Source: a virus
Taxonomy: Duplodnaviria; Caudoviricetes
Length of the DNA stretch: 51,056 bases
IMG/VR virus record: IMGVR_UViG_3300030095_005945
Span: 1 to 51,056 of that record
Strand: one strand, 5' to 3'
A program made the translations under genes and the position numbers. Under the pieces are notes generated by a model. It was given only the letters and a program-made list of their open reading frames with translations. It had not been told where the DNA came from and searched no databases. Positions within the stretch are counted from its first letter, which is position 1. The number at the start of each line of letters is the position of its first letter. Positions 1 to 51,056 of this stretch are shown here, in pieces.

Positions 1-132
1 CAGTCTTCAAACAGCTGTAAATATAGATTCTTATAAAAATGTAGTTATAGGTGGCAGAACATCTTTTAATGGCACTACAGGCTCTTGTGCAGCTTTATAT
101 GCTGAGTATACAGGCTCTGCTATGGGAACTAC
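1..132. repeat. Terminal direct overlap, copy 1 (circular assembly join)
   Basis: 1-132 equals 50925-51056 except at positions 1 and 55 (C vs T); implies a unit length of 50,924 bp. Confidence 0.95.
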
Positions 133-2332
133 TTCTCATTCAGCTGCTATAAAAGCTGTTATAGATCATGATAATTCATCTGATACCTTTCCTCCTAATG
201 GCTCTGCAAGACCTGGATTATTAATTGTCAATAAAGATAGCACAACTAATAGTTTTTCTACTCTTCAATTTTCAAATACAGACGATAGAGCTAATAGACC
301 TGTTGCATCAATATCTGCTAGAGCAATACATGGTGCACAAAGCCAAGGATTGTTAAGCATAGGTGTTGGAGGAGCTAGTGGTGCTAGTCATAATTCTCAA
401 ATTTTAGCATTAAAAAAAAATGGTTCAGATACTTGGTTTTCTATTACAAATGTAAAAGATACTAATGGAAATAATGATGCATCCGATGCAGATGATGCTA
501 GAAAAAGTATATTAAAGTTTGTAGGAGTAACTCAAGATGGTGGAGTTACTTATGATGCTATAGAACATGACTTAGCAAATATAGTTGTATCTCATCATGG
601 AACTGCAAATGATAAAAAAGGTAAATTTAAGATACTAGTAAATGATGGCGATGATGTTAATAGTTCGTTAACACAAGCTATGTTTATTGGTTCAGATGAA
701 GGTCATACAGCATTAGGATTAGGTGCAGGAGCTAATCTTGGAGATTCTCATCACAATCAATATAATACTTTTATAGGAAAAAATGCTGGAGTAGGTACAA
801 ATACAGGTGATGGTAATGTAGCAGTAGGCGCTGGAGCTTTATATTATAATCAAAAAGCAAATTTTAATACAGCTTTGGGATATGAAGCAGCTAAATTTAT
901 TCAACATAGCAATGATAACGGAACAAGTACTTCCAATGCTGATGTTGATATGTATAATACATGTATTGGTTTTAGTGCTATGCCTACTAGTAAACAAGGA
1001 ATTGAGAATACTATTATAGGAGCTAATGCAGGGTATCAATTAAAAGCTGATGGAAATGTAGCTATAGGTAGGTCTGCTTTATCTACAGAAGATTATGGGG
1101 ATAGTACAGTTGCAATAGGAAATTATGCTTTAAATCATCAAAATGATGTAACAAGTAGTAGTGGTAGTAACAGTACTACAGGCAATGTTGCTGTTGGTCA
1201 TCATGCTGGTAAATTTTTAGAAGAAGGATTAGATTGTACATTTATTGGGTCTCAAGCAGGAATGGGTTTAAATACTGATAGGCTTGATGGACATGATAAT
1301 ACAGCAGTAGGAAGTAAAGCAGGGTATTCATTAATAACAACAGCTGCAGGAAACACATTGATAGGGACTAAAGCTGGTTATTTACAAACAACTGCTAATA
1401 ATAATGTAGTAATAGGTTATAATGCAAGTTATTATAATTTAACTGGTGGAGCTAGTGTATTTGTAGGAAATCAATCAGGTATTCATACTAGGAGTACTAC
1501 TGGAACTAATACTGTGATGGGTTACAAGGCAATGTATAATGGTCATAGTACTTATAATGATAATATAGCTCATAGTAATACAGTTATAGGTTCATATGCA
1601 ATGGGAGAGAATACTGATGCAGCATTAACAGCTGTAAGAAATTGCATATTAGGTGCTTATGCAGGTAAAGAAATGCTTAGTTCTGATGATTGTATTCTTA
1701 TTGGTTATAGTGCAGGTGTAGCTTTAACAACAGGAAATGATAATACTTTAGTAGGTAATTATTCAGGAGAAAATATTACAACTGGGGCAAGTAATACTAT
1801 GCTAGGTTATCATAATAATGCATCAGCTGTAGATGTAACTCATGAAATTGTAATAGGAGCAGGAGCAGACCATAATAATCCTCTTGTAGGGCAAGGAACT
1901 GAAACTTGTACAATAGGAACAAATACTGATTATATAACTGTAGATTTTGGTGAGAATGCTACATGGTCGCATTCATCAGACAGAAGAATTAAAAAGAATA
2001 TTGAAGATAACAAATTAGGACTAGAATTTATAAATAGATTAAGGACTGTAACATATAATAAAAAAGCTCCTAGTGAATATCCAAGCTATTTCAATGCACA
2101 TGATGCTAATAAAACAGAAAGAAAGAATCCTGATAAAAAACATTTTGGATTTATAGCTCAAGAAGTTAAGAAAGCTATAAAAGCTGTAGGAGAAAAAGAT
2201 TTTCCTATGTGGAATGAGCAAGAAGATGGAATGCAAACACTTAGCGAAGCATCATTGATACCACCATTAGTAAAAGCAATCCAAGAATTATCTAAAGAAA
2301 TAGAAGAACTTAAAAGGAGATTAAATGAATAA
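2..2332 (+). CDS. Tail fibre, C-terminal part, with peptidase S74 intramolecular chaperone (continues from 49045 across the join)
   Basis: N-x-x-x-G-x-x-A beta-roll repeats; C-terminal SDRRIKKNI...GFIAQEV...LVKAIQEL coiled coil; in frame with the ORF starting at 49045. Confidence 0.85.
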   Translation, partial: SLQTAVNIDSYKNVVIGGRTSFNGTTGSCAALYAEYTGSAMGTTSHSAAIKAVIDHDNSSDTFPPNGSARPGLLIVNKDSTTNSFSTLQFSNTDDRANRPVASISARAIHGAQSQGLLSIGVGGASGASHNSQILALKKNGSDTWFSITNVKDTNGNNDASDADDARKSILKFVGVTQDGGVTYDAIEHDLANIVVSHHGTANDKKGKFKILVNDGDDVNSSLTQAMFIGSDEGHTALGLGAGANLGDSHHNQYNTFIGKNAGVGTNTGDGNVAVGAGALYYNQKANFNTALGYEAAKFIQHSNDNGTSTSNADVDMYNTCIGFSAMPTSKQGIENTIIGANAGYQLKADGNVAIGRSALSTEDYGDSTVAIGNYALNHQNDVTSSSGSNSTTGNVAVGHHAGKFLEEGLDCTFIGSQAGMGLNTDRLDGHDNTAVGSKAGYSLITTAAGNTLIGTKAGYLQTTANNNVVIGYNASYYNLTGGASVFVGNQSGIHTRSTTGTNTVMGYKAMYNGHSTYNDNIAHSNTVIGSYAMGENTDAALTAVRNCILGAYAGKEMLSSDDCILIGYSAGVALTTGNDNTLVGNYSGENITTGASNTMLGYHNNASAVDVTHEIVIGAGADHNNPLVGQGTETCTIGTNTDYITVDFGENATWSHSSDRRIKKNIEDNKLGLEFINRLRTVTYNKKAPSEYPSYFNAHDANKTERKNPDKKHFGFIAQEVKKAIKAVGEKDFPMWNEQEDGMQTLSEASLIPPLVKAIQELSKEIEELKRRLNE

Positions 2333-2636
2333 AGAAAGTTACAAGACATTAAAAACAGCATCTAAAGTTTTTATTGTAAAAGAAAAGTTAGTAACACAAA
2401 AAGAGCTTAAAGATTCTGATGGCAATGTAGTTCAGCCTAAAGAAGAGAGAGATGTTGTGTATCTTAAGCAAAAGAAATGGAATCCTGATACAGGAGATGC
2501 TACAACAGATTCTAAAATGGAATTAAATCTAGTTGACTTAGAGAATGAAAAGTCTAGTTTAACATCTCAGATAACATCTATTCAAGCAAAAATAGATGGT
2601 TTAGACGAGATGATTAAAGACGTAAAAGCATTATAA
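2325..2636 (+). CDS. Hypothetical protein with C-terminal coiled coil (possible fibre assembly factor)
   Basis: ORF overlapping the fibre stop, AGGAG upstream. Confidence 0.6.
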   Translation: MNKESYKTLKTASKVFIVKEKLVTQKELKDSDGNVVQPKEERDVVYLKQKKWNPDTGDATTDSKMELNLVDLENEKSSLTSQITSIQAKIDGLDEMIKDVKAL

Positions 2637-2650
2637 AATAAAGGAAAACA

Positions 2651-2872
2651 ATGAGTAACATAAAAACAACAAAAGAACCTTCTGTTAATGAAATGACAGA
2701 GCAATTAACTAAAGTAACAACTCAATATGAAGAGTCTGTTAAACAAGCTAATTTTCATTCAGAAATAGCTAAGAGATGCTTAGGAGCTATGGAAGTTCTG
2801 CAGAATCTATTAGGAGTTGAAGAGGTAAAAGAAGAAGTAGAAGAAACTAAAGAGCCAAAAGAGGAATCTTAA
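2651..2872 (+). CDS. Small acidic coiled-coil hypothetical protein
   Basis: ORF with AAGGA RBS. Confidence 0.6.
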   Translation: MSNIKTTKEPSVNEMTEQLTKVTTQYEESVKQANFHSEIAKRCLGAMEVLQNLLGVEEVKEEVEETKEPKEES

Positions 2873-3280
2873 ATGGATAAATTAATAGATGCAATAAAAG
2901 AATCAGAAGGTTTTAGGTCTAAAGTGTATAAATGTACTGAAGGGTATGATACGATAGGTTACGGGTTTGCAATAAAAGACTTAGAATTAGACGAAGATAT
3001 TTGTCATCAAATATTAGTTAAGAAAATAGAAGCCTTAAAAAAGAAAGCTCTTAATAAGTTCCCATTTATGAGCAAAGTACCAGAAGAAAAATGCAATATA
3101 ATATATGAAATGTGTTTTCAAATGGGAGTTTCTGGAGTTTCTAAGTTTAAAAAAATGCTTTTAGCTTTAGAGAATGGAAATTACGATAAGGCTTCAGCAG
3201 AAATGCTCGATTCCTTATGGGCTAAGCAAACACCAAATCGTGCATTAAAACTTAGTAATGAAATGAAAAGTTCAGTTTAA
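2873..3280 (+). CDS. Endolysin, T4-lysozyme-like (GH24)
   Basis: EGFRSKVYKCTEGYDTIGYG (E-x8-C-x5-T catalytic pattern), FQMG, EMLDSLWAKQTPNRA. Confidence 0.9.
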   Translation: MDKLIDAIKESEGFRSKVYKCTEGYDTIGYGFAIKDLELDEDICHQILVKKIEALKKKALNKFPFMSKVPEEKCNIIYEMCFQMGVSGVSKFKKMLLALENGNYDKASAEMLDSLWAKQTPNRALKLSNEMKSSV

Positions 3281-3282
3281 TA

Positions 3283-3411
3283 ATGTATTCTAAAAATACT
3301 ACTTACATGAAGATCCCTAGATTTTCTAGTAGTTATAAACCTTGGGATACATTTGATAAAATAATAAGAGTTGTTTTTATTAGAAAGAATAAAAATGCCA
3401 ATAACAAATGA
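3283..3411 (+). CDS. 42-aa basic hypothetical protein
   Basis: Hand-translated MYSKNTTYMKIPRF...NANNK; fills the gap between lysin and holin-like genes. Confidence 0.4.
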   Translation: MYSKNTTYMKIPRFSSSYKPWDTFDKIIRVVFIRKNKNANNK

Positions 3412-3631
3412 AAAAATATATAATGAACTGCAGTATATCAAAGGTAAAATGGACGCTGAAGAAGAACATTCAAAAGAACATAGAGAATGGGAAGTAGGTA
3501 TGATATCTGATATAAAAGAAAATCTTTCTGAAATGAACAGTAGAATTAATTCTAATGAAAATGCTATAAATTGGTTTAAAGGAATAGGAGCAACTCTTAT
3601 ATTTTTAATAGGATGGCTTTTTAAGAAATGA
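3395..3631 (+). CDS. Holin-like / XhlA-like protein (coiled coil plus C-terminal TM helix)
   Basis: Ends WFKGIGATLIFLIGWLFKK; next to the lysin; ATG 3395 preferred over TTG 3371. Confidence 0.55.
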   Translation: MPITNEKIYNELQYIKGKMDAEEEHSKEHREWEVGMISDIKENLSEMNSRINSNENAINWFKGIGATLIFLIGWLFKK

Positions 3632-3954
3632 AAAAAAGACAAGTTATGTATTGGAGAGAACCTCCAGAAGATGAATTAAATACAAATTTTGTAAAAGATT
3701 TGGGTATAACTTGTAAAAAAGTATTTAGAAGAATCCCTAGTGAATGTGCTTATTGCAAAGAAAGTCGTATTGCAGGTATTGAAATATATGGAGCTGGATC
3801 TGGTGTCACTTTATGGATATGTGAAGATTGCGAGGGATTATTATTAAGGTACTCCACAAGTACCACAGAAAAGAGATTGCTAAAAGCATCTCAAGTTTAC
3901 ACACATCCAGATCATTGGAATCATACTATGGAAGACGATGTAGACTTGAATTAG
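3628..3954 (+). CDS. Zinc-ribbon protein
   Basis: CAYC...CEDC. Confidence 0.6.
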   Translation: MKKRQVMYWREPPEDELNTNFVKDLGITCKKVFRRIPSECAYCKESRIAGIEIYGAGSGVTLWICEDCEGLLLRYSTSTTEKRLLKASQVYTHPDHWNHTMEDDVDLN

Positions 3955-3961
3955 GAGACAT

Positions 3962-4756
3962 ATGTTTGGATTAAAGAAGAAGTCTGAAATCAGGAGAGCT
4001 ATAGTGACTCCTGATAAGCACTTTCCTTTACATGACAAAAGCGCAATAAATGTAGTATGTAAAGCAATAGAGTTAGTAAAGCCTGATATTTATGTAGATT
4101 TAGGGGATACAGGTGAGTGGGAAAAATTTAGTAGGCATTATTGGAAAGATAGAGAAAAGCCTCCATTGGAAGTTTTAATACCAATGTTAAAAAAAGAAAT
4201 TAAAAGTGTTAACAAAGGGATGGATTTAATAGATAAGTCTCTTGATAAAGCAAAATGTAAAGAGAGATATTTTATACAAGGGAATCATGAAGTCTGGTTA
4301 GATGAATTTGTAATAAAACATCCGTACTTAACTGAATTTAAGACTGAAAATGCTTTAAAGTTATCTGATAGAGGCTATGAATACTGGCCTTATATAAGTA
4401 CTAAAAAACTTAAAATAGGTAAATTAAACTTTACACATGGTGACTTTGTTCCAATACATCATGCTAAAAAGCATTTAAGTGTGTATAAAGAGAATGTAAT
4501 ATATGGACATACTCATGATATACAAAGATTCACTGAAACAGGATTGGGAGGGACTCAATCTGCCTGGAGTCTTGGATGCTTAAAAGATATGAAATCTGAG
4601 GCAAACAGATGGTTAAAAGGTAATTTACATAACTGGAATCATGCATTTGCTATAGTTGATTTTTTTAAAAATGGTGATTTTAAAATAGAAGTTGTTGAAA
4701 TAATAAAAGGTAGAACTACTTTATGGGGAGAAATGATCAATGGCAAATCTAAGTAA
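3962..4756 (+). CDS. Calcineurin-like metallophosphoesterase
   Basis: PDKH, DLGD, GNHE, THG and GHTH motifs in canonical order. Confidence 0.9.
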   Translation: MFGLKKKSEIRRAIVTPDKHFPLHDKSAINVVCKAIELVKPDIYVDLGDTGEWEKFSRHYWKDREKPPLEVLIPMLKKEIKSVNKGMDLIDKSLDKAKCKERYFIQGNHEVWLDEFVIKHPYLTEFKTENALKLSDRGYEYWPYISTKKLKIGKLNFTHGDFVPIHHAKKHLSVYKENVIYGHTHDIQRFTETGLGGTQSAWSLGCLKDMKSEANRWLKGNLHNWNHAFAIVDFFKNGDFKIEVVEIIKGRTTLWGEMINGKSK

Positions 4757-5198
4757 AGAAGAAATAGCTAAAAGAAAAAAAGAAAGAATGGCAGCCAAAA
4801 GGCTAATGATAGATAAGTTAAGGTTTTGGGTAGGCGTATTTAGTGTACCTACAATCTTAATTATGGCTTGTATGCTTATAGGTGCTGCTTATTTTCTTGG
4901 CGAATCACAATTAGCTGTAGTAACAGGTCTTATTTCGACCATAACGATAGGTTTAATCAATGTTCTCAATGGAATGGTAGTACCACCAGCTCCAGAGGAT
5001 CCATTAGCTGTAGTGGCTAAGGATTTGGTTCACCACTTACAGGACCAATCTCAAAAAGATATGGAAGTGTCTATGGATAGAAATACAATTAAAATTGGAG
5101 GGAATGGAGTAAAGATGGAATCTAAAACTCCTGGCGATCCAGTATGGGGAGATGATACTCCTTTAACTAATAAAAAAAGGAAACCAAAAAGTAAATGA
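4740..5198 (+). CDS. Membrane protein with two TM helices
   Basis: Two adjacent hydrophobic segments flanked by basic termini. Confidence 0.65.
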   Translation: MANLSKEEIAKRKKERMAAKRLMIDKLRFWVGVFSVPTILIMACMLIGAAYFLGESQLAVVTGLISTITIGLINVLNGMVVPPAPEDPLAVVAKDLVHHLQDQSQKDMEVSMDRNTIKIGGNGVKMESKTPGDPVWGDDTPLTNKKRKPKSK

Positions 5199-6019
5199 AA
5201 AACATGCATGATTATAGCAAAGTAGTAAAAGCAATGAGAGATTTTTTTCAAGAAGAAAAAGGTTTTATAGAAGTACCTGCTCAAAGCAGACAATCTATAC
5301 TAGCAGCTTGTGAAGATCCAGCGACAATAACAAAATATGAATTTAATAATGTTATTTGGCCTTTACCTCAAACAGGGCAAATGTGGTTAGAAATAGAATT
5401 GTTAAAAAATCCTGATGTAAAAGGTGTATTTTGTGTAACAACAAGTTATAGAAATGAGCCTAATCCTATAGCAGGAAGACATGAAAAGATATTTCCTATG
5501 TTTGAATTTGAATCACATGGCAATATCAATGATATGATTAAATTAGAAGAAGAATTATTAATGCATTTAGGGTTTGGATCTATGCATGAAAAAATAATGT
5601 ATGATAAAGCTTGTAAGAAATACAATACTATGGAATTAGATTATGATGAAGAAGAAGCTTTATGTAAAGATTTTACACCTTGCACTTTTTTAACTCACTT
5701 TCCATTAAGGACACATCCTTTTTGGAATATGAAACATGCTGGTACAGGTATATACAATAAAGTAGATGTTATAATGCATGGTATGGAAACTATAGGTTCT
5801 GCTGAAAGAGCTACTGATATACAAGAGATGAGAGATCAATTTCATAATATATCAGATGGTGAATATGCTAAATTACTTTATGGTCATTTTACTAAAGAAA
5901 GAGTTGAAAAAGAGTTAGAGGAATACTTATCTTTAGATATGTTTGAAAGGTTCGGTGGAGGTATAGGAGTTACTAGAATGGTATCTGCTATGAAGTCTGC
6001 TAATTTACTTGGGGCGTAG
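5195..6019 (+). CDS. Class IIb aminoacyl-tRNA synthetase paralog lacking the anticodon-binding domain (Asp/Asn-RS-like; possibly archaeal-type asparagine synthetase A)
   Basis: Motif 1 FFQEEKGFIEVP, motif 2 YRNE...RHEKIFPMFEFE, ETIGSAER, motif 3 GGGIGVTRM; only 274 aa with no N-terminal OB fold. Confidence 0.85.
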   Translation: MKNMHDYSKVVKAMRDFFQEEKGFIEVPAQSRQSILAACEDPATITKYEFNNVIWPLPQTGQMWLEIELLKNPDVKGVFCVTTSYRNEPNPIAGRHEKIFPMFEFESHGNINDMIKLEEELLMHLGFGSMHEKIMYDKACKKYNTMELDYDEEEALCKDFTPCTFLTHFPLRTHPFWNMKHAGTGIYNKVDVIMHGMETIGSAERATDIQEMRDQFHNISDGEYAKLLYGHFTKERVEKELEEYLSLDMFERFGGGIGVTRMVSAMKSANLLGA

Positions 6020-6082
6020 CACAATGGCAGTTGCAACGGACTGTTAATCCGAGGGTTGTAGGTTCGACTCCTACCGCCCCAG
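6010..6082 (+). tRNA. tRNA-Asn (GTT), CCA not encoded
   Basis: Acceptor stem TGGGGCG/CGCCCCA, discriminator G, D arm GCA/TGC, anticodon arm CGGA-CTGTTAA-TCCG, T arm GTAGG-TTCGACT-CCTAC. Confidence 0.93.
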
Positions 6083-6091
6083 CAGAAAGGA

Positions 6092-6328
6092 GTGAATATG
6101 GTAAGTTTTACTCATTTTATAGTTATAGTAATGGGATTGGGAGTAGGAGAATACTTTAATTGTAAATATCCTAGAGTAGAAGATGGATATAGTAGTGAAG
6201 GATATGTTTGTAATTGGGAGGAAGACGATTTTTATTTAATAAATGGTCAACATATACTAACTCCTATAGATTCTACAGACAATTGTTTTGAGGAAAAAGC
6301 TCGTAAAAAGTATTGGGAGAAAAGGTAA
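6092..6328 (+). CDS. Small protein with N-terminal hydrophobic/signal segment and 3 Cys
   Basis: ORF track; AAAGGAG RBS suggests the start may be ATG 6098. Confidence 0.55.
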   Translation: MNMVSFTHFIVIVMGLGVGEYFNCKYPRVEDGYSSEGYVCNWEEDDFYLINGQHILTPIDSTDNCFEEKARKKYWEKR

Positions 6329-6438
6329 TGGAATTTTTAATAGCATTATTTAAAAGTTTCTTTATATCAATACCTATATTTATAATATATATAGCTATTA
6401 AAATCAAATGGAAACAGTGGAGAGAAAGCGAAAAATGA
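6328..6438 (+). CDS. 36-aa single-TM peptide
   Basis: MEFLIALFKSFFISIPIFIIYIAIKIKWKQWRESEK; TAATG coupling. Confidence 0.5.
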   Translation: MEFLIALFKSFFISIPIFIIYIAIKIKWKQWRESEK

Positions 6439-6439
6439 A

Positions 6440-6595
6440 TTGCATGAAGAATTAATTATTATAATTTTAGCTATATTCTTACATTACGCTATAGAATATG
6501 GTGGTAATTTAGGTAATTATAGTTGCCCAGATTATTGTAAAGTAAAACATGAACATATAAAGGATGAAAAAGATGAAACTAGAAAAACTAGGTAA
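6440..6595 (+). CDS. 51-aa membrane-anchored peptide with CPxYCxxxHxH motif
   Basis: TTG start; IIIILAIFL followed by YSCPDYCKVKHEH. Confidence 0.5.
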   Translation: MHEELIIIILAIFLHYAIEYGGNLGNYSCPDYCKVKHEHIKDEKDETRKTR

Positions 6596-6878
6596 TGTAT
6601 TAAAGAAGCTTGATATAGATCCAGATAGTATAAAAGATGATCTTGAAGCTGCTGTTAAGGAAGAAGTTGATATTGTAAAAAAAGAAGTTGCTTTAAAAGC
6701 TGAAAAGAAAGTTATGCATTACCTTGATAGTGAAAAAGGTAAAAAACAAATGATTAAAAAAATTAATGATGCTATAGATATACCTTGGATATCAGAATCT
6801 ATGGAAGAAAAAATATTTACAGTAATCTTTAATGTAATAAGTGGTGCAATTAAAAAAGTAATAAAAAAGGAGAAATAA
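6564..6878 (+). CDS. Hypothetical protein
   Basis: ORF track; INDAIDIPWISESMEEKIF segment. Confidence 0.65.
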   Translation: MKKMKLEKLGNVLKKLDIDPDSIKDDLEAAVKEEVDIVKKEVALKAEKKVMHYLDSEKGKKQMIKKINDAIDIPWISESMEEKIFTVIFNVISGAIKKVIKKEK

Positions 6879-6879
6879 T

Positions 6880-6957
6880 ATGCCTTACGGTAAAGGGACA
6901 TATGGTAAAAAAAGAGGAAGACCACCTAAGAAGAAATCTGGTAAAAAAGGAAAATAA
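6880..6957 (+). CDS. 25-aa basic AT-hook-like peptide
   Basis: MPYGKGTYGKKRGRPPKKKSGKKGK; AAGGAG RBS; TAATG-coupled to the next gene. Confidence 0.7.
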   Translation: MPYGKGTYGKKRGRPPKKKSGKKGK

Positions 6958-9900
6958 TGCCTAAAAAGCTACATGAAATAAAGGGATTTCACACTGGTAC
7001 TATTAGTAATCCATCTGAAACTGACGTTCCAGCTGATTCAAATGTTAGTAGTTTAGACATAGACAATCATTTATCAGCTGGATCTTTAAAAGGTAGATAT
7101 GGGAATAAGAGTTATGATACTGGTGGATATACTACAAATAATTATACAAATGGAGTATTTACTATTGTTATTACTGCAGCTAATACTAGTCATGCTTTGA
7201 ATAATTTGAATTTCAATATAAGTTCTCCACATAATGATTATTTGTTCTATCTTAGCTCGACAGGAGCTTCTCCTGCAGCACAACCACCAGCTGCTAGATC
7301 TGGCACTGAAGATGAAAATGTTATACAAATTCAAGTTGATATAACAAATAATGATACTATAGATCAAGTAGGTGAAAAAATTAGAGCCAAAATAAATACT
7401 ATAGGTGTATTTAGTGCTTCTTATAATGTTAGTAATGATACTATTACAGTTACTCAAGGTAGAAAAGGAATTTTTAATGCTCCAACTGCAAATAATTCAG
7501 GATTTACTTTTGCAGTAACAACTCCTGGTGTTTTATATAATATAGATACTAAAAGTTCTATTTTTATAAAAGATGGAGAAGAACATGATTTTTTTTATGT
7601 TGATAATTTTACAAATAGATTAAATAGAATATCTGATTTTTACAATAAAAATAGCAATCAAGAATTAAAAAAAGGCAATGACATATCAGATCAAGAATTA
7701 AGTCTTTCTAAAACTAATAAAATCATAACAGCAGGAAGAGGGAAATCATTAAATCCGAAAGCTTTTGGATATTTGAATAACGATAGTTTGGAAGGGCAAA
7801 AGGGAAATTATTTTGAATCTGATGCTGAATTAAGCCCTCCTGATGGAACTAATCCTTTTGGTAGATTTACTAGAATTATAAAAGTTTCTAATGATGATAG
7901 TGGATTATATGGATATATTAAAGGACAACCATATATATGGAGAATTAAATTTGATCATACAAGCGCAGGAACATTAGGCTCAGCTTTTAGAAGTTCTAAA
8001 TTAAATTTTAAAGTAGATCATATGTGTAATTGTGTTTCTGCTAGTGCATCTGATAGTTATGTATGGATTTATGATGGTCCTGGGAATGACCCTAATTCTC
8101 TTGAGTATAATTCATTTTCAAATAAAAATTATAATGATGATGAGACAGAAGATAATCCAGGAAGTTTTTATAAATTAAAAGTTAATGCTGGTACTCCTAT
8201 TGATTGGGAATCTTCTCCTCCAGTTTTAAGTTCATTAAAACAAGTAAATATAGCTTTTGAAACAAATAAAGCTATGGATTGGACTCATGATAATACTGAT
8301 AGTAATGAATATTATTCTGGAAAAGCAAGATTAGGTGATATGATGGAAACTGGAAATCATACAAAAGGAATTTTATGGTTTTTAATAATTCCAGTTTATT
8401 CTGATGAAAATGAATTATCTCAATGGTTTAGATTTACAAGAATAAATTGGATAGGAAATGATGCAAGTGGAAATCATAATGGATATGATGAGCCAAATTC
8501 AATAGCTAAAGGCATAGCTAATAGTATTCCAAGATGGTTATATGCTGCTAATGGAATGGAAGCAGTAGATGAGTCGGGTGGAGTAGAGACTATAACTTTT
8601 AATGATAAAACACCACAACATATGGGTTTATTAGAAACAAGAGGTAATACAAATTTACAAAACAATCCTCTTAACCTTCCTATATATCAAAATTATTCAG
8701 GATTTTCATTTAATGATGGAAATAAAGGAATGACGGAAGGTATTTGGGCGTTTTTCTATAATTTTACATACAAAGAATCCGATCAAACTTTTACAATGAC
8801 ATCGTATGATGCTCATGATGCTACTCACCAAACTGTTTATACTATAGCTAAAAATATTGGTATGATTTGCGCTCATAATTTTTCTCAATATATAGGAGAT
8901 AATTGTGGAACTGCAAATAGAAGATGGACTGATACTGGAGCTGGAGCATCTAATATTGGAGATGATGTTCTTCCAAGAATTGCTCCTTTAGAATTTTCAT
9001 TAGTAAACTTATCTGCTGATTATGGAATAGATGAAGATGGTGGCAGTGGAAATGCAGTAGTAGGTTGTATGACTAAATATAATACTCAACCTAGTGGAAT
9101 ATGGCTAGTTAATAGAATAGATTCTCAATGTAATAATAGTGGCTCAAATAGTTATTGGAATGGGATGATATGCGATACAGTAGATAGTAATTCAGGAACC
9201 TATGTAGAAGGCTCTAGCAGTGATGAGTATAGAGTTGACGTATCTGGTAAAACTGTAATGTATGTTTGTAGTTATTTAGGAAATGAAGGCGCTATGCATA
9301 TGAATGATACAGATGGCTGGACAAGTGCTGCTGCTGGAGGTGAGCCAGCTGGATTAGGTAATGATGGTGATTTTGCAAGTGGTGCTCATAAAACATCTAC
9401 AATGACATCTGATGCACCAGATACTGCATTAAGACAAGCTAGGCTTTTTAATAATGATGATTTTAATACTATATCTCCATCAGATTTTCATGGTGTATCT
9501 ATGATACGAAAAGTTGGTACAGATTCGCAAGCCAATACTGATAATGCTTCTAGTAAGGAATCTACCTTTTTTGTTTTATATAAAAAACATCAAATTTATG
9601 GACCTGAAAATTTTGAATATTTTACAAAACTATTAGCTCTTGATGCAAGAGTTTGTAGTAATAACAAAGGGACTGCTGCATCTGGAGATGTTGATGCAAA
9701 TATATTTGAAGGAATTGCTACTTTTAATCAATCATCATATAGTATATCATTTGATGGGGATGGAGATTTAGATGGCTTAGGTACGATATCTGCTCATAAT
9801 CCAAGGATGCAAGATCCTACTTTTGTTGTAGAAGAATTTAATGCTGGTGGTACTGGTAATGCAATTGGTTTACATTCTAAAACTGTAGATACTAGATTAG

Positions 9901-11429
9901 TATTTTTTGATAGGTCAGGATCTATGTCTTTAAAAGTTATGGATTTAGTTACAGATGATTATTTAATTAATTCAACAGATCCTGTTGATCAAGATGCAAA
10001 CAATGCTAATGAAAATTATACTTTTGAAGCTTTTGGTCAAACTTTAACAGATTTTGGTTTTGGAGGATCCGATTCTATTATATCTGCTTTTACACCATCA
10101 GCACATAGTCAAAGTAAAAGTAATTTTATATATAATACTACTTATTATTATAAAGTATCATTTCTTTATGATGGATACCAAGAAAGTCCTTTAACTTCAT
10201 TTCCATGGACATTTAATGCGAATGCAGCAGATAGCGGAAATTATAATGCTGATACTGATAACTATGAACAATTAGAATTAAGTTTAAAATTATCTAATAT
10301 AGTTCCTAGAATTTCGCATTTAAATATTTATAGAACTGATGATCCTAATAAATTATATAGATTAATTAAATCTATTCCTTTAGACAGTACTTGGGTAGAG
10401 GATGAAAATCAAATTTTTCAAAAAACATATATAGATATTGGGAATAGCGGTGCTAGTTATGAAGCTATTAATAATATGCCACAAGATTTAAGAAAAACAC
10501 AGCCTAATTATACAATTTCTGAAGTATTTGAAGGGTCTTTATTTATTGGAAATTGCTATCATTCTAATATAGTTGATGGTTCTACTTATATTTTTAAATC
10601 TCAGCCTGGAAATTTTAATCAATTTAATTGGTCTCAAGATTTTTTAAAGTTACCAAATACTCCTACTGCAATGAAATCTTATTTAGGGAGACTATATGTT
10701 TGGGATGAAAGTAATATGTATGTTGTTAATTCTAATTTAATAATAGAAGATACATATGAAGGAATAGGATGTTTAAATTCTAAGGCAGTAACATCTTGTG
10801 ATGCAGGAATGTGTTTTGCTGATTCTAATAATATTTATTTACAAACACAAGGATATCCGCAAATAATATCAAATCCAATTGCTACTGCAGGAGACAGCAC
10901 AGGCTATCAAGATTTATTAAATCCATCTACATTTAATCCTAAAATTTATTATATATCAAAGATTACATCATTTATAGTTATAGTAAATAGTTCTTTTTCT
11001 TGGCTTTATAATGTTAGCTCTAGAAGATGGGATAGATGGACTACTACTAATATAGAATCTGGTATTTTAGGGAAAGATAATGAATTACTTTTATCTGAAA
11101 CTTATGGAGAATTTCATAATTTAGCATGTAATTCTGCTAGTAGAGAAAATTATACTTGGAAAAGTAAAAAATTAACTATGGGATTTGATAGTCAAGATAA
11201 ATTCTTTAAAAAGACAAGAGTAACAGGTACTAATGCTAATGTTATAGATACGACTGCTACATCTAAAGGATCACTTAGCCCTACCTATACAGATGATACT
11301 GATAATGCTGAGTATACACATCCAACAGGTGCTACTAGAAAAGGTAAATGGATACAATATACTATTACTAATGAATCAAATGAAGTTGATTCTATTGCTA
11401 CTATATATAGAGATAGGAATGTTAAATAG
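6957..11429 (+). CDS. Large tail structural protein (nozzle/stabilisation-protein-like, beta-rich)
   Basis: 1490 aa rich in N/D/S/G; C-terminal propeller-like segments (GIGCLNSKAV, WLYNVSSRRW, YTWKSKKLTMG); gene position. Confidence 0.6.
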   Translation: MPKKLHEIKGFHTGTISNPSETDVPADSNVSSLDIDNHLSAGSLKGRYGNKSYDTGGYTTNNYTNGVFTIVITAANTSHALNNLNFNISSPHNDYLFYLSSTGASPAAQPPAARSGTEDENVIQIQVDITNNDTIDQVGEKIRAKINTIGVFSASYNVSNDTITVTQGRKGIFNAPTANNSGFTFAVTTPGVLYNIDTKSSIFIKDGEEHDFFYVDNFTNRLNRISDFYNKNSNQELKKGNDISDQELSLSKTNKIITAGRGKSLNPKAFGYLNNDSLEGQKGNYFESDAELSPPDGTNPFGRFTRIIKVSNDDSGLYGYIKGQPYIWRIKFDHTSAGTLGSAFRSSKLNFKVDHMCNCVSASASDSYVWIYDGPGNDPNSLEYNSFSNKNYNDDETEDNPGSFYKLKVNAGTPIDWESSPPVLSSLKQVNIAFETNKAMDWTHDNTDSNEYYSGKARLGDMMETGNHTKGILWFLIIPVYSDENELSQWFRFTRINWIGNDASGNHNGYDEPNSIAKGIANSIPRWLYAANGMEAVDESGGVETITFNDKTPQHMGLLETRGNTNLQNNPLNLPIYQNYSGFSFNDGNKGMTEGIWAFFYNFTYKESDQTFTMTSYDAHDATHQTVYTIAKNIGMICAHNFSQYIGDNCGTANRRWTDTGAGASNIGDDVLPRIAPLEFSLVNLSADYGIDEDGGSGNAVVGCMTKYNTQPSGIWLVNRIDSQCNNSGSNSYWNGMICDTVDSNSGTYVEGSSSDEYRVDVSGKTVMYVCSYLGNEGAMHMNDTDGWTSAAAGGEPAGLGNDGDFASGAHKTSTMTSDAPDTALRQARLFNNDDFNTISPSDFHGVSMIRKVGTDSQANTDNASSKESTFFVLYKKHQIYGPENFEYFTKLLALDARVCSNNKGTAASGDVDANIFEGIATFNQSSYSISFDGDGDLDGLGTISAHNPRMQDPTFVVEEFNAGGTGNAIGLHSKTVDTRLVFFDRSGSMSLKVMDLVTDDYLINSTDPVDQDANNANENYTFEAFGQTLTDFGFGGSDSIISAFTPSAHSQSKSNFIYNTTYYYKVSFLYDGYQESPLTSFPWTFNANAADSGNYNADTDNYEQLELSLKLSNIVPRISHLNIYRTDDPNKLYRLIKSIPLDSTWVEDENQIFQKTYIDIGNSGASYEAINNMPQDLRKTQPNYTISEVFEGSLFIGNCYHSNIVDGSTYIFKSQPGNFNQFNWSQDFLKLPNTPTAMKSYLGRLYVWDESNMYVVNSNLIIEDTYEGIGCLNSKAVTSCDAGMCFADSNNIYLQTQGYPQIISNPIATAGDSTGYQDLLNPSTFNPKIYYISKITSFIVIVNSSFSWLYNVSSRRWDRWTTTNIESGILGKDNELLLSETYGEFHNLACNSASRENYTWKSKKLTMGFDSQDKFFKKTRVTGTNANVIDTTATSKGSLSPTYTDDTDNAEYTHPTGATRKGKWIQYTITNESNEVDSIATIYRDRNVK

Positions 11430-13849
11430 TGTCAATATCAACAAAAAGAACTCCTAATGTAGGAGATTTAAACCGTGCAGTAAAAAAGATTTATGACGAT
11501 ATAAATGATATTATTAATTCAGTAAATAAAGAAGTAAGTTTATCTACCTCTATTGGTGGAAAAGCTGGAGACATTAGAGTAGTAAAAGATTCCTCTTCTA
11601 AAATAAGCACAACAAAGCACAAATTAGAGTTTAGATCTGATGAAGGATGGGATAAGGTTATAACTATGCCAAGAAATCCTGATAAATATGCTGGAATAGT
11701 TTATAATCCAGAGTCAGAAACTTTTGAATGGACTAATATGGATGAAGTCCAAGAAACTACTATGTCTAGCCCTGGTAAATCAGTTCTATTTACAACTGCT
11801 ACTGTTAATAAAGTAACAGCTATTGGATTAAAAAATGTACCAAGCGCTGCAGGAGAAGACGGACAAGGAGTGATATGCGCTGGAAGTACTGATGCCGATC
11901 CTAAAGGTGATACACATAGATTAAAAGCAATGTCTATAGATAGCACTACAGATGTAAAAATAGAACTTGATAGTGATTCTTATGCTCCTAAATTAACTAT
12001 AAATTCTGAAGTAATTGATGTTGCAAATATTGCAACTAGTGCTTTAATAAAAAATGACGAATCTTTTGATAATGTTGATACAAAGCTAATGACTGCAGCA
12101 GCTGTTAAAGATAAAATAGATGCTTCATTGCCAACGGGTAATGCTATTATAGATTGGACTGCTGATCAAGGAGGTACTAACATCCATGCTGGAAATTATA
12201 CTAATACAGAATATAGTATAATGGCATCTGGAAATAGTTATGCTGCTGGACTTGTTGCTGCTGGATCTGGGACTCACAACTCTGAATTTTTAAGAAAAGA
12301 TGGTACATGGGCTGCAATACCTTCTGCTAGCTTTCCAACTGGAGATAGTGGTAACGCTGCTATATATGATAATAGTGGAACGCCTACTTTAAAATCTAGT
12401 ATAACTCAAGGAGAGATGCAAACAGCTATAGGTGGTGTTTATACTGATACTAATACTCAAAATACTACTACGCTATCATTTGTAGATAGTAGTGATGATA
12501 CTATATTGAGAAACACAACAGGCGGTGCTGGTAGCGGTACAGATGACATTAAATTTGTAGCAGGTTCGAATATAACATTAACAAATGCTGATGCTGATAA
12601 TATGACAATAACTGCTGCGAATGACAATACTCAACTTGACAATGCAGGAGTTATAAGTAAAGTATTGACAGGTTTAAATGTTAGCGGTGGAGGTGCTGTT
12701 GCAGCAACAGATACTATATTAGCAGCATTTGGTAGATTGGAAAATAGAGTTGCTTTAAATGATGCAAAAGTAACTAATACAGATGTTAATGTAAGTATAG
12801 GTAATTTAGAAGGAAAACTAGGTGAAATTGATACAAGTATAACTATAGGTAATTCTACTAGTGTAAGTACGACTATATCAGGCGATTTACTTGGCAATGG
12901 AGAACTATTAACCTTTACAAGCGCAACTAGTTTAAAGCCAGAGTTAATCTTAGAAAATACTACTAATAATAATAGAGCTTCTATTATAAATTTTCGCAAA
13001 GATCCAGGAGATGGGAATGCTGCAAGCCAAGCAAGCACAGGAATAATAAGATTTAAAGGCATAGATGCTGGAAATGCTGATACAAATTATTCAGTAATAG
13101 ATACTGGGATTGTATCTACTACCGCTGGTGACGAAGCTGGATATATATCTTTAAAAGCTATGACAAATTCATTTGAACAACTTGCTTTTAAGGGGACAGG
13201 TGTTGCAGATACTACTCAAGTAGATGTAGCCATAGCTCATGGAACGGATTCAAATACTATTATAGCTGGACATCTTACAGTAACTTCTGGTGTAAAATTT
13301 AAAGAATCTAGTGCGCCTACAGCAGCTACTGGATATAGCCATATATACTCTTTGAATGATAATAATCTTTACTATCAAGGTGAAGACGGAGTAGCTAGTT
13401 GCTTAAATGAGCAAAAATTTCACCTAATATCTAGCTTTTATCATGGTGGAAACAATGGAGAATGGGTTCCTTTTGGTGGTTCGCAAAACGAATACTCAAC
13501 TCTTACTGGCACATCTACAGATGTATATGGTGATGATATATTCTTTATAGTGCCATACAATTTAAAGATAAATACAGTCTATTTAAATGCTACTAGATCA
13601 AGTAGCTTTGGGGAGATTGCTGGTAATACTACGGTAAGATTATATAAGAATGAATCAGCTCTTTCTAATGCTGTTTCAGTTAATGTTGATACAGTAGGTT
13701 ATGACACTAATGATTTAAGTAATGTATTTACTTGGGACTTTAGCGCTGAAACTAATACATATTCAGCAGGAGATATGATGCAAATACATGTTGATCCTAC
13801 AAACAAATTATATTATGTAACAATAACAATAGCTGGAGTGTATATTTAA
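11429..13849 (+). CDS. Tail fibre/spike-like structural protein
   Basis: 806 aa rich in T/S/G/N/D; GTG start overlapping the previous stop. Confidence 0.55.
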   Translation: MSISTKRTPNVGDLNRAVKKIYDDINDIINSVNKEVSLSTSIGGKAGDIRVVKDSSSKISTTKHKLEFRSDEGWDKVITMPRNPDKYAGIVYNPESETFEWTNMDEVQETTMSSPGKSVLFTTATVNKVTAIGLKNVPSAAGEDGQGVICAGSTDADPKGDTHRLKAMSIDSTTDVKIELDSDSYAPKLTINSEVIDVANIATSALIKNDESFDNVDTKLMTAAAVKDKIDASLPTGNAIIDWTADQGGTNIHAGNYTNTEYSIMASGNSYAAGLVAAGSGTHNSEFLRKDGTWAAIPSASFPTGDSGNAAIYDNSGTPTLKSSITQGEMQTAIGGVYTDTNTQNTTTLSFVDSSDDTILRNTTGGAGSGTDDIKFVAGSNITLTNADADNMTITAANDNTQLDNAGVISKVLTGLNVSGGGAVAATDTILAAFGRLENRVALNDAKVTNTDVNVSIGNLEGKLGEIDTSITIGNSTSVSTTISGDLLGNGELLTFTSATSLKPELILENTTNNNRASIINFRKDPGDGNAASQASTGIIRFKGIDAGNADTNYSVIDTGIVSTTAGDEAGYISLKAMTNSFEQLAFKGTGVADTTQVDVAIAHGTDSNTIIAGHLTVTSGVKFKESSAPTAATGYSHIYSLNDNNLYYQGEDGVASCLNEQKFHLISSFYHGGNNGEWVPFGGSQNEYSTLTGTSTDVYGDDIFFIVPYNLKINTVYLNATRSSSFGEIAGNTTVRLYKNESALSNAVSVNVDTVGYDTNDLSNVFTWDFSAETNTYSAGDMMQIHVDPTNKLYYVTITIAGVYI

Positions 13850-13999
13850 ATGACAGATGACAGATCATTCGCTATAGAAACTCCTATCGGGAGTGTAAAA
13901 AGCGACTCAGGCAATCATTTTACAGATGTATTTTCTGTTTTATTTATAGTTTTATTTATGTTTCTTTTTAAAGAATATGTTAAGAGGCATTTTAAGTGA
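13850..13999 (+). CDS. 49-aa single-TM protein
   Basis: MTDDRSFAIETPIGSVKSDSGNHFTDVFSVLFIVLFMFLFKEYVKRHFK. Confidence 0.6.
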   Translation: MTDDRSFAIETPIGSVKSDSGNHFTDVFSVLFIVLFMFLFKEYVKRHFK

Positions 14000-14148
14000 T
14001 AACTAGAGCTAAGTGTATGGTTTGTAGAGAGGCTGTATGGGTAATGAATTGCTATTATCAATGCAAAAATTGTGGATTCGAAGCACATTGAGAAGAATCT
14101 GATGATAGTCAGTTAGATTATTTAAAAAATCCTATTGTAGATAAATAA
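13996..14148 (+). CDS. Cys-rich micro-protein with in-frame TGA (candidate selenoprotein)
   Basis: AAGAGG RBS plus GTG; MITRAKCMVCREAVWVMNCYYQCKNCGFEAH-[TGA 14089]-EESDDSQLDYLKNPIVDK-TAA. Confidence 0.5.
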
Positions 14149-14164
14149 AAAGTTTTAGTAAGTT
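14135..14164 (+). promoter_or_regulatory. Putative host-sigma promoter for the ejection-protein/RNAP unit
   Basis: TTGTAG-N18-TAAGTT; same architecture at four other unit starts. Confidence 0.6.
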
Positions 14165-14195
14165 CTGAGGTGAACTATGAAAGAAAAGAGGTTTT

Positions 14196-14876
14196 ATGAG
14201 TAGGCTTTCAAAATGGGTAGATAAAAATGTATTAGGTATTAGAAACGCTAATGACGTAGCAGATACTACTAGAAATATGATGCTTAATAATCCTATGCTA
14301 CAAACATTTGAAGATAGATCTAATGAAATGTATGATATGGATTCTGATTATTACCAGAAAGGACGAAGTTTCTTTTCTGATATGTATGGTAATCAAGGAT
14401 TAGATCAATTAGCTACTCAAAACAATGCTATGAATAGATTAAATGCTAGAGGTGGAGTATCGCCTGGCATTGGATTTGCACAATCACAACAAGCTTTAAA
14501 TTCTATTAATCAAAATGTTGCAAATCAAACAGGTAGAAGTATGATGGATATGTGGAAACAAGGACAACAATTAGCTCAAGGTTATGGTAATCAAGCATCT
14601 GGTATTTATAATAATGCAAATCAAATATCTACTCAACAATATTTAGCACAAGATGCTGCTAATAGGCAAGCTAAAGCACAATTTACACAAGGTATGGTAG
14701 GAATGGGAGCAAATGTACTTTCAAAAGGTATTGGTGGATTAATAGGTATGAGTGGATTAAAAAATGCTGCAAATCCATTCTTAGAAGCAAATGCAGATGG
14801 TAGTATGCAAACAGGTGGATTTACACCTTGGCAAGCCTTTAGATATGGATATATGCCAGAAGGAGCAATGGAATAA
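14196..14876 (+). CDS. Putative internal virion (ejection) protein
   Basis: Q/N/G/M-rich helical composition with a Gly-rich hydrophobic C-terminal segment; upstream of the giant protein. Confidence 0.55.
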   Translation: MSRLSKWVDKNVLGIRNANDVADTTRNMMLNNPMLQTFEDRSNEMYDMDSDYYQKGRSFFSDMYGNQGLDQLATQNNAMNRLNARGGVSPGIGFAQSQQALNSINQNVANQTGRSMMDMWKQGQQLAQGYGNQASGIYNNANQISTQQYLAQDAANRQAKAQFTQGMVGMGANVLSKGIGGLIGMSGLKNAANPFLEANADGSMQTGGFTPWQAFRYGYMPEGAME

Positions 14877-15739
14877 TGAGTCAATTAGCAACAGGACCAG
14901 GAGCTTTATTCGGATATTTAAATAATGCATTTAGTAGAGCTAATAATGCTACTCAAAGGATGTTTGATCATAGAGATACTTTAGAAGATCAAAGAATGAG
15001 AGGTATTGCTAGTGGTCTTAATTTTAATACAGGAACTTTAAATCCTATAGAACAAGCAATTGAAAATGCTGGTAATATGCAACCTGCTCCATATGAATCA
15101 GATTCAAGTAATATGCAAAATGCTTATGACAATTGGGTGTCTCAAAATCAAAATTTTGTAACTCCTAATAATAGTCCTGTTAATCTTAATAATACTGCAA
15201 GTTTGCCTCAAGATAAATTAAGTCAAGCTGGCTCAGCATATGCTTATGGTCGTAGTGGTAGACAAGATGATAATCCGTATAATAGTCCTAATATTACCGT
15301 AGAACAAGGATTAGCAAATAGTTTAGCATCACAAACTCCTACAGAAGCTCCTGTTACTCAATATAAATATGAAGGTGGAGATATACCTTTAAACCCAACA
15401 GAATATAGAGAAAGAATAGCTCAATCATATTCTAGCCAGCACGGTATACCAATAAATTTAGCCAGGCAAAGAGTAGATCAGTCTGGTATTTTTGATAAAT
15501 CAAGATTTATGGATGCAATAGAAAGACCTCAAATGGAATTGACAGATCAGATAGGTACTATATTGCAAAATCAGAAATTTCAACAACCTGATGATTATAG
15601 GAATTTTATGATGCAATCTGGATTACTTCCTATAGCTTTAAGAACGGGTCCTTATGGTGAACAATTATTGCCTAATTACCCTAATGCTAGTTTTGATTTG
15701 GGTGAAGATGATTATTTTAATACAATTTACGGAGATTAA
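14876..15739 (+). CDS. Putative internal virion protein
   Basis: Q/N/P-rich; translationally coupled. Confidence 0.5.
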   Translation: MSQLATGPGALFGYLNNAFSRANNATQRMFDHRDTLEDQRMRGIASGLNFNTGTLNPIEQAIENAGNMQPAPYESDSSNMQNAYDNWVSQNQNFVTPNNSPVNLNNTASLPQDKLSQAGSAYAYGRSGRQDDNPYNSPNITVEQGLANSLASQTPTEAPVTQYKYEGGDIPLNPTEYRERIAQSYSSQHGIPINLARQRVDQSGIFDKSRFMDAIERPQMELTDQIGTILQNQKFQQPDDYRNFMMQSGLLPIALRTGPYGEQLLPNYPNASFDLGEDDYFNTIYGD

Positions 15740-15741
15740 AC

Positions 15742-16764
15742 ATGGCTTATGAAACAATAGCAAACGTACCAATGATGGCTTCTTCGCCTGAAGAAAGATT
15801 ATTATATAAACAATTAGAAGCTAATGCTAAGAAGAAAGCTAAATTAGCAGCAATGCTTGGAGATTATAGAAAAAATCCAGGCAAATATAGCGCTGATCAA
15901 AGAATGTTTATGGAGCAACAAGCTATGGAAGCTGGACTACCTATGCCTGATACAAAAAGCAATGTATTGAAAACAGTAGGTAAAGGTCTTGCATCTGCTG
16001 CTGATAGTGCTTTGTTTGGAATGCTTCCTAATGAATTATATACTCCATTAAATCAAGCAGAAAGAATGGCTACTGGTGTTGGTGGATTAGCTGGCATGGC
16101 TTTACCATTTGGATTACCTATGAAAGCAGCGAGAGGTGCAATGGCAGCATATCGTGGGAGTAAAGCAGCAGACAAAGTAGGTGGAATGATGGGTACTGGT
16201 TTAGGTGGTAGATTTGCTCAAGGATTTGGATGGCCTTTTGCTGGAGGAACTCCTGGAGTAGCTACATCAGCTTCACAAAAAGTAGCTCAACAAGCTGCAA
16301 AAGTAGGGAGAAAGTCTAAAGGAAAATTTGTAAGTCCAGAAAAAATAGGACAAAGATTTGAACAAAGAATGCAAGAGCCTCAAAATCAAGCTGATTTAAG
16401 AAGCTTTTTTGCTAAAAATGCTAATAATATAGGTCCTAAAGGTAAATATAAAGATTATAATGCAGCAGCTGCCGCTTGGATGAGAGGAAAATTTGGTAAA
16501 AAAGGTGGAAATCCTAATATATGGGCAGGATTGAAGAATTATTTTGGAGGAGCAAATACTCCTTATGGAGATCAATTTTGGGTAAACTTTATAAATAGAG
16601 GGTCTGGTGGAGCTGGTCAAGCAGTTCAAGCAGCAGGTCCAGTTTTAAGAGGAATACCATATAGAGCTGGGAATCCACTTTTTGATGCAGCAAGATTTCC
16701 TCAAAGTCGTAATCAAAGAAATCAAGTAGGTGGATTGCTAGGGCAAGCACAGCTATCAATGTAA
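15742..16764 (+). CDS. Putative internal virion protein
   Basis: G/A/M-rich amphipathic segments (GVGGLAGMALPFG). Confidence 0.5.
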   Translation: MAYETIANVPMMASSPEERLLYKQLEANAKKKAKLAAMLGDYRKNPGKYSADQRMFMEQQAMEAGLPMPDTKSNVLKTVGKGLASAADSALFGMLPNELYTPLNQAERMATGVGGLAGMALPFGLPMKAARGAMAAYRGSKAADKVGGMMGTGLGGRFAQGFGWPFAGGTPGVATSASQKVAQQAAKVGRKSKGKFVSPEKIGQRFEQRMQEPQNQADLRSFFAKNANNIGPKGKYKDYNAAAAAWMRGKFGKKGGNPNIWAGLKNYFGGANTPYGDQFWVNFINRGSGGAGQAVQAAGPVLRGIPYRAGNPLFDAARFPQSRNQRNQVGGLLGQAQLSM

Positions 16765-16767
16765 TGA

Positions 16768-19700
16768 ATGGAAGATTATCAAAACCCAACTGAAGATTAC
16801 TCTTTTAAGCCTGTATACACAGCAGATTTAACTAATCGTTTAGTTACTAATTATAGAAAAAATCCTAATAAATTCAATGAAAAACTTGTTTCTCAATTAG
16901 AGGAGCATGCTAATCATTATAATATTGGATTTAATCGTGATACTACGTCTGATGATTTTAATGCAATAGATACTATAAAACAAGTTGGAACTGGATTTAT
17001 GTCTGGTTTTACTACACTTAATTATGGTGAACCCCCTAAAAATCCTTATGAAAATATAGCTCATAGTTTAGGTCATTTAGCAGGATTTGTTGGATGGGTG
17101 CCTGGAGCTCATGCTAAAAGTAGTTTTGCAGCATTAAGAGCTTTATCTGTTTTAAAAGGTAAATCAATTCCACTAGTTGCAGCTAATGCTGTTCAAAAAC
17201 CTGTTTCTAATTTTGCTGCAGAAATGGTTCAAAAAGGTTTTGGAAAAAGAAGCGAAGCTGTATCTGGAGTAGCCAAGTTATTATACAACGATACAGCAAG
17301 AGATGCTGTTGAAGGAGCATTTCATTTGGGTACTGCATCTGCAGTATCATCCTGGACACATGGTGTTGATGCTATGATAGATTCTGCTATACATGGAGGT
17401 GTTGCAGGTGGTGCATTTAGAGGTATAGGAAACTTATTAAAATCTCCTTTACCAAAAGACAATGCAGTAGCAGAAAATGTACTTGGATCTGTTGCTGGTG
17501 CCTTATTTACAGGTCTTCCTGCCACAATGAGGGGAGCTACAGCTCCTGAGCAAGTATACGAATATTTATTAGGTGCATATTTTGGATTTAATGAATCACC
17601 TTCATCAAGAAGAGTAGCACAAAAATATAGATACGAAGAGCTTCAAAAACAACCTACTGCTCAAAAAATGCAAGAAAAGCTTGAAAAAGACTTGCTTAAA
17701 AAAGATTGGTCTCCAGAAACTCAAAAAGTTGTTAGAGAGTTTTCTGAACAAACTATACAAAGCGAACAAGTTATGGAGATAATGAGAAAGCTTGGAAGGG
17801 ACAATCCAGCTCTAAATCAGGCCTTAGAAGCTCGTTTTGTTGCTCAGGAAGGGAAACCTCCTACTCAAGAGCAAATAGAGCGTATAAAGGATAATATATT
17901 CAAAACAGAAACACCTGTTGAGCCTACTGAATTAGCAGATACTCCAAGAATTGAAACTGTAAAAAGATATAACAAAAGTATGCTAAGAGCTAATACTGAT
18001 AAAGTTTATTTATTTGGAGATAATTTAGAAGGTAGAGGAAAGGGTGGTCAAGCTGTAATTAGAGATGAGCCTAATTCATTTGGCATACCTACTAAAAAAT
18101 CGCCTAGAAGAGATTCTGATGCATATTTTATGGATGCAGAATTTGAAGCTAATAAAGTAGCAATAGATAATGCTATAAATGCAATTCCTAAAAATAAAAT
18201 AATAGTTTTTCCAGAAGATGGACTAGGAACTGGGTTAGCAAAGCTTCCTGAAAAAGCTCCTAGAACTTGGGAATATTTACAACAAAGGCTTGAAGGTTTA
18301 AAGAAAGAAGTTCAGTCTGAGAATATGATAAAAGAGATTGAAGTAAAAAATACAGAACAATCTCAAAAAGTTGAACAAGAAAAATTAGAAAGAGAAGATA
18401 CAGGAGTAGTTGTAGATGCTCCATTAAATATAAAAGATTGGGCATCTGATAATATAGTTAAAAGCTGGTTAAAAGAAGATGGAACTACTGATGTATTTAA
18501 AAAGAAAGCTAATATTGAAGACTTAAATTTAAAGCTTAGAGAAAAGATTAAAAATAGAGATATGGACATAGATGAGTTAACTAACTGGATGAAAGTTAGG
18601 TATAACTATGACATTACAAGTCCAGAAGCTACAGAAAGAAACTTTTTTAGAACATTTTTAAAGAGAAAGATTGCTGAACAAAATGTTAGAATAGTATCTC
18701 CTGAGCTTGAAATAGAGTATAAATTCACTCCAAAGAAAAGAAAAGGTAAAGTAGTAAAAGATGAAAGTGGAAATGTAGAGTTTTATAGAAACTTTCAAGA
18801 TATAAAAGATATTAATTTTACTGAGCTTACTCCTGATAACCCTCAAAATATAGCAGGCAATAGAAAGTCTATTAAAATGCCTGTATTTAATATTGAGAAT
18901 ATATATAATTCTATAAAAGGTGGTAATCTGAATCTATCAGATCCAAACCAAAGACCTCTTAGAGTAGTTGATGAAGTTATTATTAAATCTAAATCAGGAT
19001 TTCCAAAAGAAACTAATATGTTAGGCTTTAAAGATCAAGTAGAAAGACAAGTATACAATGACAATTTAAAGTTAAAAGGTCATGTTGCTGCTGAAAGTAT
19101 GGCAAAAAGAGTGTCTGAAGAAGCTTATAATAAATTTATAGGCAATATGTATGAAGGTATGCGAAAGAAGGGTTATTACTACTTTAGTGGAAGAGGTGAC
19201 GCTGATAAAATGATGTTTATGAAATATCATCCTGAAATAGAAGCTAAGAAACCTTATGAAATAAAGCAAATATTAAATGATATTATAAGAGAAAATAATT
19301 ATGATAAAAATCTAATCAATAAAGATAAATCTGATTTTGTTAAAAAGTTTAAAGATTTAAAAATAGCAGATGATGTTTATAACAGAGGATTTGTATCTAA
19401 TTTATATTACAATATGAGTATGAATGGGATTACTCCTGTAAAAGGGAATTATAATTTTGTAAATACCAAAGGATTCATTACTAATCCAATAGCGTTTAAT
19501 AAAAGAGCTCAAATATGGTTTACATCTGGTTATGAAATGGAACCTGCTTTTTTACAAAGAGAAATAAAAGACATGAAAGATGGTCAATTTAGAATGACTT
19601 TAACAAAATCTGTTGATGATTTGCCAGGCGAATTGAGAAAATTACCTTGGGAAAAGATGAAAAATACGGATACTGTAGAGCATGTTGATGGTGGAACTCC

Positions 19701-22700
19701 TACAAGAGATGATGTTATGACTGCTATACACAAAGAAACAGGAATGTACGATCCTTCAAATCCTAGTGGTCATAGTAAAAATATGACAATATCAATAGGA
19801 AACGAAGGTAAAGGTGCTATGCTATTAAAAGATATGAACTTTGATGCTGGAGTAAAACAATCTAAGGCAATGGAAAAGCTTGGAGTACATTTTATGCCTA
19901 ATACTACAGCTGCTAAACAGTATGGTAATAGGAAAGCTATGTTTCATGAGTTTGTAAAAGGTGAGTATAAGTTTTTTAATTGGGTAAAGAAAAAAGGCAA
20001 ATGGGTAAAAGAATATGGTGAACCTGAAATATTTGATGTTGATGTTAGAGATTTAAAAACAGTTCTATCAGAAACAACAGATACTAAGAATATAAAGAAT
20101 AAAAAGCTTGTAAAACAGATGCAGACTAATTTTTCATCTTTAAATAAAAACGTAACACCAGAATTAACAGAACAGTTTTATAATGATTACAATTTAAAGC
20201 ATTTTAATGGTAAACAAAGATATAATGATCTGTTAAAAGAATATGAAGCTACTAAAAATCCTGATTTAATAGAAAGTATAGTAAAAAATATAGAAAATAT
20301 ATCTACAACTGATGTAGCAAGAGTTCTTACTGAGCCTGGATTAGAAGAATTGCAACTAAGACTTTATGAAAAGCTATTTAGAATTAATAGGCAAAATGAA
20401 TTGCTTTCTTTAGAAGAGGGTGAAATTGGTGAAAAGGAAATATCAGATACTATAAGAGAACTTAATCAATACAAATCTACTGCAGATAGGAATCTTAAAT
20501 TAGCAGATAATAATATAGCCGTGTATTTACATAAAGCTCAAAGCCCTTTAAAAAGAAATATAATTAAGAATTACATAGTAGGTCAAATAACTAGACCTTT
20601 AGTTCCAAATTCATTAGGTGGAAGAATAAGGCCTTATGATGTAGAGCTTCAAATAAATCCAGCGACTAAAAGATTAAATAAAGAAAAAGATCTGATATTT
20701 TTAGATGATGGAGCTAAGGGTAAGAAGATAGATTACGAAGATTTAACAGCATTTTTAGAGTCAAGAACTAATCCTATTGTTAGAAAATCCGTTATTAAAC
20801 AGATTACAAAAAATGATACTTTAGAAAAATTATGGAATTATAGAAATGAAGCAGTTGGAACAAAAACTCAAGAATATATAGATAATTTTCTTGAAAGTAT
20901 TACTACAAGAGTTCCTATTGATTCTACAAGCGGATCAGTTGTATTAAAATTTGGTGGATTTACTGGTAGAAAAGGTTTTGGTGGAATAGTTCATGGTGAA
21001 GTTATGTCTAAAATAGGTGGTGCAGATACTGATGGTGATAAATTCTTTAGTTATTTTGGTATTAAACCTGAATATAAACAAGTATTTAGAGATAATGCAA
21101 ATGAATTTGTTAGATATTATAAAAAATCAGAATATTTAAAAAACCCAAATAAATTGACTTCTAAATTAACTAAAGAAGAATACGAAGCTTTACCTAAAAA
21201 AGAAAAAGAAGATTGGTATTCTGCTATATCTAATAATAAAAATGATTGGAGACATTTATATACTATAACAGAAGGAGAAGCTAAAGAAGTAAGACAAAAT
21301 CCTTCTATGTTTTATAGTGTTAATCAGAGAAAAGTTATTTCAGATGTTGCAGCAGATGGTCGTAATAGATTGGGAGTTGCTGTAGTAGATAAACAGAATT
21401 TATTAGCTGCTTATACTGATTTATTTTCAGCTGGCGTAAAAAGTAAGACTATTGAGCCAAGTGGATATGCTGAATACGATGTTAAATTAAGAACTGATGT
21501 AAAACAATTAAGCGAGGCTTTAGAAAAATTAAGAACATCTATAGCTATACCTTCTGATCCATTAGATGAAATTGGAATTAAAGGTAGAAGTGAATACTTT
21601 TCTAATATGTTTGATTCAATATTTGAAGTTACAGCTTATAGAAGAAGAAACTTAAAAACAAAGAAATGGGAAAATAAACCTGTCAGGCAAATAGAACCTT
21701 GGATGAAGCGATATATAATAGCTCCATATTCTAATATAAATTCTGCTTATTATGGTAAGAATTACTCTAAAAACAGGCAATGGACTTATGAAGAAATGAA
21801 AGACAAAGGTTCTTTTATAAATATTATAGCACAAAATGGCGATATAGTTTCTTCTATAGCAAGACAGGGTAGAGATTTGCAGAATATTAATTTCTATGAT
21901 GGGCTTGACAGAAGATTGAATAAAAAATCGGTAGCAAAAGTATATGATGAGTATTCTAAGAATATAAAAGATTATTATGATGTTGCAAAAGCTATAGGAA
22001 AAGCTGGATGGCAGGTTCCTTTAAATAAGCCGATTAGAGACTATTTAGGCTATAAAATAGAAAATATGGATAAGAAGCTACAAGCAGAGCAATTTCTATC
22101 GAATGACATGCATAATATGGCTTCATTTAATCAGTTTATAAAATACTGGAAAGAGATACCTACAGCTAAATTAACTGAAATGGCAAAAAAGGCACAAGAA
22201 ATACAAAATAAATCTTTCTTAAGTAGAATGGAAGATAAAGAAGCTATTAGATATGAAGTTAAGGTAGGTAAAGAAGTAAAAGAATTATCTAGCGAAGAGA
22301 TGAATATATTAAAAAGATCTGGTGAACAATTTGAAGTATTAAGAGATATTCCTTTAGAGAAGAAATCTACTATAGTTACACAGGCAAAAACAGATAAAGC
22401 TATATACGATTATAAAAGAACTTTAAATCCAAAAGAAAGACAAGCATTTGACGCTTTAATAATAAGTGGCTTTAAGCCTGGAGATGGTAAAAATGTAGAT
22501 AAATACTACAAGTTGTTAGACAAAAAAGATAGATTAACGCCTTTAGAGGAGATTGAGCTTGCAAGATTGAGAGATATAGTATATGCTACCAATTCTAATA
22601 GCTTAGGTTTTGCTAGTGAAGCAATATCAGATAATGTTATACAAGATTTTTGGAAGGGTTTTGATGGTGTGTATCATAAGATGTCAAGAAAACCATCTAA

Positions 22701-25700
22701 AGAACTAAGTGAAGATATTGATAATGTTGTTGAATCTGTTAAAAAAGTAGAAACTAAGGTTGGTGAAAAAGAAGTAAAAGCAAATCTTGAAGAAGGTTAC
22801 GAATCTAAGTTAGAAAAATTAAGAGTATTAGATAAGATTCCAGGCTTTAGAAGATTATCAGAGCAAAAAGCAGGTAAAGTAAAGCTTACAAACGAAAATC
22901 AAAAGCTATATGATGAGCTTTTAGACAATTTAAACTCTTATGGTAATAGCATAGGAATTAAGCTTGAAGGATTGATAGCAGATCTATTTAATAAATCACC
23001 AGATGCTATGACCATTGAGGATGTAAGAGCATTTAATCATTTACTTGGCTCAAGAAGAAAAGGTGACAATCTTGGCTGGATACATAATCAATTTATAAAA
23101 TGGACTAAAGGAGATCCAAAGTTAAGTGGATATTTTTACCATATATTCCCAAGAACTGTAGATAAAGCTTGGTTAAAAAAGGATTTAGATCTGGTTGAAA
23201 GAATAGGATATAAATGGGAGCCTGGGAAAAAATTACCTGTTGAATCCATAACATATAAACCATTGCACGCTATAGGGCAGATGCAATATAATAATAATGC
23301 ATTAAATCAAATGGCAGCTCATGAAGTTAATAAAATGGAAAGCAAGATAAGGGATGGATTACAGTTTTTAAATTCCATTAAAGAAGGAACTGAATTGCAT
23401 GAATTAGCTATATACAAAAGAGAATTACCAACTGGGCTTGCTTTATTTGAAAGTGGTGAAAAGATAAAAGCTACAGCTTATGGCGTAAGGAATGGCAGAT
23501 TACAGCCAAAGATTCAAAAAAGAATAGATGAGTTATCTGATAAAAAATATAGAATTTTAGATGGAAAGACTAAAAAGGATCTTACTGGTAGTCAAATAAT
23601 GGATAAGATTAATAAGTTTTGGAATAAAACATTTGATGATATGTATAATAATTGGATTTTTGGGGATAATCAATCTATAAAAAGATTTGTTTCTAGAGAT
23701 AAAAAAGGAGTAGAGTCTGGTAATATTGATACTTTTATAAAAGAAATTACAGACGCTATTAAAGAAGGTAGACCAGTACATGAAGCTGTTAAAATAGGTG
23801 TAGATGGTATAAATAAAATGGCTACTCATACTCAATTAAGCTTAACTAATAATCCTAAATTAAGAAACAAGCTTTACAATAGACTTGGAGAGTTTACAAA
23901 GTATAGATCAGGATTTTGGGGACATAGAAACTATGAAAAATCTGAAATAGAAAAAGCTTTAAAAAGCAGAATGGAAGAGCTAAAAAAGAAGAATATACCT
24001 GAAGAAGATAGACAGCAAATAGTAAATGAAGCAGCAAATTTAGCATTAAGAATGAGAAATATACAAGATGAATTTGATTTAAGTGCATATAAATCTTGGA
24101 ATATGTTTGATGAAGTTACGGATGCTATAAAAAATAAAATGGTTGATAAAATACAATTTGAAAATGCTGAGATTAGATCGGGACATACTATGGGAAGAAA
24201 GCTTCATATAGCGGGATATGATAGAAGTCCATCAGCAGGGGAAGGATACGCTAAAAGCGTTATAGAGAATTTCTATAAAAATACATCTCAAATATTAAGT
24301 AGAAAAATTATAGATAGATTTGAAAAAGCTAAAAGTCAGAAATATTTAAAAAATGGAAAGATTGTAGATAAGGCTGGGTATGATAATATACAAGCTTGGG
24401 GTAATTTCTTTAAATTATATGCTAATAGAGCGTTGGGCTATCCCGAAGTAATACCAGATTATCTATTAAACAATCCAAATATGGGGATAAAAGGAACGCC
24501 TTATTATTGGTTTGCTGATTCTACTGTTAAAAATAGAATGAACATCATAGCTAAAAAAATGGGTATAAAAAACAAGGATATACCAAAAGAAATAGATGAG
24601 ATGCTATCTTATAATAAAATAAGAAACTGGAGTAATATGGAAGCTAAATATCAATTAGCTACATTATTAGCTCATCCAAAAACTGCGATAGCAAATATAT
24701 TTGGTGGATCTACTATGACAATTCAGTCTGTTGGATTAAGAAATTGGTCAAAGGTAAGAAATTATGAATGGTTAAAAAATAATGTAGATTCTAGTTTTAC
24801 ATCTAGGCAATCTATATATGATCATGTTGTAAAATTAGGTGTTCAAGAAGATTTTTTAAGGAAAGAGATTGGCTTGTCTGGTGCAGCTAAAAGTAAAAAA
24901 GTAAGTGATGGATTAGAGCTTTTGGCTAAAAAGATTAAAAGAGATCCAAGTGTTGAAGATAAAGAGTTAAAAGATATATGGAAAAAATCAGGGTTATCTG
25001 ATAGTTTATTTGAAAAAGCAGCTTATTTTATGAGAAAATCTGAAAGAATGTTGAGAACAGATTCATATATGGCTCATTTATTACAAGGATTAGATATATT
25101 TAAAGGAGCTATAAACGATATTAATCATCCGTTTCTTGTATGGTGGGCTAAAGAAGGTGTAAAAAATACTCAGTTTTTATATGATGCTTCAAATAGACCA
25201 GCTTTTGCATCGAGTGCATTAGGAAAGGTTGTTTCAAGATTCCAAATATGGGCTTGGAACTCAGTTGCTTTTAGAAGTATGGTATATAGAGAGGCCAAAG
25301 AAAGAGGATTTCAAAGAGGAACAAAAGAATTTGAAAGATTTAAAAGAACAATGCAAATGGATCTTATGATGTTTTCTTTAGCAAATGTATTTGCATATAG
25401 TTTATTTGAAAATACTTTACCTGCACCATTAAATTGGTTCCAGGATTTAGCAGATTGGATGTTTGGAGATGAAAGTGAACGAGATAGAGCATTTTTTGGA
25501 GCTTATCCTAAAGCAATAGCACCATTACAAATGGTTACTCCTCCAGCTTTAAGATTATTACCACCTACTATGAAAGCATTATTAGATGATGATTGGAGTA
25601 GAATGTCTGATTATTATTTATGGACGGTATTGCCATTTGGAAGGTTAGCAAGGGATGTTAAAATATCGGCTGAAAATCCAATGCAAATTGTGGAAAGAAG

Positions 25701-25761
25701 TACAGGATTACCTTATATTAAATTACATAGGTATTTAAAAGAGCAAAGAGAACTTGAATAG
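16768..25761 (+). CDS. Giant virion protein, putative single-chain two-barrel RNA polymerase with macrodomain-like insert
   Basis: TRVP...IVHG...GGADTDGDKFF (DxDGD at 21025-21039); HVDGG and downstream lysines near aa 972-1030; LFGDN...GGQA...GIPTK...GLGTGLA at aa ~412-500; Gly/Ala-rich N-terminus. Confidence 0.7.
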   Translation: MEDYQNPTEDYSFKPVYTADLTNRLVTNYRKNPNKFNEKLVSQLEEHANHYNIGFNRDTTSDDFNAIDTIKQVGTGFMSGFTTLNYGEPPKNPYENIAHSLGHLAGFVGWVPGAHAKSSFAALRALSVLKGKSIPLVAANAVQKPVSNFAAEMVQKGFGKRSEAVSGVAKLLYNDTARDAVEGAFHLGTASAVSSWTHGVDAMIDSAIHGGVAGGAFRGIGNLLKSPLPKDNAVAENVLGSVAGALFTGLPATMRGATAPEQVYEYLLGAYFGFNESPSSRRVAQKYRYEELQKQPTAQKMQEKLEKDLLKKDWSPETQKVVREFSEQTIQSEQVMEIMRKLGRDNPALNQALEARFVAQEGKPPTQEQIERIKDNIFKTETPVEPTELADTPRIETVKRYNKSMLRANTDKVYLFGDNLEGRGKGGQAVIRDEPNSFGIPTKKSPRRDSDAYFMDAEFEANKVAIDNAINAIPKNKIIVFPEDGLGTGLAKLPEKAPRTWEYLQQRLEGLKKEVQSENMIKEIEVKNTEQSQKVEQEKLEREDTGVVVDAPLNIKDWASDNIVKSWLKEDGTTDVFKKKANIEDLNLKLREKIKNRDMDIDELTNWMKVRYNYDITSPEATERNFFRTFLKRKIAEQNVRIVSPELEIEYKFTPKKRKGKVVKDESGNVEFYRNFQDIKDINFTELTPDNPQNIAGNRKSIKMPVFNIENIYNSIKGGNLNLSDPNQRPLRVVDEVIIKSKSGFPKETNMLGFKDQVERQVYNDNLKLKGHVAAESMAKRVSEEAYNKFIGNMYEGMRKKGYYYFSGRGDADKMMFMKYHPEIEAKKPYEIKQILNDIIRENNYDKNLINKDKSDFVKKFKDLKIADDVYNRGFVSNLYYNMSMNGITPVKGNYNFVNTKGFITNPIAFNKRAQIWFTSGYEMEPAFLQREIKDMKDGQFRMTLTKSVDDLPGELRKLPWEKMKNTDTVEHVDGGTPTRDDVMTAIHKETGMYDPSNPSGHSKNMTISIGNEGKGAMLLKDMNFDAGVKQSKAMEKLGVHFMPNTTAAKQYGNRKAMFHEFVKGEYKFFNWVKKKGKWVKEYGEPEIFDVDVRDLKTVLSETTDTKNIKNKKLVKQMQTNFSSLNKNVTPELTEQFYNDYNLKHFNGKQRYNDLLKEYEATKNPDLIESIVKNIENISTTDVARVLTEPGLEELQLRLYEKLFRINRQNELLSLEEGEIGEKEISDTIRELNQYKSTADRNLKLADNNIAVYLHKAQSPLKRNIIKNYIVGQITRPLVPNSLGGRIRPYDVELQINPATKRLNKEKDLIFLDDGAKGKKIDYEDLTAFLESRTNPIVRKSVIKQITKNDTLEKLWNYRNEAVGTKTQEYIDNFLESITTRVPIDSTSGSVVLKFGGFTGRKGFGGIVHGEVMSKIGGADTDGDKFFSYFGIKPEYKQVFRDNANEFVRYYKKSEYLKNPNKLTSKLTKEEYEALPKKEKEDWYSAISNNKNDWRHLYTITEGEAKEVRQNPSMFYSVNQRKVISDVAADGRNRLGVAVVDKQNLLAAYTDLFSAGVKSKTIEPSGYAEYDVKLRTDVKQLSEALEKLRTSIAIPSDPLDEIGIKGRSEYFSNMFDSIFEVTAYRRRNLKTKKWENKPVRQIEPWMKRYIIAPYSNINSAYYGKNYSKNRQWTYEEMKDKGSFINIIAQNGDIVSSIARQGRDLQNINFYDGLDRRLNKKSVAKVYDEYSKNIKDYYDVAKAIGKAGWQVPLNKPIRDYLGYKIENMDKKLQAEQFLSNDMHNMASFNQFIKYWKEIPTAKLTEMAKKAQEIQNKSFLSRMEDKEAIRYEVKVGKEVKELSSEEMNILKRSGEQFEVLRDIPLEKKSTIVTQAKTDKAIYDYKRTLNPKERQAFDALIISGFKPGDGKNVDKYYKLLDKKDRLTPLEEIELARLRDIVYATNSNSLGFASEAISDNVIQDFWKGFDGVYHKMSRKPSKELSEDIDNVVESVKKVETKVGEKEVKANLEEGYESKLEKLRVLDKIPGFRRLSEQKAGKVKLTNENQKLYDELLDNLNSYGNSIGIKLEGLIADLFNKSPDAMTIEDVRAFNHLLGSRRKGDNLGWIHNQFIKWTKGDPKLSGYFYHIFPRTVDKAWLKKDLDLVERIGYKWEPGKKLPVESITYKPLHAIGQMQYNNNALNQMAAHEVNKMESKIRDGLQFLNSIKEGTELHELAIYKRELPTGLALFESGEKIKATAYGVRNGRLQPKIQKRIDELSDKKYRILDGKTKKDLTGSQIMDKINKFWNKTFDDMYNNWIFGDNQSIKRFVSRDKKGVESGNIDTFIKEITDAIKEGRPVHEAVKIGVDGINKMATHTQLSLTNNPKLRNKLYNRLGEFTKYRSGFWGHRNYEKSEIEKALKSRMEELKKKNIPEEDRQQIVNEAANLALRMRNIQDEFDLSAYKSWNMFDEVTDAIKNKMVDKIQFENAEIRSGHTMGRKLHIAGYDRSPSAGEGYAKSVIENFYKNTSQILSRKIIDRFEKAKSQKYLKNGKIVDKAGYDNIQAWGNFFKLYANRALGYPEVIPDYLLNNPNMGIKGTPYYWFADSTVKNRMNIIAKKMGIKNKDIPKEIDEMLSYNKIRNWSNMEAKYQLATLLAHPKTAIANIFGGSTMTIQSVGLRNWSKVRNYEWLKNNVDSSFTSRQSIYDHVVKLGVQEDFLRKEIGLSGAAKSKKVSDGLELLAKKIKRDPSVEDKELKDIWKKSGLSDSLFEKAAYFMRKSERMLRTDSYMAHLLQGLDIFKGAINDINHPFLVWWAKEGVKNTQFLYDASNRPAFASSALGKVVSRFQIWAWNSVAFRSMVYREAKERGFQRGTKEFERFKRTMQMDLMMFSLANVFAYSLFENTLPAPLNWFQDLADWMFGDESERDRAFFGAYPKAIAPLQMVTPPALRLLPPTMKALLDDDWSRMSDYYLWTVLPFGRLARDVKISAENPMQIVERSTGLPYIKLHRYLKEQRELE

Positions 25762-25770
25762 GAGAGAAAT

Positions 25771-26091
25771 ATGTCAATTAAATTAAGTACAGCAAGATTA
25801 ATATTAAATGCATTTAAAAAAGGTGTAAAAAATAAGAATAAAGGTGGAAAATTAACTGCAGAATTATCCAATAAAGCTAGAAATTTTTTAACATCAAAGT
25901 CTAAAAAACATGGAACATCTATATCTGGGTTAGTTAGAAAATCTAGAGCTGTTATGAATAGAGAAAAATTAGATAGTGCATATTCAATAGTATATAAAGC
26001 AAAGGGAAAAAGTTTTAAAAGTGATACAAAAAGAGCTATAAATAAATCTTTTTCATCTCCTCATTTTAAAAATAGAAAGAAAAAGTATTAA
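25771..26091 (+). CDS. Highly basic hypothetical protein (possibly DNA-binding)
   Basis: K/R/S-rich 106 aa; GGAG RBS. Confidence 0.6.
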   Translation: MSIKLSTARLILNAFKKGVKNKNKGGKLTAELSNKARNFLTSKSKKHGTSISGLVRKSRAVMNREKLDSAYSIVYKAKGKSFKSDTKRAINKSFSSPHFKNRKKKY

Positions 26092-26131
26092 AAAGCTCCT
26101 CCAGGTGAGAAAGGATAAAACCCAGAGGAGC
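26090..26131 (-). terminator. Hairpin terminator at the convergence of the two transcription arms
   Basis: Minus strand GCUCCUCUGGGU-loop-ACCUGGAGGAGC followed by UUUUU; two G-U pairs form only on the minus strand. Confidence 0.7.
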
Positions 26132-26142
26132 ATTATAGGCAG

Positions 26143-26235
26143 TTAACTACCTATTAACATTTTTACTATTTCCTTAAACTTTTCTAAATCAGTTTTAGGC
26201 CTTTTTCTTGGTCTGCCACGTTTTCTTTTTTTCAT
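26143..26235 (-). CDS. 30-aa AT-hook-like peptide
   Basis: MKKRKRGRPRKRPKTDLEKFKEIVKMLIGS; TGATG-coupled to the upstream ORF. Confidence 0.55.
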   Translation of the reverse strand: MKKRKRGRPRKRPKTDLEKFKEIVKMLIGS

Positions 26236-26654
26236 CAGATCCCCCATTTACTTAGAGCTTTAAGCATAGTCTTTTTTAACAAATGCATATCACACCATTT
26301 TTTTTCTGACATATGAGCCATCCAATCATAGCGTTCTTCTCTTGTTAGGCAATGTCTTTTATCTATATGATAAAATTCATATCCTTTAGCATTGTTAAAT
26401 ACTATATAATTTCCTTTTACATCCATAGTTATACCATCAGTAGGAAATTTCATATTTACAATATCTGCTCCTGATATAAGTTTAAAAGGTTTAGCAGTTT
26501 CCATAGGTTCCTCCTTTCTATATTCATTAAAGTGTTCTATTGATTTTTTACTAGCCCAATCTGGATTAGTATCTGATTGCTTAGCAAATATTTCTAATAT
26601 TGATTCTGCACTAGCAATTCTATTCGTTAGATTTTCTATTAACTTATTTGACAT
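26235..26654 (-). CDS. Hypothetical protein
   Basis: ORF track; AGGAG RBS. Confidence 0.65.
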   Translation of the reverse strand: MSNKLIENLTNRIASAESILEIFAKQSDTNPDWASKKSIEHFNEYRKEEPMETAKPFKLISGADIVNMKFPTDGITMDVKGNYIVFNNAKGYEFYHIDKRHCLTREERYDWMAHMSEKKWCDMHLLKKTMLKALSKWGI

Positions 26655-26664
26655 TTGGTCTCCT

Positions 26665-27525
26665 TTAAAATATATACCTTATTTCTTGCCAAGGTATGTG
26701 TTTATTATGATTTTCTAAGAATTTATTTATATACATACGTTTTGCTTGGTATCTATATCTAATATTTACACCACCGTATTGTGATATTTTTCTTTCTTGC
26801 AATCTAGGTTCCCATAAAAAGCCTTCTCCTTTAACATTGTGTATTATGTTATATTTATGCATTTTTTCGTTATGTGTTAAGAATATGCATTCTGCTTTTA
26901 CATAAGGCTTTATGCTTGGGTCTACTATATTGTCTACTAATTTAAATAAATCTCTATAATCCTCTTTATGATTTTCATACATTATTATTGGAGAATAATT
27001 TATATGAACATCATATCCAGCTTCATAGAAATCATTTATTGCTTTTATTCTGTCTACAATTTTACTTGTACCAGGTTCTAATTTGTCTGATAATGATTGT
27101 GGCATAAGACTAAATCTTATTCTAATCTTTCTGTCAGGATCATAATTTAACAAATCTTTATTTACATATTTTGTAGCAGCTGTACCCATGGCTTTTTCAT
27201 GATATTTAAAATAATTAAATATTAAATTCCAATCATGGTAATTAGCGTGCAATACAAAATCTTCGTTACAACTAAAATCATATGTATAATATTCTTTATG
27301 TGTTTGATTCTGCTGTTTAGGCCAAGACAATTCTTCACAATGCTTTTCTATAGCTATTAATATATCTTCAGGATTATTAGCTATTGTTAAGCCAGAAGGA
27401 ACATGTCTTCTCATATAACAGTAAGAACATTTATACATACATCCAAAGCCAAAGCTTGGTGTTATATAATCACTACTTCTACCAGATTCTCTGATAATCA
27501 TAGCTTTTCTATTTACATATCTCAT
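26665..27525 (-). CDS. Spore photoproduct lyase (SplB)-family radical SAM protein
   Basis: GCMYKCSYCYM (CxxxCxxC), DFSCNED, ATKY, RIRFSL, GYDVHINYSPII, NIRYR. Confidence 0.8.
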   Translation of the reverse strand: MRYVNRKAMIIRESGRSSDYITPSFGFGCMYKCSYCYMRRHVPSGLTIANNPEDILIAIEKHCEELSWPKQQNQTHKEYYTYDFSCNEDFVLHANYHDWNLIFNYFKYHEKAMGTAATKYVNKDLLNYDPDRKIRIRFSLMPQSLSDKLEPGTSKIVDRIKAINDFYEAGYDVHINYSPIIMYENHKEDYRDLFKLVDNIVDPSIKPYVKAECIFLTHNEKMHKYNIIHNVKGEGFLWEPRLQERKISQYGGVNIRYRYQAKRMYINKFLENHNKHIPWQEIRYIF

Positions 27526-27722
27526 TATTTTTTCCTTTTTACTTTTGACCAGTTTTTCTTACCTGTTTCTCTTTGTGCACATTTTTCACAAATAATAAAA
27601 TCTATTTTTGAATCTAAAGGATACAACTCTTTAAATAATAATACATATTGATATGAATGTGTTGGTATGTACTTGCTACACATTTCACATTTATCTCTTC
27701 GTATTCCTAAGTATTTTATCAT
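27525..27722 (-). CDS. Small zinc-finger protein
   Basis: CEMC...CEKC. Confidence 0.6.
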   Translation of the reverse strand: MIKYLGIRRDKCEMCSKYIPTHSYQYVLLFKELYPLDSKIDFIICEKCAQRETGKKNWSKVKRKK

Positions 27723-27731
27723 TTAATTTAT

Positions 27732-27812
27732 AAAGCAGGTAGCTAAATGAAGTGTGCGAATGCACTTGTGCTAGATTTGTTCATTTAAGGCGTTAAGAAG
27801 CGTACCTGCTTT
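27732..27812 (-). ncRNA. End-paired structured RNA element (81 nt)
   Basis: Closing stem AAAGCAGGTA/TACCTGCTTT; inner stems TAAATGAA/TTCATTTA and AAGTG/CACTT. Confidence 0.5.
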
Positions 27813-27817
27813 AATTT

Positions 27818-28096
27818 TTAGTAGTTATACTTTATATGATTATTAATCAAAAAGTTTTTAATCCACCAACATCTTCCATTATCAGAAGCTATATTAGCTG
27901 CTTTTATATGTCTTTGATGTGTAGTGTATTTATGATAAGGACTTGTATATATATACGGCTTCCTTTCTTTGTGAATTTTAACTCCACTTTTAGCCACCTT
28001 ACTCATTTCAGTTAATGTTATCATTTGTAATTGTCTCCTTTCGATAACTTTCTTAGTATGTATTTTTGCATTTCTTCTGGCTGTCTTTTGATCCAC
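27818..28096 (-). CDS. Basic hypothetical protein
   Basis: ORF track; overlaps the HNH 3' end, start uncertain. Confidence 0.5.
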   Translation of the reverse strand: MDQKTARRNAKIHTKKVIERRQLQMITLTEMSKVAKSGVKIHKERKPYIYTSPYHKYTTHQRHIKAANIASDNGRCWWIKNFLINNHIKYNY

Positions 28097-28479
28097 TTTA
28101 ATAATCGTTTAAAATCTTTATCAGATAAGTTTCCTTTTCTTGTATTACATCTTCTACATATTAATTGAAGATTTTCAGGAGTACTATCTCCCCCATGTGA
28201 AATAGGGTATATATGATCGCAAACAATATTAGCCACGGTAAGAGTAATATTGCAGTAACAGCAACTTTTGCCGTAAGATTTATATAAAATTTCCCTAATT
28301 TCTTCAAGAGTAATTTTAAATATAGTGTCATAATCTCTGCTCCTTCTCTTTAGTGATGTTCGTAGATTGGAAGACTTTTTCATTATTTTATGAAAAATCC
28401 TTTTCCAGTGATTCTTATGCATGCGCATTAGCTTACGTTTGAATCTACTTTCCCAGTATTTTGTTATTTTATTAGCCAT
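28021..28479 (-). CDS. HNH endonuclease
   Basis: CCYC...DHIYPISHGG...NLQLICRRCNTRKG. Confidence 0.9.
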   Translation of the reverse strand: MANKITKYWESRFKRKLMRMHKNHWKRIFHKIMKKSSNLRTSLKRRSRDYDTIFKITLEEIREILYKSYGKSCCYCNITLTVANIVCDHIYPISHGGDSTPENLQLICRRCNTRKGNLSDKDFKRLLKWIKRQPEEMQKYILRKLSKGDNYK

Positions 28480-28485
28480 ATTTAA

Positions 28486-28520
28486 AGACAGAGGAAAGTA
28501 CGCTGTGCCTTCCTCTGCCT
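28486..28520 (-). promoter_or_regulatory. 5'-leader hairpin just upstream of the HNH start
   Basis: Minus strand AGGCAGAGGAAGGCAC-AGC-GUACUUUCCUCUGUCU. Confidence 0.55.
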
Positions 28521-28522
28521 AA

Positions 28523-28552
28523 AAATTACACATTATATATCTATAAATACAA
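28523..28552 (-). promoter_or_regulatory. Putative host-sigma promoter
   Basis: Minus strand TTGTAT-N18-TAATTT. Confidence 0.55.
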
Positions 28553-28568
28553 GATATTTTGATGTGCT

Positions 28569-28760
28569 CTAAGATTCACCTACGGTTGTTATCCACATTT
28601 TTGGTAGTTTATCATAATATGTAAAACATATTGATATTCCTATTCTCCATATTGCAAAAGATAACAATAAAAATGGACCGTTATGATCTTCTTCTTTTAA
28701 TATTCCAAGCTTAAATATCAAAAAAGATAATTCAATTGAGTTTTTTGTTTTTTTTATCAA
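28569..28760 (-). CDS. Small hydrophobic hypothetical protein
   Basis: ORF track; coupled to the upstream gene. Confidence 0.5.
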   Translation of the reverse strand: MIKKTKNSIELSFLIFKLGILKEEDHNGPFLLLSFAIWRIGISICFTYYDKLPKMWITTVGES

Positions 28761-29290
28761 CTTCTTCTTACCCTTTCTACCAGAGATATTTTAACACCTG
28801 GAATTTCTTTTCCTTCTTTATGTGCTTCAATGGCATCTTTTCGTGCTAACTTTCTATCAACATCTTCAACCATTTTGATTTTTAAGTAGTCTTTTGGACA
28901 TTCTATTTCATTGACATCTACAGGTCCATATGCTTCATATAATTTATATTTAGCTGTAGCTGTTTCGAATACACCATCCCTTCCTACTTCTTTAACTACG
29001 ACAGGTAGTATGTAGTTATTGAAATACTTTTTAGCATTTTCTATAGCTTTTTTTCGTTTCTTTAATCGTGTTATTTCTTTTGATATCAGATCTTCTTCAG
29101 CTTTTACTAATGCTAACTTTTTATCCATTTCCATTACTACTATATCTACTTTATCTATTTTTTGTCGTATTTCTTTTTTTACTTCTTGCAACGCTAAATC
29201 ACATTCTCTCCTTTCTTCTGTTGATTCAGCGTATTCTCTTTTTATCTCTATATCTATATGCTTTCCTACAAGATCTTTTGTAGTAGCCAT
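28757..29290 (-). CDS. Siphovirus Gp157-like protein
   Basis: Coiled coil KAEEDLISKEITRLKKRKKAIEN; C-terminal GKEIPGVKI. Confidence 0.65.
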   Translation of the reverse strand: MATTKDLVGKHIDIEIKREYAESTEERRECDLALQEVKKEIRQKIDKVDIVVMEMDKKLALVKAEEDLISKEITRLKKRKKAIENAKKYFNNYILPVVVKEVGRDGVFETATAKYKLYEAYGPVDVNEIECPKDYLKIKMVEDVDRKLARKDAIEAHKEGKEIPGVKISLVERVRRS

Positions 29291-29466
29291 TATGAAGCTC
29301 CATTCATATGTTTATCATAAGCTTCATCTTCTATTATAGAGGTTAAAACATCATATTTTACCTGGCTTTTAATAGACCTCATTCTATCTTTAGCTCTTTC
29401 TTTTATGACGTTATATTCTTCTTCAGTAAATGATATATTTACATTATACTGCTTGTTGTTCGGCAT
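29290..29466 (-). CDS. Ribbon-helix-helix-like DNA-binding protein (58 aa, not in ORF track)
   Basis: AAGGAG RBS; MPNNKQYNVNISFTEEEYNVIKERAKDRMRSIKSQVKYDVL...; TAATG-coupled to the Gp157-like gene. Confidence 0.6.
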   Translation of the reverse strand: MPNNKQYNVNISFTEEEYNVIKERAKDRMRSIKSQVKYDVLTSIIEDEAYDKHMNGAS

Positions 29467-31249
29467 TTATTCTCCTTAATCTAAATGACGGAGTCCATTC
29501 GACTTCTACATCTTCAAATAAATCTCCATCGCTATTTTTATACATACTAACTTTCTTAACTGCAGAGTCAGACTGACCATTTATACCAATAACTTTTCTA
29601 GATGCATTTTCTATTGCACCAGAACCTTTACCAGCATATAAATCAAGGACTTTGTTACGAGAATAATCTCTTGCTACTTGAGATACTTGTATGACAATTA
29701 TGTCTAAATTAACAGCCATACTACTTAATGAATGAGAAATATACCTTATTTGCTCATACTCACCCTTATATGCTACAGGTGTCTGCATTAAGTCTATGTA
29801 ATCTACAACTACACATTTAGGCTGTATTTCTCTAACTTTGTCTCTAACTTGATCTATTGTAGGCGATATAGTTTGAATAACTAAATGGTCTAACTTTTCT
29901 TTATTTTGTTCATATGTGACATCAAAAGTTTTGTTAACTTCCCATTTAGATTTTCCAGAAACTATTTGCATATTCCTTCTATGCATATACCAATCTGACA
30001 ACTCTAATGAAAGAAATAAAGTAGGCATTATAGGCCCATCTATTTCATTTTCTACACTATTATAACCTAAAGCTATATTTTGTGCTAAAGTTGTCTTATT
30101 AGCGCCTGTTGGTCCAAAGATTGTGACTAATTCTCCAGGATATATATTTAAATCTTTATCTGGTATACCTAGTGTATGACCAAGATTAAATGTTCTTCCT
30201 GTAAAATCTGTTGTCAATCTTTTTGCTAATTCACCTTGCAGTTCTTCTGCTGATTTTATATCCACAAGATAATCCTTCCTTTTAAAATATATGCATTTAG
30301 TATGACATACTTCTTTTAGCAGCGAATCGTTACAGCCATAACAATATTGACCTCTATAAACAGATTCAACCTGTTGCAATATTATTTCTTCTTCTAGGCT
30401 ATTGTTATTCCACTCTAATAACGCTGCTTTTGTTGCTTTTGAAGGTATGCCATTTCTTCTAAAATGACTAGCTATTCTAAGCAAAGTATTATGTCTGGTG
30501 CCTTGTTGTGGTCCATTCTTATATAAAGTTTGTACACAAGGGACAACCGTATTTGGTTCTCTTACTTTTGACAACTCTCTTGTTGAAGGAATTAGTTTTT
30601 CAGTATACTTTTCAAGTTCACCATTTGCTTCGAGTTCTCCATATTGGAAATCATTTCTAGGTGTTTTTGCTAATTGATGTATTTCTTCATACTTTAATTG
30701 CATTAATTCACCTACTGATAAAGGAATTTTAAACATTCCAGTTTTATGATTTATTGTATGTGCTACTCTATAAATGGATGATCTCATATATACTGCAGGA
30801 TCACAAACACCATTTAATATACCTTTCATAGTGTTTTTAACTATATAAGGCAAGTCTTTAGATTGTTTAAAATTAAACAAATCTTGTGATAGTAATAAAT
30901 GATATCCACTACCACTAAAGAATGGTTGTATAGCATAATCTGGTACATCATAATCTGTCATAAGTGTATTGCATACATCTATTGCATTTCTTAATGTCTG
31001 ATCATGAGTATTATCTTGCTTATCTATATCAACTAATAAGTGACCTATATATCTGATTCCAAAGTAATCTTTTATGGTATTCATTCTTTTCATATGATCG
31101 TATACTTCTTTATCATATAAATAATGTGAACGATATAAGGCTCTTTTTTCTGTTTTAGCTTGCTCTAATATAGCAGGTAATTGAGTTAAAGGTACAAGCG
31201 TCCCTCTTGACGAGGGATGCCCATACGCTATTTCAACTAACTTTTCCAC
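29444..31249 (-). CDS. AEP primase-polymerase fused to PriCT and a DnaB-like (SF4) helicase
   Basis: LVDID and FSGSGYH (AEP motifs), GTRHNTLLRIASHF (PriCT), Cys cluster, GPTGANKTT, VVVDYID, QVSQVAR. Confidence 0.85.
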   Translation of the reverse strand: MEKLVEIAYGHPSSRGTLVPLTQLPAILEQAKTEKRALYRSHYLYDKEVYDHMKRMNTIKDYFGIRYIGHLLVDIDKQDNTHDQTLRNAIDVCNTLMTDYDVPDYAIQPFFSGSGYHLLLSQDLFNFKQSKDLPYIVKNTMKGILNGVCDPAVYMRSSIYRVAHTINHKTGMFKIPLSVGELMQLKYEEIHQLAKTPRNDFQYGELEANGELEKYTEKLIPSTRELSKVREPNTVVPCVQTLYKNGPQQGTRHNTLLRIASHFRRNGIPSKATKAALLEWNNNSLEEEIILQQVESVYRGQYCYGCNDSLLKEVCHTKCIYFKRKDYLVDIKSAEELQGELAKRLTTDFTGRTFNLGHTLGIPDKDLNIYPGELVTIFGPTGANKTTLAQNIALGYNSVENEIDGPIMPTLFLSLELSDWYMHRRNMQIVSGKSKWEVNKTFDVTYEQNKEKLDHLVIQTISPTIDQVRDKVREIQPKCVVVDYIDLMQTPVAYKGEYEQIRYISHSLSSMAVNLDIIVIQVSQVARDYSRNKVLDLYAGKGSGAIENASRKVIGINGQSDSAVKKVSMYKNSDGDLFEDVEVEWTPSFRLRRINAEQQAV

Positions 31250-31884
31250 TATAGCTGATTTACTACACTTCCTTCAACATTACTTGGAGTGCCAGTTTGA
31301 ACTTTATCAGCTCCCATTACTCCATTAACTTGATCTGGACTAGCTTCTTTAATAAAGTTATTCTTTTTCAAATAACCTATTCTATCTTTCATATAAGCCA
31401 TTCCTTCATTAGTATTTCTTTGAATGTAATGGTGTATCCTTGTATAGATTTGTGATTTACCAGGCTTTGGTGCTTCTCTATAAATATAGCCTATTAAATT
31501 CATCTCAGGATCATCAATAGGTCCAGGTGATAATTTATCATTTAAAATTTCACCTATATTATTGATTGGATTGCCATCTGCATCTTCAAATTGACCTTTT
31601 GCATTGACACCACCATCAAATCCTAATATATCAAATACATGATACATTCTTTTCAAGAAACTTGATTCTTTTAATGTTCCATCTATTTCTTTATCAAAAG
31701 AACCTGCTAGATACATTGTTCTTGGGTACTGACTGCCATCTATCTTCATTTCAATTTCAAGATATAAATCAGCCCATTCGTAATTAGCAGTTTTTTCTGT
31801 AACTGATTGGATACCCATTTGTTTGTATCCTAACCAATCACCACCACCATTACTTTCTTTTACTTCAGGTTTAAATAAAGCCAT
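31249..31884 (-). CDS. Putative ssDNA-binding protein
   Basis: Lies between a Sak4-like ATPase and the primase; beta-rich with a flexible tail. Confidence 0.4.
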   Translation of the reverse strand: MALFKPEVKESNGGGDWLGYKQMGIQSVTEKTANYEWADLYLEIEMKIDGSQYPRTMYLAGSFDKEIDGTLKESSFLKRMYHVFDILGFDGGVNAKGQFEDADGNPINNIGEILNDKLSPGPIDDPEMNLIGYIYREAPKPGKSQIYTRIHHYIQRNTNEGMAYMKDRIGYLKKNNFIKEASPDQVNGVMGADKVQTGTPSNVEGSVVNQL

Positions 31885-31887
31885 ATT

Positions 31888-32748
31888 TTACTTCTCCTTG
31901 TATTTAGTTATTTCATTAATGATTTCTTCATAGCTAAAAGGTAACTCTTTTTGAGCTAATGGTTTTAGTCTACTACCTACAGTTCTTTCGTCATAAGATT
32001 TAAATGATATTTTATATTCATTAGAATCTTTTTCTACTGTAGTATATCCTATTACATCAGCTTTAGCTGTTAATCCATAAGCCAGACCTCTTGGGAGATC
32101 AGGTGATAGCTGTGCTTTACCATCTGTTATAGTAGTAGTCTTACTATGACTTAAAAGAACTAGGTTACCACCTACTTTCTTCATTAATCTTTGTAATCTA
32201 ACTATTATATCTAGATTGTTTCGCCTTGCCATTCCCCAGTCAGCTCCCCATTGTCCTTGACCCATAGCATCTATTTCTAGCTCTTTAACTACCTTTTGCT
32301 CTATCCATCTATTGATCTGATCAATCGTATCAATTACGACTGTATCATAAGGTAATTCATTCCATTTCTTTTCTAACCACTCTAGAATTTCTCCAAAAGA
32401 ATAGACTTCCATTGGCTTACCTTTGTCTTTACCATTCCTATAATAATAACCTCTTTCATTAGGTGGTGTTACAACGAATTGTGGTTGCCCATTCTTCATT
32501 ACTTGTTTACCATCTTTAGTTAAAGGTTTTATAGGTTGATTTAAGTCAGTAACTGTAACGGTGTTTGCACCTTCTACAAAATCACTACCTAAATCAGTGT
32601 CTATTAAAAGAACGCCTTCATTACCTTTTGAACTCCACTTGGATGCTTGTGTTGTTTTTCCAGTCTTAGGCTGGCCTATTATGTACCAAGTTATGCCTCC
32701 AGGCAATGCTTTCCAATCGTTCTTTACTTTATTTACTTTTATATCCAT
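31888..32748 (-). CDS. AAA_24 / Sak4-like P-loop ATPase
   Basis: GQPKTGKTT, LLIDTD, TVVIDTI, LVLLSH, ADVIGY. Confidence 0.8.
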   Translation of the reverse strand: MDIKVNKVKNDWKALPGGITWYIIGQPKTGKTTQASKWSSKGNEGVLLIDTDLGSDFVEGANTVTVTDLNQPIKPLTKDGKQVMKNGQPQFVVTPPNERGYYYRNGKDKGKPMEVYSFGEILEWLEKKWNELPYDTVVIDTIDQINRWIEQKVVKELEIDAMGQGQWGADWGMARRNNLDIIVRLQRLMKKVGGNLVLLSHSKTTTITDGKAQLSPDLPRGLAYGLTAKADVIGYTTVEKDSNEYKISFKSYDERTVGSRLKPLAQKELPFSYEEIINEITKYKEK

Positions 32749-32764
32749 AATACTCCTGTAATTA

Positions 32765-32786
32765 TTATTTTAGGGTTATTTTAGGG
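32765..32786. repeat. Tandem 11-bp direct repeat in the replication-operon leader
   Basis: TTATTTTAGGG x2. Confidence 0.7.
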
Positions 32787-32832
32787 ACAGCAATCCCCTT
32801 ATTGTAATACTTTTTGGGGATAAACTGATGTT

Positions 32833-32862
32833 AATATACAAATAAAATGCTATATTATCCTA
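32833..32862 (-). promoter_or_regulatory. Putative promoter of the replication operon
   Basis: Minus strand TAGGAT-N18-TATATT. Confidence 0.45.
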
Positions 32863-32868
32863 ATTGTA

Positions 32869-33459
32869 TTATTTGATTTTCTCATAGATATGAGTTATGT
32901 TATTACTATTATCATAACACTTTAAACAATCTATGCAAGAACCAAAACAATTTGTTTTATTATCTACCTTACTTTGTACGATAAATATCTTATCAAAATG
33001 CTTTGGTAGCTTACTTTTTCCGTCTACATCTTCTTCTGAATAAACAAGGATTAAGTTATTTGGTTTTCCCGTAGCTTTAATAGCTTTCCAGGCTAAAGTT
33101 TTCCTTTTTGTCCATAATGCAAATGTAGTTTTTGGTGCAAGTTTGCATATTTTGAATAAATTAATAGTATGATTAAGGTTAATTAGTTCTCCGTGTGCAG
33201 AAAATCTTACATACAAAGCGTTTGGTGGCTTTGGTAAGTATTCTGATGGGTGAACTTTTTTGCTTAAAAATTCTCCATACTTTCTAAATGCTGGATCAGC
33301 AGTTTTTCTGAAAGTTTTAAGCATGTTAATACTATAACAACTTCCGCAAATACTACCAGGTTTCTTGCTCATAGCTTTGCAGAAGCTGTTATTTAGTGGA
33401 GATGTGTTTAAGCCAGGAATACCTTTCAATTTTCCTGTCATTACACTATATTTTACCAT
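32869..33459 (-). CDS. GP88-like Cys-rich protein
   Basis: FC...GSICGSCYS, VRFSAHGEL, FALWTK, C-terminal CFGSCIDCLKCY. Confidence 0.65.
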   Translation of the reverse strand: MVKYSVMTGKLKGIPGLNTSPLNNSFCKAMSKKPGSICGSCYSINMLKTFRKTADPAFRKYGEFLSKKVHPSEYLPKPPNALYVRFSAHGELINLNHTINLFKICKLAPKTTFALWTKRKTLAWKAIKATGKPNNLILVYSEEDVDGKSKLPKHFDKIFIVQSKVDNKTNCFGSCIDCLKCYDNSNNITHIYEKIK

Positions 33460-33468
33460 AGCATCTCC

Positions 33469-33828
33469 TTAATGTATTGTAAAGCCTCCTGAATCTCTGC
33501 AAAATTCTATAAAATCTAATACATTGTCTAGAGTAAGAGGATAATTTTTGTTAAATTCCTTCTCTTCAGCTCTTCTTTCTTCGTATTCTTTTATATCAGC
33601 ATGTATTTCTTCTAGATTATCTAATAGTCTTTTGCATATTTTGTTAGCTTTCTTTCCTACTATAGCATGGCCATTATTCCAACCGCCAGCTTCTATGTCG
33701 TCTTCAGTCAATATATCTTCACAATGTACACATATTAGTTTCCATAATGGTCTCCAATACCATACATTGTTTCTAAAATAATGACCTTTTTCTGTTTGAG
33801 GGTCTAGCCCGTAGATATCGAATCCCAT
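33469..33828 (-). CDS. Early hypothetical protein
   Basis: MGFDIYG...YFRNNVWYWRPLW...FIEFCRDSGGF. Confidence 0.7.
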   Translation of the reverse strand: MGFDIYGLDPQTEKGHYFRNNVWYWRPLWKLICVHCEDILTEDDIEAGGWNNGHAIVGKKANKICKRLLDNLEEIHADIKEYEERRAEEKEFNKNYPLTLDNVLDFIEFCRDSGGFTIH

Positions 33829-34079
33829 TATGCATGCTCCTGTAACATATCTTCAAGCTCATTTAAAGCTTCTCCAATATTATCTAGATTATCTCTTGCA
33901 CATGACATTTCATCTTCTGCACTTACCATTGAATCTAATGTATCGCCAATTCTATTTCTAATTGATTCTATTTCTTTAGAAAAGTCGAGTCTTTCAGCTT
34001 TATGATAACCTTTTAGATTCTCTATTACAGTCTCTAATGTTTTTATATCATCTTTTAAGTTATTAAATTCTAAAGCCAT
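33828..34079 (-). CDS. Acidic coiled-coil early protein
   Basis: ORF track; coupled. Confidence 0.65.
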   Translation of the reverse strand: MALEFNNLKDDIKTLETVIENLKGYHKAERLDFSKEIESIRNRIGDTLDSMVSAEDEMSCARDNLDNIGEALNELEDMLQEHA

Positions 34080-34083
34080 GATT

Positions 34084-34602
34084 TTAAGCTCCTAGTTGTG
34101 GCACATTAGCACCTTTTAGTATTTTATTAACCTCATGCATCAAACCATCAAGTTCAGCTACTCCATGCAACTTATCACAAGCAGCTCTTTTCTTAGCTTC
34201 CAACTCTTTAATCATTTTACCTGATTTAGTTTCAGTTTCTTGACCAAGAGCTGTTTGATTACAAAGATATCTAAATGCTTTATCTGTATCACTGTAAGAA
34301 GAACCGCTGTATAATGATGGCACTCCAGAGTCGTATCTTTCTTTACCTAGATTCTTTAAAAGCTCATCATAAACAGCAACTAAACCTTGAGACAATCTAT
34401 CGTATCTTTCTTTAACTTTTCTATATTGAGCCATTGATTTGTCTACTTTAAGAGATTTTAAATACCTTTTGTATTCTGCTTCAGATAGCTTTTGAACATC
34501 TGATGCTCTTTGTTGTTTAAGTACAGCTATCTTTTCATCAATAGCTTCTTCTATTCTTTTAGTAAAATACTTTCTTTGTTGTACACTTATTTTATTTGAC
34601 AT
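34084..34602 (-). CDS. Helical early hypothetical protein
   Basis: ORF track; AAGGA RBS. Confidence 0.7.
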   Translation of the reverse strand: MSNKISVQQRKYFTKRIEEAIDEKIAVLKQQRASDVQKLSEAEYKRYLKSLKVDKSMAQYRKVKERYDRLSQGLVAVYDELLKNLGKERYDSGVPSLYSGSSYSDTDKAFRYLCNQTALGQETETKSGKMIKELEAKKRAACDKLHGVAELDGLMHEVNKILKGANVPQLGA

Positions 34603-34613
34603 TTCGTTTTCCT

Positions 34614-34865
34614 TTATCTTAAGACTGGTAATACTTCTTCAGTCGTTTCTGTTAAACATGTTAATACTCCACCATCATTACCCTCATCATCCATCTGAGC
34701 TATAACTCTGGTGCCATCATCTAAGAAAAATGTAATTGGTCTTTTATACCAATCATATCTTTCGCATTCTTCTTTAGGCATATACTCAACTTTAATAATT
34801 CTTTTGTTAAGCAATGCTTTTTCAGCTACTCCTGTCCATTTTTTAGTTATCTGTTTATCTGTCAT
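34614..34865 (-). CDS. Early hypothetical protein
   Basis: ORF track; DDEGNDGG motif. Confidence 0.7.
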   Translation of the reverse strand: MTDKQITKKWTGVAEKALLNKRIIKVEYMPKEECERYDWYKRPITFFLDDGTRVIAQMDDEGNDGGVLTCLTETTEEVLPVLR

Positions 34866-35050
34866 ACTTTCTCCTTATGATTTTCTTTAATCCAATGAGA
34901 TACAGCTAATAAAGAATGGAATATATGGTTATTATCTATACCTCTATTAATTTCTTCTTCATAATGCTGTTCTTCTTGCTCTAAATACATATCAACTATT
35001 TTAGCTAAATGATACATAATTGGGTCACAATCATTGGTATAATTACTCAT
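34862..35050 (-). CDS. Early hypothetical protein
   Basis: ORF track; AAGGAG RBS. Confidence 0.6.
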   Translation of the reverse strand: MSNYTNDCDPIMYHLAKIVDMYLEQEEQHYEEEINRGIDNNHIFHSLLAVSHWIKENHKEKV

Positions 35051-35300
35051 TACTATCTCCTTCTGGATTTTTATGAAATAGTATATAGTTTTTAGCTAAT
35101 GTATTCCATACAACCATAAATGCTGTAGCTACATGAAACCGATGCTCTTTAGGCAATGCTTCTGTAATCATATCAACATATTCTTGTGCTGTTTGAATAT
35201 CTTTTCTTGAAGCAAATATAGTATGCTCTTTCATATCTACATACGGAAGCTTACTAACTACCTCCATTAATTTATCTCTATTTTCACTCATTTGACTCAT
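35043..35300 (-). CDS. Early hypothetical protein
   Basis: ORF track; AAGGAGG RBS. Confidence 0.65.
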   Translation of the reverse strand: MSQMSENRDKLMEVVSKLPYVDMKEHTIFASRKDIQTAQEYVDMITEALPKEHRFHVATAFMVVWNTLAKNYILFHKNPEGDSNE

Positions 35301-35413
35301 TTGACCTCCTTGTGGATCATTTTGTACAATATGAATGCAACAATAGCTAAATGCATCATTGATTCTGTTGTACTGTTTATTAAATAAATATACTCATATA
35401 GTTTATCACCCAT
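35297..35413 (-). CDS. 38-aa membrane peptide
   Basis: AGGAG RBS; MGDKLYEYIYLINSTTESMMHLAIVAFILYKMIHKEVK. Confidence 0.5.
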   Translation of the reverse strand: MGDKLYEYIYLINSTTESMMHLAIVAFILYKMIHKEVK

Positions 35414-35432
35414 ATGTTCTCCTATAAATTAT

Positions 35433-35502
35433 AGAGCAGGGCATACTGGCGTATTCATGTATGCTATTTAAAGAGAGCTACTCTTCCTTGCCACTCTGCT
35501 CT
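35433..35502. ncRNA. End-paired structured RNA element A (70 nt)
   Basis: Closing stem AGAGCAG/CTGCTCT; inner GCATAC/GTATGC and AGAG/CTCT; strand ambiguous. Confidence 0.45.
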
Positions 35503-35517
35503 TTTTGTACAAATACA

Positions 35518-35585
35518 AGAAGGTATCAAATATGGATATCATTTATTAAGCATTACCGCTCCACTTTCGTTAAATGATACCTTCT
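35518..35585 (-). ncRNA. End-paired structured RNA element B (68 nt)
   Basis: Perfect 11-bp closing stem AGAAGGTATCA/TGATACCTTCT. Confidence 0.5.
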
Positions 35586-35592
35586 AAATTAA

Positions 35593-35850
35593 TGAGACTA
35601 CATTCGTCAGGCCTGGCATAGTCTTTTTATCCTGATTCTTAAGTAGTTATAATGAGGTCTTACTTGTCAATGCCTTATCTGTAAACCCATAGTTCGTCCA
35701 AGGGACTTGCCCTTGAGGCTTTTTTATGTGATTCCGATACCTCTTTTTACAGATGCTTACAATAGTATCTCAGCGTGTTTAGGACTTATATACTAGCTTA
35801 ACTCTGATAATAACATTTATCACTTATCGCCACCCAAAGAGGTAGTCTCA
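35593..35850 (-). ncRNA. Large multi-helix structured RNA candidate C (258 nt)
   Basis: Closing TGAGACTAC/GTAGTCTCA; inner ATCTGTAAA/TTTACAGAT, CAAGGG/CCCTTG, TGATAA/TTATCA, TAGTAT/ATACTA, TCAGG/CCTGA; no ORF of 60 aa or more. Confidence 0.55.
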
Positions 35851-35857
35851 AATTATA

Positions 35858-35974
35858 TTATGCTCCTCGTGCAATCACTTGTGTTTTGCATCTTTTGCAT
35901 ATAAATTTCCTTCTAAATAATTTTATTCCCGAATACTTTCTACATTTACATCTGATATGTTTGTTGATATCCAT
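35858..35974 (-). CDS. 38-aa basic zinc-ribbon peptide
   Basis: AAGGAG RBS; MDINKHIRCKCRKYSGIKLFRRKFICKRCKTQVIARGA. Confidence 0.6.
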   Translation of the reverse strand: MDINKHIRCKCRKYSGIKLFRRKFICKRCKTQVIARGA

Positions 35975-35993
35975 TTATACTCCTTAAAATTTA

Positions 35994-36081
35994 TCCCTGC
36001 TATAGTCTTTGGTCAGAAAGATAATATCTAATCACCAACTTATCCAAAAGTCTATGATTCAATAAGCTACTATAACAGGGA
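35994..36081 (-). ncRNA. End-paired structured RNA element D (88 nt)
   Basis: 13-bp closing stem UCCCUGUUAUAGU/ACUAUAGCAGGGA (G-U only on minus strand) plus two inner hairpins. Confidence 0.5.
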
Positions 36082-36094
36082 ATTTTAATAAAAA

Positions 36095-36168
36095 AGAGGG
36101 ATAGTGAAGTTGAATCTCATCTAAGTGAGAATGATTTTATTCGCATGAACCATCTTGTCTATCCCTCT
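36095..36168 (-). ncRNA. End-paired structured RNA element E (74 nt)
   Basis: Perfect 10-bp stem AGAGGGATAG/CTATCCCTCT, inner TCTCA/TGAGA; followed by a U-run on the minus strand. Confidence 0.5.
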
Positions 36169-36182
36169 GACTCCACAAGATT

Positions 36183-36329
36183 CTATCTCCAGTTTTGATC
36201 TTGATCTTGTACTTGTGAAGCTTGCCATTCTAACTCTTGTAAATCATCACAATGGCATTCAATACTATTACACGCTCTACACTTTAATACTATTTTCATT
36301 TCTTTAAAATACTCCCATACTTTACTCAT
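36183..36329 (-). CDS. 48-aa Cys-rich peptide
   Basis: ATGA-coupled; ...KCRACNSIECHCDDLQELEW... Confidence 0.5.
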   Translation of the reverse strand: MSKVWEYFKEMKIVLKCRACNSIECHCDDLQELEWQASQVQDQDQNWR

Positions 36330-36664
36330 GGCGACATATATCCTAATGATTCAATAGTATCTTCTTGTGCTTCCTGGCGTTTCTTCCATCTCTTGCCTCG
36401 TGTTTCAGGATACATCTCTTGACACTTACGGCTTGAACGTCTGATATTAGCAGGAGAGGACATCATTCCTTCTTTCTTCATATAATAATAAGCACTTATT
36501 CGACAGTCTTTAAATTTCTTTATAGATCTGTCATAATTTATCCTTAAGCCTTGTCCTTCATACTCTTGCTTATGTACTAAATACTCTAAAGTATGATAAC
36601 AATCAGCTGCTTCAGGATGCTTTAATATAATTGCTTTAACTTTATCTATTACTTTAACTTTCAT
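36326..36664 (-). CDS. Basic early hypothetical protein
   Basis: ORF track; AGGAG RBS; SPANIRRSSRKCQEMYPETRG. Confidence 0.7.
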   Translation of the reverse strand: MKVKVIDKVKAIILKHPEAADCYHTLEYLVHKQEYEGQGLRINYDRSIKKFKDCRISAYYYMKKEGMMSSPANIRRSSRKCQEMYPETRGKRWKKRQEAQEDTIESLGYMSP

Positions 36665-36666
36665 TA

Positions 36667-36966
36667 TTACTCCTTTTCCATATGGCTATTAATAGCAGCA
36701 GAAGATATAAATGAATCGCTTTTATCTAACTTATCAAAATACTTTTTATGGAAAGATAAAGCTTCTTCATTTGTATTAAATACTTTGCCTTTAGTCCCTC
36801 TTCTATCAAAGTACCATTGTTGAAGCCAATCATACTTACTATTAAATGCGATATCATTTATCATATCATCTTTTACTTTAGCTAGGTTGTTTAATCTTTT
36901 ACCTTCATCCCATCCATCTGCAAAACTATAGATGGCGTTTGCTAATGCTTTACCTATTACTTTCAT
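36667..36966 (-). CDS. Early hypothetical protein
   Basis: AGGAG RBS favours ATG 36966 over the ORF-track start at 36999. Confidence 0.6.
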   Translation of the reverse strand: MKVIGKALANAIYSFADGWDEGKRLNNLAKVKDDMINDIAFNSKYDWLQQWYFDRRGTKGKVFNTNEEALSFHKKYFDKLDKSDSFISSAAINSHMEKE

Positions 36967-37039
36967 AATTATACTCCTATGGTTTTGGTAGTAGCACAAC
37001 TATTACTACTACCATTATTAAATACAATTCCATTGCCAT

Positions 37040-37249
37040 TTATTTACCTCCATACTTATGTTCACCTAATAATGCCTCTGATATTTCCAATGACCAACCA
37101 AGACTCATATTATACTCTATAGTATCGTAGTCATCTTCCATACAAACACATCCTTTATCACGACAAGATATCCAATCTTTAACCATTTGAATGGACTTAT
37201 TTATCTTCCTTTGCATTTTATCATTAAGTTCTTTGTTCTCTAATTCCAT
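37040..37249 (-). CDS. Early hypothetical protein
   Basis: ORF track; coupled. Confidence 0.6.
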   Translation of the reverse strand: MELENKELNDKMQRKINKSIQMVKDWISCRDKGCVCMEDDYDTIEYNMSLGWSLEISEALLGEHKYGGK

Positions 37250-37545
37250 TATAAACCTGCTTTCATCTTTATGAATTGAACTAATGACATATTACGTGCA
37301 TCATACCTCTTAACACGTCTTAATGTGTCTTGTACCTCTAATAACTGCTGAAATCTCTCTTTACGAGCATTATCCATCTGAATAATAGCTTGTTCTTCTA
37401 TAGGTCTATTAATAAATATATCTAACTTCATTTTATTACTTATTGTTTCGCTATAATTTCTAACAGATGCTGTTGTTTCCCATCTATCTTGCATTTCTGT
37501 ATACTTTACTAATACTTTATTAATATATTGTGTTACTCTATCCAT
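37249..37545 (-). CDS. Early hypothetical protein
   Basis: ORF track; AAGGAG RBS. Confidence 0.65.
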   Translation of the reverse strand: MDRVTQYINKVLVKYTEMQDRWETTASVRNYSETISNKMKLDIFINRPIEEQAIIQMDNARKERFQQLLEVQDTLRRVKRYDARNMSLVQFIKMKAGL

Positions 37546-37581
37546 GCTTATTTCTCCTTATCTTGTGAATGTAATAATACA

Positions 37582-37613
37582 CAAAAGGTGAGCTAATCAT
37601 CATTAACCCACCT
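37582..37613 (-). terminator. Intrinsic terminator-like hairpin
   Basis: Minus strand AGGUGGGUUAAU-GAUG-AUUAGCUCACCU then UUUG; G-U pairs are minus-specific. Confidence 0.55.
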
Positions 37614-37627
37614 AATTGTATGTGTAA

Positions 37628-37650
37628 TAAAGGGACTATATGTCCCCTTA
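37628..37650 (-). terminator. Hairpin right after the first early gene
   Basis: Minus strand UAAGGGGAC-AUAUA-GUCCCUUUA. Confidence 0.45.
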
Positions 37651-37652
37651 TA

Positions 37653-37967
37653 CTATATCATCCAGCTACCAGGCTTTATAGCATTAGTATCATCATCTTT
37701 AACGCTATCTTCAAGTATCTTCATATCAGCTTTATGGTCTCTTACAGTTGTCTTACATAGTATTAACTGCATGCTTTCAGGTATGTATGATACTCTTCTA
37801 CCATGCTTACTTGCTTGGTCGTTTAAATCATTTAACTGTGGCTTAAGCATGTTATAAGTATATTCACTTACATTATACCAGTTCCATCCATTCTCTGCTT
37901 TATTTAAACCATGATTATAATCAGTATAATTAAGCATTTTTGTTATCATTACTATTATTTTATTCAT
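37653..37967 (-). CDS. First gene of the minus-strand (early) arm, hypothetical
   Basis: ORF track; AAAGG RBS. Confidence 0.65.
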   Translation of the reverse strand: MNKIIVMITKMLNYTDYNHGLNKAENGWNWYNVSEYTYNMLKPQLNDLNDQASKHGRRVSYIPESMQLILCKTTVRDHKADMKILEDSVKDDDTNAIKPGSWMI

Positions 37968-38000
37968 TATTACCTTTCTTCTTTGTGTTTATTAATATAT

Positions 38001-38090
38001 AGAGGATAGCAGGGGCGTGAGGACATCACTACACGATTGAATTTCAAGAGAGCTCGGAGGGTAGCAGGGTGAAATTCAAGCGGGTAGGGT
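38001..38090. promoter_or_regulatory. G-rich divergence element with inverted repeat (candidate terminus, origin or phage-RNAP promoter)
   Basis: TTGAATTTCA-N23-TGAAATTCAA (38037-38079); TAGCAGGG x2; four GGG tracts. Confidence 0.45.
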
Positions 38091-38156
38091 TGTAACATAT
38101 CAAACACTCCCATTCTACGGCAATTTTTTTGAAATTTATTTTTTTAAGATTTTTAC

Positions 38157-38186
38157 TTGATTCTAAAGCCTAAAAACCTGTAAATT
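38157..38186 (+). promoter_or_regulatory. Putative host-sigma promoter of the late arm
   Basis: TTGATT-N18-TAAATT with AT-rich upstream tract. Confidence 0.6.
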
Positions 38187-38325
38187 TTTACCACTATAAG
38201 TTGCTACAGAGAATCGCAACATTAAATGACTTACAATTTAAAACAGATTCACAACTAGCAGTTGCTAATTACAGCTGTTACAAGCAGTATTATAGAGGTC
38301 GGGAAATGCGCAAAAAAGAGGTTTT

Positions 38326-38703
38326 ATGGATAATCTAAGTGATTACGAAGAAAGGTTAAGTAAGGGTTGGCCACATGGTGGTCCTTCTAATATATTTTCT
38401 AGTAGTGAATATAATATAAATCCAGATAGCCCTTTAGGCAATTGGGTAGCAAGAGAGGGTGTTCCAGGTAGCTATTATAATAAAAGGTTTAATGAGAACC
38501 CTTACATGTATCCTAATATGCCAGATAGTATGCTTAATATCCATAACAAACATCACAATATACCTATGAATCCCTCAGAAATGGATAGTATGAGGCAGGT
38601 TAATCCATTAGCTAACGCTTGGTACACATTAAAAGAAGGTTTAGGCTTTTCGCCTTTTTCCTTTGAAAAGAGTGGTGATCCAAGAAAAGTTTTTGGAGAA
38701 TAA
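38326..38703 (+). CDS. Hypothetical P/N-rich protein
   Basis: ORF track; GAGG RBS. Confidence 0.6.
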   Translation: MDNLSDYEERLSKGWPHGGPSNIFSSSEYNINPDSPLGNWVAREGVPGSYYNKRFNENPYMYPNMPDSMLNIHNKHHNIPMNPSEMDSMRQVNPLANAWYTLKEGLGFSPFSFEKSGDPRKVFGE

Positions 38704-39530
38704 TGGGTTTAGGACACGATCATACTAACTCAGGTCATAGTCATGGAGAAGCTACTGGTGATTATAAGCAGATAGCTCCATGGTTTATGGAAGCCTTATA
38801 CAATTCTGGTGCTACACCTATACAAAACTTTGCTAGAGAAAAGAATGTACCACAGGCAGATATAAATGCTTATGATGACTTTGTTAGATCTGGTGGTGTA
38901 GAAGGTCGTATACAAGAGCTTGAACATCAATACTTAGGTGGTGATGCGGGTGGTAACTATAGTGCGAATAGGCTTAGTGGTGGAGATAAAGATGTAATGC
39001 GAATAAACCCTAAATTCTTCGGTCAAAACCTTAATGTAGCTTCAATTCCAGGACATGAGTTTGGACATGCCTTTGCAGGACATAGGCCTGGTGGACACGC
39101 TCTAGGTGAAGAGAGTGGTAAAGTCCCTGATTTAAACTTATACCAGAAAGCAGATAGATTCCTCCAAGGATGGTTACCTTCGTTCTCTAAGCATGGTGTT
39201 AGACCATTTAAGGGTAATAGAAGAGAATTGTGGGATGAAGCAGGTTATGACCCTCACTATGGAGAACATCAGTTTGATGTATTAGGAGAGGCTTTTGCCA
39301 ATACTTTAACTCCTATACAGAAAAGAAGGCTGAATACAGGTAATATACCACTAACAGAGGGTGGAACATACTCAGAATCTCCTTATGAAGACTTATCTGT
39401 TGGAGATTATAAAGTATATGATAAGCTATCTAATAAAGCTCAGAACTTTAGAGATGCATATGCTCAAGCAAGATCTGATAAACAAAAAACCTTTACATGG
39501 GACGATAGACTTTATTCATCTGATCTTTAA
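38703..39530 (+). CDS. Putative zincin-like metallopeptidase
   Basis: HEFGH at 39054-39068 preceded by GNY...MRINP strands; later E candidate in GEHQF. Confidence 0.55.
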   Translation: MGLGHDHTNSGHSHGEATGDYKQIAPWFMEALYNSGATPIQNFAREKNVPQADINAYDDFVRSGGVEGRIQELEHQYLGGDAGGNYSANRLSGGDKDVMRINPKFFGQNLNVASIPGHEFGHAFAGHRPGGHALGEESGKVPDLNLYQKADRFLQGWLPSFSKHGVRPFKGNRRELWDEAGYDPHYGEHQFDVLGEAFANTLTPIQKRRLNTGNIPLTEGGTYSESPYEDLSVGDYKVYDKLSNKAQNFRDAYAQARSDKQKTFTWDDRLYSSDL

Positions 39531-40327
39531 TGTACACTATTACAATCAATCACAGGGATAAACCTGTAACCTACGATATATTAACATCATCCGAAGCAAT
39601 ACAGGACAATATAGCCTTTAAATACTGGAGAGAGGCAGACTCTGGTGATTATGCTATATCTGATGACGATGTAGTAGCAAAGCTAATTAAGCGTACATCA
39701 TATAAAAACGGTTCAACCTATTTTAGATTCCCCTGGGGGTACTGTATTTGCAAAGATGTTAATAAAAGTTTTAAATTATTTGCTGAAAATAGACAGACTA
39801 AACATACATTCACTGGTAAACCTTGGCTTAAAGTCCATAAAAAGCAGTTATTAGGCGATATGTCTATGGTATATGCTATGACTCGTGACAAGGAAAAGAC
39901 TATTGAGATGGTACATGGTAAAGATGTATCTGATAGTAATAAGAGAAAATATAGAAGGTGGATGAAATCGGAGGTATTTACCGATATGGTAAGAGAGGAA
40001 ACAGAAAAGCTCCTTAAGAAACATGATTTAGATGAAGATTATACTATGGAATTGATGAAAAAAGCCATAGATATTGCAAAAGAGAAGAAAGATGTATCAA
40101 ATCTATTGCGAGTAGTAGAGAATCTTCAGGATTTACATGGCATGAACGAAAAGGTAGTAACCAAAACCACAGAATCTCTGGAGGCAGTACAAACTAGAAA
40201 AATGTTGGAGTCACTTGAAGAAGAAGAAAAGAGATTATTGGTTACTCAGACTGTTGAGGAGACAAGTAATGGGGTATCAAAGGGTACAATATCGCAAGGC
40301 AAAAAAGTCGAAAACAAAGAAGACTAA
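39530..40327 (+). CDS. Putative terminase small subunit
   Basis: Directly upstream of TerL; helical C-half (AIDIAKEKKDVSNLLRVVENLQDLHGM). Confidence 0.55.
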   Translation: MYTITINHRDKPVTYDILTSSEAIQDNIAFKYWREADSGDYAISDDDVVAKLIKRTSYKNGSTYFRFPWGYCICKDVNKSFKLFAENRQTKHTFTGKPWLKVHKKQLLGDMSMVYAMTRDKEKTIEMVHGKDVSDSNKRKYRRWMKSEVFTDMVREETEKLLKKHDLDEDYTMELMKKAIDIAKEKKDVSNLLRVVENLQDLHGMNEKVVTKTTESLEAVQTRKMLESLEEEEKRLLVTQTVEETSNGVSKGTISQGKKVENKED

Positions 40328-40356
40328 TAAAAAGATAAAGCAGCCAAAGGAGAAGC

Positions 40357-41859
40357 ATGGAAATACCAGAGAATGGTGATTACGAAGCTTACTACTCTAA
40401 ATTAGAAGCACTAAAGAAGCTACGAAAGAATATGGCGCTATTTGGAAAAGTATGCTTTCCAACTGCCTTCCAAAAAGCCACCCCTCCGTTTCACAGCAAT
40501 ATATATCACGCTTTAGCGGAAAGAACAACAAAAAGAGTGTTAGTTGCAGCCCCTCGTGGAACGGCTAAATCTACTGTGAGTACACTTGTTCTTCCGCTAT
40601 ATGAGGCAGCGTTTAAATCTGATAAAGAAGATAAGTTCATTGTAATAATATCGGAGTCACAAGCTCAGTCTATTAACTTCCTTAGTCGTATTAAGTATCA
40701 TTTAACTCATTCAGAGAATTTTAAGCGTATGTTTGCAGATTACGGACCTACTACAGCTAAGAGATGGACTAATACAGATATTGTCCTGGCAAATGGTACC
40801 CGTATAGTAGCAGTTGGTACAGGTCAAAGGGTTAGAGGATTTATTGAAGGTGATACTCGTCCTACATTGATAGTAGTAGACGATTTTGAGTCAGAACATA
40901 ATGCATTAACCTTTGAAGCTAGGAAAAAGAACAGAGACTGGATGACCGAAGCTGTTATTCCATCATTAGCAGATCATGGAAGACTTGTTATGATAGGAAC
41001 AGTTATATCAGAGGATTGTTTTTTATATTGGGCTAAAGATTCTCCAGCCTGGCATACATTATGGTATTCTATAATAGATGACGAAGGAGAGAGTATATGG
41101 CCCGAAAGATTTCCCCTTTCAAGGGTAAATGAAATAAAAACAGAGTATGGATCTGTTGGAAACCTAACTGGGTTTTACCAAGAATATATGAATATAGCTC
41201 AGGCACCTGATGATGCTCCTTTTAAACCAGCATATATTAAGACTTATGACATGAGTTATAAAAGAGAAAATAGTGAAAATTTCTTAGAAAAAAAGAATGG
41301 AGATTTAGTTCCAATAGATATTTATTGTGGTATAGATCCAGCATCAAGTTTAAATATAAGAGCAGACTTTTTTGTTATAGCCACAATAGGAGTGGATAAA
41401 GATAATAACAAGTATATAGTAGATATTTTTAGAAAAAGAATTGATCCTGCAGAACAACCTGATAAAATTATTGGTACATATAAAAAATATAAACCTAGAA
41501 AAGTAAAGATAGAGACTGTTGCATACCAAGAAGCATTAAGAAGTGCTTGTAGAAAACAGATGACAGAACAAGGATTATTTATTCCAGGACTAGAAAAAGG
41601 TGTTAAGCCTAGAACTCGTAAATCTGAGAGATTAATATCATTAGTTCCTATGTTTGCTAAGGGAGAATTTTATTTTAGAAAAGAAGATACTATAGCTCAA
41701 GAAGAATTTATGAGTTACCCAAGGGGAAAGAATGATGATATTATGGATGCTATCTGGACTGCGCTAGAAAATCATAGACCTTGCAGACGTAGTAGTTTAC
41801 AAAATCTTAAGGGAAAAATAAAGAAAAAAATCAAAAAACTTGATTGGATGACAATGTGA
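40357..41859 (+). CDS. terL: Terminase large subunit
   Basis: Walker A APRGTAKST, Walker B LIVVDDFE, MIGT, FYQEYMN; RNase H-fold GIDPA...NDDIMDA. Confidence 0.93.
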   Translation: MEIPENGDYEAYYSKLEALKKLRKNMALFGKVCFPTAFQKATPPFHSNIYHALAERTTKRVLVAAPRGTAKSTVSTLVLPLYEAAFKSDKEDKFIVIISESQAQSINFLSRIKYHLTHSENFKRMFADYGPTTAKRWTNTDIVLANGTRIVAVGTGQRVRGFIEGDTRPTLIVVDDFESEHNALTFEARKKNRDWMTEAVIPSLADHGRLVMIGTVISEDCFLYWAKDSPAWHTLWYSIIDDEGESIWPERFPLSRVNEIKTEYGSVGNLTGFYQEYMNIAQAPDDAPFKPAYIKTYDMSYKRENSENFLEKKNGDLVPIDIYCGIDPASSLNIRADFFVIATIGVDKDNNKYIVDIFRKRIDPAEQPDKIIGTYKKYKPRKVKIETVAYQEALRSACRKQMTEQGLFIPGLEKGVKPRTRKSERLISLVPMFAKGEFYFRKEDTIAQEEFMSYPRGKNDDIMDAIWTALENHRPCRRSSLQNLKGKIKKKIKKLDWMTM

Positions 41860-41873
41860 TCTTATCGTATATT
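41844..41873 (+). promoter_or_regulatory. Putative promoter for the portal/capsid unit
   Basis: TTGGAT-N18-TATATT ending 11 nt before the portal ATG. Confidence 0.55.
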
Positions 41874-41884
41874 AATTACTAAAT

Positions 41885-43984
41885 ATGGCAAACTATAGCA
41901 AAAAAACAGAAAATAAAAAAGAAATAGTAGATGAAACTAAGCATTTATTCGATCTTTATAGTCAAAAAAGACGAACCTGGGCAGATCACGCTCAAGAAGA
42001 TAAAGAATTTAGACTTGGTAAGCAATGGTCTTTAGAGCAAAAAGAAACTTTAGAAGCTAGAGGTCAAGCACCTGTAGTTGTAAATAGAATACATCCTGCT
42101 GTAGAGACTGCTAAAGCATTACTCACTGCTAATAGACCTGGATTTAGAGTATCTCCTAGAGAGGATTCTGATAATAAGGTAGCTCAAGTATTTAATTCTT
42201 TACTTGAATATTGCTGGCAGATATCTCAAGGAGAGACTGTATTAAGACAAGTTGTAGATGATTATTATGTTACAGGTGTTGGATATATGTTATGCTACCA
42301 AGATCCATTAAAAGATGATGGTAAAGGTGAAGTCTGTTTTAAGGATATAGATCCATTAGATGTTTATGTTGATCCAAATTCAAGGGATAGATTGTATGAT
42401 GATGCTGAATCTATTATAATATCTAGATTATTTACAAGAGAACAAGCTAAATCTATGTATCCTATGTATAAAAAAGCAATTAAAAATGCTGCTTCAGACC
42501 AAAAAAGCGATATGCCTGTAACAACAAGAGATGATAACGATCAAACTACATGGCCAGAAGATGTCATGACTAGAGAAGATACTGATTATATCAGAGGATA
42601 TGAGAGGTATTATAAGATAATTGTAGACAAATTCAGAATATTCGAAACTTTTTCAGGAAAAGAATATTTATTTAATGAGATGGAATTTGAATCCTATATT
42701 CAAAGGCCAGTATGGATTGTCAACAATAAACCAATCTTTAGACAGGAGGTAATCTCAAAGCTCTCTAGTCAGGGGATGATGCCACGAGAATCTAGTATTC
42801 CAGAACTTATTGAGATGGGTATTATCAAAATGGTAAAAGTTCAAGTGCAGCGTGTTAAACAATGCATTATAATGGGCGACAAGTATCTTTATTCAAGAGA
42901 ATTGCCTACAGAGCATTATCCCTTAGTACCATTTATGAATTTACATACAAGAACGCCATATCCTATGAGTGATGTGCGACTTGTCAAGAATTTACAAGAA
43001 TATATAAATAAAATCAGATCTTTAGTAATAGCTCATGCTACGACATCAACAAATGCTAAGGTACTTATTCCTGAAGGATCTGTTGATATGAAAGAATTTG
43101 AAGAAAAATGGGCAATGCCAGGTGTTGGAATAGCTGTAGATTTCTCAGAAGGACAGCCTGTTACTGTACAACCTACTCCATTGCCTAATGAATTGTATAA
43201 GAATGAAGCTGATGCCAAGCAAGATATTGACCATCAATTAGGTTTATATGAACTTATGATGGGTAATTCTGGAGCTGCTCCTCAAACATATAAGGCTACA
43301 GTAGCTATTGATGAGTTTGGTCAAAGAAAAATTAAATCTAAACAAGCTGATATAGAAGGCGGGCTAAGAAGGATAGCAGAAGTAGCTATTCCTATGATGC
43401 AACAGCTATATAAAACAGAAAAAGTTTTTAGAATTGCTAATCCTAATAATACGACTAGCAAATATATGATAAATAAGAAAATGGTAGATGATAAAACTGG
43501 AGAAATTAATAAGTTTAATGATATTACTATTGGAAAATATGATGTTATTGTTGTAACTGGATCAACTTTACCTACAAACAGATATGCTCAATTAGAACTT
43601 TATATGGATGCATATAAAAATGGAGTTATTGATAGGCAAGAAGTTCTCAAGAAAACAGAAGTCTTTGATATGGAAGGTGTTATGGAAAGAACTGATGCTA
43701 TAGGTAAAATGGAAGGTCAAATAAAACAACAACAAGAAGAATTAAAGAAGCTTCGAGGCGACTTGCAAACTAGAGATAGAGAAGCAGTTGCTCTTCGTAA
43801 GAAAGTCGAAGTCGAGAAGTTTAAATCAAATCTTGATAAGGTATCTAATAAAGCACAAGCTTCGGGTACTGTATTCGAGAAACGATTAAATGATGCTATC
43901 TCAAGTATTTCAAAAGAGATAAAAAGTGAAAAAACGGACTCTACCTCTAAAAAAGAGCAGTCCACAAAAAAAAGGAGTAAGTAA
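41885..43984 (+). CDS. Portal protein (P22-like)
   Basis: GKQW...VVNRIHP, DVYVDP, YPLVPF, LQEYINK, GKYDVIV, C-terminal coiled coil; gene position. Confidence 0.85.
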   Translation: MANYSKKTENKKEIVDETKHLFDLYSQKRRTWADHAQEDKEFRLGKQWSLEQKETLEARGQAPVVVNRIHPAVETAKALLTANRPGFRVSPREDSDNKVAQVFNSLLEYCWQISQGETVLRQVVDDYYVTGVGYMLCYQDPLKDDGKGEVCFKDIDPLDVYVDPNSRDRLYDDAESIIISRLFTREQAKSMYPMYKKAIKNAASDQKSDMPVTTRDDNDQTTWPEDVMTREDTDYIRGYERYYKIIVDKFRIFETFSGKEYLFNEMEFESYIQRPVWIVNNKPIFRQEVISKLSSQGMMPRESSIPELIEMGIIKMVKVQVQRVKQCIIMGDKYLYSRELPTEHYPLVPFMNLHTRTPYPMSDVRLVKNLQEYINKIRSLVIAHATTSTNAKVLIPEGSVDMKEFEEKWAMPGVGIAVDFSEGQPVTVQPTPLPNELYKNEADAKQDIDHQLGLYELMMGNSGAAPQTYKATVAIDEFGQRKIKSKQADIEGGLRRIAEVAIPMMQQLYKTEKVFRIANPNNTTSKYMINKKMVDDKTGEINKFNDITIGKYDVIVVTGSTLPTNRYAQLELYMDAYKNGVIDRQEVLKKTEVFDMEGVMERTDAIGKMEGQIKQQQEELKKLRGDLQTRDREAVALRKKVEVEKFKSNLDKVSNKAQASGTVFEKRLNDAISSISKEIKSEKTDSTSKKEQSTKKRSK

Positions 43985-44952
43985 TGGAGAACAATATGGA
44001 TACCCAGAATGCAAATCCTGGCCCCGTAGATACTGCATTTGAACCCCCAGTAAGCCAAGGTCAAGTTGAACAACCTCAGCAAGAAGCCCCTTCTTTAACG
44101 CCTGCAGATGCTTTTGAGCCTGCGGCAGAACAACCTATTGAAGGACAACCCTCTAGCACGCCAGAGCCTCAACAAAACCAGGAGGTGGCACCTCCATTAG
44201 ATAATGATAAGGTCCGATATGAATATTGGCAGTCTCAAGCGACTAAAGCACAGAATCAAGTTAAGGAATATGAACAAATGGCTCCACTTGTGGATTACAT
44301 TAAAGCAAATCCTTATGTTATTCAAAATGCTCAACAAGCACAACAAGGTACTCCACAAGAGGCTCCACAAGAAGAGTTTCCTGAAGCACCTGTTAGGCCT
44401 GAAAAGCCACGTAATTTTAATCGTGAAGAGGCTATGTCAGATCCAAGTAGTGAATCTGCTAGATTTATGGATGAAATGGATGATTGGAGAGATCAAACTA
44501 ACGAATACAATAGACTATTTACAGAATATCAAACAGCAAAGATCCAAGAAAACTTTGATGCCGTTAAGCAACGTGAAGAAGCTCAACATCAAGCTCGGAT
44601 TCAAGCTGCTGCACAACAAGAGCAATCTTCAGAAATACAAAAGTATGCTGTAGCTAACTTTGGTGCAGATGAACAGACTGCTGCTGAATTTGTTAAAGAA
44701 ATGTCTTCTCCTGAATCCGTATCTATGGATAATTTATGGCAATTGTTTATGATGAAAAAAGGCATGAATCAGCCTGTAGGACAAGCTCCTATAGCTGAGC
44801 CATCACCTCAATTTCAACAAACACAAGCTGCTCAGCAGATTCCTAGTTCAATGGGTGTGATGCCAGGAGCAACTACTACCAGCCAAAGTAGTGACTCAGA
44901 TTCTATTATGGACGGTTTAATAGATGGCTGGAAAGAAAAGAATCCGTTTTAA
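43984..44952 (+). CDS. Capsid scaffolding protein
   Basis: Acidic, P/Q/E-rich, coiled coil; between portal and MCP. Confidence 0.7.
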   Translation: MENNMDTQNANPGPVDTAFEPPVSQGQVEQPQQEAPSLTPADAFEPAAEQPIEGQPSSTPEPQQNQEVAPPLDNDKVRYEYWQSQATKAQNQVKEYEQMAPLVDYIKANPYVIQNAQQAQQGTPQEAPQEEFPEAPVRPEKPRNFNREEAMSDPSSESARFMDEMDDWRDQTNEYNRLFTEYQTAKIQENFDAVKQREEAQHQARIQAAAQQEQSSEIQKYAVANFGADEQTAAEFVKEMSSPESVSMDNLWQLFMMKKGMNQPVGQAPIAEPSPQFQQTQAAQQIPSSMGVMPGATTTSQSSDSDSIMDGLIDGWKEKNPF

Positions 44953-44971
44953 ACGGTAAAGGAGGTCCATA

Positions 44972-46318
44972 ATGGGCGATTTTACAAGTATAAGTGCGAA
45001 TGCGACTGGTTCTGGGGTAGATTTAGACAACACAAGACGAATATTTAATTTCGGTGATCGTGTTGCTGAACTTGCACCTCAACAAAGTCCGTTTTTCGTA
45101 TATTTAAACAAGGTTGCTAAGAAACCAACAGACGATCCTGTCTTTAAATTCTTAGAACAAAGACATCAATGGCAAAGACGTAATTTTGCTATAGACAATG
45201 CACCAACATGGGATAAAACTGCTAATGTTGTAGGTACCAATAGTACTAATGATATAGCTATTGATTGTGGTTATAATTCTGCAGGTCAAATAGAGGCTGA
45301 ACAACCATGTAATTTTATTGTTCCTGGACAAATTATTGCATTGAAAAATGTTAATGGCAGTGTCTATAGAATAAAAATACTAGAAACTGCAACAGTTGAT
45401 GCAACTGGTGGTGCTGGTACTATTAAACATGAAGCTTCACAAACATTAATTTCAGGTTCAGCAATGAAAGCAATTGACGATGCTTCTGGCTCTGGTACTT
45501 GGGCTAATGGTGATGTTGGTCAAGTAATTGGGACATCATGGGGTGAAGGTACTAAAGCTCCAGTTGGCTGGGAAGACATTATGGTTGATAAAGAGGGCTA
45601 TTGCCAAATCTTTAAAACTGCAATGAATCTTTTCTCAAATACTGCTAGAGCAACTAGGTATCGTGGCGTATCAAATGAGTATCAAAGAATCTGGACTGAC
45701 AAACTTATGGAGCATAAAATGGACATGGAGCAAGCTTTCTTGTTTGGTGTTGGTGATGCAACAAATGGGGCTTTGTCTACTAGATATACTCATGGTATAG
45801 TTCCTTATACTGAATCTAATGGTAAAGTATATAACTTTAGCTATGCTTCGTCTGGTTACGATGCCTTTTTAGATGCAATGGAAGATTTCTTTGCACCTGA
45901 AGGTGGTAACTCTGGAAATAAACTGGTATTAGCTTCAAGGAAAGTAATCACTTACTTAAATAAATTAGGTAGTGGTAGTTTCTTGAATAATTCTGTTGGT
46001 TCTAGTCAGTATAAATTGGATGTAACTTCAATACCTGGTACTTTTGGGCACCAAGTAACAAAGGTAAATACTATTTATGGTAGTTTACATTTTGTTGCTG
46101 AGCCTTTATTAAGAGGTCCTTGGGAAAACTATTGTTGTGCTGTTGATATGAAAAATGTTGCTTATCGTCCACTAGTTGGTAACGGTATTAATCGTGACAC
46201 TTTCGTTGAAACTAACATTCAAGGTAACGATGAAGATGGCAGAAGAGACCAAATAATCACTGAAGCAGGGTTAGAGATTTCATTACCTGAAACTCACGCT
46301 GTGATGAAGTGGTCTTAA
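44972..46318 (+). CDS. Major capsid protein
   Basis: AAAGGAGG RBS; YCQIFKT, EHKMDMEQAFLFG, IITEAGLEI; gene position. Confidence 0.85.
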   Translation: MGDFTSISANATGSGVDLDNTRRIFNFGDRVAELAPQQSPFFVYLNKVAKKPTDDPVFKFLEQRHQWQRRNFAIDNAPTWDKTANVVGTNSTNDIAIDCGYNSAGQIEAEQPCNFIVPGQIIALKNVNGSVYRIKILETATVDATGGAGTIKHEASQTLISGSAMKAIDDASGSGTWANGDVGQVIGTSWGEGTKAPVGWEDIMVDKEGYCQIFKTAMNLFSNTARATRYRGVSNEYQRIWTDKLMEHKMDMEQAFLFGVGDATNGALSTRYTHGIVPYTESNGKVYNFSYASSGYDAFLDAMEDFFAPEGGNSGNKLVLASRKVITYLNKLGSGSFLNNSVGSSQYKLDVTSIPGTFGHQVTKVNTIYGSLHFVAEPLLRGPWENYCCAVDMKNVAYRPLVGNGINRDTFVETNIQGNDEDGRRDQIITEAGLEISLPETHAVMKWS

Positions 46319-46329
46319 GGAGGTAGATT

Positions 46330-46791
46330 ATGGCATTATCATATGCAAAATCAGGTGGATGGACACAGGTAACTAATAATCTGACTGTTGCTGATACTAA
46401 TGGTACTTATTATGGCGATGAAATAAGCGTTACAGGAAGTACAAAAATCATGGGTGAAATCAATGAAGAGACAGGTGCTGTTGGTAAATGGCAATACACT
46501 CTTAATGATACTCCTATTTCAGTGGGCGGCATAGGATTAGATCCAAGTTCTACAAATAGTATTGGAACTAAAACATGGACAGATTTAGAATATGAAGCTG
46601 TTGCTGTTGGTGACAATACAATGGAAGACTTGCCTTTTCCTTCTGATGCTAAAGGTATTAGACCTGCTGTTACTATTACTGCTTCGACCTATGGTGGAAA
46701 TACTACTATAGAATCGATATGTTTAATAGACGGCAAAAGGTCTGATTTAGGCTTTAGTATATCTGGAGCAATTGGAAAAGATCCATCTTAA
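46330..46791 (+). CDS. Putative capsid auxiliary/decoration protein
   Basis: Strong AAGGAGG RBS right after MCP; beta-rich. Confidence 0.5.
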   Translation: MALSYAKSGGWTQVTNNLTVADTNGTYYGDEISVTGSTKIMGEINEETGAVGKWQYTLNDTPISVGGIGLDPSSTNSIGTKTWTDLEYEAVAVGDNTMEDLPFPSDAKGIRPAVTITASTYGGNTTIESICLIDGKRSDLGFSISGAIGKDPS

Positions 46792-46800
46792 TAATAAACC

Positions 46801-46830
46801 GATACAGGGGGGCTTCGGCCTCCCTATATC
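46801..46830 (+). terminator. Stable cUUCGg hairpin after the capsid genes (no U-tract; attenuator or mRNA stabiliser)
   Basis: GATACAGGGGGGC-TTCG-GCCTCCCTATATC. Confidence 0.6.
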
Positions 46831-46846
46831 ATAACTGGAGATAAAT

Positions 46847-47227
46847 ATGGCTAATACAGTAACAGATTGGAATATAGGTGAACGTAGTGTTACTTTTACT
46901 TTAGATACTGCAGCTGCAATAATTACAAAAGAACTCCCTACACAAATTCATAGTGATTTTACTTTAGTAATGAATGTTTCTGGAGCAGATACTTCATCTG
47001 AAACTGTTACTTGGAAAATATTAATTAGCTATGATGGAGGTGATACTTATATAACAGCAGCTACTGCATCAGGAGCAACATATGATGATATTCCGTTAAA
47101 ATATGTATATGATTATGATGACTTAGGTCCTGTTCCAAATTTAAAACTATCAATTGAACCTTCTGGAACATCATCGGGTGAAATAAAATGCCAGATATTT
47201 GAGCATGCTGGTAGAAGGAGATTTTAG
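46847..47227 (+). CDS. Small beta-rich virion protein (paralog 1)
   Basis: IHSDFTL...ISYDGGDTY...VPNLKLSIEPS. Confidence 0.55.
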   Translation: MANTVTDWNIGERSVTFTLDTAAAIITKELPTQIHSDFTLVMNVSGADTSSETVTWKILISYDGGDTYITAATASGATYDDIPLKYVYDYDDLGPVPNLKLSIEPSGTSSGEIKCQIFEHAGRRRF

Positions 47228-47638
47228 ATGGCGATTTTAAAAGGACAATGGGGTGGACTTGCAAATACTAATTATGGTGAAACTTTTCTTCAATGGGCGG
47301 ATACAACACATTTAGAAGATTTAACACAAGTTTTTCCAGAAGATATTCATTGTGATTGGACTTTATGGGTAAATACAGCAAGTAATGATTGGGCTAATGC
47401 TCTTTCCAATATTGTTCTTAATGTACATGTAAGTTATGATGGTGGAACAACTTATCATATAATGAAAACAGAAACAATATTAAGTGGAAATATAAAAGGC
47501 AAACCTTATAGATTTAAATATAGATTTAATAGTGATGGAGTAGTTCCTAAATTTAAAATAGGATTAGATCCTAGTGCTGCTCTTAATAGTTCAGGTACAG
47601 GAAAAGAAAAAATTTATTTAAGGCTAATGAAACACTAA
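47228..47638 (+). CDS. Small beta-rich virion protein (paralog 2)
   Basis: IHCDWTL...VSYDGGTTY...VPKFKIGLDPS. Confidence 0.55.
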   Translation: MAILKGQWGGLANTNYGETFLQWADTTHLEDLTQVFPEDIHCDWTLWVNTASNDWANALSNIVLNVHVSYDGGTTYHIMKTETILSGNIKGKPYRFKYRFNSDGVVPKFKIGLDPSAALNSSGTGKEKIYLRLMKH

Positions 47639-47724
47639 TGGCTACTGTAACATCAAATAATATAGGAACGCCTTGGAGCGGAGTAAAGCCTGATACTAGA
47701 AGAAAACATGGGAAGAAGGATTAA
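47638..47724 (+). CDS. 28-aa peptide
   Basis: MATVTSNNIGTPWSGVKPDTRRKHGKKD; TAATG-coupled at both ends. Confidence 0.55.
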   Translation: MATVTSNNIGTPWSGVKPDTRRKHGKKD

Positions 47725-48362
47725 TGGGTGTAATATTAAATAGAGTAAAAGATTTAGTAGGAGATCCTACAGCGGGGTTTGATGCATCAGATCCTCCTTA
47801 TAATTCAGCTATTAATGAAGTAATTGATTTAACTCCTGCTGATATTCTTATTAAAGATGCTAGCTTACATTCAATGACTTCTGATGAATGGACATCTGGT
47901 GGAGATAAAAAGATTTTAAAAGTATTGCGAAGAGATGGAGATTCAGGGAGTATGGTTCCTGCTACTGAAATAGCTCGTGAGGAGTGGGATTTACATAATA
48001 ATACAGATTCTATATATTATAGAAGTTCTTTTGCTCCAAAATTCTCTTTATTTTCTGATGGAACTAATACTAAATTAATGGTAACGCCAACGCCTACTGT
48101 ATCGCAAAAAGCTGATGTATATTACTTAGCATATAATCCAGGGACATTAAATAGTGATGCTACCGTTCCAAAGGTAAGTGCTAGCTTAGAACAAGCTATT
48201 GTTTTAAAAACAGCTATTAATATATTAGCTAATAAGATATCTGATGCAGTACAGGATGAAGAAGATTCTGAAATATTGCAGTTATTACAAGCTCAAAGCG
48301 CTAATCTACAATCTTTATATCAAGTTGAAATGAGCAGAATAACAGGAGAAAAAGCAGAATGA
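47724..48362 (+). CDS. Head-tail adaptor / ring protein
   Basis: Helix-beta-helix layout, LMVTPTP...VYY, LEQAIVLKTA; gene position. Confidence 0.55.
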   Translation: MGVILNRVKDLVGDPTAGFDASDPPYNSAINEVIDLTPADILIKDASLHSMTSDEWTSGGDKKILKVLRRDGDSGSMVPATEIAREEWDLHNNTDSIYYRSSFAPKFSLFSDGTNTKLMVTPTPTVSQKADVYYLAYNPGTLNSDATVPKVSASLEQAIVLKTAINILANKISDAVQDEEDSEILQLLQAQSANLQSLYQVEMSRITGEKAE

Positions 48363-48652
48363 AGATTAGACAAGTTTTAGAATTAGTGCAACAACATCAT
48401 CCTGATGTGGGTGAAGTTGAATTATTAAAATATATTAATCAAGCAATGGATACATTTGCTGAAGAAACTAAAATAGTAGAAGAGTCTTTTACTACAACTA
48501 CAGTTGCTAATCAAAGATATTATGATGTAGATCAAGAAATACCAGGTATATTAGAAATAGATAGAGTTACTTTAACAGATGCCGATGGTAGAGGGTTTGA
48601 AATACCTAGATTGGTAGGTATACCTAAAGAAGAAGATAAGGACTTAATTTAA
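48359..48652 (+). CDS. Adaptor-like protein, N-terminal-half type
   Basis: ELLKYINQAMDTFAEET...VANQRYYD. Confidence 0.5.
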   Translation: MKIRQVLELVQQHHPDVGEVELLKYINQAMDTFAEETKIVEESFTTTTVANQRYYDVDQEIPGILEIDRVTLTDADGRGFEIPRLVGIPKEEDKDLI

Positions 48653-49044
48653 TGGCTTTAAAGAAGAAATATGCATACTATATAGATAGAGGCAAATTAG
48701 CTATTGTAGAATTTGGAGGTACTAGTAATGATTCTGATACTCTTACTGGTTGGCAAAGTGTATCTACTGCTGGTAAAACTGTAAGGTTATTTACTAAAGG
48801 ATTAGCCGCTCCAATAACAACTGCTTCTGATAAAGCAACAGAATTAACAACTGCTATCCCTTCTAGGTATCATCAAGCTATAATAAGTTTAGCTATAAGT
48901 TATTTATACTTAAGACCAGATAAAACTAATGCCGAAATGTATGCTTTACATAAACGTGAATATATGGAAATGCTTAAAAGAGCTAAAAGATGGAAAAAAA
49001 TGGGAAGACGTACAACAGGCTTTATTAAACCAGTGGATTTTTAG
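48652..49044 (+). CDS. Adaptor-like protein, C-terminal-half type
   Basis: IPSRYHQAIISLAISYLY...EYMEMLKRAK. Confidence 0.5.
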   Translation: MALKKKYAYYIDRGKLAIVEFGGTSNDSDTLTGWQSVSTAGKTVRLFTKGLAAPITTASDKATELTTAIPSRYHQAIISLAISYLYLRPDKTNAEMYALHKREYMEMLKRAKRWKKMGRRTTGFIKPVDF

Positions 49045-51056
49045 ATGGCATGGACAGGTGATAATGTAGCTATAGACACTAATTACTATCAGGATGTAGT
49101 TATTACTGGTAGCCTTACAGTTGATAGTAAGATAAAATTAAATGACAATATTTTAACAACTGCTACAAACATACCTTTAATATTAAAAACAGATTCTCTT
49201 ATCATAAAGCCTTATGGCGATTCAACCCCTGATGATGGAATACTTGATATACAAAAACATGATGGTTCAAGTGTATTTAAAGTTAATCCGAATACAGGAG
49301 TTGTTGATATTAATGGTTCTTTTAATGCGGGATCTATCGGTATTTCATCTCTTGATTTAGACAACATTGACATAGATGGTAATATAATTAAGATTGACAG
49401 CACTGGTAGATCAGATGGTAGTATTGATAATAGAGTTCAAATAGAGCAGTTATTAGTTAAAATAGGATCTAATCAAGCTGATTTGTTTTCAGTTCAAGAT
49501 TCTTCTGGTGGAAATGTAATAAACGTAGATACAACTGCAAGTCCTAATTTAGTTTTAATAGATGCATCAATTAGATTAGGAGGATCTGGAGCTTATATAG
49601 CGACTAATGAAACTACTGATATAGATTTTCAAGCAAATGACAAAACAACTGTAATGAGGTTTGAAACTGACAATAAGCGTCTAGGCATAAATACTACAAC
49701 TCCTGCAGCAGCATTACATGCAGTAGGTGCAAATGCAGGTTATTTCAGTAATTCTGCAGCTCAAGATTGTTTAGTTACTATTCAGGGTGGTTCTAGTAAT
49801 GATGCAGTTTTGACTTTTAAAGCTGATAAAGGTTTAGCTAGTGCAAATATAACAAAAGTATATCAAGAAGATGGTGTGGGATTTCACATAAAAACTAATA
49901 ATTCCCTTGTAGATTCTATGACTATATTATCTGCTGGAAATGTTGGTATAGGTAATACAGCTCCTGAATCTAAGCTAGAAGTAAATGGAGACATACGAAT
50001 ACCTAATGGTAATAGATTGTATTTTTATGAAGGTTATGATTATAATTACTTAGACTTTTCTAGTGGAACTTTAAATGTAGGATATACAGCTGATGCTCTT
50101 AGATTTGATTTAAATGAAAGTACTACCAAAACTATGGAGATGGTAGCTAATTCTAATTTTGAAATAAAAGGCTACAATGATAAAGACATATTTATAACTC
50201 CACAAGGAACAGGTAAAGTAGGGATAGGTACTACATCTCCTGGTGCTGCATTACACTTAGCTAGCTCAGGTCTTATGACATTGCTTCAATCTAGCTCAAC
50301 ACTTAATAGTATGCAATTCCAAGATAGCAATACTGGATTGTCTTCAAATGCAAATAATGGTACTACTATAGGTACTAATACAGGTGTTTTTCACATAAAC
50401 AACAGAGAAGACAAGAATATACAATTTGCTACAAATGATACTACTAGAATGATAATAAAAAATAATGGTATGGTAGGTATAGGACTCTCTCCCTCTGTCA
50501 ATTTACATGTATTAAGAAATGGATATAAAGAAGTTGCAAGATTTGAAAGTACATCAGTAACAGGTTCAAGAATAACTATTGAAAGTGATTCTAATTTATC
50601 TTCTACAGTTGCAGAAAGAGATGGGCATCTTGTATTGCAAGATACTAATTCAAGAAAAGTAGCTATAGGATTTGACCAACCTGATTCATTATTGCATATG
50701 TCAGGCGCTGACCCTTATATGACATTTACTAATACAGCTTTAGAAGACAGTGCAGAAGGTAGAGAATCTAAATTAATATTTGAAGGAACTACAGTTGCAG
50801 GTGGCTCTGCTTATGATTCAGCACAACATCATTTAGCTGAAATTAATGTATCTCACTATAAGAATGAAAATGATAAAAAAGGTCAGTTTACATTTAAAGT
50901 AAACGATGGTAATGATGATAATGGTAGTCTTCAAACAGCTGTAAATATAGATTCTTATAAAAATGTAGTTATAGGTGGTAGAACATCTTTTAATGGCACT
51001 ACAGGCTCTTGTGCAGCTTTATATGCTGAGTATACAGGCTCTGCTATGGGAACTAC
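49045..51056 (+). CDS. Tail fibre, N-terminal part (open to window end; ~1403 aa when joined to 1-2332)
   Basis: MAWTGDNVAID...; repeats RLGINTTTP, GNVGIGNTAP, GKVGIGTTSP, GMVGIGLSP; absent from the ORF track because no stop is reached. Confidence 0.85.
   Translation, partial: MAWTGDNVAIDTNYYQDVVITGSLTVDSKIKLNDNILTTATNIPLILKTDSLIIKPYGDSTPDDGILDIQKHDGSSVFKVNPNTGVVDINGSFNAGSIGISSLDLDNIDIDGNIIKIDSTGRSDGSIDNRVQIEQLLVKIGSNQADLFSVQDSSGGNVINVDTTASPNLVLIDASIRLGGSGAYIATNETTDIDFQANDKTTVMRFETDNKRLGINTTTPAAALHAVGANAGYFSNSAAQDCLVTIQGGSSNDAVLTFKADKGLASANITKVYQEDGVGFHIKTNNSLVDSMTILSAGNVGIGNTAPESKLEVNGDIRIPNGNRLYFYEGYDYNYLDFSSGTLNVGYTADALRFDLNESTTKTMEMVANSNFEIKGYNDKDIFITPQGTGKVGIGTTSPGAALHLASSGLMTLLQSSSTLNSMQFQDSNTGLSSNANNGTTIGTNTGVFHINNREDKNIQFATNDTTRMIIKNNGMVGIGLSPSVNLHVLRNGYKEVARFESTSVTGSRITIESDSNLSSTVAERDGHLVLQDTNSRKVAIGFDQPDSLLHMSGADPYMTFTNTALEDSAEGRESKLIFEGTTVAGGSAYDSAQHHLAEINVSHYKNENDKKGQFTFKVNDGNDDNGSLQTAVNIDSYKNVVIGGRTSFNGTTGSCAALYAEYTGSAMGT
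50925..51056. repeat. Terminal direct overlap, copy 2
   Basis: Matches 1-132 with two mismatches. Confidence 0.95.

Follow-up and report, generated by a model that had tools for sequence, protein, structure and literature searches.

The ORF at 5195–6019 on the plus strand of the 51,056-nt marine phage sequence analysed here (the window) encodes a stand-alone class IIb catalytic core derived from asparaginyl-tRNA synthetase (AsnRS), in which the ATP-binding motifs 2 and 3 are kept, and it belongs to an uncharacterised and very strongly conserved family. We tentatively propose, with a probability of about 0.4, that this enzyme, as yet undescribed, uses ATP to supply pyrimidine synthesis with dihydroorotate, and that its tRNA-Asn gene was captured.

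The enzyme gene ends inside a tRNA-Asn gene

The enzyme ORF encodes 274 aa and is supported by the ORF list, Pfam, PHROG and an AF2 model. Its start ATG (5195–5197) overlaps the TGA (5196–5198, forming ATGA) of an upstream plus-strand ORF of 152 aa without a family match (4740–5198), which belongs to a tightly packed run of genes on the same strand. The TAG stop codon (6017–6019) lies within a plus-strand tRNA-Asn(GUU) gene at 6010–6082, found by ARAGORN and by RF00005, of canonical size and with a 5-nt variable loop. The two genes share 10 nt (6010–6019) and the stop codon is U8-A9-G10 of the tRNA; the sequence, the ORF list and ARAGORN concur on this overlap, as the initial annotation had described it. 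The anticodon GTT (6043–6045) lies in the loop CTGTTAA, with the canonical A37. The pair U1:A72 (T6010/A6081), G73 at 6082 and the lack of an encoded CCA (6083–6085 is CAG), all noted earlier, can be read directly from the sequence. In Rfam the tRNA reached 58.3 bits, twice the gathering score of 29 (searched as 2316–2388 of locus L084 and converted to window coordinates), and with this cloverleaf, the GUU anticodon and G73 it classes as an Asn isoacceptor. It is the sole tRNA gene that ARAGORN found in the 51-kb record. The T stem of the copy in a related locus, L007, carries paired changes compared with the window, which indicates that the tRNA is under structural selection. Downstream, a GGAG ribosome-binding site (6089–6092) precedes a small plus-strand ORF (6098–6328) that starts with ATG at 6098.

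No terminator-like site was found on the plus strand within 3500–7200, and promoter-like sites in the same interval were not above those in shuffled sequences. RNA-library contigs from two runs of one sample span 5985–6141 without differences from the window, and a contig of a relative spans 5940–6155; both bridge the end of the ORF, the tRNA and the next gene. In these runs a small share of the stretch is represented by contigs, which leave most of the ORF uncovered and show no RNA ends, and they give a weak hint that the enzyme gene, the tRNA and the downstream genes are co-transcribed. All of them are probably carried on one transcript, and the tRNA presumably relies on the host RNase P and CCA-adding enzyme. 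Since the stop codon is formed by U8-A9-G10, a given RNA molecule could be processed or translated but not both, and the proposal that each transcript would yield either protein or tRNA is chemically reasonable. Excision of the tRNA would strip the stop codon from that copy of the mRNA, probably as a tolerated by-product rather than as a conserved switch. Other phage tRNA genes, such as those of T4-type tRNA clusters, likewise adjoin or overlap protein genes within polycistronic transcripts. The window tRNA resembles them in its place in a same-strand run, in having neither a promoter nor a terminator signal to itself and in lacking an encoded CCA. It differs in that the upstream gene takes its stop codon from U8-A9-G10.

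The overlap as a likely insertion scar

The overlap between the enzyme ORF and tRNA-Asn was seen only in the window and in L007 (88% identical), where the tRNA lies between the same two genes and the C-terminus of the enzyme is altered. In three other close relatives (L006, L008 and L009, 87–89% identical) there is no tRNA at the site, the enzyme gene has its own stop codon and the next gene, a homologue of ORF 6098–6328, begins 1–4 nt on. In a large cyanophage clade the tRNA starts 6–12 nt after the stop codon of the enzyme. In L217, the homologous ORF overlaps a tRNA-Gly(GCC) by the same 10 nt. UAG at positions 8–10 is the tRNA consensus (consensus line of the RF00005 model), so any ORF entering a tRNA gene in that frame stops there. 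The expectation that the overlap is conserved among homologues was thus not borne out, and the overlap has the look of a scar left by insertion rather than of a conserved regulatory device. A canonical tRNA-Asn evidently landed close enough to take the place of the final codons and their stop, leaving the ORF to end on the conserved U8-A9-G10. It is a neat case of the conserved UAG of a tRNA used as a stop codon and probably not a regulatory invention.

The protein is an AsnRS-type core without an anticodon-binding domain

The protein matched PF00152 over residues 3–266 (E 6e-19) and, over its full length, PHROG 29758 of unknown function (E 2e-97, residues 5–267 on profile positions 8–266 of 267). 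The AF2 model has a pLDDT of 96.1. With 274 aa, a PF00152 match from residue 3 and a structural match beginning at AsnRS residue ~130–244, the N-terminal OB-fold anticodon-binding domain is absent; the earlier description of an aaRS paralogue without this domain is therefore correct. In the structure comparison, VIA Z was 28.0 for AsnRS (2xti), 27.0 for archaeal AspRS, 24.6 for AS-AR (3rex) and 23.9 for GenX, and the PDB profile E-values were 2.5e-14 for AsnRS, 1.1e-12 for AspRS and 1.5e-5 for AS-AR. The class IIb fold shared with archaeal and eukaryotic AsnRS (2xti, 8h53, 1x54, 9sh8) covers residues 2–270, with Z 27–28, an rmsd of 2.1–2.4 Å and 246–249 aligned residues, although the identity is only 20–23% and the stretch joining motif 2 to motif 3 is ~30 residues shorter in the enzyme. 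On the AsnRS model TIGR00457/NF003037 it reached 26 bits, below the cut-off of 342.6, whereas the genuine AsnRS of loci L097 and L098 reached 608–654 bits on TIGR00457.

Class II motifs 2 and 3, including their arginines, are present, with R86, E88, R95, H96, E104, R205, G254–G258 and R261 invariant. The family motif PQTGQMWLE aligns with TQSSQLYLE of AsnRS, L65 and E66 falling on the AsnRS 'LE'; the AspRS equivalent is QSPQLYKQ. According to the part of PMC7387524 that we draw on, the side chain is recognised by Lys and Arg in AspRS and by Glu, Arg and a binding-site Leu in AsnRS; the enzyme has Leu, Glu and Arg in this pocket, and where AsnRS and AspRS differ it carries the AsnRS-type residues. 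C39, D41, P42, W177, N178, K189, S202, A203, R236, E240 and R252 are invariant residues of the family's own.

The family is linked to tRNA(GUU)

More than 8000 homologues were scored, forming 167 clusters at 50% identity (E<1e-30). Members occur widely in marine phages, in host-dependent bacteria and in contigs whose IMG/VR names class them as giant-virus MAGs. The portal protein of the window phage is only ~22% identical to those of P22-like podophages, too distant to name a host, and a Megablast search of 4000–9000 against phages gave no match. T4-GC 194, the family member in P-SSM2 and P-SSM7, is labelled only 'tRNA ligase' in the part of Sullivan et al. 2010 used here. A literature search, which did not extend to supplementary files, returned no description of the enzyme family or of a long-arm tRNA-Asn beyond this label, and the part of Iyer et al. 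2021 covered by the search does not mention the family.

Of the 194 distinct homologous loci, 76 have a tRNA(GUU) gene just 3′ of the family gene. These loci are spread over at least four clades, and tRNAs with other anticodons almost never occupy this place. GUU is carried by 76 of the 82 tRNAs that ARAGORN found behind phage copies, and another four read GTTT in the loop by eye. There is no nearby tRNA-Asn in 112 of the 194 loci, nor in any of the 12 cellular loci. The connection of the family with tRNA-Asn(GUU), suspected from the window, thus goes far beyond chance. The partner tRNAs follow one of two plans, canonical or long-arm, that are unrelated to each other. The majority have the unusual long-arm form with U37, and some of these have C33; the long-arm form is, we assume, built on a tRNA-Leu body. 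In all 25 long-arm tRNAs compared, G34-U35-U36-U37 and G73 are invariant and positions 1 and 72 form either U:A or A:U. GUU, G73 and an A/U first pair are identity elements for ND-AspRS and GatCAB. Compensatory changes in 21 of the 24 pairs indicate that the long-arm tRNA is kept functional; Rfam at the gathering threshold detected two of the eight submitted, and this point rests on ARAGORN and the covariation count. Phage copies of the gene have thus gained a 3′-terminal tRNA(GUU) gene on several occasions.

Some cellular relatives lie among pyrimidine genes

The bacterial relatives are 55–61% identical to the window protein and have the same invariant residues. Eleven cellular loci were inspected for operon context. 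The gene order was pyrF, family gene, pyrD, pyrE in L086; family gene, pyrE, pyrF in L089; and family gene, pyrD in L091, and in L085 a marginal match to a phosphoribosyltransferase lies near the family gene. Among ten long forms tested, two are fusions, one of PyrD with the core (P0126) and one of the core with OMP decarboxylase, PyrF (P0150). In ten carrier genomes, pyrB, pyrC (two models) and carB were not found over the cut-off in any, whereas in 14 control genomes pyrB and carB were found in all and pyrC in 11+1 (two models). PyrD at 190 bits or more was present in four of the ten carriers; the six without a strong PyrD belong to Chlamydiae, Dependentiae and Saccharibacteria. The carrier MAGs may be incomplete, and one genome (G001) is the only one labelled as a complete chromosome. 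In one Saccharibacteria locus Dus adjoins the family gene.

It was found that 53 of the 68 tabulated family-conserved positions are identical across the window clade, the tRNA-linked clades and the pyr-operon members, among them C39-E40-D41-P42, Q59, Q62, L65, E66, R86, E88, R95, H96, E104, E106, E198 to A203, R205 and R261. The two fusions have a few substitutions, all outside the named motif and pocket residues. Because these residues are shared, the same chemistry is expected of the phage and the pyr-operon members. In a quick LG+G4 tree search, from which AS-AR sequences were left out, the window clade grouped with the pyr-operon bacteria (support 97). P-SSM2 and P-SSM7 carry pyrE too; in the window record neither pyrE nor PyrD gave a match. 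Prochlorococcus and similar hosts presumably possess the normal early pyrimidine pathway.

The make-up of AsnRS, AsnB and GatB in the carrier genomes is mixed. Three of the five cellular carriers tested first have no AsnRS and none of the five has AsnA; the chlamydial carriers have a full AsnRS, and two of them (G003 and G004) have neither AsnA nor AsnB over the cut-off. AsnRS was over the cut-off in none of four complete picocyanobacterial genomes (three Prochlorococcus and one Synechococcus).

A proposed role in pyrimidine synthesis

The enzyme is probably an adenylate-forming ligase whose substrate resembles asparagine. The PyrD and PyrF fusions, and the operons with pyrD, pyrE and pyrF in genomes without CarB, PyrB and PyrC, point to dihydroorotate as the likely product, or to something that PyrD can use, made by an ATP-dependent short cut. 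Such a short cut could be, for example, a ring closure on asparagine with CO2 or on a carbamoyl-aspartate-like compound. To our knowledge, no enzyme of the class IIb aaRS-like fold makes dihydroorotate, and the chemistry is our suggestion. A phage with this gene may boost host pyrimidine synthesis for its own AT-rich DNA. Both the lack of a pyrimidine gene in the window record and the normal early pathway expected of the hosts weigh against such a role. Feeding PyrD would not be the whole story, as six of the ten cellular carriers have no strong PyrD. The preference for GUU in the tRNAs behind the phage genes is not explained by a pyrimidine role.

Both associations would be accounted for if the pyrimidine route depended on tRNA. 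The core would then draw Asn from Asn-tRNA(Asn), made on the tRNA by ND-AspRS and GatCAB in hosts without AsnRS, rather than from free Asn, and would use CO2 and ATP to cyclise it to dihydroorotate. The tRNAs of the phages, most of which have the long arm and U37, would serve as dedicated carriers. This variant would explain an AsnRS-like fold that binds the acceptor end and has no anticodon domain, the constancy of GUU, of G73 and of an A/U pair at the first position, and the PyrD, PyrE and PyrF fusions and operons, but we consider it quite improbable.

Other explanations

Could the core instead charge tRNA-Asn with Asn directly, recognising it by G73 and an A/U pair at the first position, as a private one-step route in hosts having only ND-AspRS and GatCAB? 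AsnRS is its nearest kin by sequence and fold, the pocket is of the AsnRS type, tRNA and tmRNA genes are frequent neighbours of the gene, and the tight link to tRNA(GUU) with its constant identity elements, like the absence of AsnRS from the picocyanobacteria and some cellular carriers, would fit. However, fusions with PyrD and PyrF and a place in pyr operons make no sense for a charging enzyme, and the named conserved residues are identical in the operon members. The loci lacking a nearby tRNA-Asn, including all the cellular ones, the chlamydial carriers that already own a full AsnRS, the low TIGR00457 score, and U37 and C33, which are odd for decoding, also speak against charging, and we regard it as unlikely. 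The pyr links are equally unaccounted for by transfer of an amino acid to another acceptor in the manner of EpmA or GluQRS, be it a protein, a tRNA base (e.g. in the GUU anticodon loop) or a non-pyrimidine small molecule. EpmA/PoxA/GenX is a LysRS paralogue that modifies EF-P, a non-tRNA acceptor. The enzyme resembles it in being a class IIb core that lacks the anticodon domain (Z 23.7–23.9), and the invariant G34-U35-U36-U37 and the neighbouring Dus are compatible with such an activity; yet its pocket is AsnRS-type, not LysRS-type, the weak EpmA/GenX matches are far under their cut-offs (TIGR00462, 24.5 vs 286.9; NF006828, 37.6 vs 264), and no conserved protein partner was seen adjoining the gene in phages. 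We give this reading little probability.

According to the initial annotation, the enzyme might be an asparagine synthetase that makes Asn from Asp, ammonia and ATP and, together with the tRNA, raises the Asn supply for the Asn-rich tail proteins. AS-AR ('AsnRS2'; 3p8t/3reu; NF005052–NF005055) is likewise a stand-alone core derived from AsnRS/AspRS, of similar length (Z 24.0–24.6), which serves metabolism rather than tRNA charging (cited in PMC9437257, of which a part was used), and G003 and G004, with AsnRS and neither AsnA nor AsnB, would be consistent with such an activity. The virion proteins are indeed Asn-rich, at about 10%: Asn makes up 9.4–11.1% of five large ORFs, two of which (122–2332 and 49045–51054) have tail-type PHROG matches, and 7.1% over 27 ORFs, with 818 AAT and 115 AAC codons in the phage. 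This part of the proposed supply cassette stands, but the cassette leaves the PyrD, PyrE and PyrF links unexplained. Moreover, the window protein did not match the four NCBIfam AS-AR models or bacterial AsnA (TIGR00669/PF03590) at E<=1, although a bacterial AsnRS reaches 118–129 bits on the AS-AR models; the cellular homologues in L085 and L088 did not match these models at 1e-10. The identity to AS-AR is 17–18%, the genomic company differs (tRNA-Asn, pyrD/E/F), the 3p8t profile match is nine orders weaker than that of AsnRS, and hosts without AsnRS cannot load free Asn. An archaeal-type asparagine synthetase is thus not supported, and we hold asparagine synthesis to be highly improbable. Finally, the tRNA link may be functionless, with the gene simply moving about in a cassette bounded by a tRNA gene, since tRNA genes are recombination hot spots. 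The presence of the tRNA varies among near-identical relatives, L217 has tRNA-Gly at the same place, and tRNA genes were noted at non-syntenic regions of cyanophage genomes in the part of Sullivan et al. 2010 (PMC3037559) used here. Against this stand the near-uniform GUU behind the phage copies, the two unrelated tRNA architectures in at least four clades and the covariation of the long-arm form, which make a functionless link very unlikely.

If the family makes dihydroorotate, as we tentatively propose, one enzyme would stand in for the first three steps of the classical pyrimidine pathway. Should it prove to be a charging enzyme instead, it would represent a minimal AsnRS found in nature, paired with an unusual tRNA, and would bear on the evolution of the genetic code and on the engineering of orthogonal pairs. 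On either reading, the recurrent association of the gene with a GUU tRNA can be tested directly.

Overlap of the AsnRS-like gene with tRNA-Asn

The AsnRS-like ORF of the window (5195-6019, + strand, 274 aa) ends with a TAG codon at 6017-6019, and ARAGORN placed the start of a tRNA-Asn(GTT) at 6010 (6010-6082, + strand; 58.3 bits with the Rfam tRNA model, gathering score 29). The final 10 bases of the ORF are tRNA positions 1-10 and its stop is U8-A9-G10. The stop of the paralogue inside tRNA-Asn, proposed in the initial annotation, was thus confirmed by the sequence, the ORF list, ARAGORN and Rfam, and direct reading of the sequence agreed with it on U1:A72, G73 and the absence of an encoded CCA. 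ARAGORN found no other tRNA in the entire record, which has 51,056 bases (estimated completeness 96%, G+C about 32%) and encodes terminase, portal, head and tail genes. From 3962 onward the ORF list shows tight packing on a single strand, with stops overlapping starts. The ORF at 16768-25761 (+), downstream of Asn-rich structural genes, encodes 2997 aa and takes up about 18% of the genome; the ORF at 26665-27525 (-) of this marine phage has a match to the radical-SAM DNA repair enzyme spore photoproduct lyase (PF20903, E 5.5e-22).

The consensus line of the Rfam tRNA model carries UAG at positions 8-10, so an ORF entering a tRNA gene in that frame always stops there. The three IMG/VR relatives L006, L008 and L009, 87-89% identical to the window, have no tRNA at this place; the ORF terminates at a stop of its own, and the small gene that follows, a homologue of window 6098-6328, begins 1-4 bases past it. 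In the window and a further relative (L007, 88%) the tRNA sits between the same two genes, and the last residues of the ORF differ from those of the other three. The T stem of the L007 tRNA differs from that of the window by paired changes, which indicates that the tRNA has been kept functional. In other family members the tRNA begins 6-12 bases past the stop (cyanophage clade), overlaps the gene by 2 bases (L213 and L214) or lies 88-1046 bases downstream (other loci), and in the contig L217 an identical 10-base overlap involves tRNA-Gly(GCC). Conservation of the tRNA-Asn overlap was therefore not found, given its absence from L006, L008 and L009 and the other spacings. We read it, on these comparisons, as a probable scar left where a tRNA gene was inserted between two very closely spaced genes; the overlap as such is incidental.

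Within 3500-7200 of the window no terminator-like sites were found on the + strand, and promoter-like sites numbered 13, against 20.1 ± 4.9 in shuffles. An identical 160-base RNA-library contig over 5985-6141 came from two runs of one marine sample, and a relative's contig over 5940-6155 from one run of another study. These contigs are consistent with a transcript that extends across the tRNA; RNA ends cannot be seen in contigs, and DNA carry-over is possible.

Association of the family with tRNA(GUU)

Loci were collected from a phage collection, IMG/VR (three queries), cellular genomes and the window itself, giving 197 different ORF sequences that include a stop, 194 of them followed by 100 bases of DNA or more. 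A locus was counted as linked when ARAGORN called a same-strand tRNA with anticodon GTT no more than 1.5 kb downstream. Such a tRNA was present at 76 of the 194 loci: the window (1/1), phage records (3/5), window-like IMG/VR loci (3/64), P-SSM7-like loci (60/66) and L031-like loci (9/46), with none at the 12 cellular loci. At the other 6 P-SSM7-like loci a similar tRNA, miscalled or missed by ARAGORN, was visible by eye. Other tRNAs behind the family gene were rare: a tRNA-Gly (L217), an unclassified 97-base call (L220), an extra tRNA-Arg after a miscalled tRNA (L177), and tRNA-Gln and tRNA-Thr at two bacterial loci. On a quick-search tree of 113 cluster representatives and 4 outgroups, at least four parts of the tree were tRNA-linked: the cyanophage clade (28/29 representatives), the L209-L220 clade (6/7), L029 and L031, and the window cluster, which is surrounded by 16 representatives without a tRNA. 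The link between the family and tRNA(GUU) is real.

In three unrelated IMG/VR contigs a phage-encoded tmRNA is located about 1 kb or less from the family gene (L029, 2123-2456; L078, 3978-4303; L217, 1819-2157, where the same family gene stops inside tRNA-Gly). The cyanophage contig L150 has a PhotoRC-II RNA motif at 3523-3611 (RF01717, 54.3 bits), about 200 bases past the enzyme gene and its tRNA. For P-SSM2 (L002, AY939844.2) ARAGORN put the tRNA at 3286-3373 of the locus, directly behind the 'tRNA ligase' gene; the record places tRNA-Asn (PSSM2_199) about 2 kb away, probably through a coordinate slip. The family is present, without the tRNA, in contigs that bear a giant-virus MAG label (L223-L253 and further ones with GVMAG names).

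The partner tRNAs are of two types. A canonical 73-base tRNA-Asn with the loop CTGTTAA is found in the window and in L007; the remaining partners have 83-96 bases and a long variable arm. In 25 diverse long-arm copies, compensatory changes were seen in 21 of 24 predicted pairs, G73 and G34-U35-U36-U37 were invariant, pair 1:72 was U:A in 18 and A:U in 7, and position 33 was C in some. U37, and C33 where it occurs, are unusual for a decoding tRNA. P-SSM7 (L001) also has, at 2344-2416, a 73-base tRNA-Leu(UAA) whose variable region is short (ARAGORN and Rfam); beside its long-armed tRNA(GUU), the body types look swapped.

The protein and its predicted pocket

Pfam matched the window protein solely to the class IIb catalytic domain (PF00152, residues 3-266), as expected of an aaRS paralogue without an anticodon domain. 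It belongs to PHROG 29758 (E 2e-97), of unknown function in PHROGs, and in the literature we found nothing on the family beyond the label 'tRNA ligase'. The AlphaFold model (pLDDT 96.1) matched AsnRS (Z 27-28), archaeal AspRS (26.5-27), archaeal asparagine synthetase A (AS-AR, 24.0-24.6), and GenX and LysRS (near 24); the family profile gave E-values of 2.5e-14 for AsnRS, 1.1e-12 for AspRS, 1.5e-5 for AS-AR and about 7e-5 for GenX. Curated models did not assign the protein to AsnRS (26 bits, cut-off 342.6) or EpmA (24.5 against 286.9 and 37.6 against 264 bits), and the AsnA model and four AS-AR models did not match it.

In the pocket alignment the family's PQTGQMWLE corresponds to TQSSQLYLE of AsnRS, where AspRS has QSPQLYKQ. 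According to a published survey (PMC7387524), the side chain is bound by Lys and Arg in AspRS and by Glu, Arg and a binding-site Leu in AsnRS. L65, E104 and R205 are invariant across the family and, with the AsnRS-type alignment, point to an enzyme that would form an adenylate and bind an asparagine-like carboxamide. At 53 of 68 tabulated family-conserved positions, including every named motif and pocket residue, the residue is shared by the window clade, the two tRNA-linked clades and the members from pyr operons; the two fusion proteins have a few substitutions at other positions. One chemistry is thus expected throughout the family.

Pyrimidine genes in cellular carriers

Among 11 cellular neighbourhoods, pyrF, the family gene, pyrD and pyrE follow one another in L086, the family gene is followed by pyrE and pyrF in L089, and it occurs with pyrD in L091; a phosphoribosyltransferase in L085 scored 26.2 bits, just below the cut-off of 26.3, and the remaining 7 loci had unrelated neighbours. 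In a Saccharibacteria contig (L092, 1886-2863) the family gene directly follows a gene for dihydrouridine synthase (Dus), a tRNA-modifying enzyme. Pfam analysis of ten longer family members revealed a fusion of PyrD with the core (P0126) and one of the core with OMP decarboxylase (P0150); six had the core alone and two no match. In ten carrier genomes, one a 2.6-Mb chromosome labelled complete and the rest MAGs that may be incomplete, neither pyrB nor carB exceeded the cut-off (each 0/10, against 14/14 controls), nor did pyrC with two models (0/10; controls 11/14 and 1/14). PyrD reached at least 190 bits in 4 of the 10. P-SSM2 and P-SSM7 carry pyrE; neither pyrE nor PyrD was found in the window phage.

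Possible functions of the enzyme-tRNA pair

In some way, enzyme and tRNA belong together. We tentatively favour, with a probability of about 0.4, an as yet undescribed ATP-dependent reaction that would supply the late part of pyrimidine synthesis. What the hosts offer bears on the alternatives. Four complete picocyanobacterial genomes (G006-G009: Prochlorococcus MIT 1012, MIT 9302 and SS51, and Synechococcus RCC307) contained neither AsnRS over the cut-off nor AS-AR; three had AsnB-type genes, and MIT 9302 had none over the cut-off, so that asparagine there may be made on tRNA alone, judging from gene content. On these results, free asparagine could not be loaded directly on tRNA in hosts of the largest tRNA-linked clade, which speaks against the asparagine-supply cassette first proposed and makes a plain asparagine synthetase improbable. 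The same absence keeps a private AsnRS in play, although we consider it unlikely. Other acceptors, or a tRNA link without function, jointly account for the remaining probability. Returning to the late pyrimidine step, the most daring interpretation compatible with everything observed is that dihydroorotate synthesis would use Asn-tRNA(Asn) itself as its substrate.

Follow-up and report, generated by a model that had tools for sequence, protein, structure and literature searches.

The tRNA gene cluster of phage T4 includes two small stable RNAs, species 1 and 2 (rnaC/rnaD), whose function is unknown. Each RNase III site between the early genes of T7 is one long, irregular duplex spanning about two helical turns, and the REP/BIME elements are highly repeated intercistronic stabilisers of E. 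coli operons; both T7 RNase III hairpins and REP/BIME define processed ends and protect mRNA segments. The C4 antisense RNA of phages P1 and P7, for which an Rfam family exists, is cut from a longer transcript by RNase P. The PeSLs (promoter-early stem-loops) of T4-type phages are composite promoter/terminator DNA motifs that are repeated many times per genome and act through homologous recombination (PMC4122927). Here we describe a tandem array of structured RNA modules in a marine phage. We found neither these motifs nor such arrays described in the literature; the supplementary motif lists of large RNA-discovery papers might hold one.

The window analysed is an IMG/VR virus record of 51,056 bp in its full length (completeness estimate 96%, G+C content about 31%). 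Minus-strand genes from about 38100 down to 26100 encode a primase/helicase, a Sak4-like annealing protein and many small ORFs, and rightward genes from 38326 encode terminase, portal and capsid. We take the leftward arm to be an early/replication operon, the term early being derived from the gene layout. Blastn of the array region gave no match among isolated phages, the 172-aa protein encoded next to the array matched none of them either, and the terminase is less than 28% identical to any record. The phage is uncultured and marine, with no isolated phage close to it.

Within this arm the array occupies a gap without a long ORF, and its order in the RNA sense is E-D-orf38-C-B-A (Table 1). 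Five end-paired units had been predicted here from the sequence, and all five were confirmed at their sites, unit C being read as 256 nt (originally 258 nt). The closing stems fall into the predicted range of 7-13 bp, adjacent units are joined by short A/U-rich linkers of 8-15 nt (originally 7-15 nt), and both the 38-aa ORF between C and D and a sixth unit outside the gap are present. The units share architecture and not sequence, as proposed: blastn detected no match between them, and each unit matches only itself in the window. Other gaps of the early arm contain ordinary hairpins.

Table 1. Features of the array and its surroundings. Positions are those of the window; z is the in-register fold score on the minus strand, which is biased because the unit coordinates were chosen for paired ends.
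Feature	Position	Length	Strand	Closing stem	z	Description
48-aa Cys-rich ORF	36183-36329		-			flanks the gap
Gap without long ORF	35414-36182	769 nt				between two small minus-strand ORFs
Unit E	36095-36168	74 nt	-	10 bp	-3.0	closing stem, then UUUUUUAUU; first unit after the stop of the 48-aa ORF
E-D linker	36082-36094		-			A/U-rich, ends AAAAU(U)
Unit D	35994-36081	88 nt	-	13 bp (one G.U)	-4.5	conserved internal loops, variable middle hairpin
orf38	35858-35974		-			38-aa basic Cys-rich (CxC...CxxC) small protein, inside the array
Unit C	35594-35849	256 nt	-	8-9 bp	+0.2 (whole unit)	conserved outer frame, lineage-specific interior ~35641-35797
Hairpin GCCUCAAGGGCAAGUCCCUUGGACGA	~35693-35722		-			in the unit C insert
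C-B linker	35586-35593		-			AUUAAUUU
Unit B	35518-35585	68 nt	-	11 bp	-3.5	
Palindrome TTTGTACAAA	35504-35513		.			just upstream of unit A in the RNA sense
Unit A	35433-35502	70 nt	-	7 bp	-1.9	three-way junction
38-aa ORF	35297-35413		-			at the other flank of the gap
Sixth unit	27732-27812	81 nt	-	11 bp	-3.6	

The units had been described as neither tRNAs nor CRISPR repeats, and both statements hold. ARAGORN called no tRNA in the array or the sixth unit at the default, 90% and 80% thresholds, and at 70% its calls were scattered and inconsistent. The Rfam tRNA model had no match at E values up to 10 in 35200-36400, and the only tRNA in the window is a tRNA-Asn (6010-6083) on the other strand, 29 kb from the array; the region following it (5990-6570) appears to be coding and holds no second array. 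The 769 nt of the gap contain no near-identical direct repeats, the units being unlike each other, and a search for direct repeats yielded two short matches of chance size only (15 and 13 nt, 87-92%). The Rfam 15 scan that had been suggested as a check placed none of the units in a family, and at the gathering threshold the window matched tRNA only. When the array region was searched at E values up to 10, four matches of 16-20 bits were obtained against thresholds of 45-65. Ten related loci at the gathering threshold likewise gave tRNA only, and the array of the related locus L025 at E values up to 10 gave tRNA and noise.

Several other known elements were considered and rejected. PeSL-, REP- or MITE-type repeats do not fit units that are single-copy, with a unit A model that matches once in the window and no direct repeats. 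The junction sequences are unsuitable for a hammerhead core, and a purine-riboswitch-like three-way junction found no Rfam match. An integron attC site was set aside since the borders, by reading only, lack an R-box, and a CsrA-type GGA sponge since the GGA motifs are inconsistently retained. The array is not located at a skew switch, and a reading as an origin of replication was therefore dropped. A scan with a consensus that may differ from that of the host returned 14 promoter-like sites where 12.6 were expected; the one terminator-like site lies on the wrong (plus) strand and is the hairpin at 35693-35722 inside unit C.

Folding energies were compared with those of dinucleotide shuffles. 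For an unbiased scan, 90-nt windows were moved in steps of 30 along the minus strand from 33000 to 38100, with 40 shuffles each. Inside the gap the mean z was -0.09 and 0 of 23 windows fell below -2; outside the gap it was -0.71 (138 windows). Folding energy thus does not distinguish the gap from its surroundings, and the excess stability for which this check had been proposed was not observed. The whole gap folds with z -2.0 on the minus and -2.8 on the plus strand (20 shuffles each). Perfect inverted repeats of at least 9 nt with a spacer of 20-300 nt are denser in the gap than across the window, 6 of the 100 found in 51 kb lying wholly within the 0.77-kb gap.

Relatives of the array were collected in three ways. 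Protein anchors yielded two close relatives and one more distant, a metagenome scan with the 172-aa neighbour protein yielded 16 marine contigs, and exact-pattern scans for conserved pieces of unit A and of unit D converged on an identical set of 11 IMG/VR contigs. L026 was a chance match to the unit A pattern; the 85-aa neighbour protein retrieved no relatives when used as anchor, and the distant relative L004 has no comparable gap. Units A, B and D and the frame of unit C are 76-100% conserved at the nucleotide level where the neighbouring 172-aa protein is only 46-51% identical. A search for covariation in related phages, also proposed beforehand, found compensatory changes in A, B and D and none for E. 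Conservation together with compensatory changes raises A, B, D and the C frame above chance, and the sixth unit weakly. Pairs of the G.U/U.G type, which become A.C on the other strand, are present in 13 of 13 distinct copies of A, 11 of 12 copies of D and 8 of 8 copies of G, a module of the relatives. The units are thus, with high probability as judged from these alignments, independent structured RNA modules on the operon-sense strand.

Unit A could be aligned without gaps in 15 copies, 13 of them distinct. The model consists of three helices (P1 7 bp, P2 6 bp, P3 6 bp) and a pseudoknot of 4 bp in which J1/2 (UGGS) pairs with the P3 loop (SCCA); 97.3% of its cells are paired. Double-sided changes were found in 9 of the 23 pairs, compared with 0-3 in slid controls with shifted partner columns, and the covariation score was reached by no shuffle. 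Most of these double changes split two lineages and represent few independent events. Independent pair switches occurred in L035, L015 and L025 (pseudoknot pair 15-55; pairs 45-60 and 41-64), the pseudoknot pair having switched in L035. Pair 19-35 is G.U in every copy, which the opposite strand would turn into a C.A mismatch, and about half of the unpaired positions are invariant. With the covariance model, the window yielded its one copy and 85 further marine phage loci yielded one match at E 0.78 only (0.83 Mb searched, the window included), showing that unit A is specific to its clade; cellular genomes gave 0 matches. In most relatives the neighbours of unit A are other units and not an ORF, so that it is not a leader there; in the window, L008 and L014 it lies directly before a Shine-Dalgarno sequence (SD). 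At the site of the palindrome next to unit A, relatives carry TTTGTACAAA, TTGGTACCAA or TTGGTWACCAA, and these changes are symmetric.

Unit B together with its 3' linker is cleanly missing from L002 and L003. A second copy was found in the unrelated contig L153, where the 51-nt interior is identical and the closing stem (10-11 bp) has been rewritten throughout, each change being compensated (ACAGGCAUCA.../...UGGUGCCUGU), again between flanks of UUAAU.../AAAAUU. The frame of unit C, which starts with 5' GAGACUACCUCUUUGGGUGGC... and a hairpin and ends in 3' ...GCCAGGCCUGACGAAUGUAGUCUC, consists of two helices, the outer one of 8 bp, and one hairpin. It recurs in L002, L008, L014 and L025 with two insertion points and different inserts in each lineage, resulting in total lengths of 88, 177, 204, 256 and 258 nt; in L002/L003 about 27 nt take the place of the interior, which in the window is about 187 nt long. 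Each frame substitution affects one side of a pair and leaves the pairing intact (G-C to G.U, G.U to A-U). Comparison of the lineages indicates that unit C is a frame around inserts and not a single 258-nt RNA. The small protein gene next to it, orf38, has AAGGAG upstream and is 83-93% conserved at the nucleotide level in L002/3/5/6, L015, L016 and L017. Pfam searches gave sub-threshold zinc-ribbon matches only for orf38, and sub-threshold matches only for the other small proteins encoded nearby. At least four covarying RNA families, all apparently new, thus lie together in one early operon, namely A, B, D and the frame of C, and relatives add G, H and the widespread F motif to them.

The closing stem of unit D is retained in 12 aligned copies, and the U.G pair present in 11 of the 12 is compatible with the minus strand only. 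One compensatory change was found, in the copy of the window. The middle hairpin is replaced wholesale between sub-lineages, and the total length varies between 86 and 146 nt. Directly 3' of unit D in the window lie AUAAAUUUUAAGGAG and the start of orf38; AUAAA(C)UUUAAGGAG, of which L034 has a variant, comes next in all 16 copies, and then ATG, and the genes that follow have at least 8 different N-termini. Since each copy precedes an SD and the start of such varied genes, unit D looks like a portable, cis-acting structured 5' leader.

The support for unit E is thermodynamic only, from the biased in-register fold. It lies behind a stop codon and has a U run at its end. No homologs were present in the fetched loci and no exact match to its core was found in IMG/VR; its slot in L002/L003 is filled by unrelated, unstructured sequence (z -0.3). 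The sixth unit is located between a 61-aa ORF and a zinc-ribbon ORF of about 60 aa, with flanks of AAAAAUU and AUAAAUU. In G001, the sole relative with a homologous gap, this gap is 83% identical and contains one compensatory change (U-A to C-G) in the closing stem; the inner helix is not retained there.

When the units were compared with the related loci by blastn, A, D, both ends of C and orf38 recurred as separate, reordered blocks. The window and L002/L003 share the RNA-sense order E-D-orf38-C-(B)-A-(F), with an extra end-paired unit F after A in L002/L003, and 12 other loci follow the order G-(F or others)-A-(H)-D-gene. Modules are thus gained, lost, reordered and nested between relatives, mostly at the A/U-rich AAUU(U) linkers, and B, F and H show clean presence or absence between loci. 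Small accessory ORFs are inserted between units in relatives. All 11 copies of module G begin at the stop codon that ends the upstream ORF. In the 8 distinct copies the 12-bp hairpin of G is 100% paired, two of its pairs have changed on both sides, and G.U steps occur several times. In H, an identical core of 34 nt is seen under two unrelated closing stems, and in one case it is nested in F; the F core is itself nested inside C (L008, L025) and inside D (L034). In L025 a tRNA-Met(CAT) gene (ARAGORN; Rfam tRNA 58 bits) stands after G and before the next unit, joined to them by the same short linkers, the one case of a tRNA within the array among 20 related loci scanned. For this tRNA to be released, processing of the array transcript is necessary, at least in that phage, and this is the strongest indirect support for the earlier inference of processed RNAs, which is upheld in part. 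A further unit, J (L025/L028), was considered as a derivative of a tRNA 5' half; this by-eye impression was supported by no model and was dropped.

Several units had been reported to be followed by AAUU(U), resembling RNase E sites. The core motif of RNase E is RN|WUU (PMC5222698), and the linkers fit this motif as putative sites. AAUU(U) adjoins the 5' end of three of the six units (C, B and the sixth), or of four if the first U-A pair of D is not counted. The chance of AAUU(U) at a random position is 0.014-0.017, and the linker motif at the 5' ends of units is far above this. In relatives, ...UAAUU or ...AAAAUU precedes F, D, the palindrome before A and the tRNA. A/U-rich linkers are in part expected, since the genome is A/T-rich (about 31% G+C). 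The insertions of B, F and H resemble the addition of a unit plus linker after AWTT(T), which could equally well reflect recombination at the linkers.

The F motif, which is absent from the window and occurs in the arrays of relatives either free-standing or nested in C or D, is a widespread uncatalogued phage RNA motif. Its 18-nt 3' core was found in at least 120 IMG/VR stretches, and at least 104 distinct copies also have the 5' core. For the alignment, 49 of 57 copies were used, all of at most 92 nt; L025 (nested, with a different closing helix) was left out, as were L090, L109, L121, L129, L131, L138 and L139, which looked near-identical to included rows. The 8-bp closing helix is 100% paired in the 49 copies, with 7 of 8 pairs changed on both sides. 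F had no Rfam match in the ten relatives, the L025 array or seven small F-bearing loci. Its usual site is 10-40 nt before the SD of varied genes, the largest clusters downstream of it encoding proteins of about 597 and 561 aa, and some contigs carry two copies. In L071 the variable arm of F is the insert hairpin of unit C, with a compensatory change of A-U to C-G. In 185,579 species genomes (596 Gb) the core had 26 exact matches, one of them with the whole motif (L167); the other 25 lie in unrelated sequence, about 17 being expected by chance for 18 bases.

How the array might work can be put into a mixed model, to which we give about an even chance of being correct: a cluster resembling a tRNA operon, in which processed small RNAs and a leader would be cut from an early transcript at the linkers. 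The gap would then be a cluster of independent structured-RNA modules within the leftward early/replication transcript, each module being a conserved core with a closing helix free in sequence, joined to the next by a short AAUU(U) linker. Cleavage of the polycistronic transcript would take place in the linkers, most likely through an RNase E-type endonuclease of the host, much as in the transcript of a tRNA operon. A, B and C would become free-standing stable small RNAs acting through their conserved loops and the pseudoknot, probably by binding protein; unit D would remain on the downstream mRNA as a structured 5' leader, and unit E might stabilise the 3' end of the upstream message or be a leaky terminator for it. 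The modules, their strand, covariation and cassette-like turnover can be read directly from the alignments; we infer their transcription, cleavage and stability and any action in trans. The processed cluster is favoured because unit A stands free and has invariant loops and a pseudoknot, because the cores of B, H and F tolerate any closing helix, because the modules turn over like cassettes and behave as separate genes, because the L025 array contains the tRNA-Met gene, and because the linker motif is above chance at the 5' ends of units and fits RN|WUU (PMC5222698). Against it count the unbiased fold scan without excess and the promoter/terminator pattern that does not stand out, the fact that D, the sixth unit and unit A (in the window, L008 and L014) also fit a cis role, and the covariation of A, which comes mainly from two lineages.

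A purely cis-acting intercistronic punctuation, in which the units would be 5' leaders and 3' ends that set mRNA stability, processing and translation and no stable small RNA is made, seems rather unlikely to us as an account of the whole array. D, G, the sixth unit and perhaps E do fit such roles at cistron borders: D stands before SD and ATG in every copy and before at least 8 different N-termini, G starts at the upstream stop codon, the sixth unit has a small ORF on either side, and E has the stop codon before it and the U run at its end. The position of A directly before the SD in three loci, the small accessory ORFs between units in relatives and the usual place of F shortly before the SD of varied genes point in the same direction. 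However, two to five units are adjacent without ORFs between them, and A, F, H and B are flanked by units in most arrays. The invariant unpaired bases and the pseudoknot of A exceed what a stabilising hairpin needs, and a tRNA gene occurs in the same array in L025.

A bolder version of the processed-RNA reading, which we consider doubtful, regards the array as a horizontally exchanged toolbox of trans-acting, protein-binding small RNAs, including a mimic of tRNA topology, that would sequester host factors or defence sensors. The 7-bp 'acceptor' of unit A would stack on the 6-bp 'T-like' arm, and its GG-containing junction would pair with the far loop in the manner of D and T loops. Cutting of the early transcript at the AAUU linkers would free the RNAs for use during takeover, and the cassettes, for each of which a closing helix would suffice, would spread among unrelated marine phages. 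If this were true, the array would be an RNA counterpart of the accessory islands of anti-defence genes.

Improbable in our view is that the units act as DNA, either as recombination hot spots, as remnants of PeSL- or MITE-like cassettes or as hairpins for ssDNA replication, with any RNA being functionless. Module turnover at AWTT(T) junctions that resemble short duplications, the nesting of modules in the loops of others (the F core in C and D), the identical B and H cores in unrelated phages, which indicate recent transfer, and the symmetric DNA palindrome upstream of A would all suit such elements. Yet each unit is single-copy, unlike PeSLs, REPs and MITEs, and the units have no common end sequences, so that one transposase or recombinase could not recognise all of them. 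Pairing is kept through G.U intermediates on one strand only, the pseudoknot between loop and junction covaries although a duplex DNA site would not need one, and the array is not at a skew switch. Hairpins without function, formed by chance in an A/T-rich spacer that remained after gene decay, which the unbiased scan without excess stability, the missing homolog of E and the different C interior in every lineage might suggest, are realistic only for E and otherwise highly improbable given the compensatory changes and the 76-100% conservation of A, B, D and the C frame beside so divergent a neighbouring protein.

Phage non-coding RNAs are far less charted than phage proteins, and the modules found here display the traits of cassettes: a conserved core, an exchangeable closing helix, insertion into the loops of other modules and sharing between unrelated phages. 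Should they be processed small RNAs, as in the mixed model, they would form an early-expressed RNA island of a new kind, carried by abundant ocean phages, and provide tractable, compact pseudoknotted RNAs for structural and binding studies. As cis elements they would be natural portable insulators or leaders for polycistronic messages. On either reading the RNA families can now be modelled and searched for.

Compared with the systems described at the outset, the array resembles C4 RNA in being made of small end-paired phage RNAs within an operon, for which release from a precursor is predicted here only; unlike C4 RNA, the units match neither the C4 nor any other Rfam family and have no 3' CCA-like tail. 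With the RNase III hairpins of T7 and with REP elements it shares the intercistronic structures in a polycistronic message that have architecture rather than sequence in common. In contrast to the T7 sites, the units have closing stems of 7-13 bp, branched cores and, in A, a pseudoknot, and unlike both T7 sites and REPs several units lie together without cistrons between them and are not repeated. The closest functional analogue is the T4 tRNA cluster with its two stable RNAs. Both contain tandem, tRNA-sized, end-paired RNAs with short spacers in one phage transcription unit, and in the L025 array non-tRNA RNAs also share the cluster with a tRNA gene. The array in the window differs from the T4 cluster in having no tRNA and units that are not tRNA-like by ARAGORN and Rfam, with processing that is only predicted here; furthermore, unit D leads protein genes and small ORFs lie within the array. 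The closest evolutionary analogue is found in the PeSL cassettes of T4-type phages (PMC4122927). Like PeSLs, which are short conserved intergenic elements bordering small variable genes in plastic phage regions (PMC4122927), the modules are tied to insertion, deletion and replacement between close relatives. Unlike PeSLs, the units of the array are single-copy, mutually dissimilar and multi-helix, and they covary as RNA.

A recurrent RNA element, here called the F motif, occurs in the arrays of related phages either as a stand-alone module or nested in unit C or D, and was not found in the window. It consists of a closing helix, the segment AAYAACUGGUCCUGUAAGUCC, a variable hairpin, the segment GGCAAAGGAAUAUGUGA and the second strand of the closing helix. 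At least 120 IMG/VR stretches contain its core, and some contigs carry two copies. Alignment of 49 copies showed that 7 of the 8 pairs of the closing helix covary and that the helix is 100% paired; comparison with Rfam gave no match. The Shine-Dalgarno sequence of varied phage genes is usually located just downstream. The F motif is probably a new, widespread cis-regulatory or protein-binding RNA of phages. Among cellular-genome records, the complete motif was found only in the 26.7-kb contig L167 (genome_contigs) from a Flavobacteriales MAG, where it is identical to the copy in the viral contig L092. L167 is probably of phage origin and was binned with this MAG, so it gives a weak hint at the host.

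The array of one relative, L025, includes a tRNA-Met(CAT), and inspection of its acceptor stem by eye suggests a U1-U72 mismatch. An end-paired unit, also present in L028, follows on the 3' side. Its 5' part looks tRNA-like by eye; no tRNA model called it.

Locations of RNA modules, DNA elements and open reading frames
Feature	Location	Strand	Remark
F motif	L031:1937-2014		relative
F motif	L066:321-397		relative
F motif	L052:8461-8518		relative
tRNA-Met(CAT)	L025:7723-7795		inside RNA-module array
End-paired unit	L025:7801-7882		3' of tRNA-Met(CAT)
Unit B copy	L153:1190-1290	-	core identical over 51 nt
Palindrome	window 35504-35513		just upstream of unit A
15-nt stretch, unit C	window 35612-35626		near 3' closing strand
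15-nt stretch, unit D	window 35996-36010		near 3' closing strand
Tandem hairpins	window 37546-37652	-	z -6.4
2997-aa ORF	window 16768-25761	+	sole family match DUF7831, residues 398-506
61-aa ORF (MSKVAKSG...DNGRCWW...)	within window 27526-28020	-	conserved in G001
~60-aa CxxC...CxxC zinc-ribbon ORF	within window 27526-28020	-	start right after sixth unit; conserved in G001

Two unlisted small genes lie in the apparent gap that surrounds the sixth unit; both are shared with G001, a relative carrying the homologous gap. Elsewhere in the window, the 1490-aa and 806-aa ORFs adjoining the 2997-aa ORF gave no matches; all three proteins are unusually large for a 51-kb phage. Early in the leftward operon, approximately 1.4 kb upstream of the array, two strong tandem hairpins are each followed by a U run and look like intrinsic terminators. 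If they terminate, expression downstream would need read-through or antitermination.

The DNA palindrome preceding unit A is found at the same place in relatives and changes symmetrically between lineages (TTTGTACAAA, TTGGTACCAA, TTGGTWACCAA). Because its loop is too short for a stable RNA hairpin, the palindrome may be where a dimeric protein binds or where RNA dimerises.

In the window, units C and D have a 15-nt stretch in common (AAAGACUAUGCCAGG and AAAGACUAUAGCAGG, respectively, in RNA sense), which is absent from other copies of C and may be a recombination scar of the rearrangement that placed D upstream of C in the window lineage. A second copy of unit B is present in L153, a contig with a higher G+C content. 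Since its core is 100% identical and lies amid otherwise unrelated genes at this higher G+C content, the sequence comparison suggests that one RNA module moved recently between distinct phages.

Follow-up and report, generated by a model that had tools for sequence, protein, structure and literature searches.

The DNA analysed here, called the window throughout, is the whole of an IMG/VR virus record (51,056 bp, ~31% G+C) that is estimated to be 96% complete. Its products include a P22-like portal, a large terminase, a primase-helicase of the PriCT/DnaB type and an AAA_24 ATPase. The best tblastn matches of the portal protein were only ~22–26% identical, so no cultured relative or host can be assigned to this phage, and comparison of the region with 50,697 phage records by blastn gave no match. 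An ORF of 1490 aa (6957–11429) was without any match, and one of 2997 aa (16768–25761, plus strand) had DUF7831 as its sole Pfam match. As the latter protein showed DUF7831 only, we rejected the idea of an N4-like virion RNA polymerase that uses hairpin promoters. The phage also encodes a spore photoproduct lyase/radical SAM family protein (26665–27525, minus strand, E = 5e-22), and a tRNA-Asn (GUU) gene (6010–6083, plus strand) overlaps the end of the ORF at 5195–6019.

Genes on the minus strand from ~26.6 to 38.1 kb form a block of small early ORFs and replication genes. Within it, 880 nt (35301–36182) contain no ORF of 40 aa or more, and the 258-nt stretch studied here (35593–35850) lies inside them. 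Read on the minus strand, the 880 nt are a string of hairpin modules plus two 38-aa ORFs, and may constitute one long modular early RNA. The modules around the 258-nt stretch are a terminator-like module (36095–36168), a hairpin of a type described below as frame E (35995–36080), an 11-bp hairpin (35518–35585) and a terminator-like hairpin (around 35470–35506) that is common to locus L002. One of the small ORFs (35299–35413, minus strand) is hydrophobic, has a ribosome-binding site and is conserved in L002. The other (35858–35974, minus strand) also has a ribosome-binding site, lies directly upstream of the 258-nt stretch and is zinc-ribbon-like (CxC...CxxC). It may resemble phage Mu Com; its Pfam matches were weak (Gin, E = 0.01), and the Com family was absent among those listed at E ≤ 10. 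It is 95% identical in L002, which lacks the motif described below, and 68% identical in L016 and L291, where it lies 7 kb from the motif. As it recurs only at these loci, we rejected it as a partner of the motif. Pfam and PHROGs searches with neighbouring ORFs, in the window and at the other loci, were uninformative (DnaB-like, DUF932 and HNH, at single loci).

The preliminary description had presented positions 35593–35850 of the minus strand as a single multi-helix RNA and a candidate for a new class, with a closing stem, inner helices, a probable switch or pseudoknots and no recognisable family. The four pairings that it quoted are all present. Numbered along the element, these are the closing stem UGAGACUAC (at 1)/GUAGUCUCA (at 250), whose arms lie at 35842–35850 and 35593–35601; a long-range pairing, UACCUCUUU (at 7)/AAAGAGGUA (at 105); GGCAU (177)/AUGCC (232); and UCAGG (216)/CCUGA (240). 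The 258 nt contain three perfect Watson–Crick complementarities of at least 9 bp, compared to a mean of 0.11 in 2000 dinucleotide shuffles, none of which reached three; this number is therefore above chance. When the minus strand of the stretch was folded as a whole, its minimum free energy was that expected of shuffled sequence (z = 0.01, with 89 of 200 shuffles folding at least as well), and the plus strand gave z = −2.30. When the whole window was searched with the 4227 models of Rfam 15, the only match at the gathering score was a tRNA. At E ≤ 10, five sub-threshold matches were found in 35200–36250, none of them within 35593–35850, in line with the preliminary description, which had recognised no known family.

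Comparison with related loci, of which the AAA_24 protein retrieved fourteen and a search with an 85-aa ORF none, resolved the stretch into nested modules. The closest relative, L002 (90% amino-acid identity in a neighbouring gene), keeps both ends of the stretch and has ~38 unrelated bases in place of window positions 35638–35824. The same ends occur in L275, a relative of the window's phage in which the 85-aa ORF is 81% identical. The outer module that is shared in this way, frame F, consists of the closing stem, a UGGC/GCCA pairing and the UCAGG/CCUGA hairpin (35631–35635 with 35607–35611), together forming a predicted outer rod. In the window it encloses a decayed copy of another module (frame A), then a 78-nt hairpin, and then, at the tip, a 27-nt motif. 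The frame F of L275 surrounds a frame A that is intact and has another cargo.

The inner part, a 'long core' together with the remnants of frame A (35671–35788, minus strand), has a different set of relatives. Five viral contigs that otherwise have little in common with the window match 94–118 nt of it at 91–97% identity (118 nt at 91.5% in L108 and L110, 100 nt at 97% in L017, and 94 nt at 93.6% in L016 and L018). Two 14-mer scans gave mostly chance matches among those listed, with L108 and L110 alone being real. The 78-nt hairpin (35677–35754) is closed by a 9-bp stem, AUCUGUAAA (35746–35754)/UUUACAGAU (35677–35685), which the preliminary description did not name and which is the best-supported helix inside the stretch. 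It covaries, with three positions changing on both sides (GUUUAUAAA/UUUAUAAAC in L016, GUCUAUAAA/UUUAUAGAC in L108 and GUCUGUAAA/UUUACAGAC in L303); RNAalifold on five long-core copies missed it owing to misalignment of L016 by MAFFT. A small hairpin, CAAGGG/CCCUUG in the window, becomes CAUGGG/CCCAUG or CAUGGG/CCCGUG in other copies. A further pseudoknot is possible, in which GAUACY/GGUAUC would cross the 9-bp stem; here we saw a one-sided change of U-G to C-G.

Against this background the quoted helices fared differently. The closing stem is identical in all three copies of frame F (window, L002 and L275), so that it is conserved and shows no covariation. The UCAGG/CCUGA hairpin reads UCAAG/CUUGA in both L275 and L002, a compensatory change of one G-C pair to A-U that favours the hairpin as drawn. 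The proposed pairing of GGCAU with AUGCC, in the loop of that hairpin, was not supported: the first strand is GGCAA in L275, L002 has no GGCAU, and the pairing competes with UGGC/GCCA, which all three copies keep. The long-range pairing is not conserved: at the nine other loci with AAAGAGGUA, the 200 nt upstream contain neither the partner nor a single 7-mer from it.

These results bear directly on the switch that had been proposed, in which the closing stem of one 258-nt non-coding RNA would alternate with UACCUCUUU/AAAGAGGUA. Both pairings are perfect 9-mers, and three such pairings in one stretch are far more than chance provides. However, UACCUCUUU belongs to frame F and AAAGAGGUA to the inserted core, which are different modules; each is found without the other (at all nine of the loci above for AAAGAGGUA, and in L002 for UACCUCUUU), and the stretch as a whole folds no better than its shuffles. 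We consider the switch highly improbable. Nor does the stretch hold together as one RNA class, as L002 lacks 35638–35824 and the conserved unit proved to be a hairpin of 43 nt, which is found in many frames that are unrelated to one another. On these comparisons the 258 nt are a lineage-specific nesting of modules and not one conserved RNA. The broader claim, of an RNA-like minus strand with several helices, stands, and the stretch does carry a conserved structured element.

This element, the core hairpin (35687–35729, minus strand), consists of a covarying lower stem (P1), an asymmetric internal loop, a 7-bp upper stem (P2; 35710–35716 with 35698–35704) and the pentaloop CAAGU (35705–35709). 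The internal loop has an A-rich spacer and A-GCC on its 5′ side and ACGAA (35693–35697) on its 3′ side. All copies have in common only the 27 nt GCCUCAWGGGCAAGUCCCNUGGACGAA, present in the window in the near-invariant form GCCUCAAGGGCAAGUCCCUUGGACGAA (35693–35719). The motif is preceded by 2–4 mostly A-rich bases ending in A, while the enclosing P1 differs between copies. Copies were collected by scanning with three degenerate patterns, and a covariance model of the hairpin (R1) matched the window at the above position with 66.1 bits (E = 9e-20), the next best match there scoring 10.8 bits. Over 71 sources, R1 gave 55 clear matches (≥41.9 bits); two further matches of ~21 bits, in GC-rich contigs, look like chance.

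We analysed covariation in an alignment of 60 matches (29 distinct rows) fitted to the model. Paired cells made up 92.9% of the alignment compared to 71.2% in shuffles, and none of 500 shuffles reached this value. All six P1 pairs change on both sides, there are at least a dozen distinct P1 sequences, and sliding the 3′ partners by 1–3 columns reduced pairing to 23–61%. P2 is nearly fixed in sequence: four of its seven pairs never vary and one alternates between UG, AU and UA. It contains two conserved wobbles: one pair is U-G in 24 of 28 rows, and a second pair is U-G in 9 rows. On the other strand these pairs would be C-A mismatches, which points to RNA. Since the homologues were collected by exact patterns, which leave diverged relatives unseen, the apparent invariance of the motif is partly a matter of ascertainment. 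Relaxed patterns returned little that was new. With flanks and loop fixed and the stem free there were 20 stretches, the sole new one being a chance match of high G+C content, and with the loop free there was a single variant, CAGGU, in L314 (404–517), where the hairpin lies 6 nt upstream of a tRNA-Cys gene.

By a simpler count, the number of contiguous flanking pairs (median 5, with 23 of 41 copies having at least 5) is in modest excess over shuffles (mean 3.3, 95th percentile 6), and the window's own copy is weak, with a P1 of 4 bp and z ~ −1. Part of the P1 covariation could have arisen from the hairpin having moved with, or into, pre-existing stems rather than from selection on each pair. 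A coding explanation for the motif was rejected: the commonest form contains an AUG, which is missing from the window and from the many further copies that have CAAGGG instead. On the antisense strand (35699–35725, plus strand), the P2 hairpin is followed by AGGCTTTTTT and looks like a terminator, only in those copies that have the A-rich spacer.

Conserved internal-loop nucleotides between two helices, one of them covarying, could mark a small self-cleaving ribozyme or a ligand-binding aptamer of the riboswitch type. The elements are intergenic in phages, where small self-cleaving ribozymes are common, and the copy next to the tRNA-Cys gene in L314 would also fit. However, the minimal units (L256, L260, L279 and L296) are single hairpins with one internal loop, and have none of the multi-helix junctions, pseudoknots or pairs of docking loops of the small self-cleaving families considered (hammerhead, twister, twister-sister, pistol, hatchet, HDV-like and hairpin). 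P2 and its loop are fixed rather than covarying, and the genes downstream differ between loci, contrary to what a riboswitch would suggest. Rfam matched none of these families: at E ≤ 1, seven other carrier loci gave only a weak match to RAGATH-30, elsewhere in L260 (2155–2209, minus strand; below threshold, at 30 bits where the gathering score is 59.5, E = 0.066). Compared by eye with a range of structures (hammerhead, HDV-like, hairpin-ribozyme loop A, group II domain V, K-turn, sarcin-ricin, boxB, SRP and rRNA segments), the motif is not known to fit any of them. A ribozyme or riboswitch thus seems very unlikely to us.

The motif recurs in viral and marine sequences. The pattern GGGCAAGTCCCNTGGACGAA was found in 21 IMG/VR stretches and 43 marine metagenome stretches, each with a single copy and no arrays, and two motif patterns had no match among 185,579 prokaryote species, each represented by a single genome. 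Of 46 distinct loci, 41 have the motif on the gene strand (one opposite, four ambiguous), and in 43 it lies between ORFs, taking same-strand ORFs of at least 50 aa. The exceptions are ORFs of 52–53 aa at two loci and a 555-aa ORF at one, the last being a GC-rich chance match. The copy number is one in all seven near-complete carriers (the window, all five other carrier genomes and G008), and of the five relatives of this phage with a completeness of 93% or more, four lack the motif, the closest (L002) among them. Clustering of shared genes revealed no co-occurring partner among the neighbours, and the commonest shared gene families lie anywhere from −3.5 to +3.8 kb of the motif, none of them at a fixed distance. 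The hairpin is dispensable and independent of position and neighbours, and its sequence is held more tightly than the structure alone would demand. The string GGGCAAGUCCC is absent from the papers of the library that we searched, and topical literature searches gave no description of the 27-nt motif.

What surrounds the motif is also conserved, in a modular way. At least seven recurrent frames (A, B, C, D, E, F and H) hold it at their apex. Each has its own covarying outer stem and occurs both with and without the motif, the motif-free copies having other hairpins in its place. The outer stem of frame A, for example, reads GAGAGCC/GGCUCUC, GGGGGC/GCCCCC, GGGAGUC/GACUCCC or GGGGAC/GUCCCC. This frame is in itself an uncatalogued conserved RNA (e.g. 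L268 3700–3790, minus strand, and L002 5264–5381), with near-invariant junction strands (AAYAACUGGUCC..URUAAGUC / GCAAAGGAAUAUGU) and two positions that accept variable hairpins. In L309 (5800–6760), an ORF-free tract of ~900 nt holds five frames one after another (B, C, D, H, A), with AU-rich linkers of the type AUUAAUUUAG between them; B alone has the motif, and the other four have different cargo. Folding of the frames gives rods that bear the motif at their tip (z = −2.5 to −4.7), and the folds of L256, L260, L262 and L268 are intergenic hairpins that span about two helical turns and include an internal loop. A terminal U run follows the outer stem in L260, L256, L254 and L268 and is absent in L266, L293, L295 and the window.

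Features of this kind would fit a cis-acting mRNA hairpin, at which RNase III or another RNase would cut, or an exonuclease or polymerase would stop, so that the element would serve processing, stability or termination. The elements occupy intergenic sites within operons, on the gene strand; their hairpins are long and irregular, with ~20 bp or more and internal loops; the frames lie between genes or, as in L309, in tandem with AU-rich linkers; and U runs end some of the outer stems. Against this, general processing signals recur between many genes, whereas the motif occurs once per genome and is missing from close relatives. RNase III requires no fixed 27-nt sequence, the U runs are inconsistent from locus to locus, and the sole terminator-like call at the motif in the window is on the antisense strand, with none on the gene strand. 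A processing hairpin suits the frames better than it suits the single-copy motif, and as an explanation we regard it as unlikely but worth keeping in view.

Two sets of loci show the motif present or absent in one frame, or placed in different ones. Frame E has a 12-bp closing stem (CCCUGUUAUAGU/ACUAUAGCAGGG) with changes of U-A to C-G and of U-G to C-G in L002. Its slot is empty in the window; the copies in L264 and L267 contain a clean insertion of 59–60 nt, which carries the motif and has neither terminal inverted repeats nor target duplications. The second set involves the 85-aa ORF. In the window the motif sits in frame F; in L275 the single motif is in another hairpin, 47 nt before this ORF; and in two marine metagenome runs of one study it is in a canonical frame A, 12 nt before it. 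These different sites indicate that the hairpin has relocated within one lineage while remaining single-copy.

Relocation of this kind, together with the sporadic distribution and the filled and empty sites, is also what a selfish or neutral DNA-level element would produce, that is, a small mobile palindromic cassette or a recombination hot spot, REP/MITE-like or PeSL-like, without any RNA function. Such an element would pass from one co-infecting phage to another through recombination, and T4-type phages are known to shuffle regulatory cassettes as modules (PMC2839356). The occurrence of one site per genome would likewise be expected of a unique DNA site, which counts against the reading that we prefer below. 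However, mobile palindromes of the REP or MITE type are multi-copy, while this motif is single-copy with a P1 that varies between copies, and the frame E insertion has no hallmarks of transposition in its termini. The bias towards the gene strand (41 of 46) and the strand asymmetry of the conserved U-G pairs also argue against a DNA-level role, as does the number of promoter-like sites in the region (7, against 8.3 ± 3.1 expected, using a sigma-70-type model that may not be the host's). We judge an explanation at the DNA level to be rather improbable.

Taken together, the stretch is best described, from its sequence and that of its relatives, as a set of conserved RNA modules nested in one another, in an intergenic position and on the gene strand of the early operon of an uncultured marine tailed phage; its transcription we infer from strand and context. 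What would the hairpin do? As its stem, loop and internal loop are fixed while its surroundings vary and no neighbouring gene is constant, we tentatively favour a self-contained recognition site for a sequence-specific factor, shown at the tips of frames in the early transcript. This is the account that we prefer, and we hold it with some reserve. The putative trans-acting factor would most likely be a host or phage protein. The rod-like frames would both display and protect the hairpin within the early transcript, and the hairpin could act independently of flanking genes, for example by titrating or recruiting its factor early in infection.

A more specific version of the recognition site is conceivable and, in our view, doubtful: that these phages carry arrays of frame RNAs with apical slots, and that the 27-nt hairpin is a portable, single-copy, trans-acting decoy that moves between slots and between phages, with a target such as a host defence protein or RNA-binding protein. 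Were this so, phages would have a modular means, so far undescribed, of transporting and presenting a functional RNA. On the evidence of the frames, the long 'non-coding' early stretches of these phages are arrays of selected RNA modules instead of spacer DNA. The structured RNAs of uncultured marine phages are almost unexplored, and the combination found here, of a fixed 27-nt hairpin without an Rfam match, in exactly one copy in each near-complete carrier examined although close relatives lack it, and at the tip of seven or more frames, is unusual. It is the pattern expected of a portable recognition tag for a conserved factor, and the hairpin is short enough to be easily synthesised as bait for its putative factor.

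How does the hairpin compare to known systems? The REP/BIME, ERIC and Correia elements of bacteria are imperfect palindromes that are transcribed in operons, form hairpins and are inserted at sites rather than inherited there. They are present in multiple copies per genome and in both orientations, unlike the motif, which is single-copy, strand-biased and confined to phages (0 of 185,579 species genomes). The RNase III sites of T7 early mRNA, which is polycistronic, lie between genes and are irregular hairpins containing an internal loop, a shape that the predicted folds of L256, L260, L262 and L268 share; T7 has several such sites per genome, and these need no invariant 27-nt sequence.

Solitary CRISPR-repeat mimics (Racrs) offer a closer likeness. 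Racrs are described as solitary repeat units in viral intergenic regions, 2,103 of which were found on viral sequences including IMG/VR3, and the authors' criterion is at least 90% identity to a CRISPR repeat (Camara-Wilpert et al. 2023, PMC10651486). A decoy of this kind would imitate a host RNA, bind Cas6-type proteins and block assembly of the crRNP. The motif is similarly short (~28 nt), with a central 7-bp hairpin, a fixed stem and loop and short fixed flanks, and it too is a solitary, intergenic, accessory phage hairpin among small early genes, on a mobile element. No CRISPR repeat resembling it was found with two exact patterns in the species genomes or among the Rfam CRISPR-DR families, and it forms no arrays in the 43 metagenome and 21 viral stretches. 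It is also clamped directly by P1 and displayed at the tip of larger frames, whereas repeats in pre-crRNA are flanked by unpaired spacers. We think a Racr an improbable identity for the motif.

The PeSLs (promoter-early stem-loops) of T4-type phages are short conserved cassettes between genes, in regions where small non-essential genes abound, composed of a sigma-70 promoter and a terminator and present in many copies per genome (Arbiol et al. 2010, PMC2839356). Like them, the motif is linked to insertions, deletions and replacements that distinguish close relatives; unlike them, it is single-copy, shows no enrichment of promoters, and its conserved part is a hairpin with an internal loop. Finally, an IMG/VR-wide survey proposed 10,006 candidate structured RNAs, described as covarying intergenic phage motifs that include terminators and cis-regulatory candidates (Fremin, Bhatt, Kyrpides 2023, PMC10690425). 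Since both the data source and the type of object are the same, that list may include the motif or its frames. Conserved intergenic RNA modules of phages are thus already known; the unusual part here is that one such hairpin hops between slots and is kept at one per genome.
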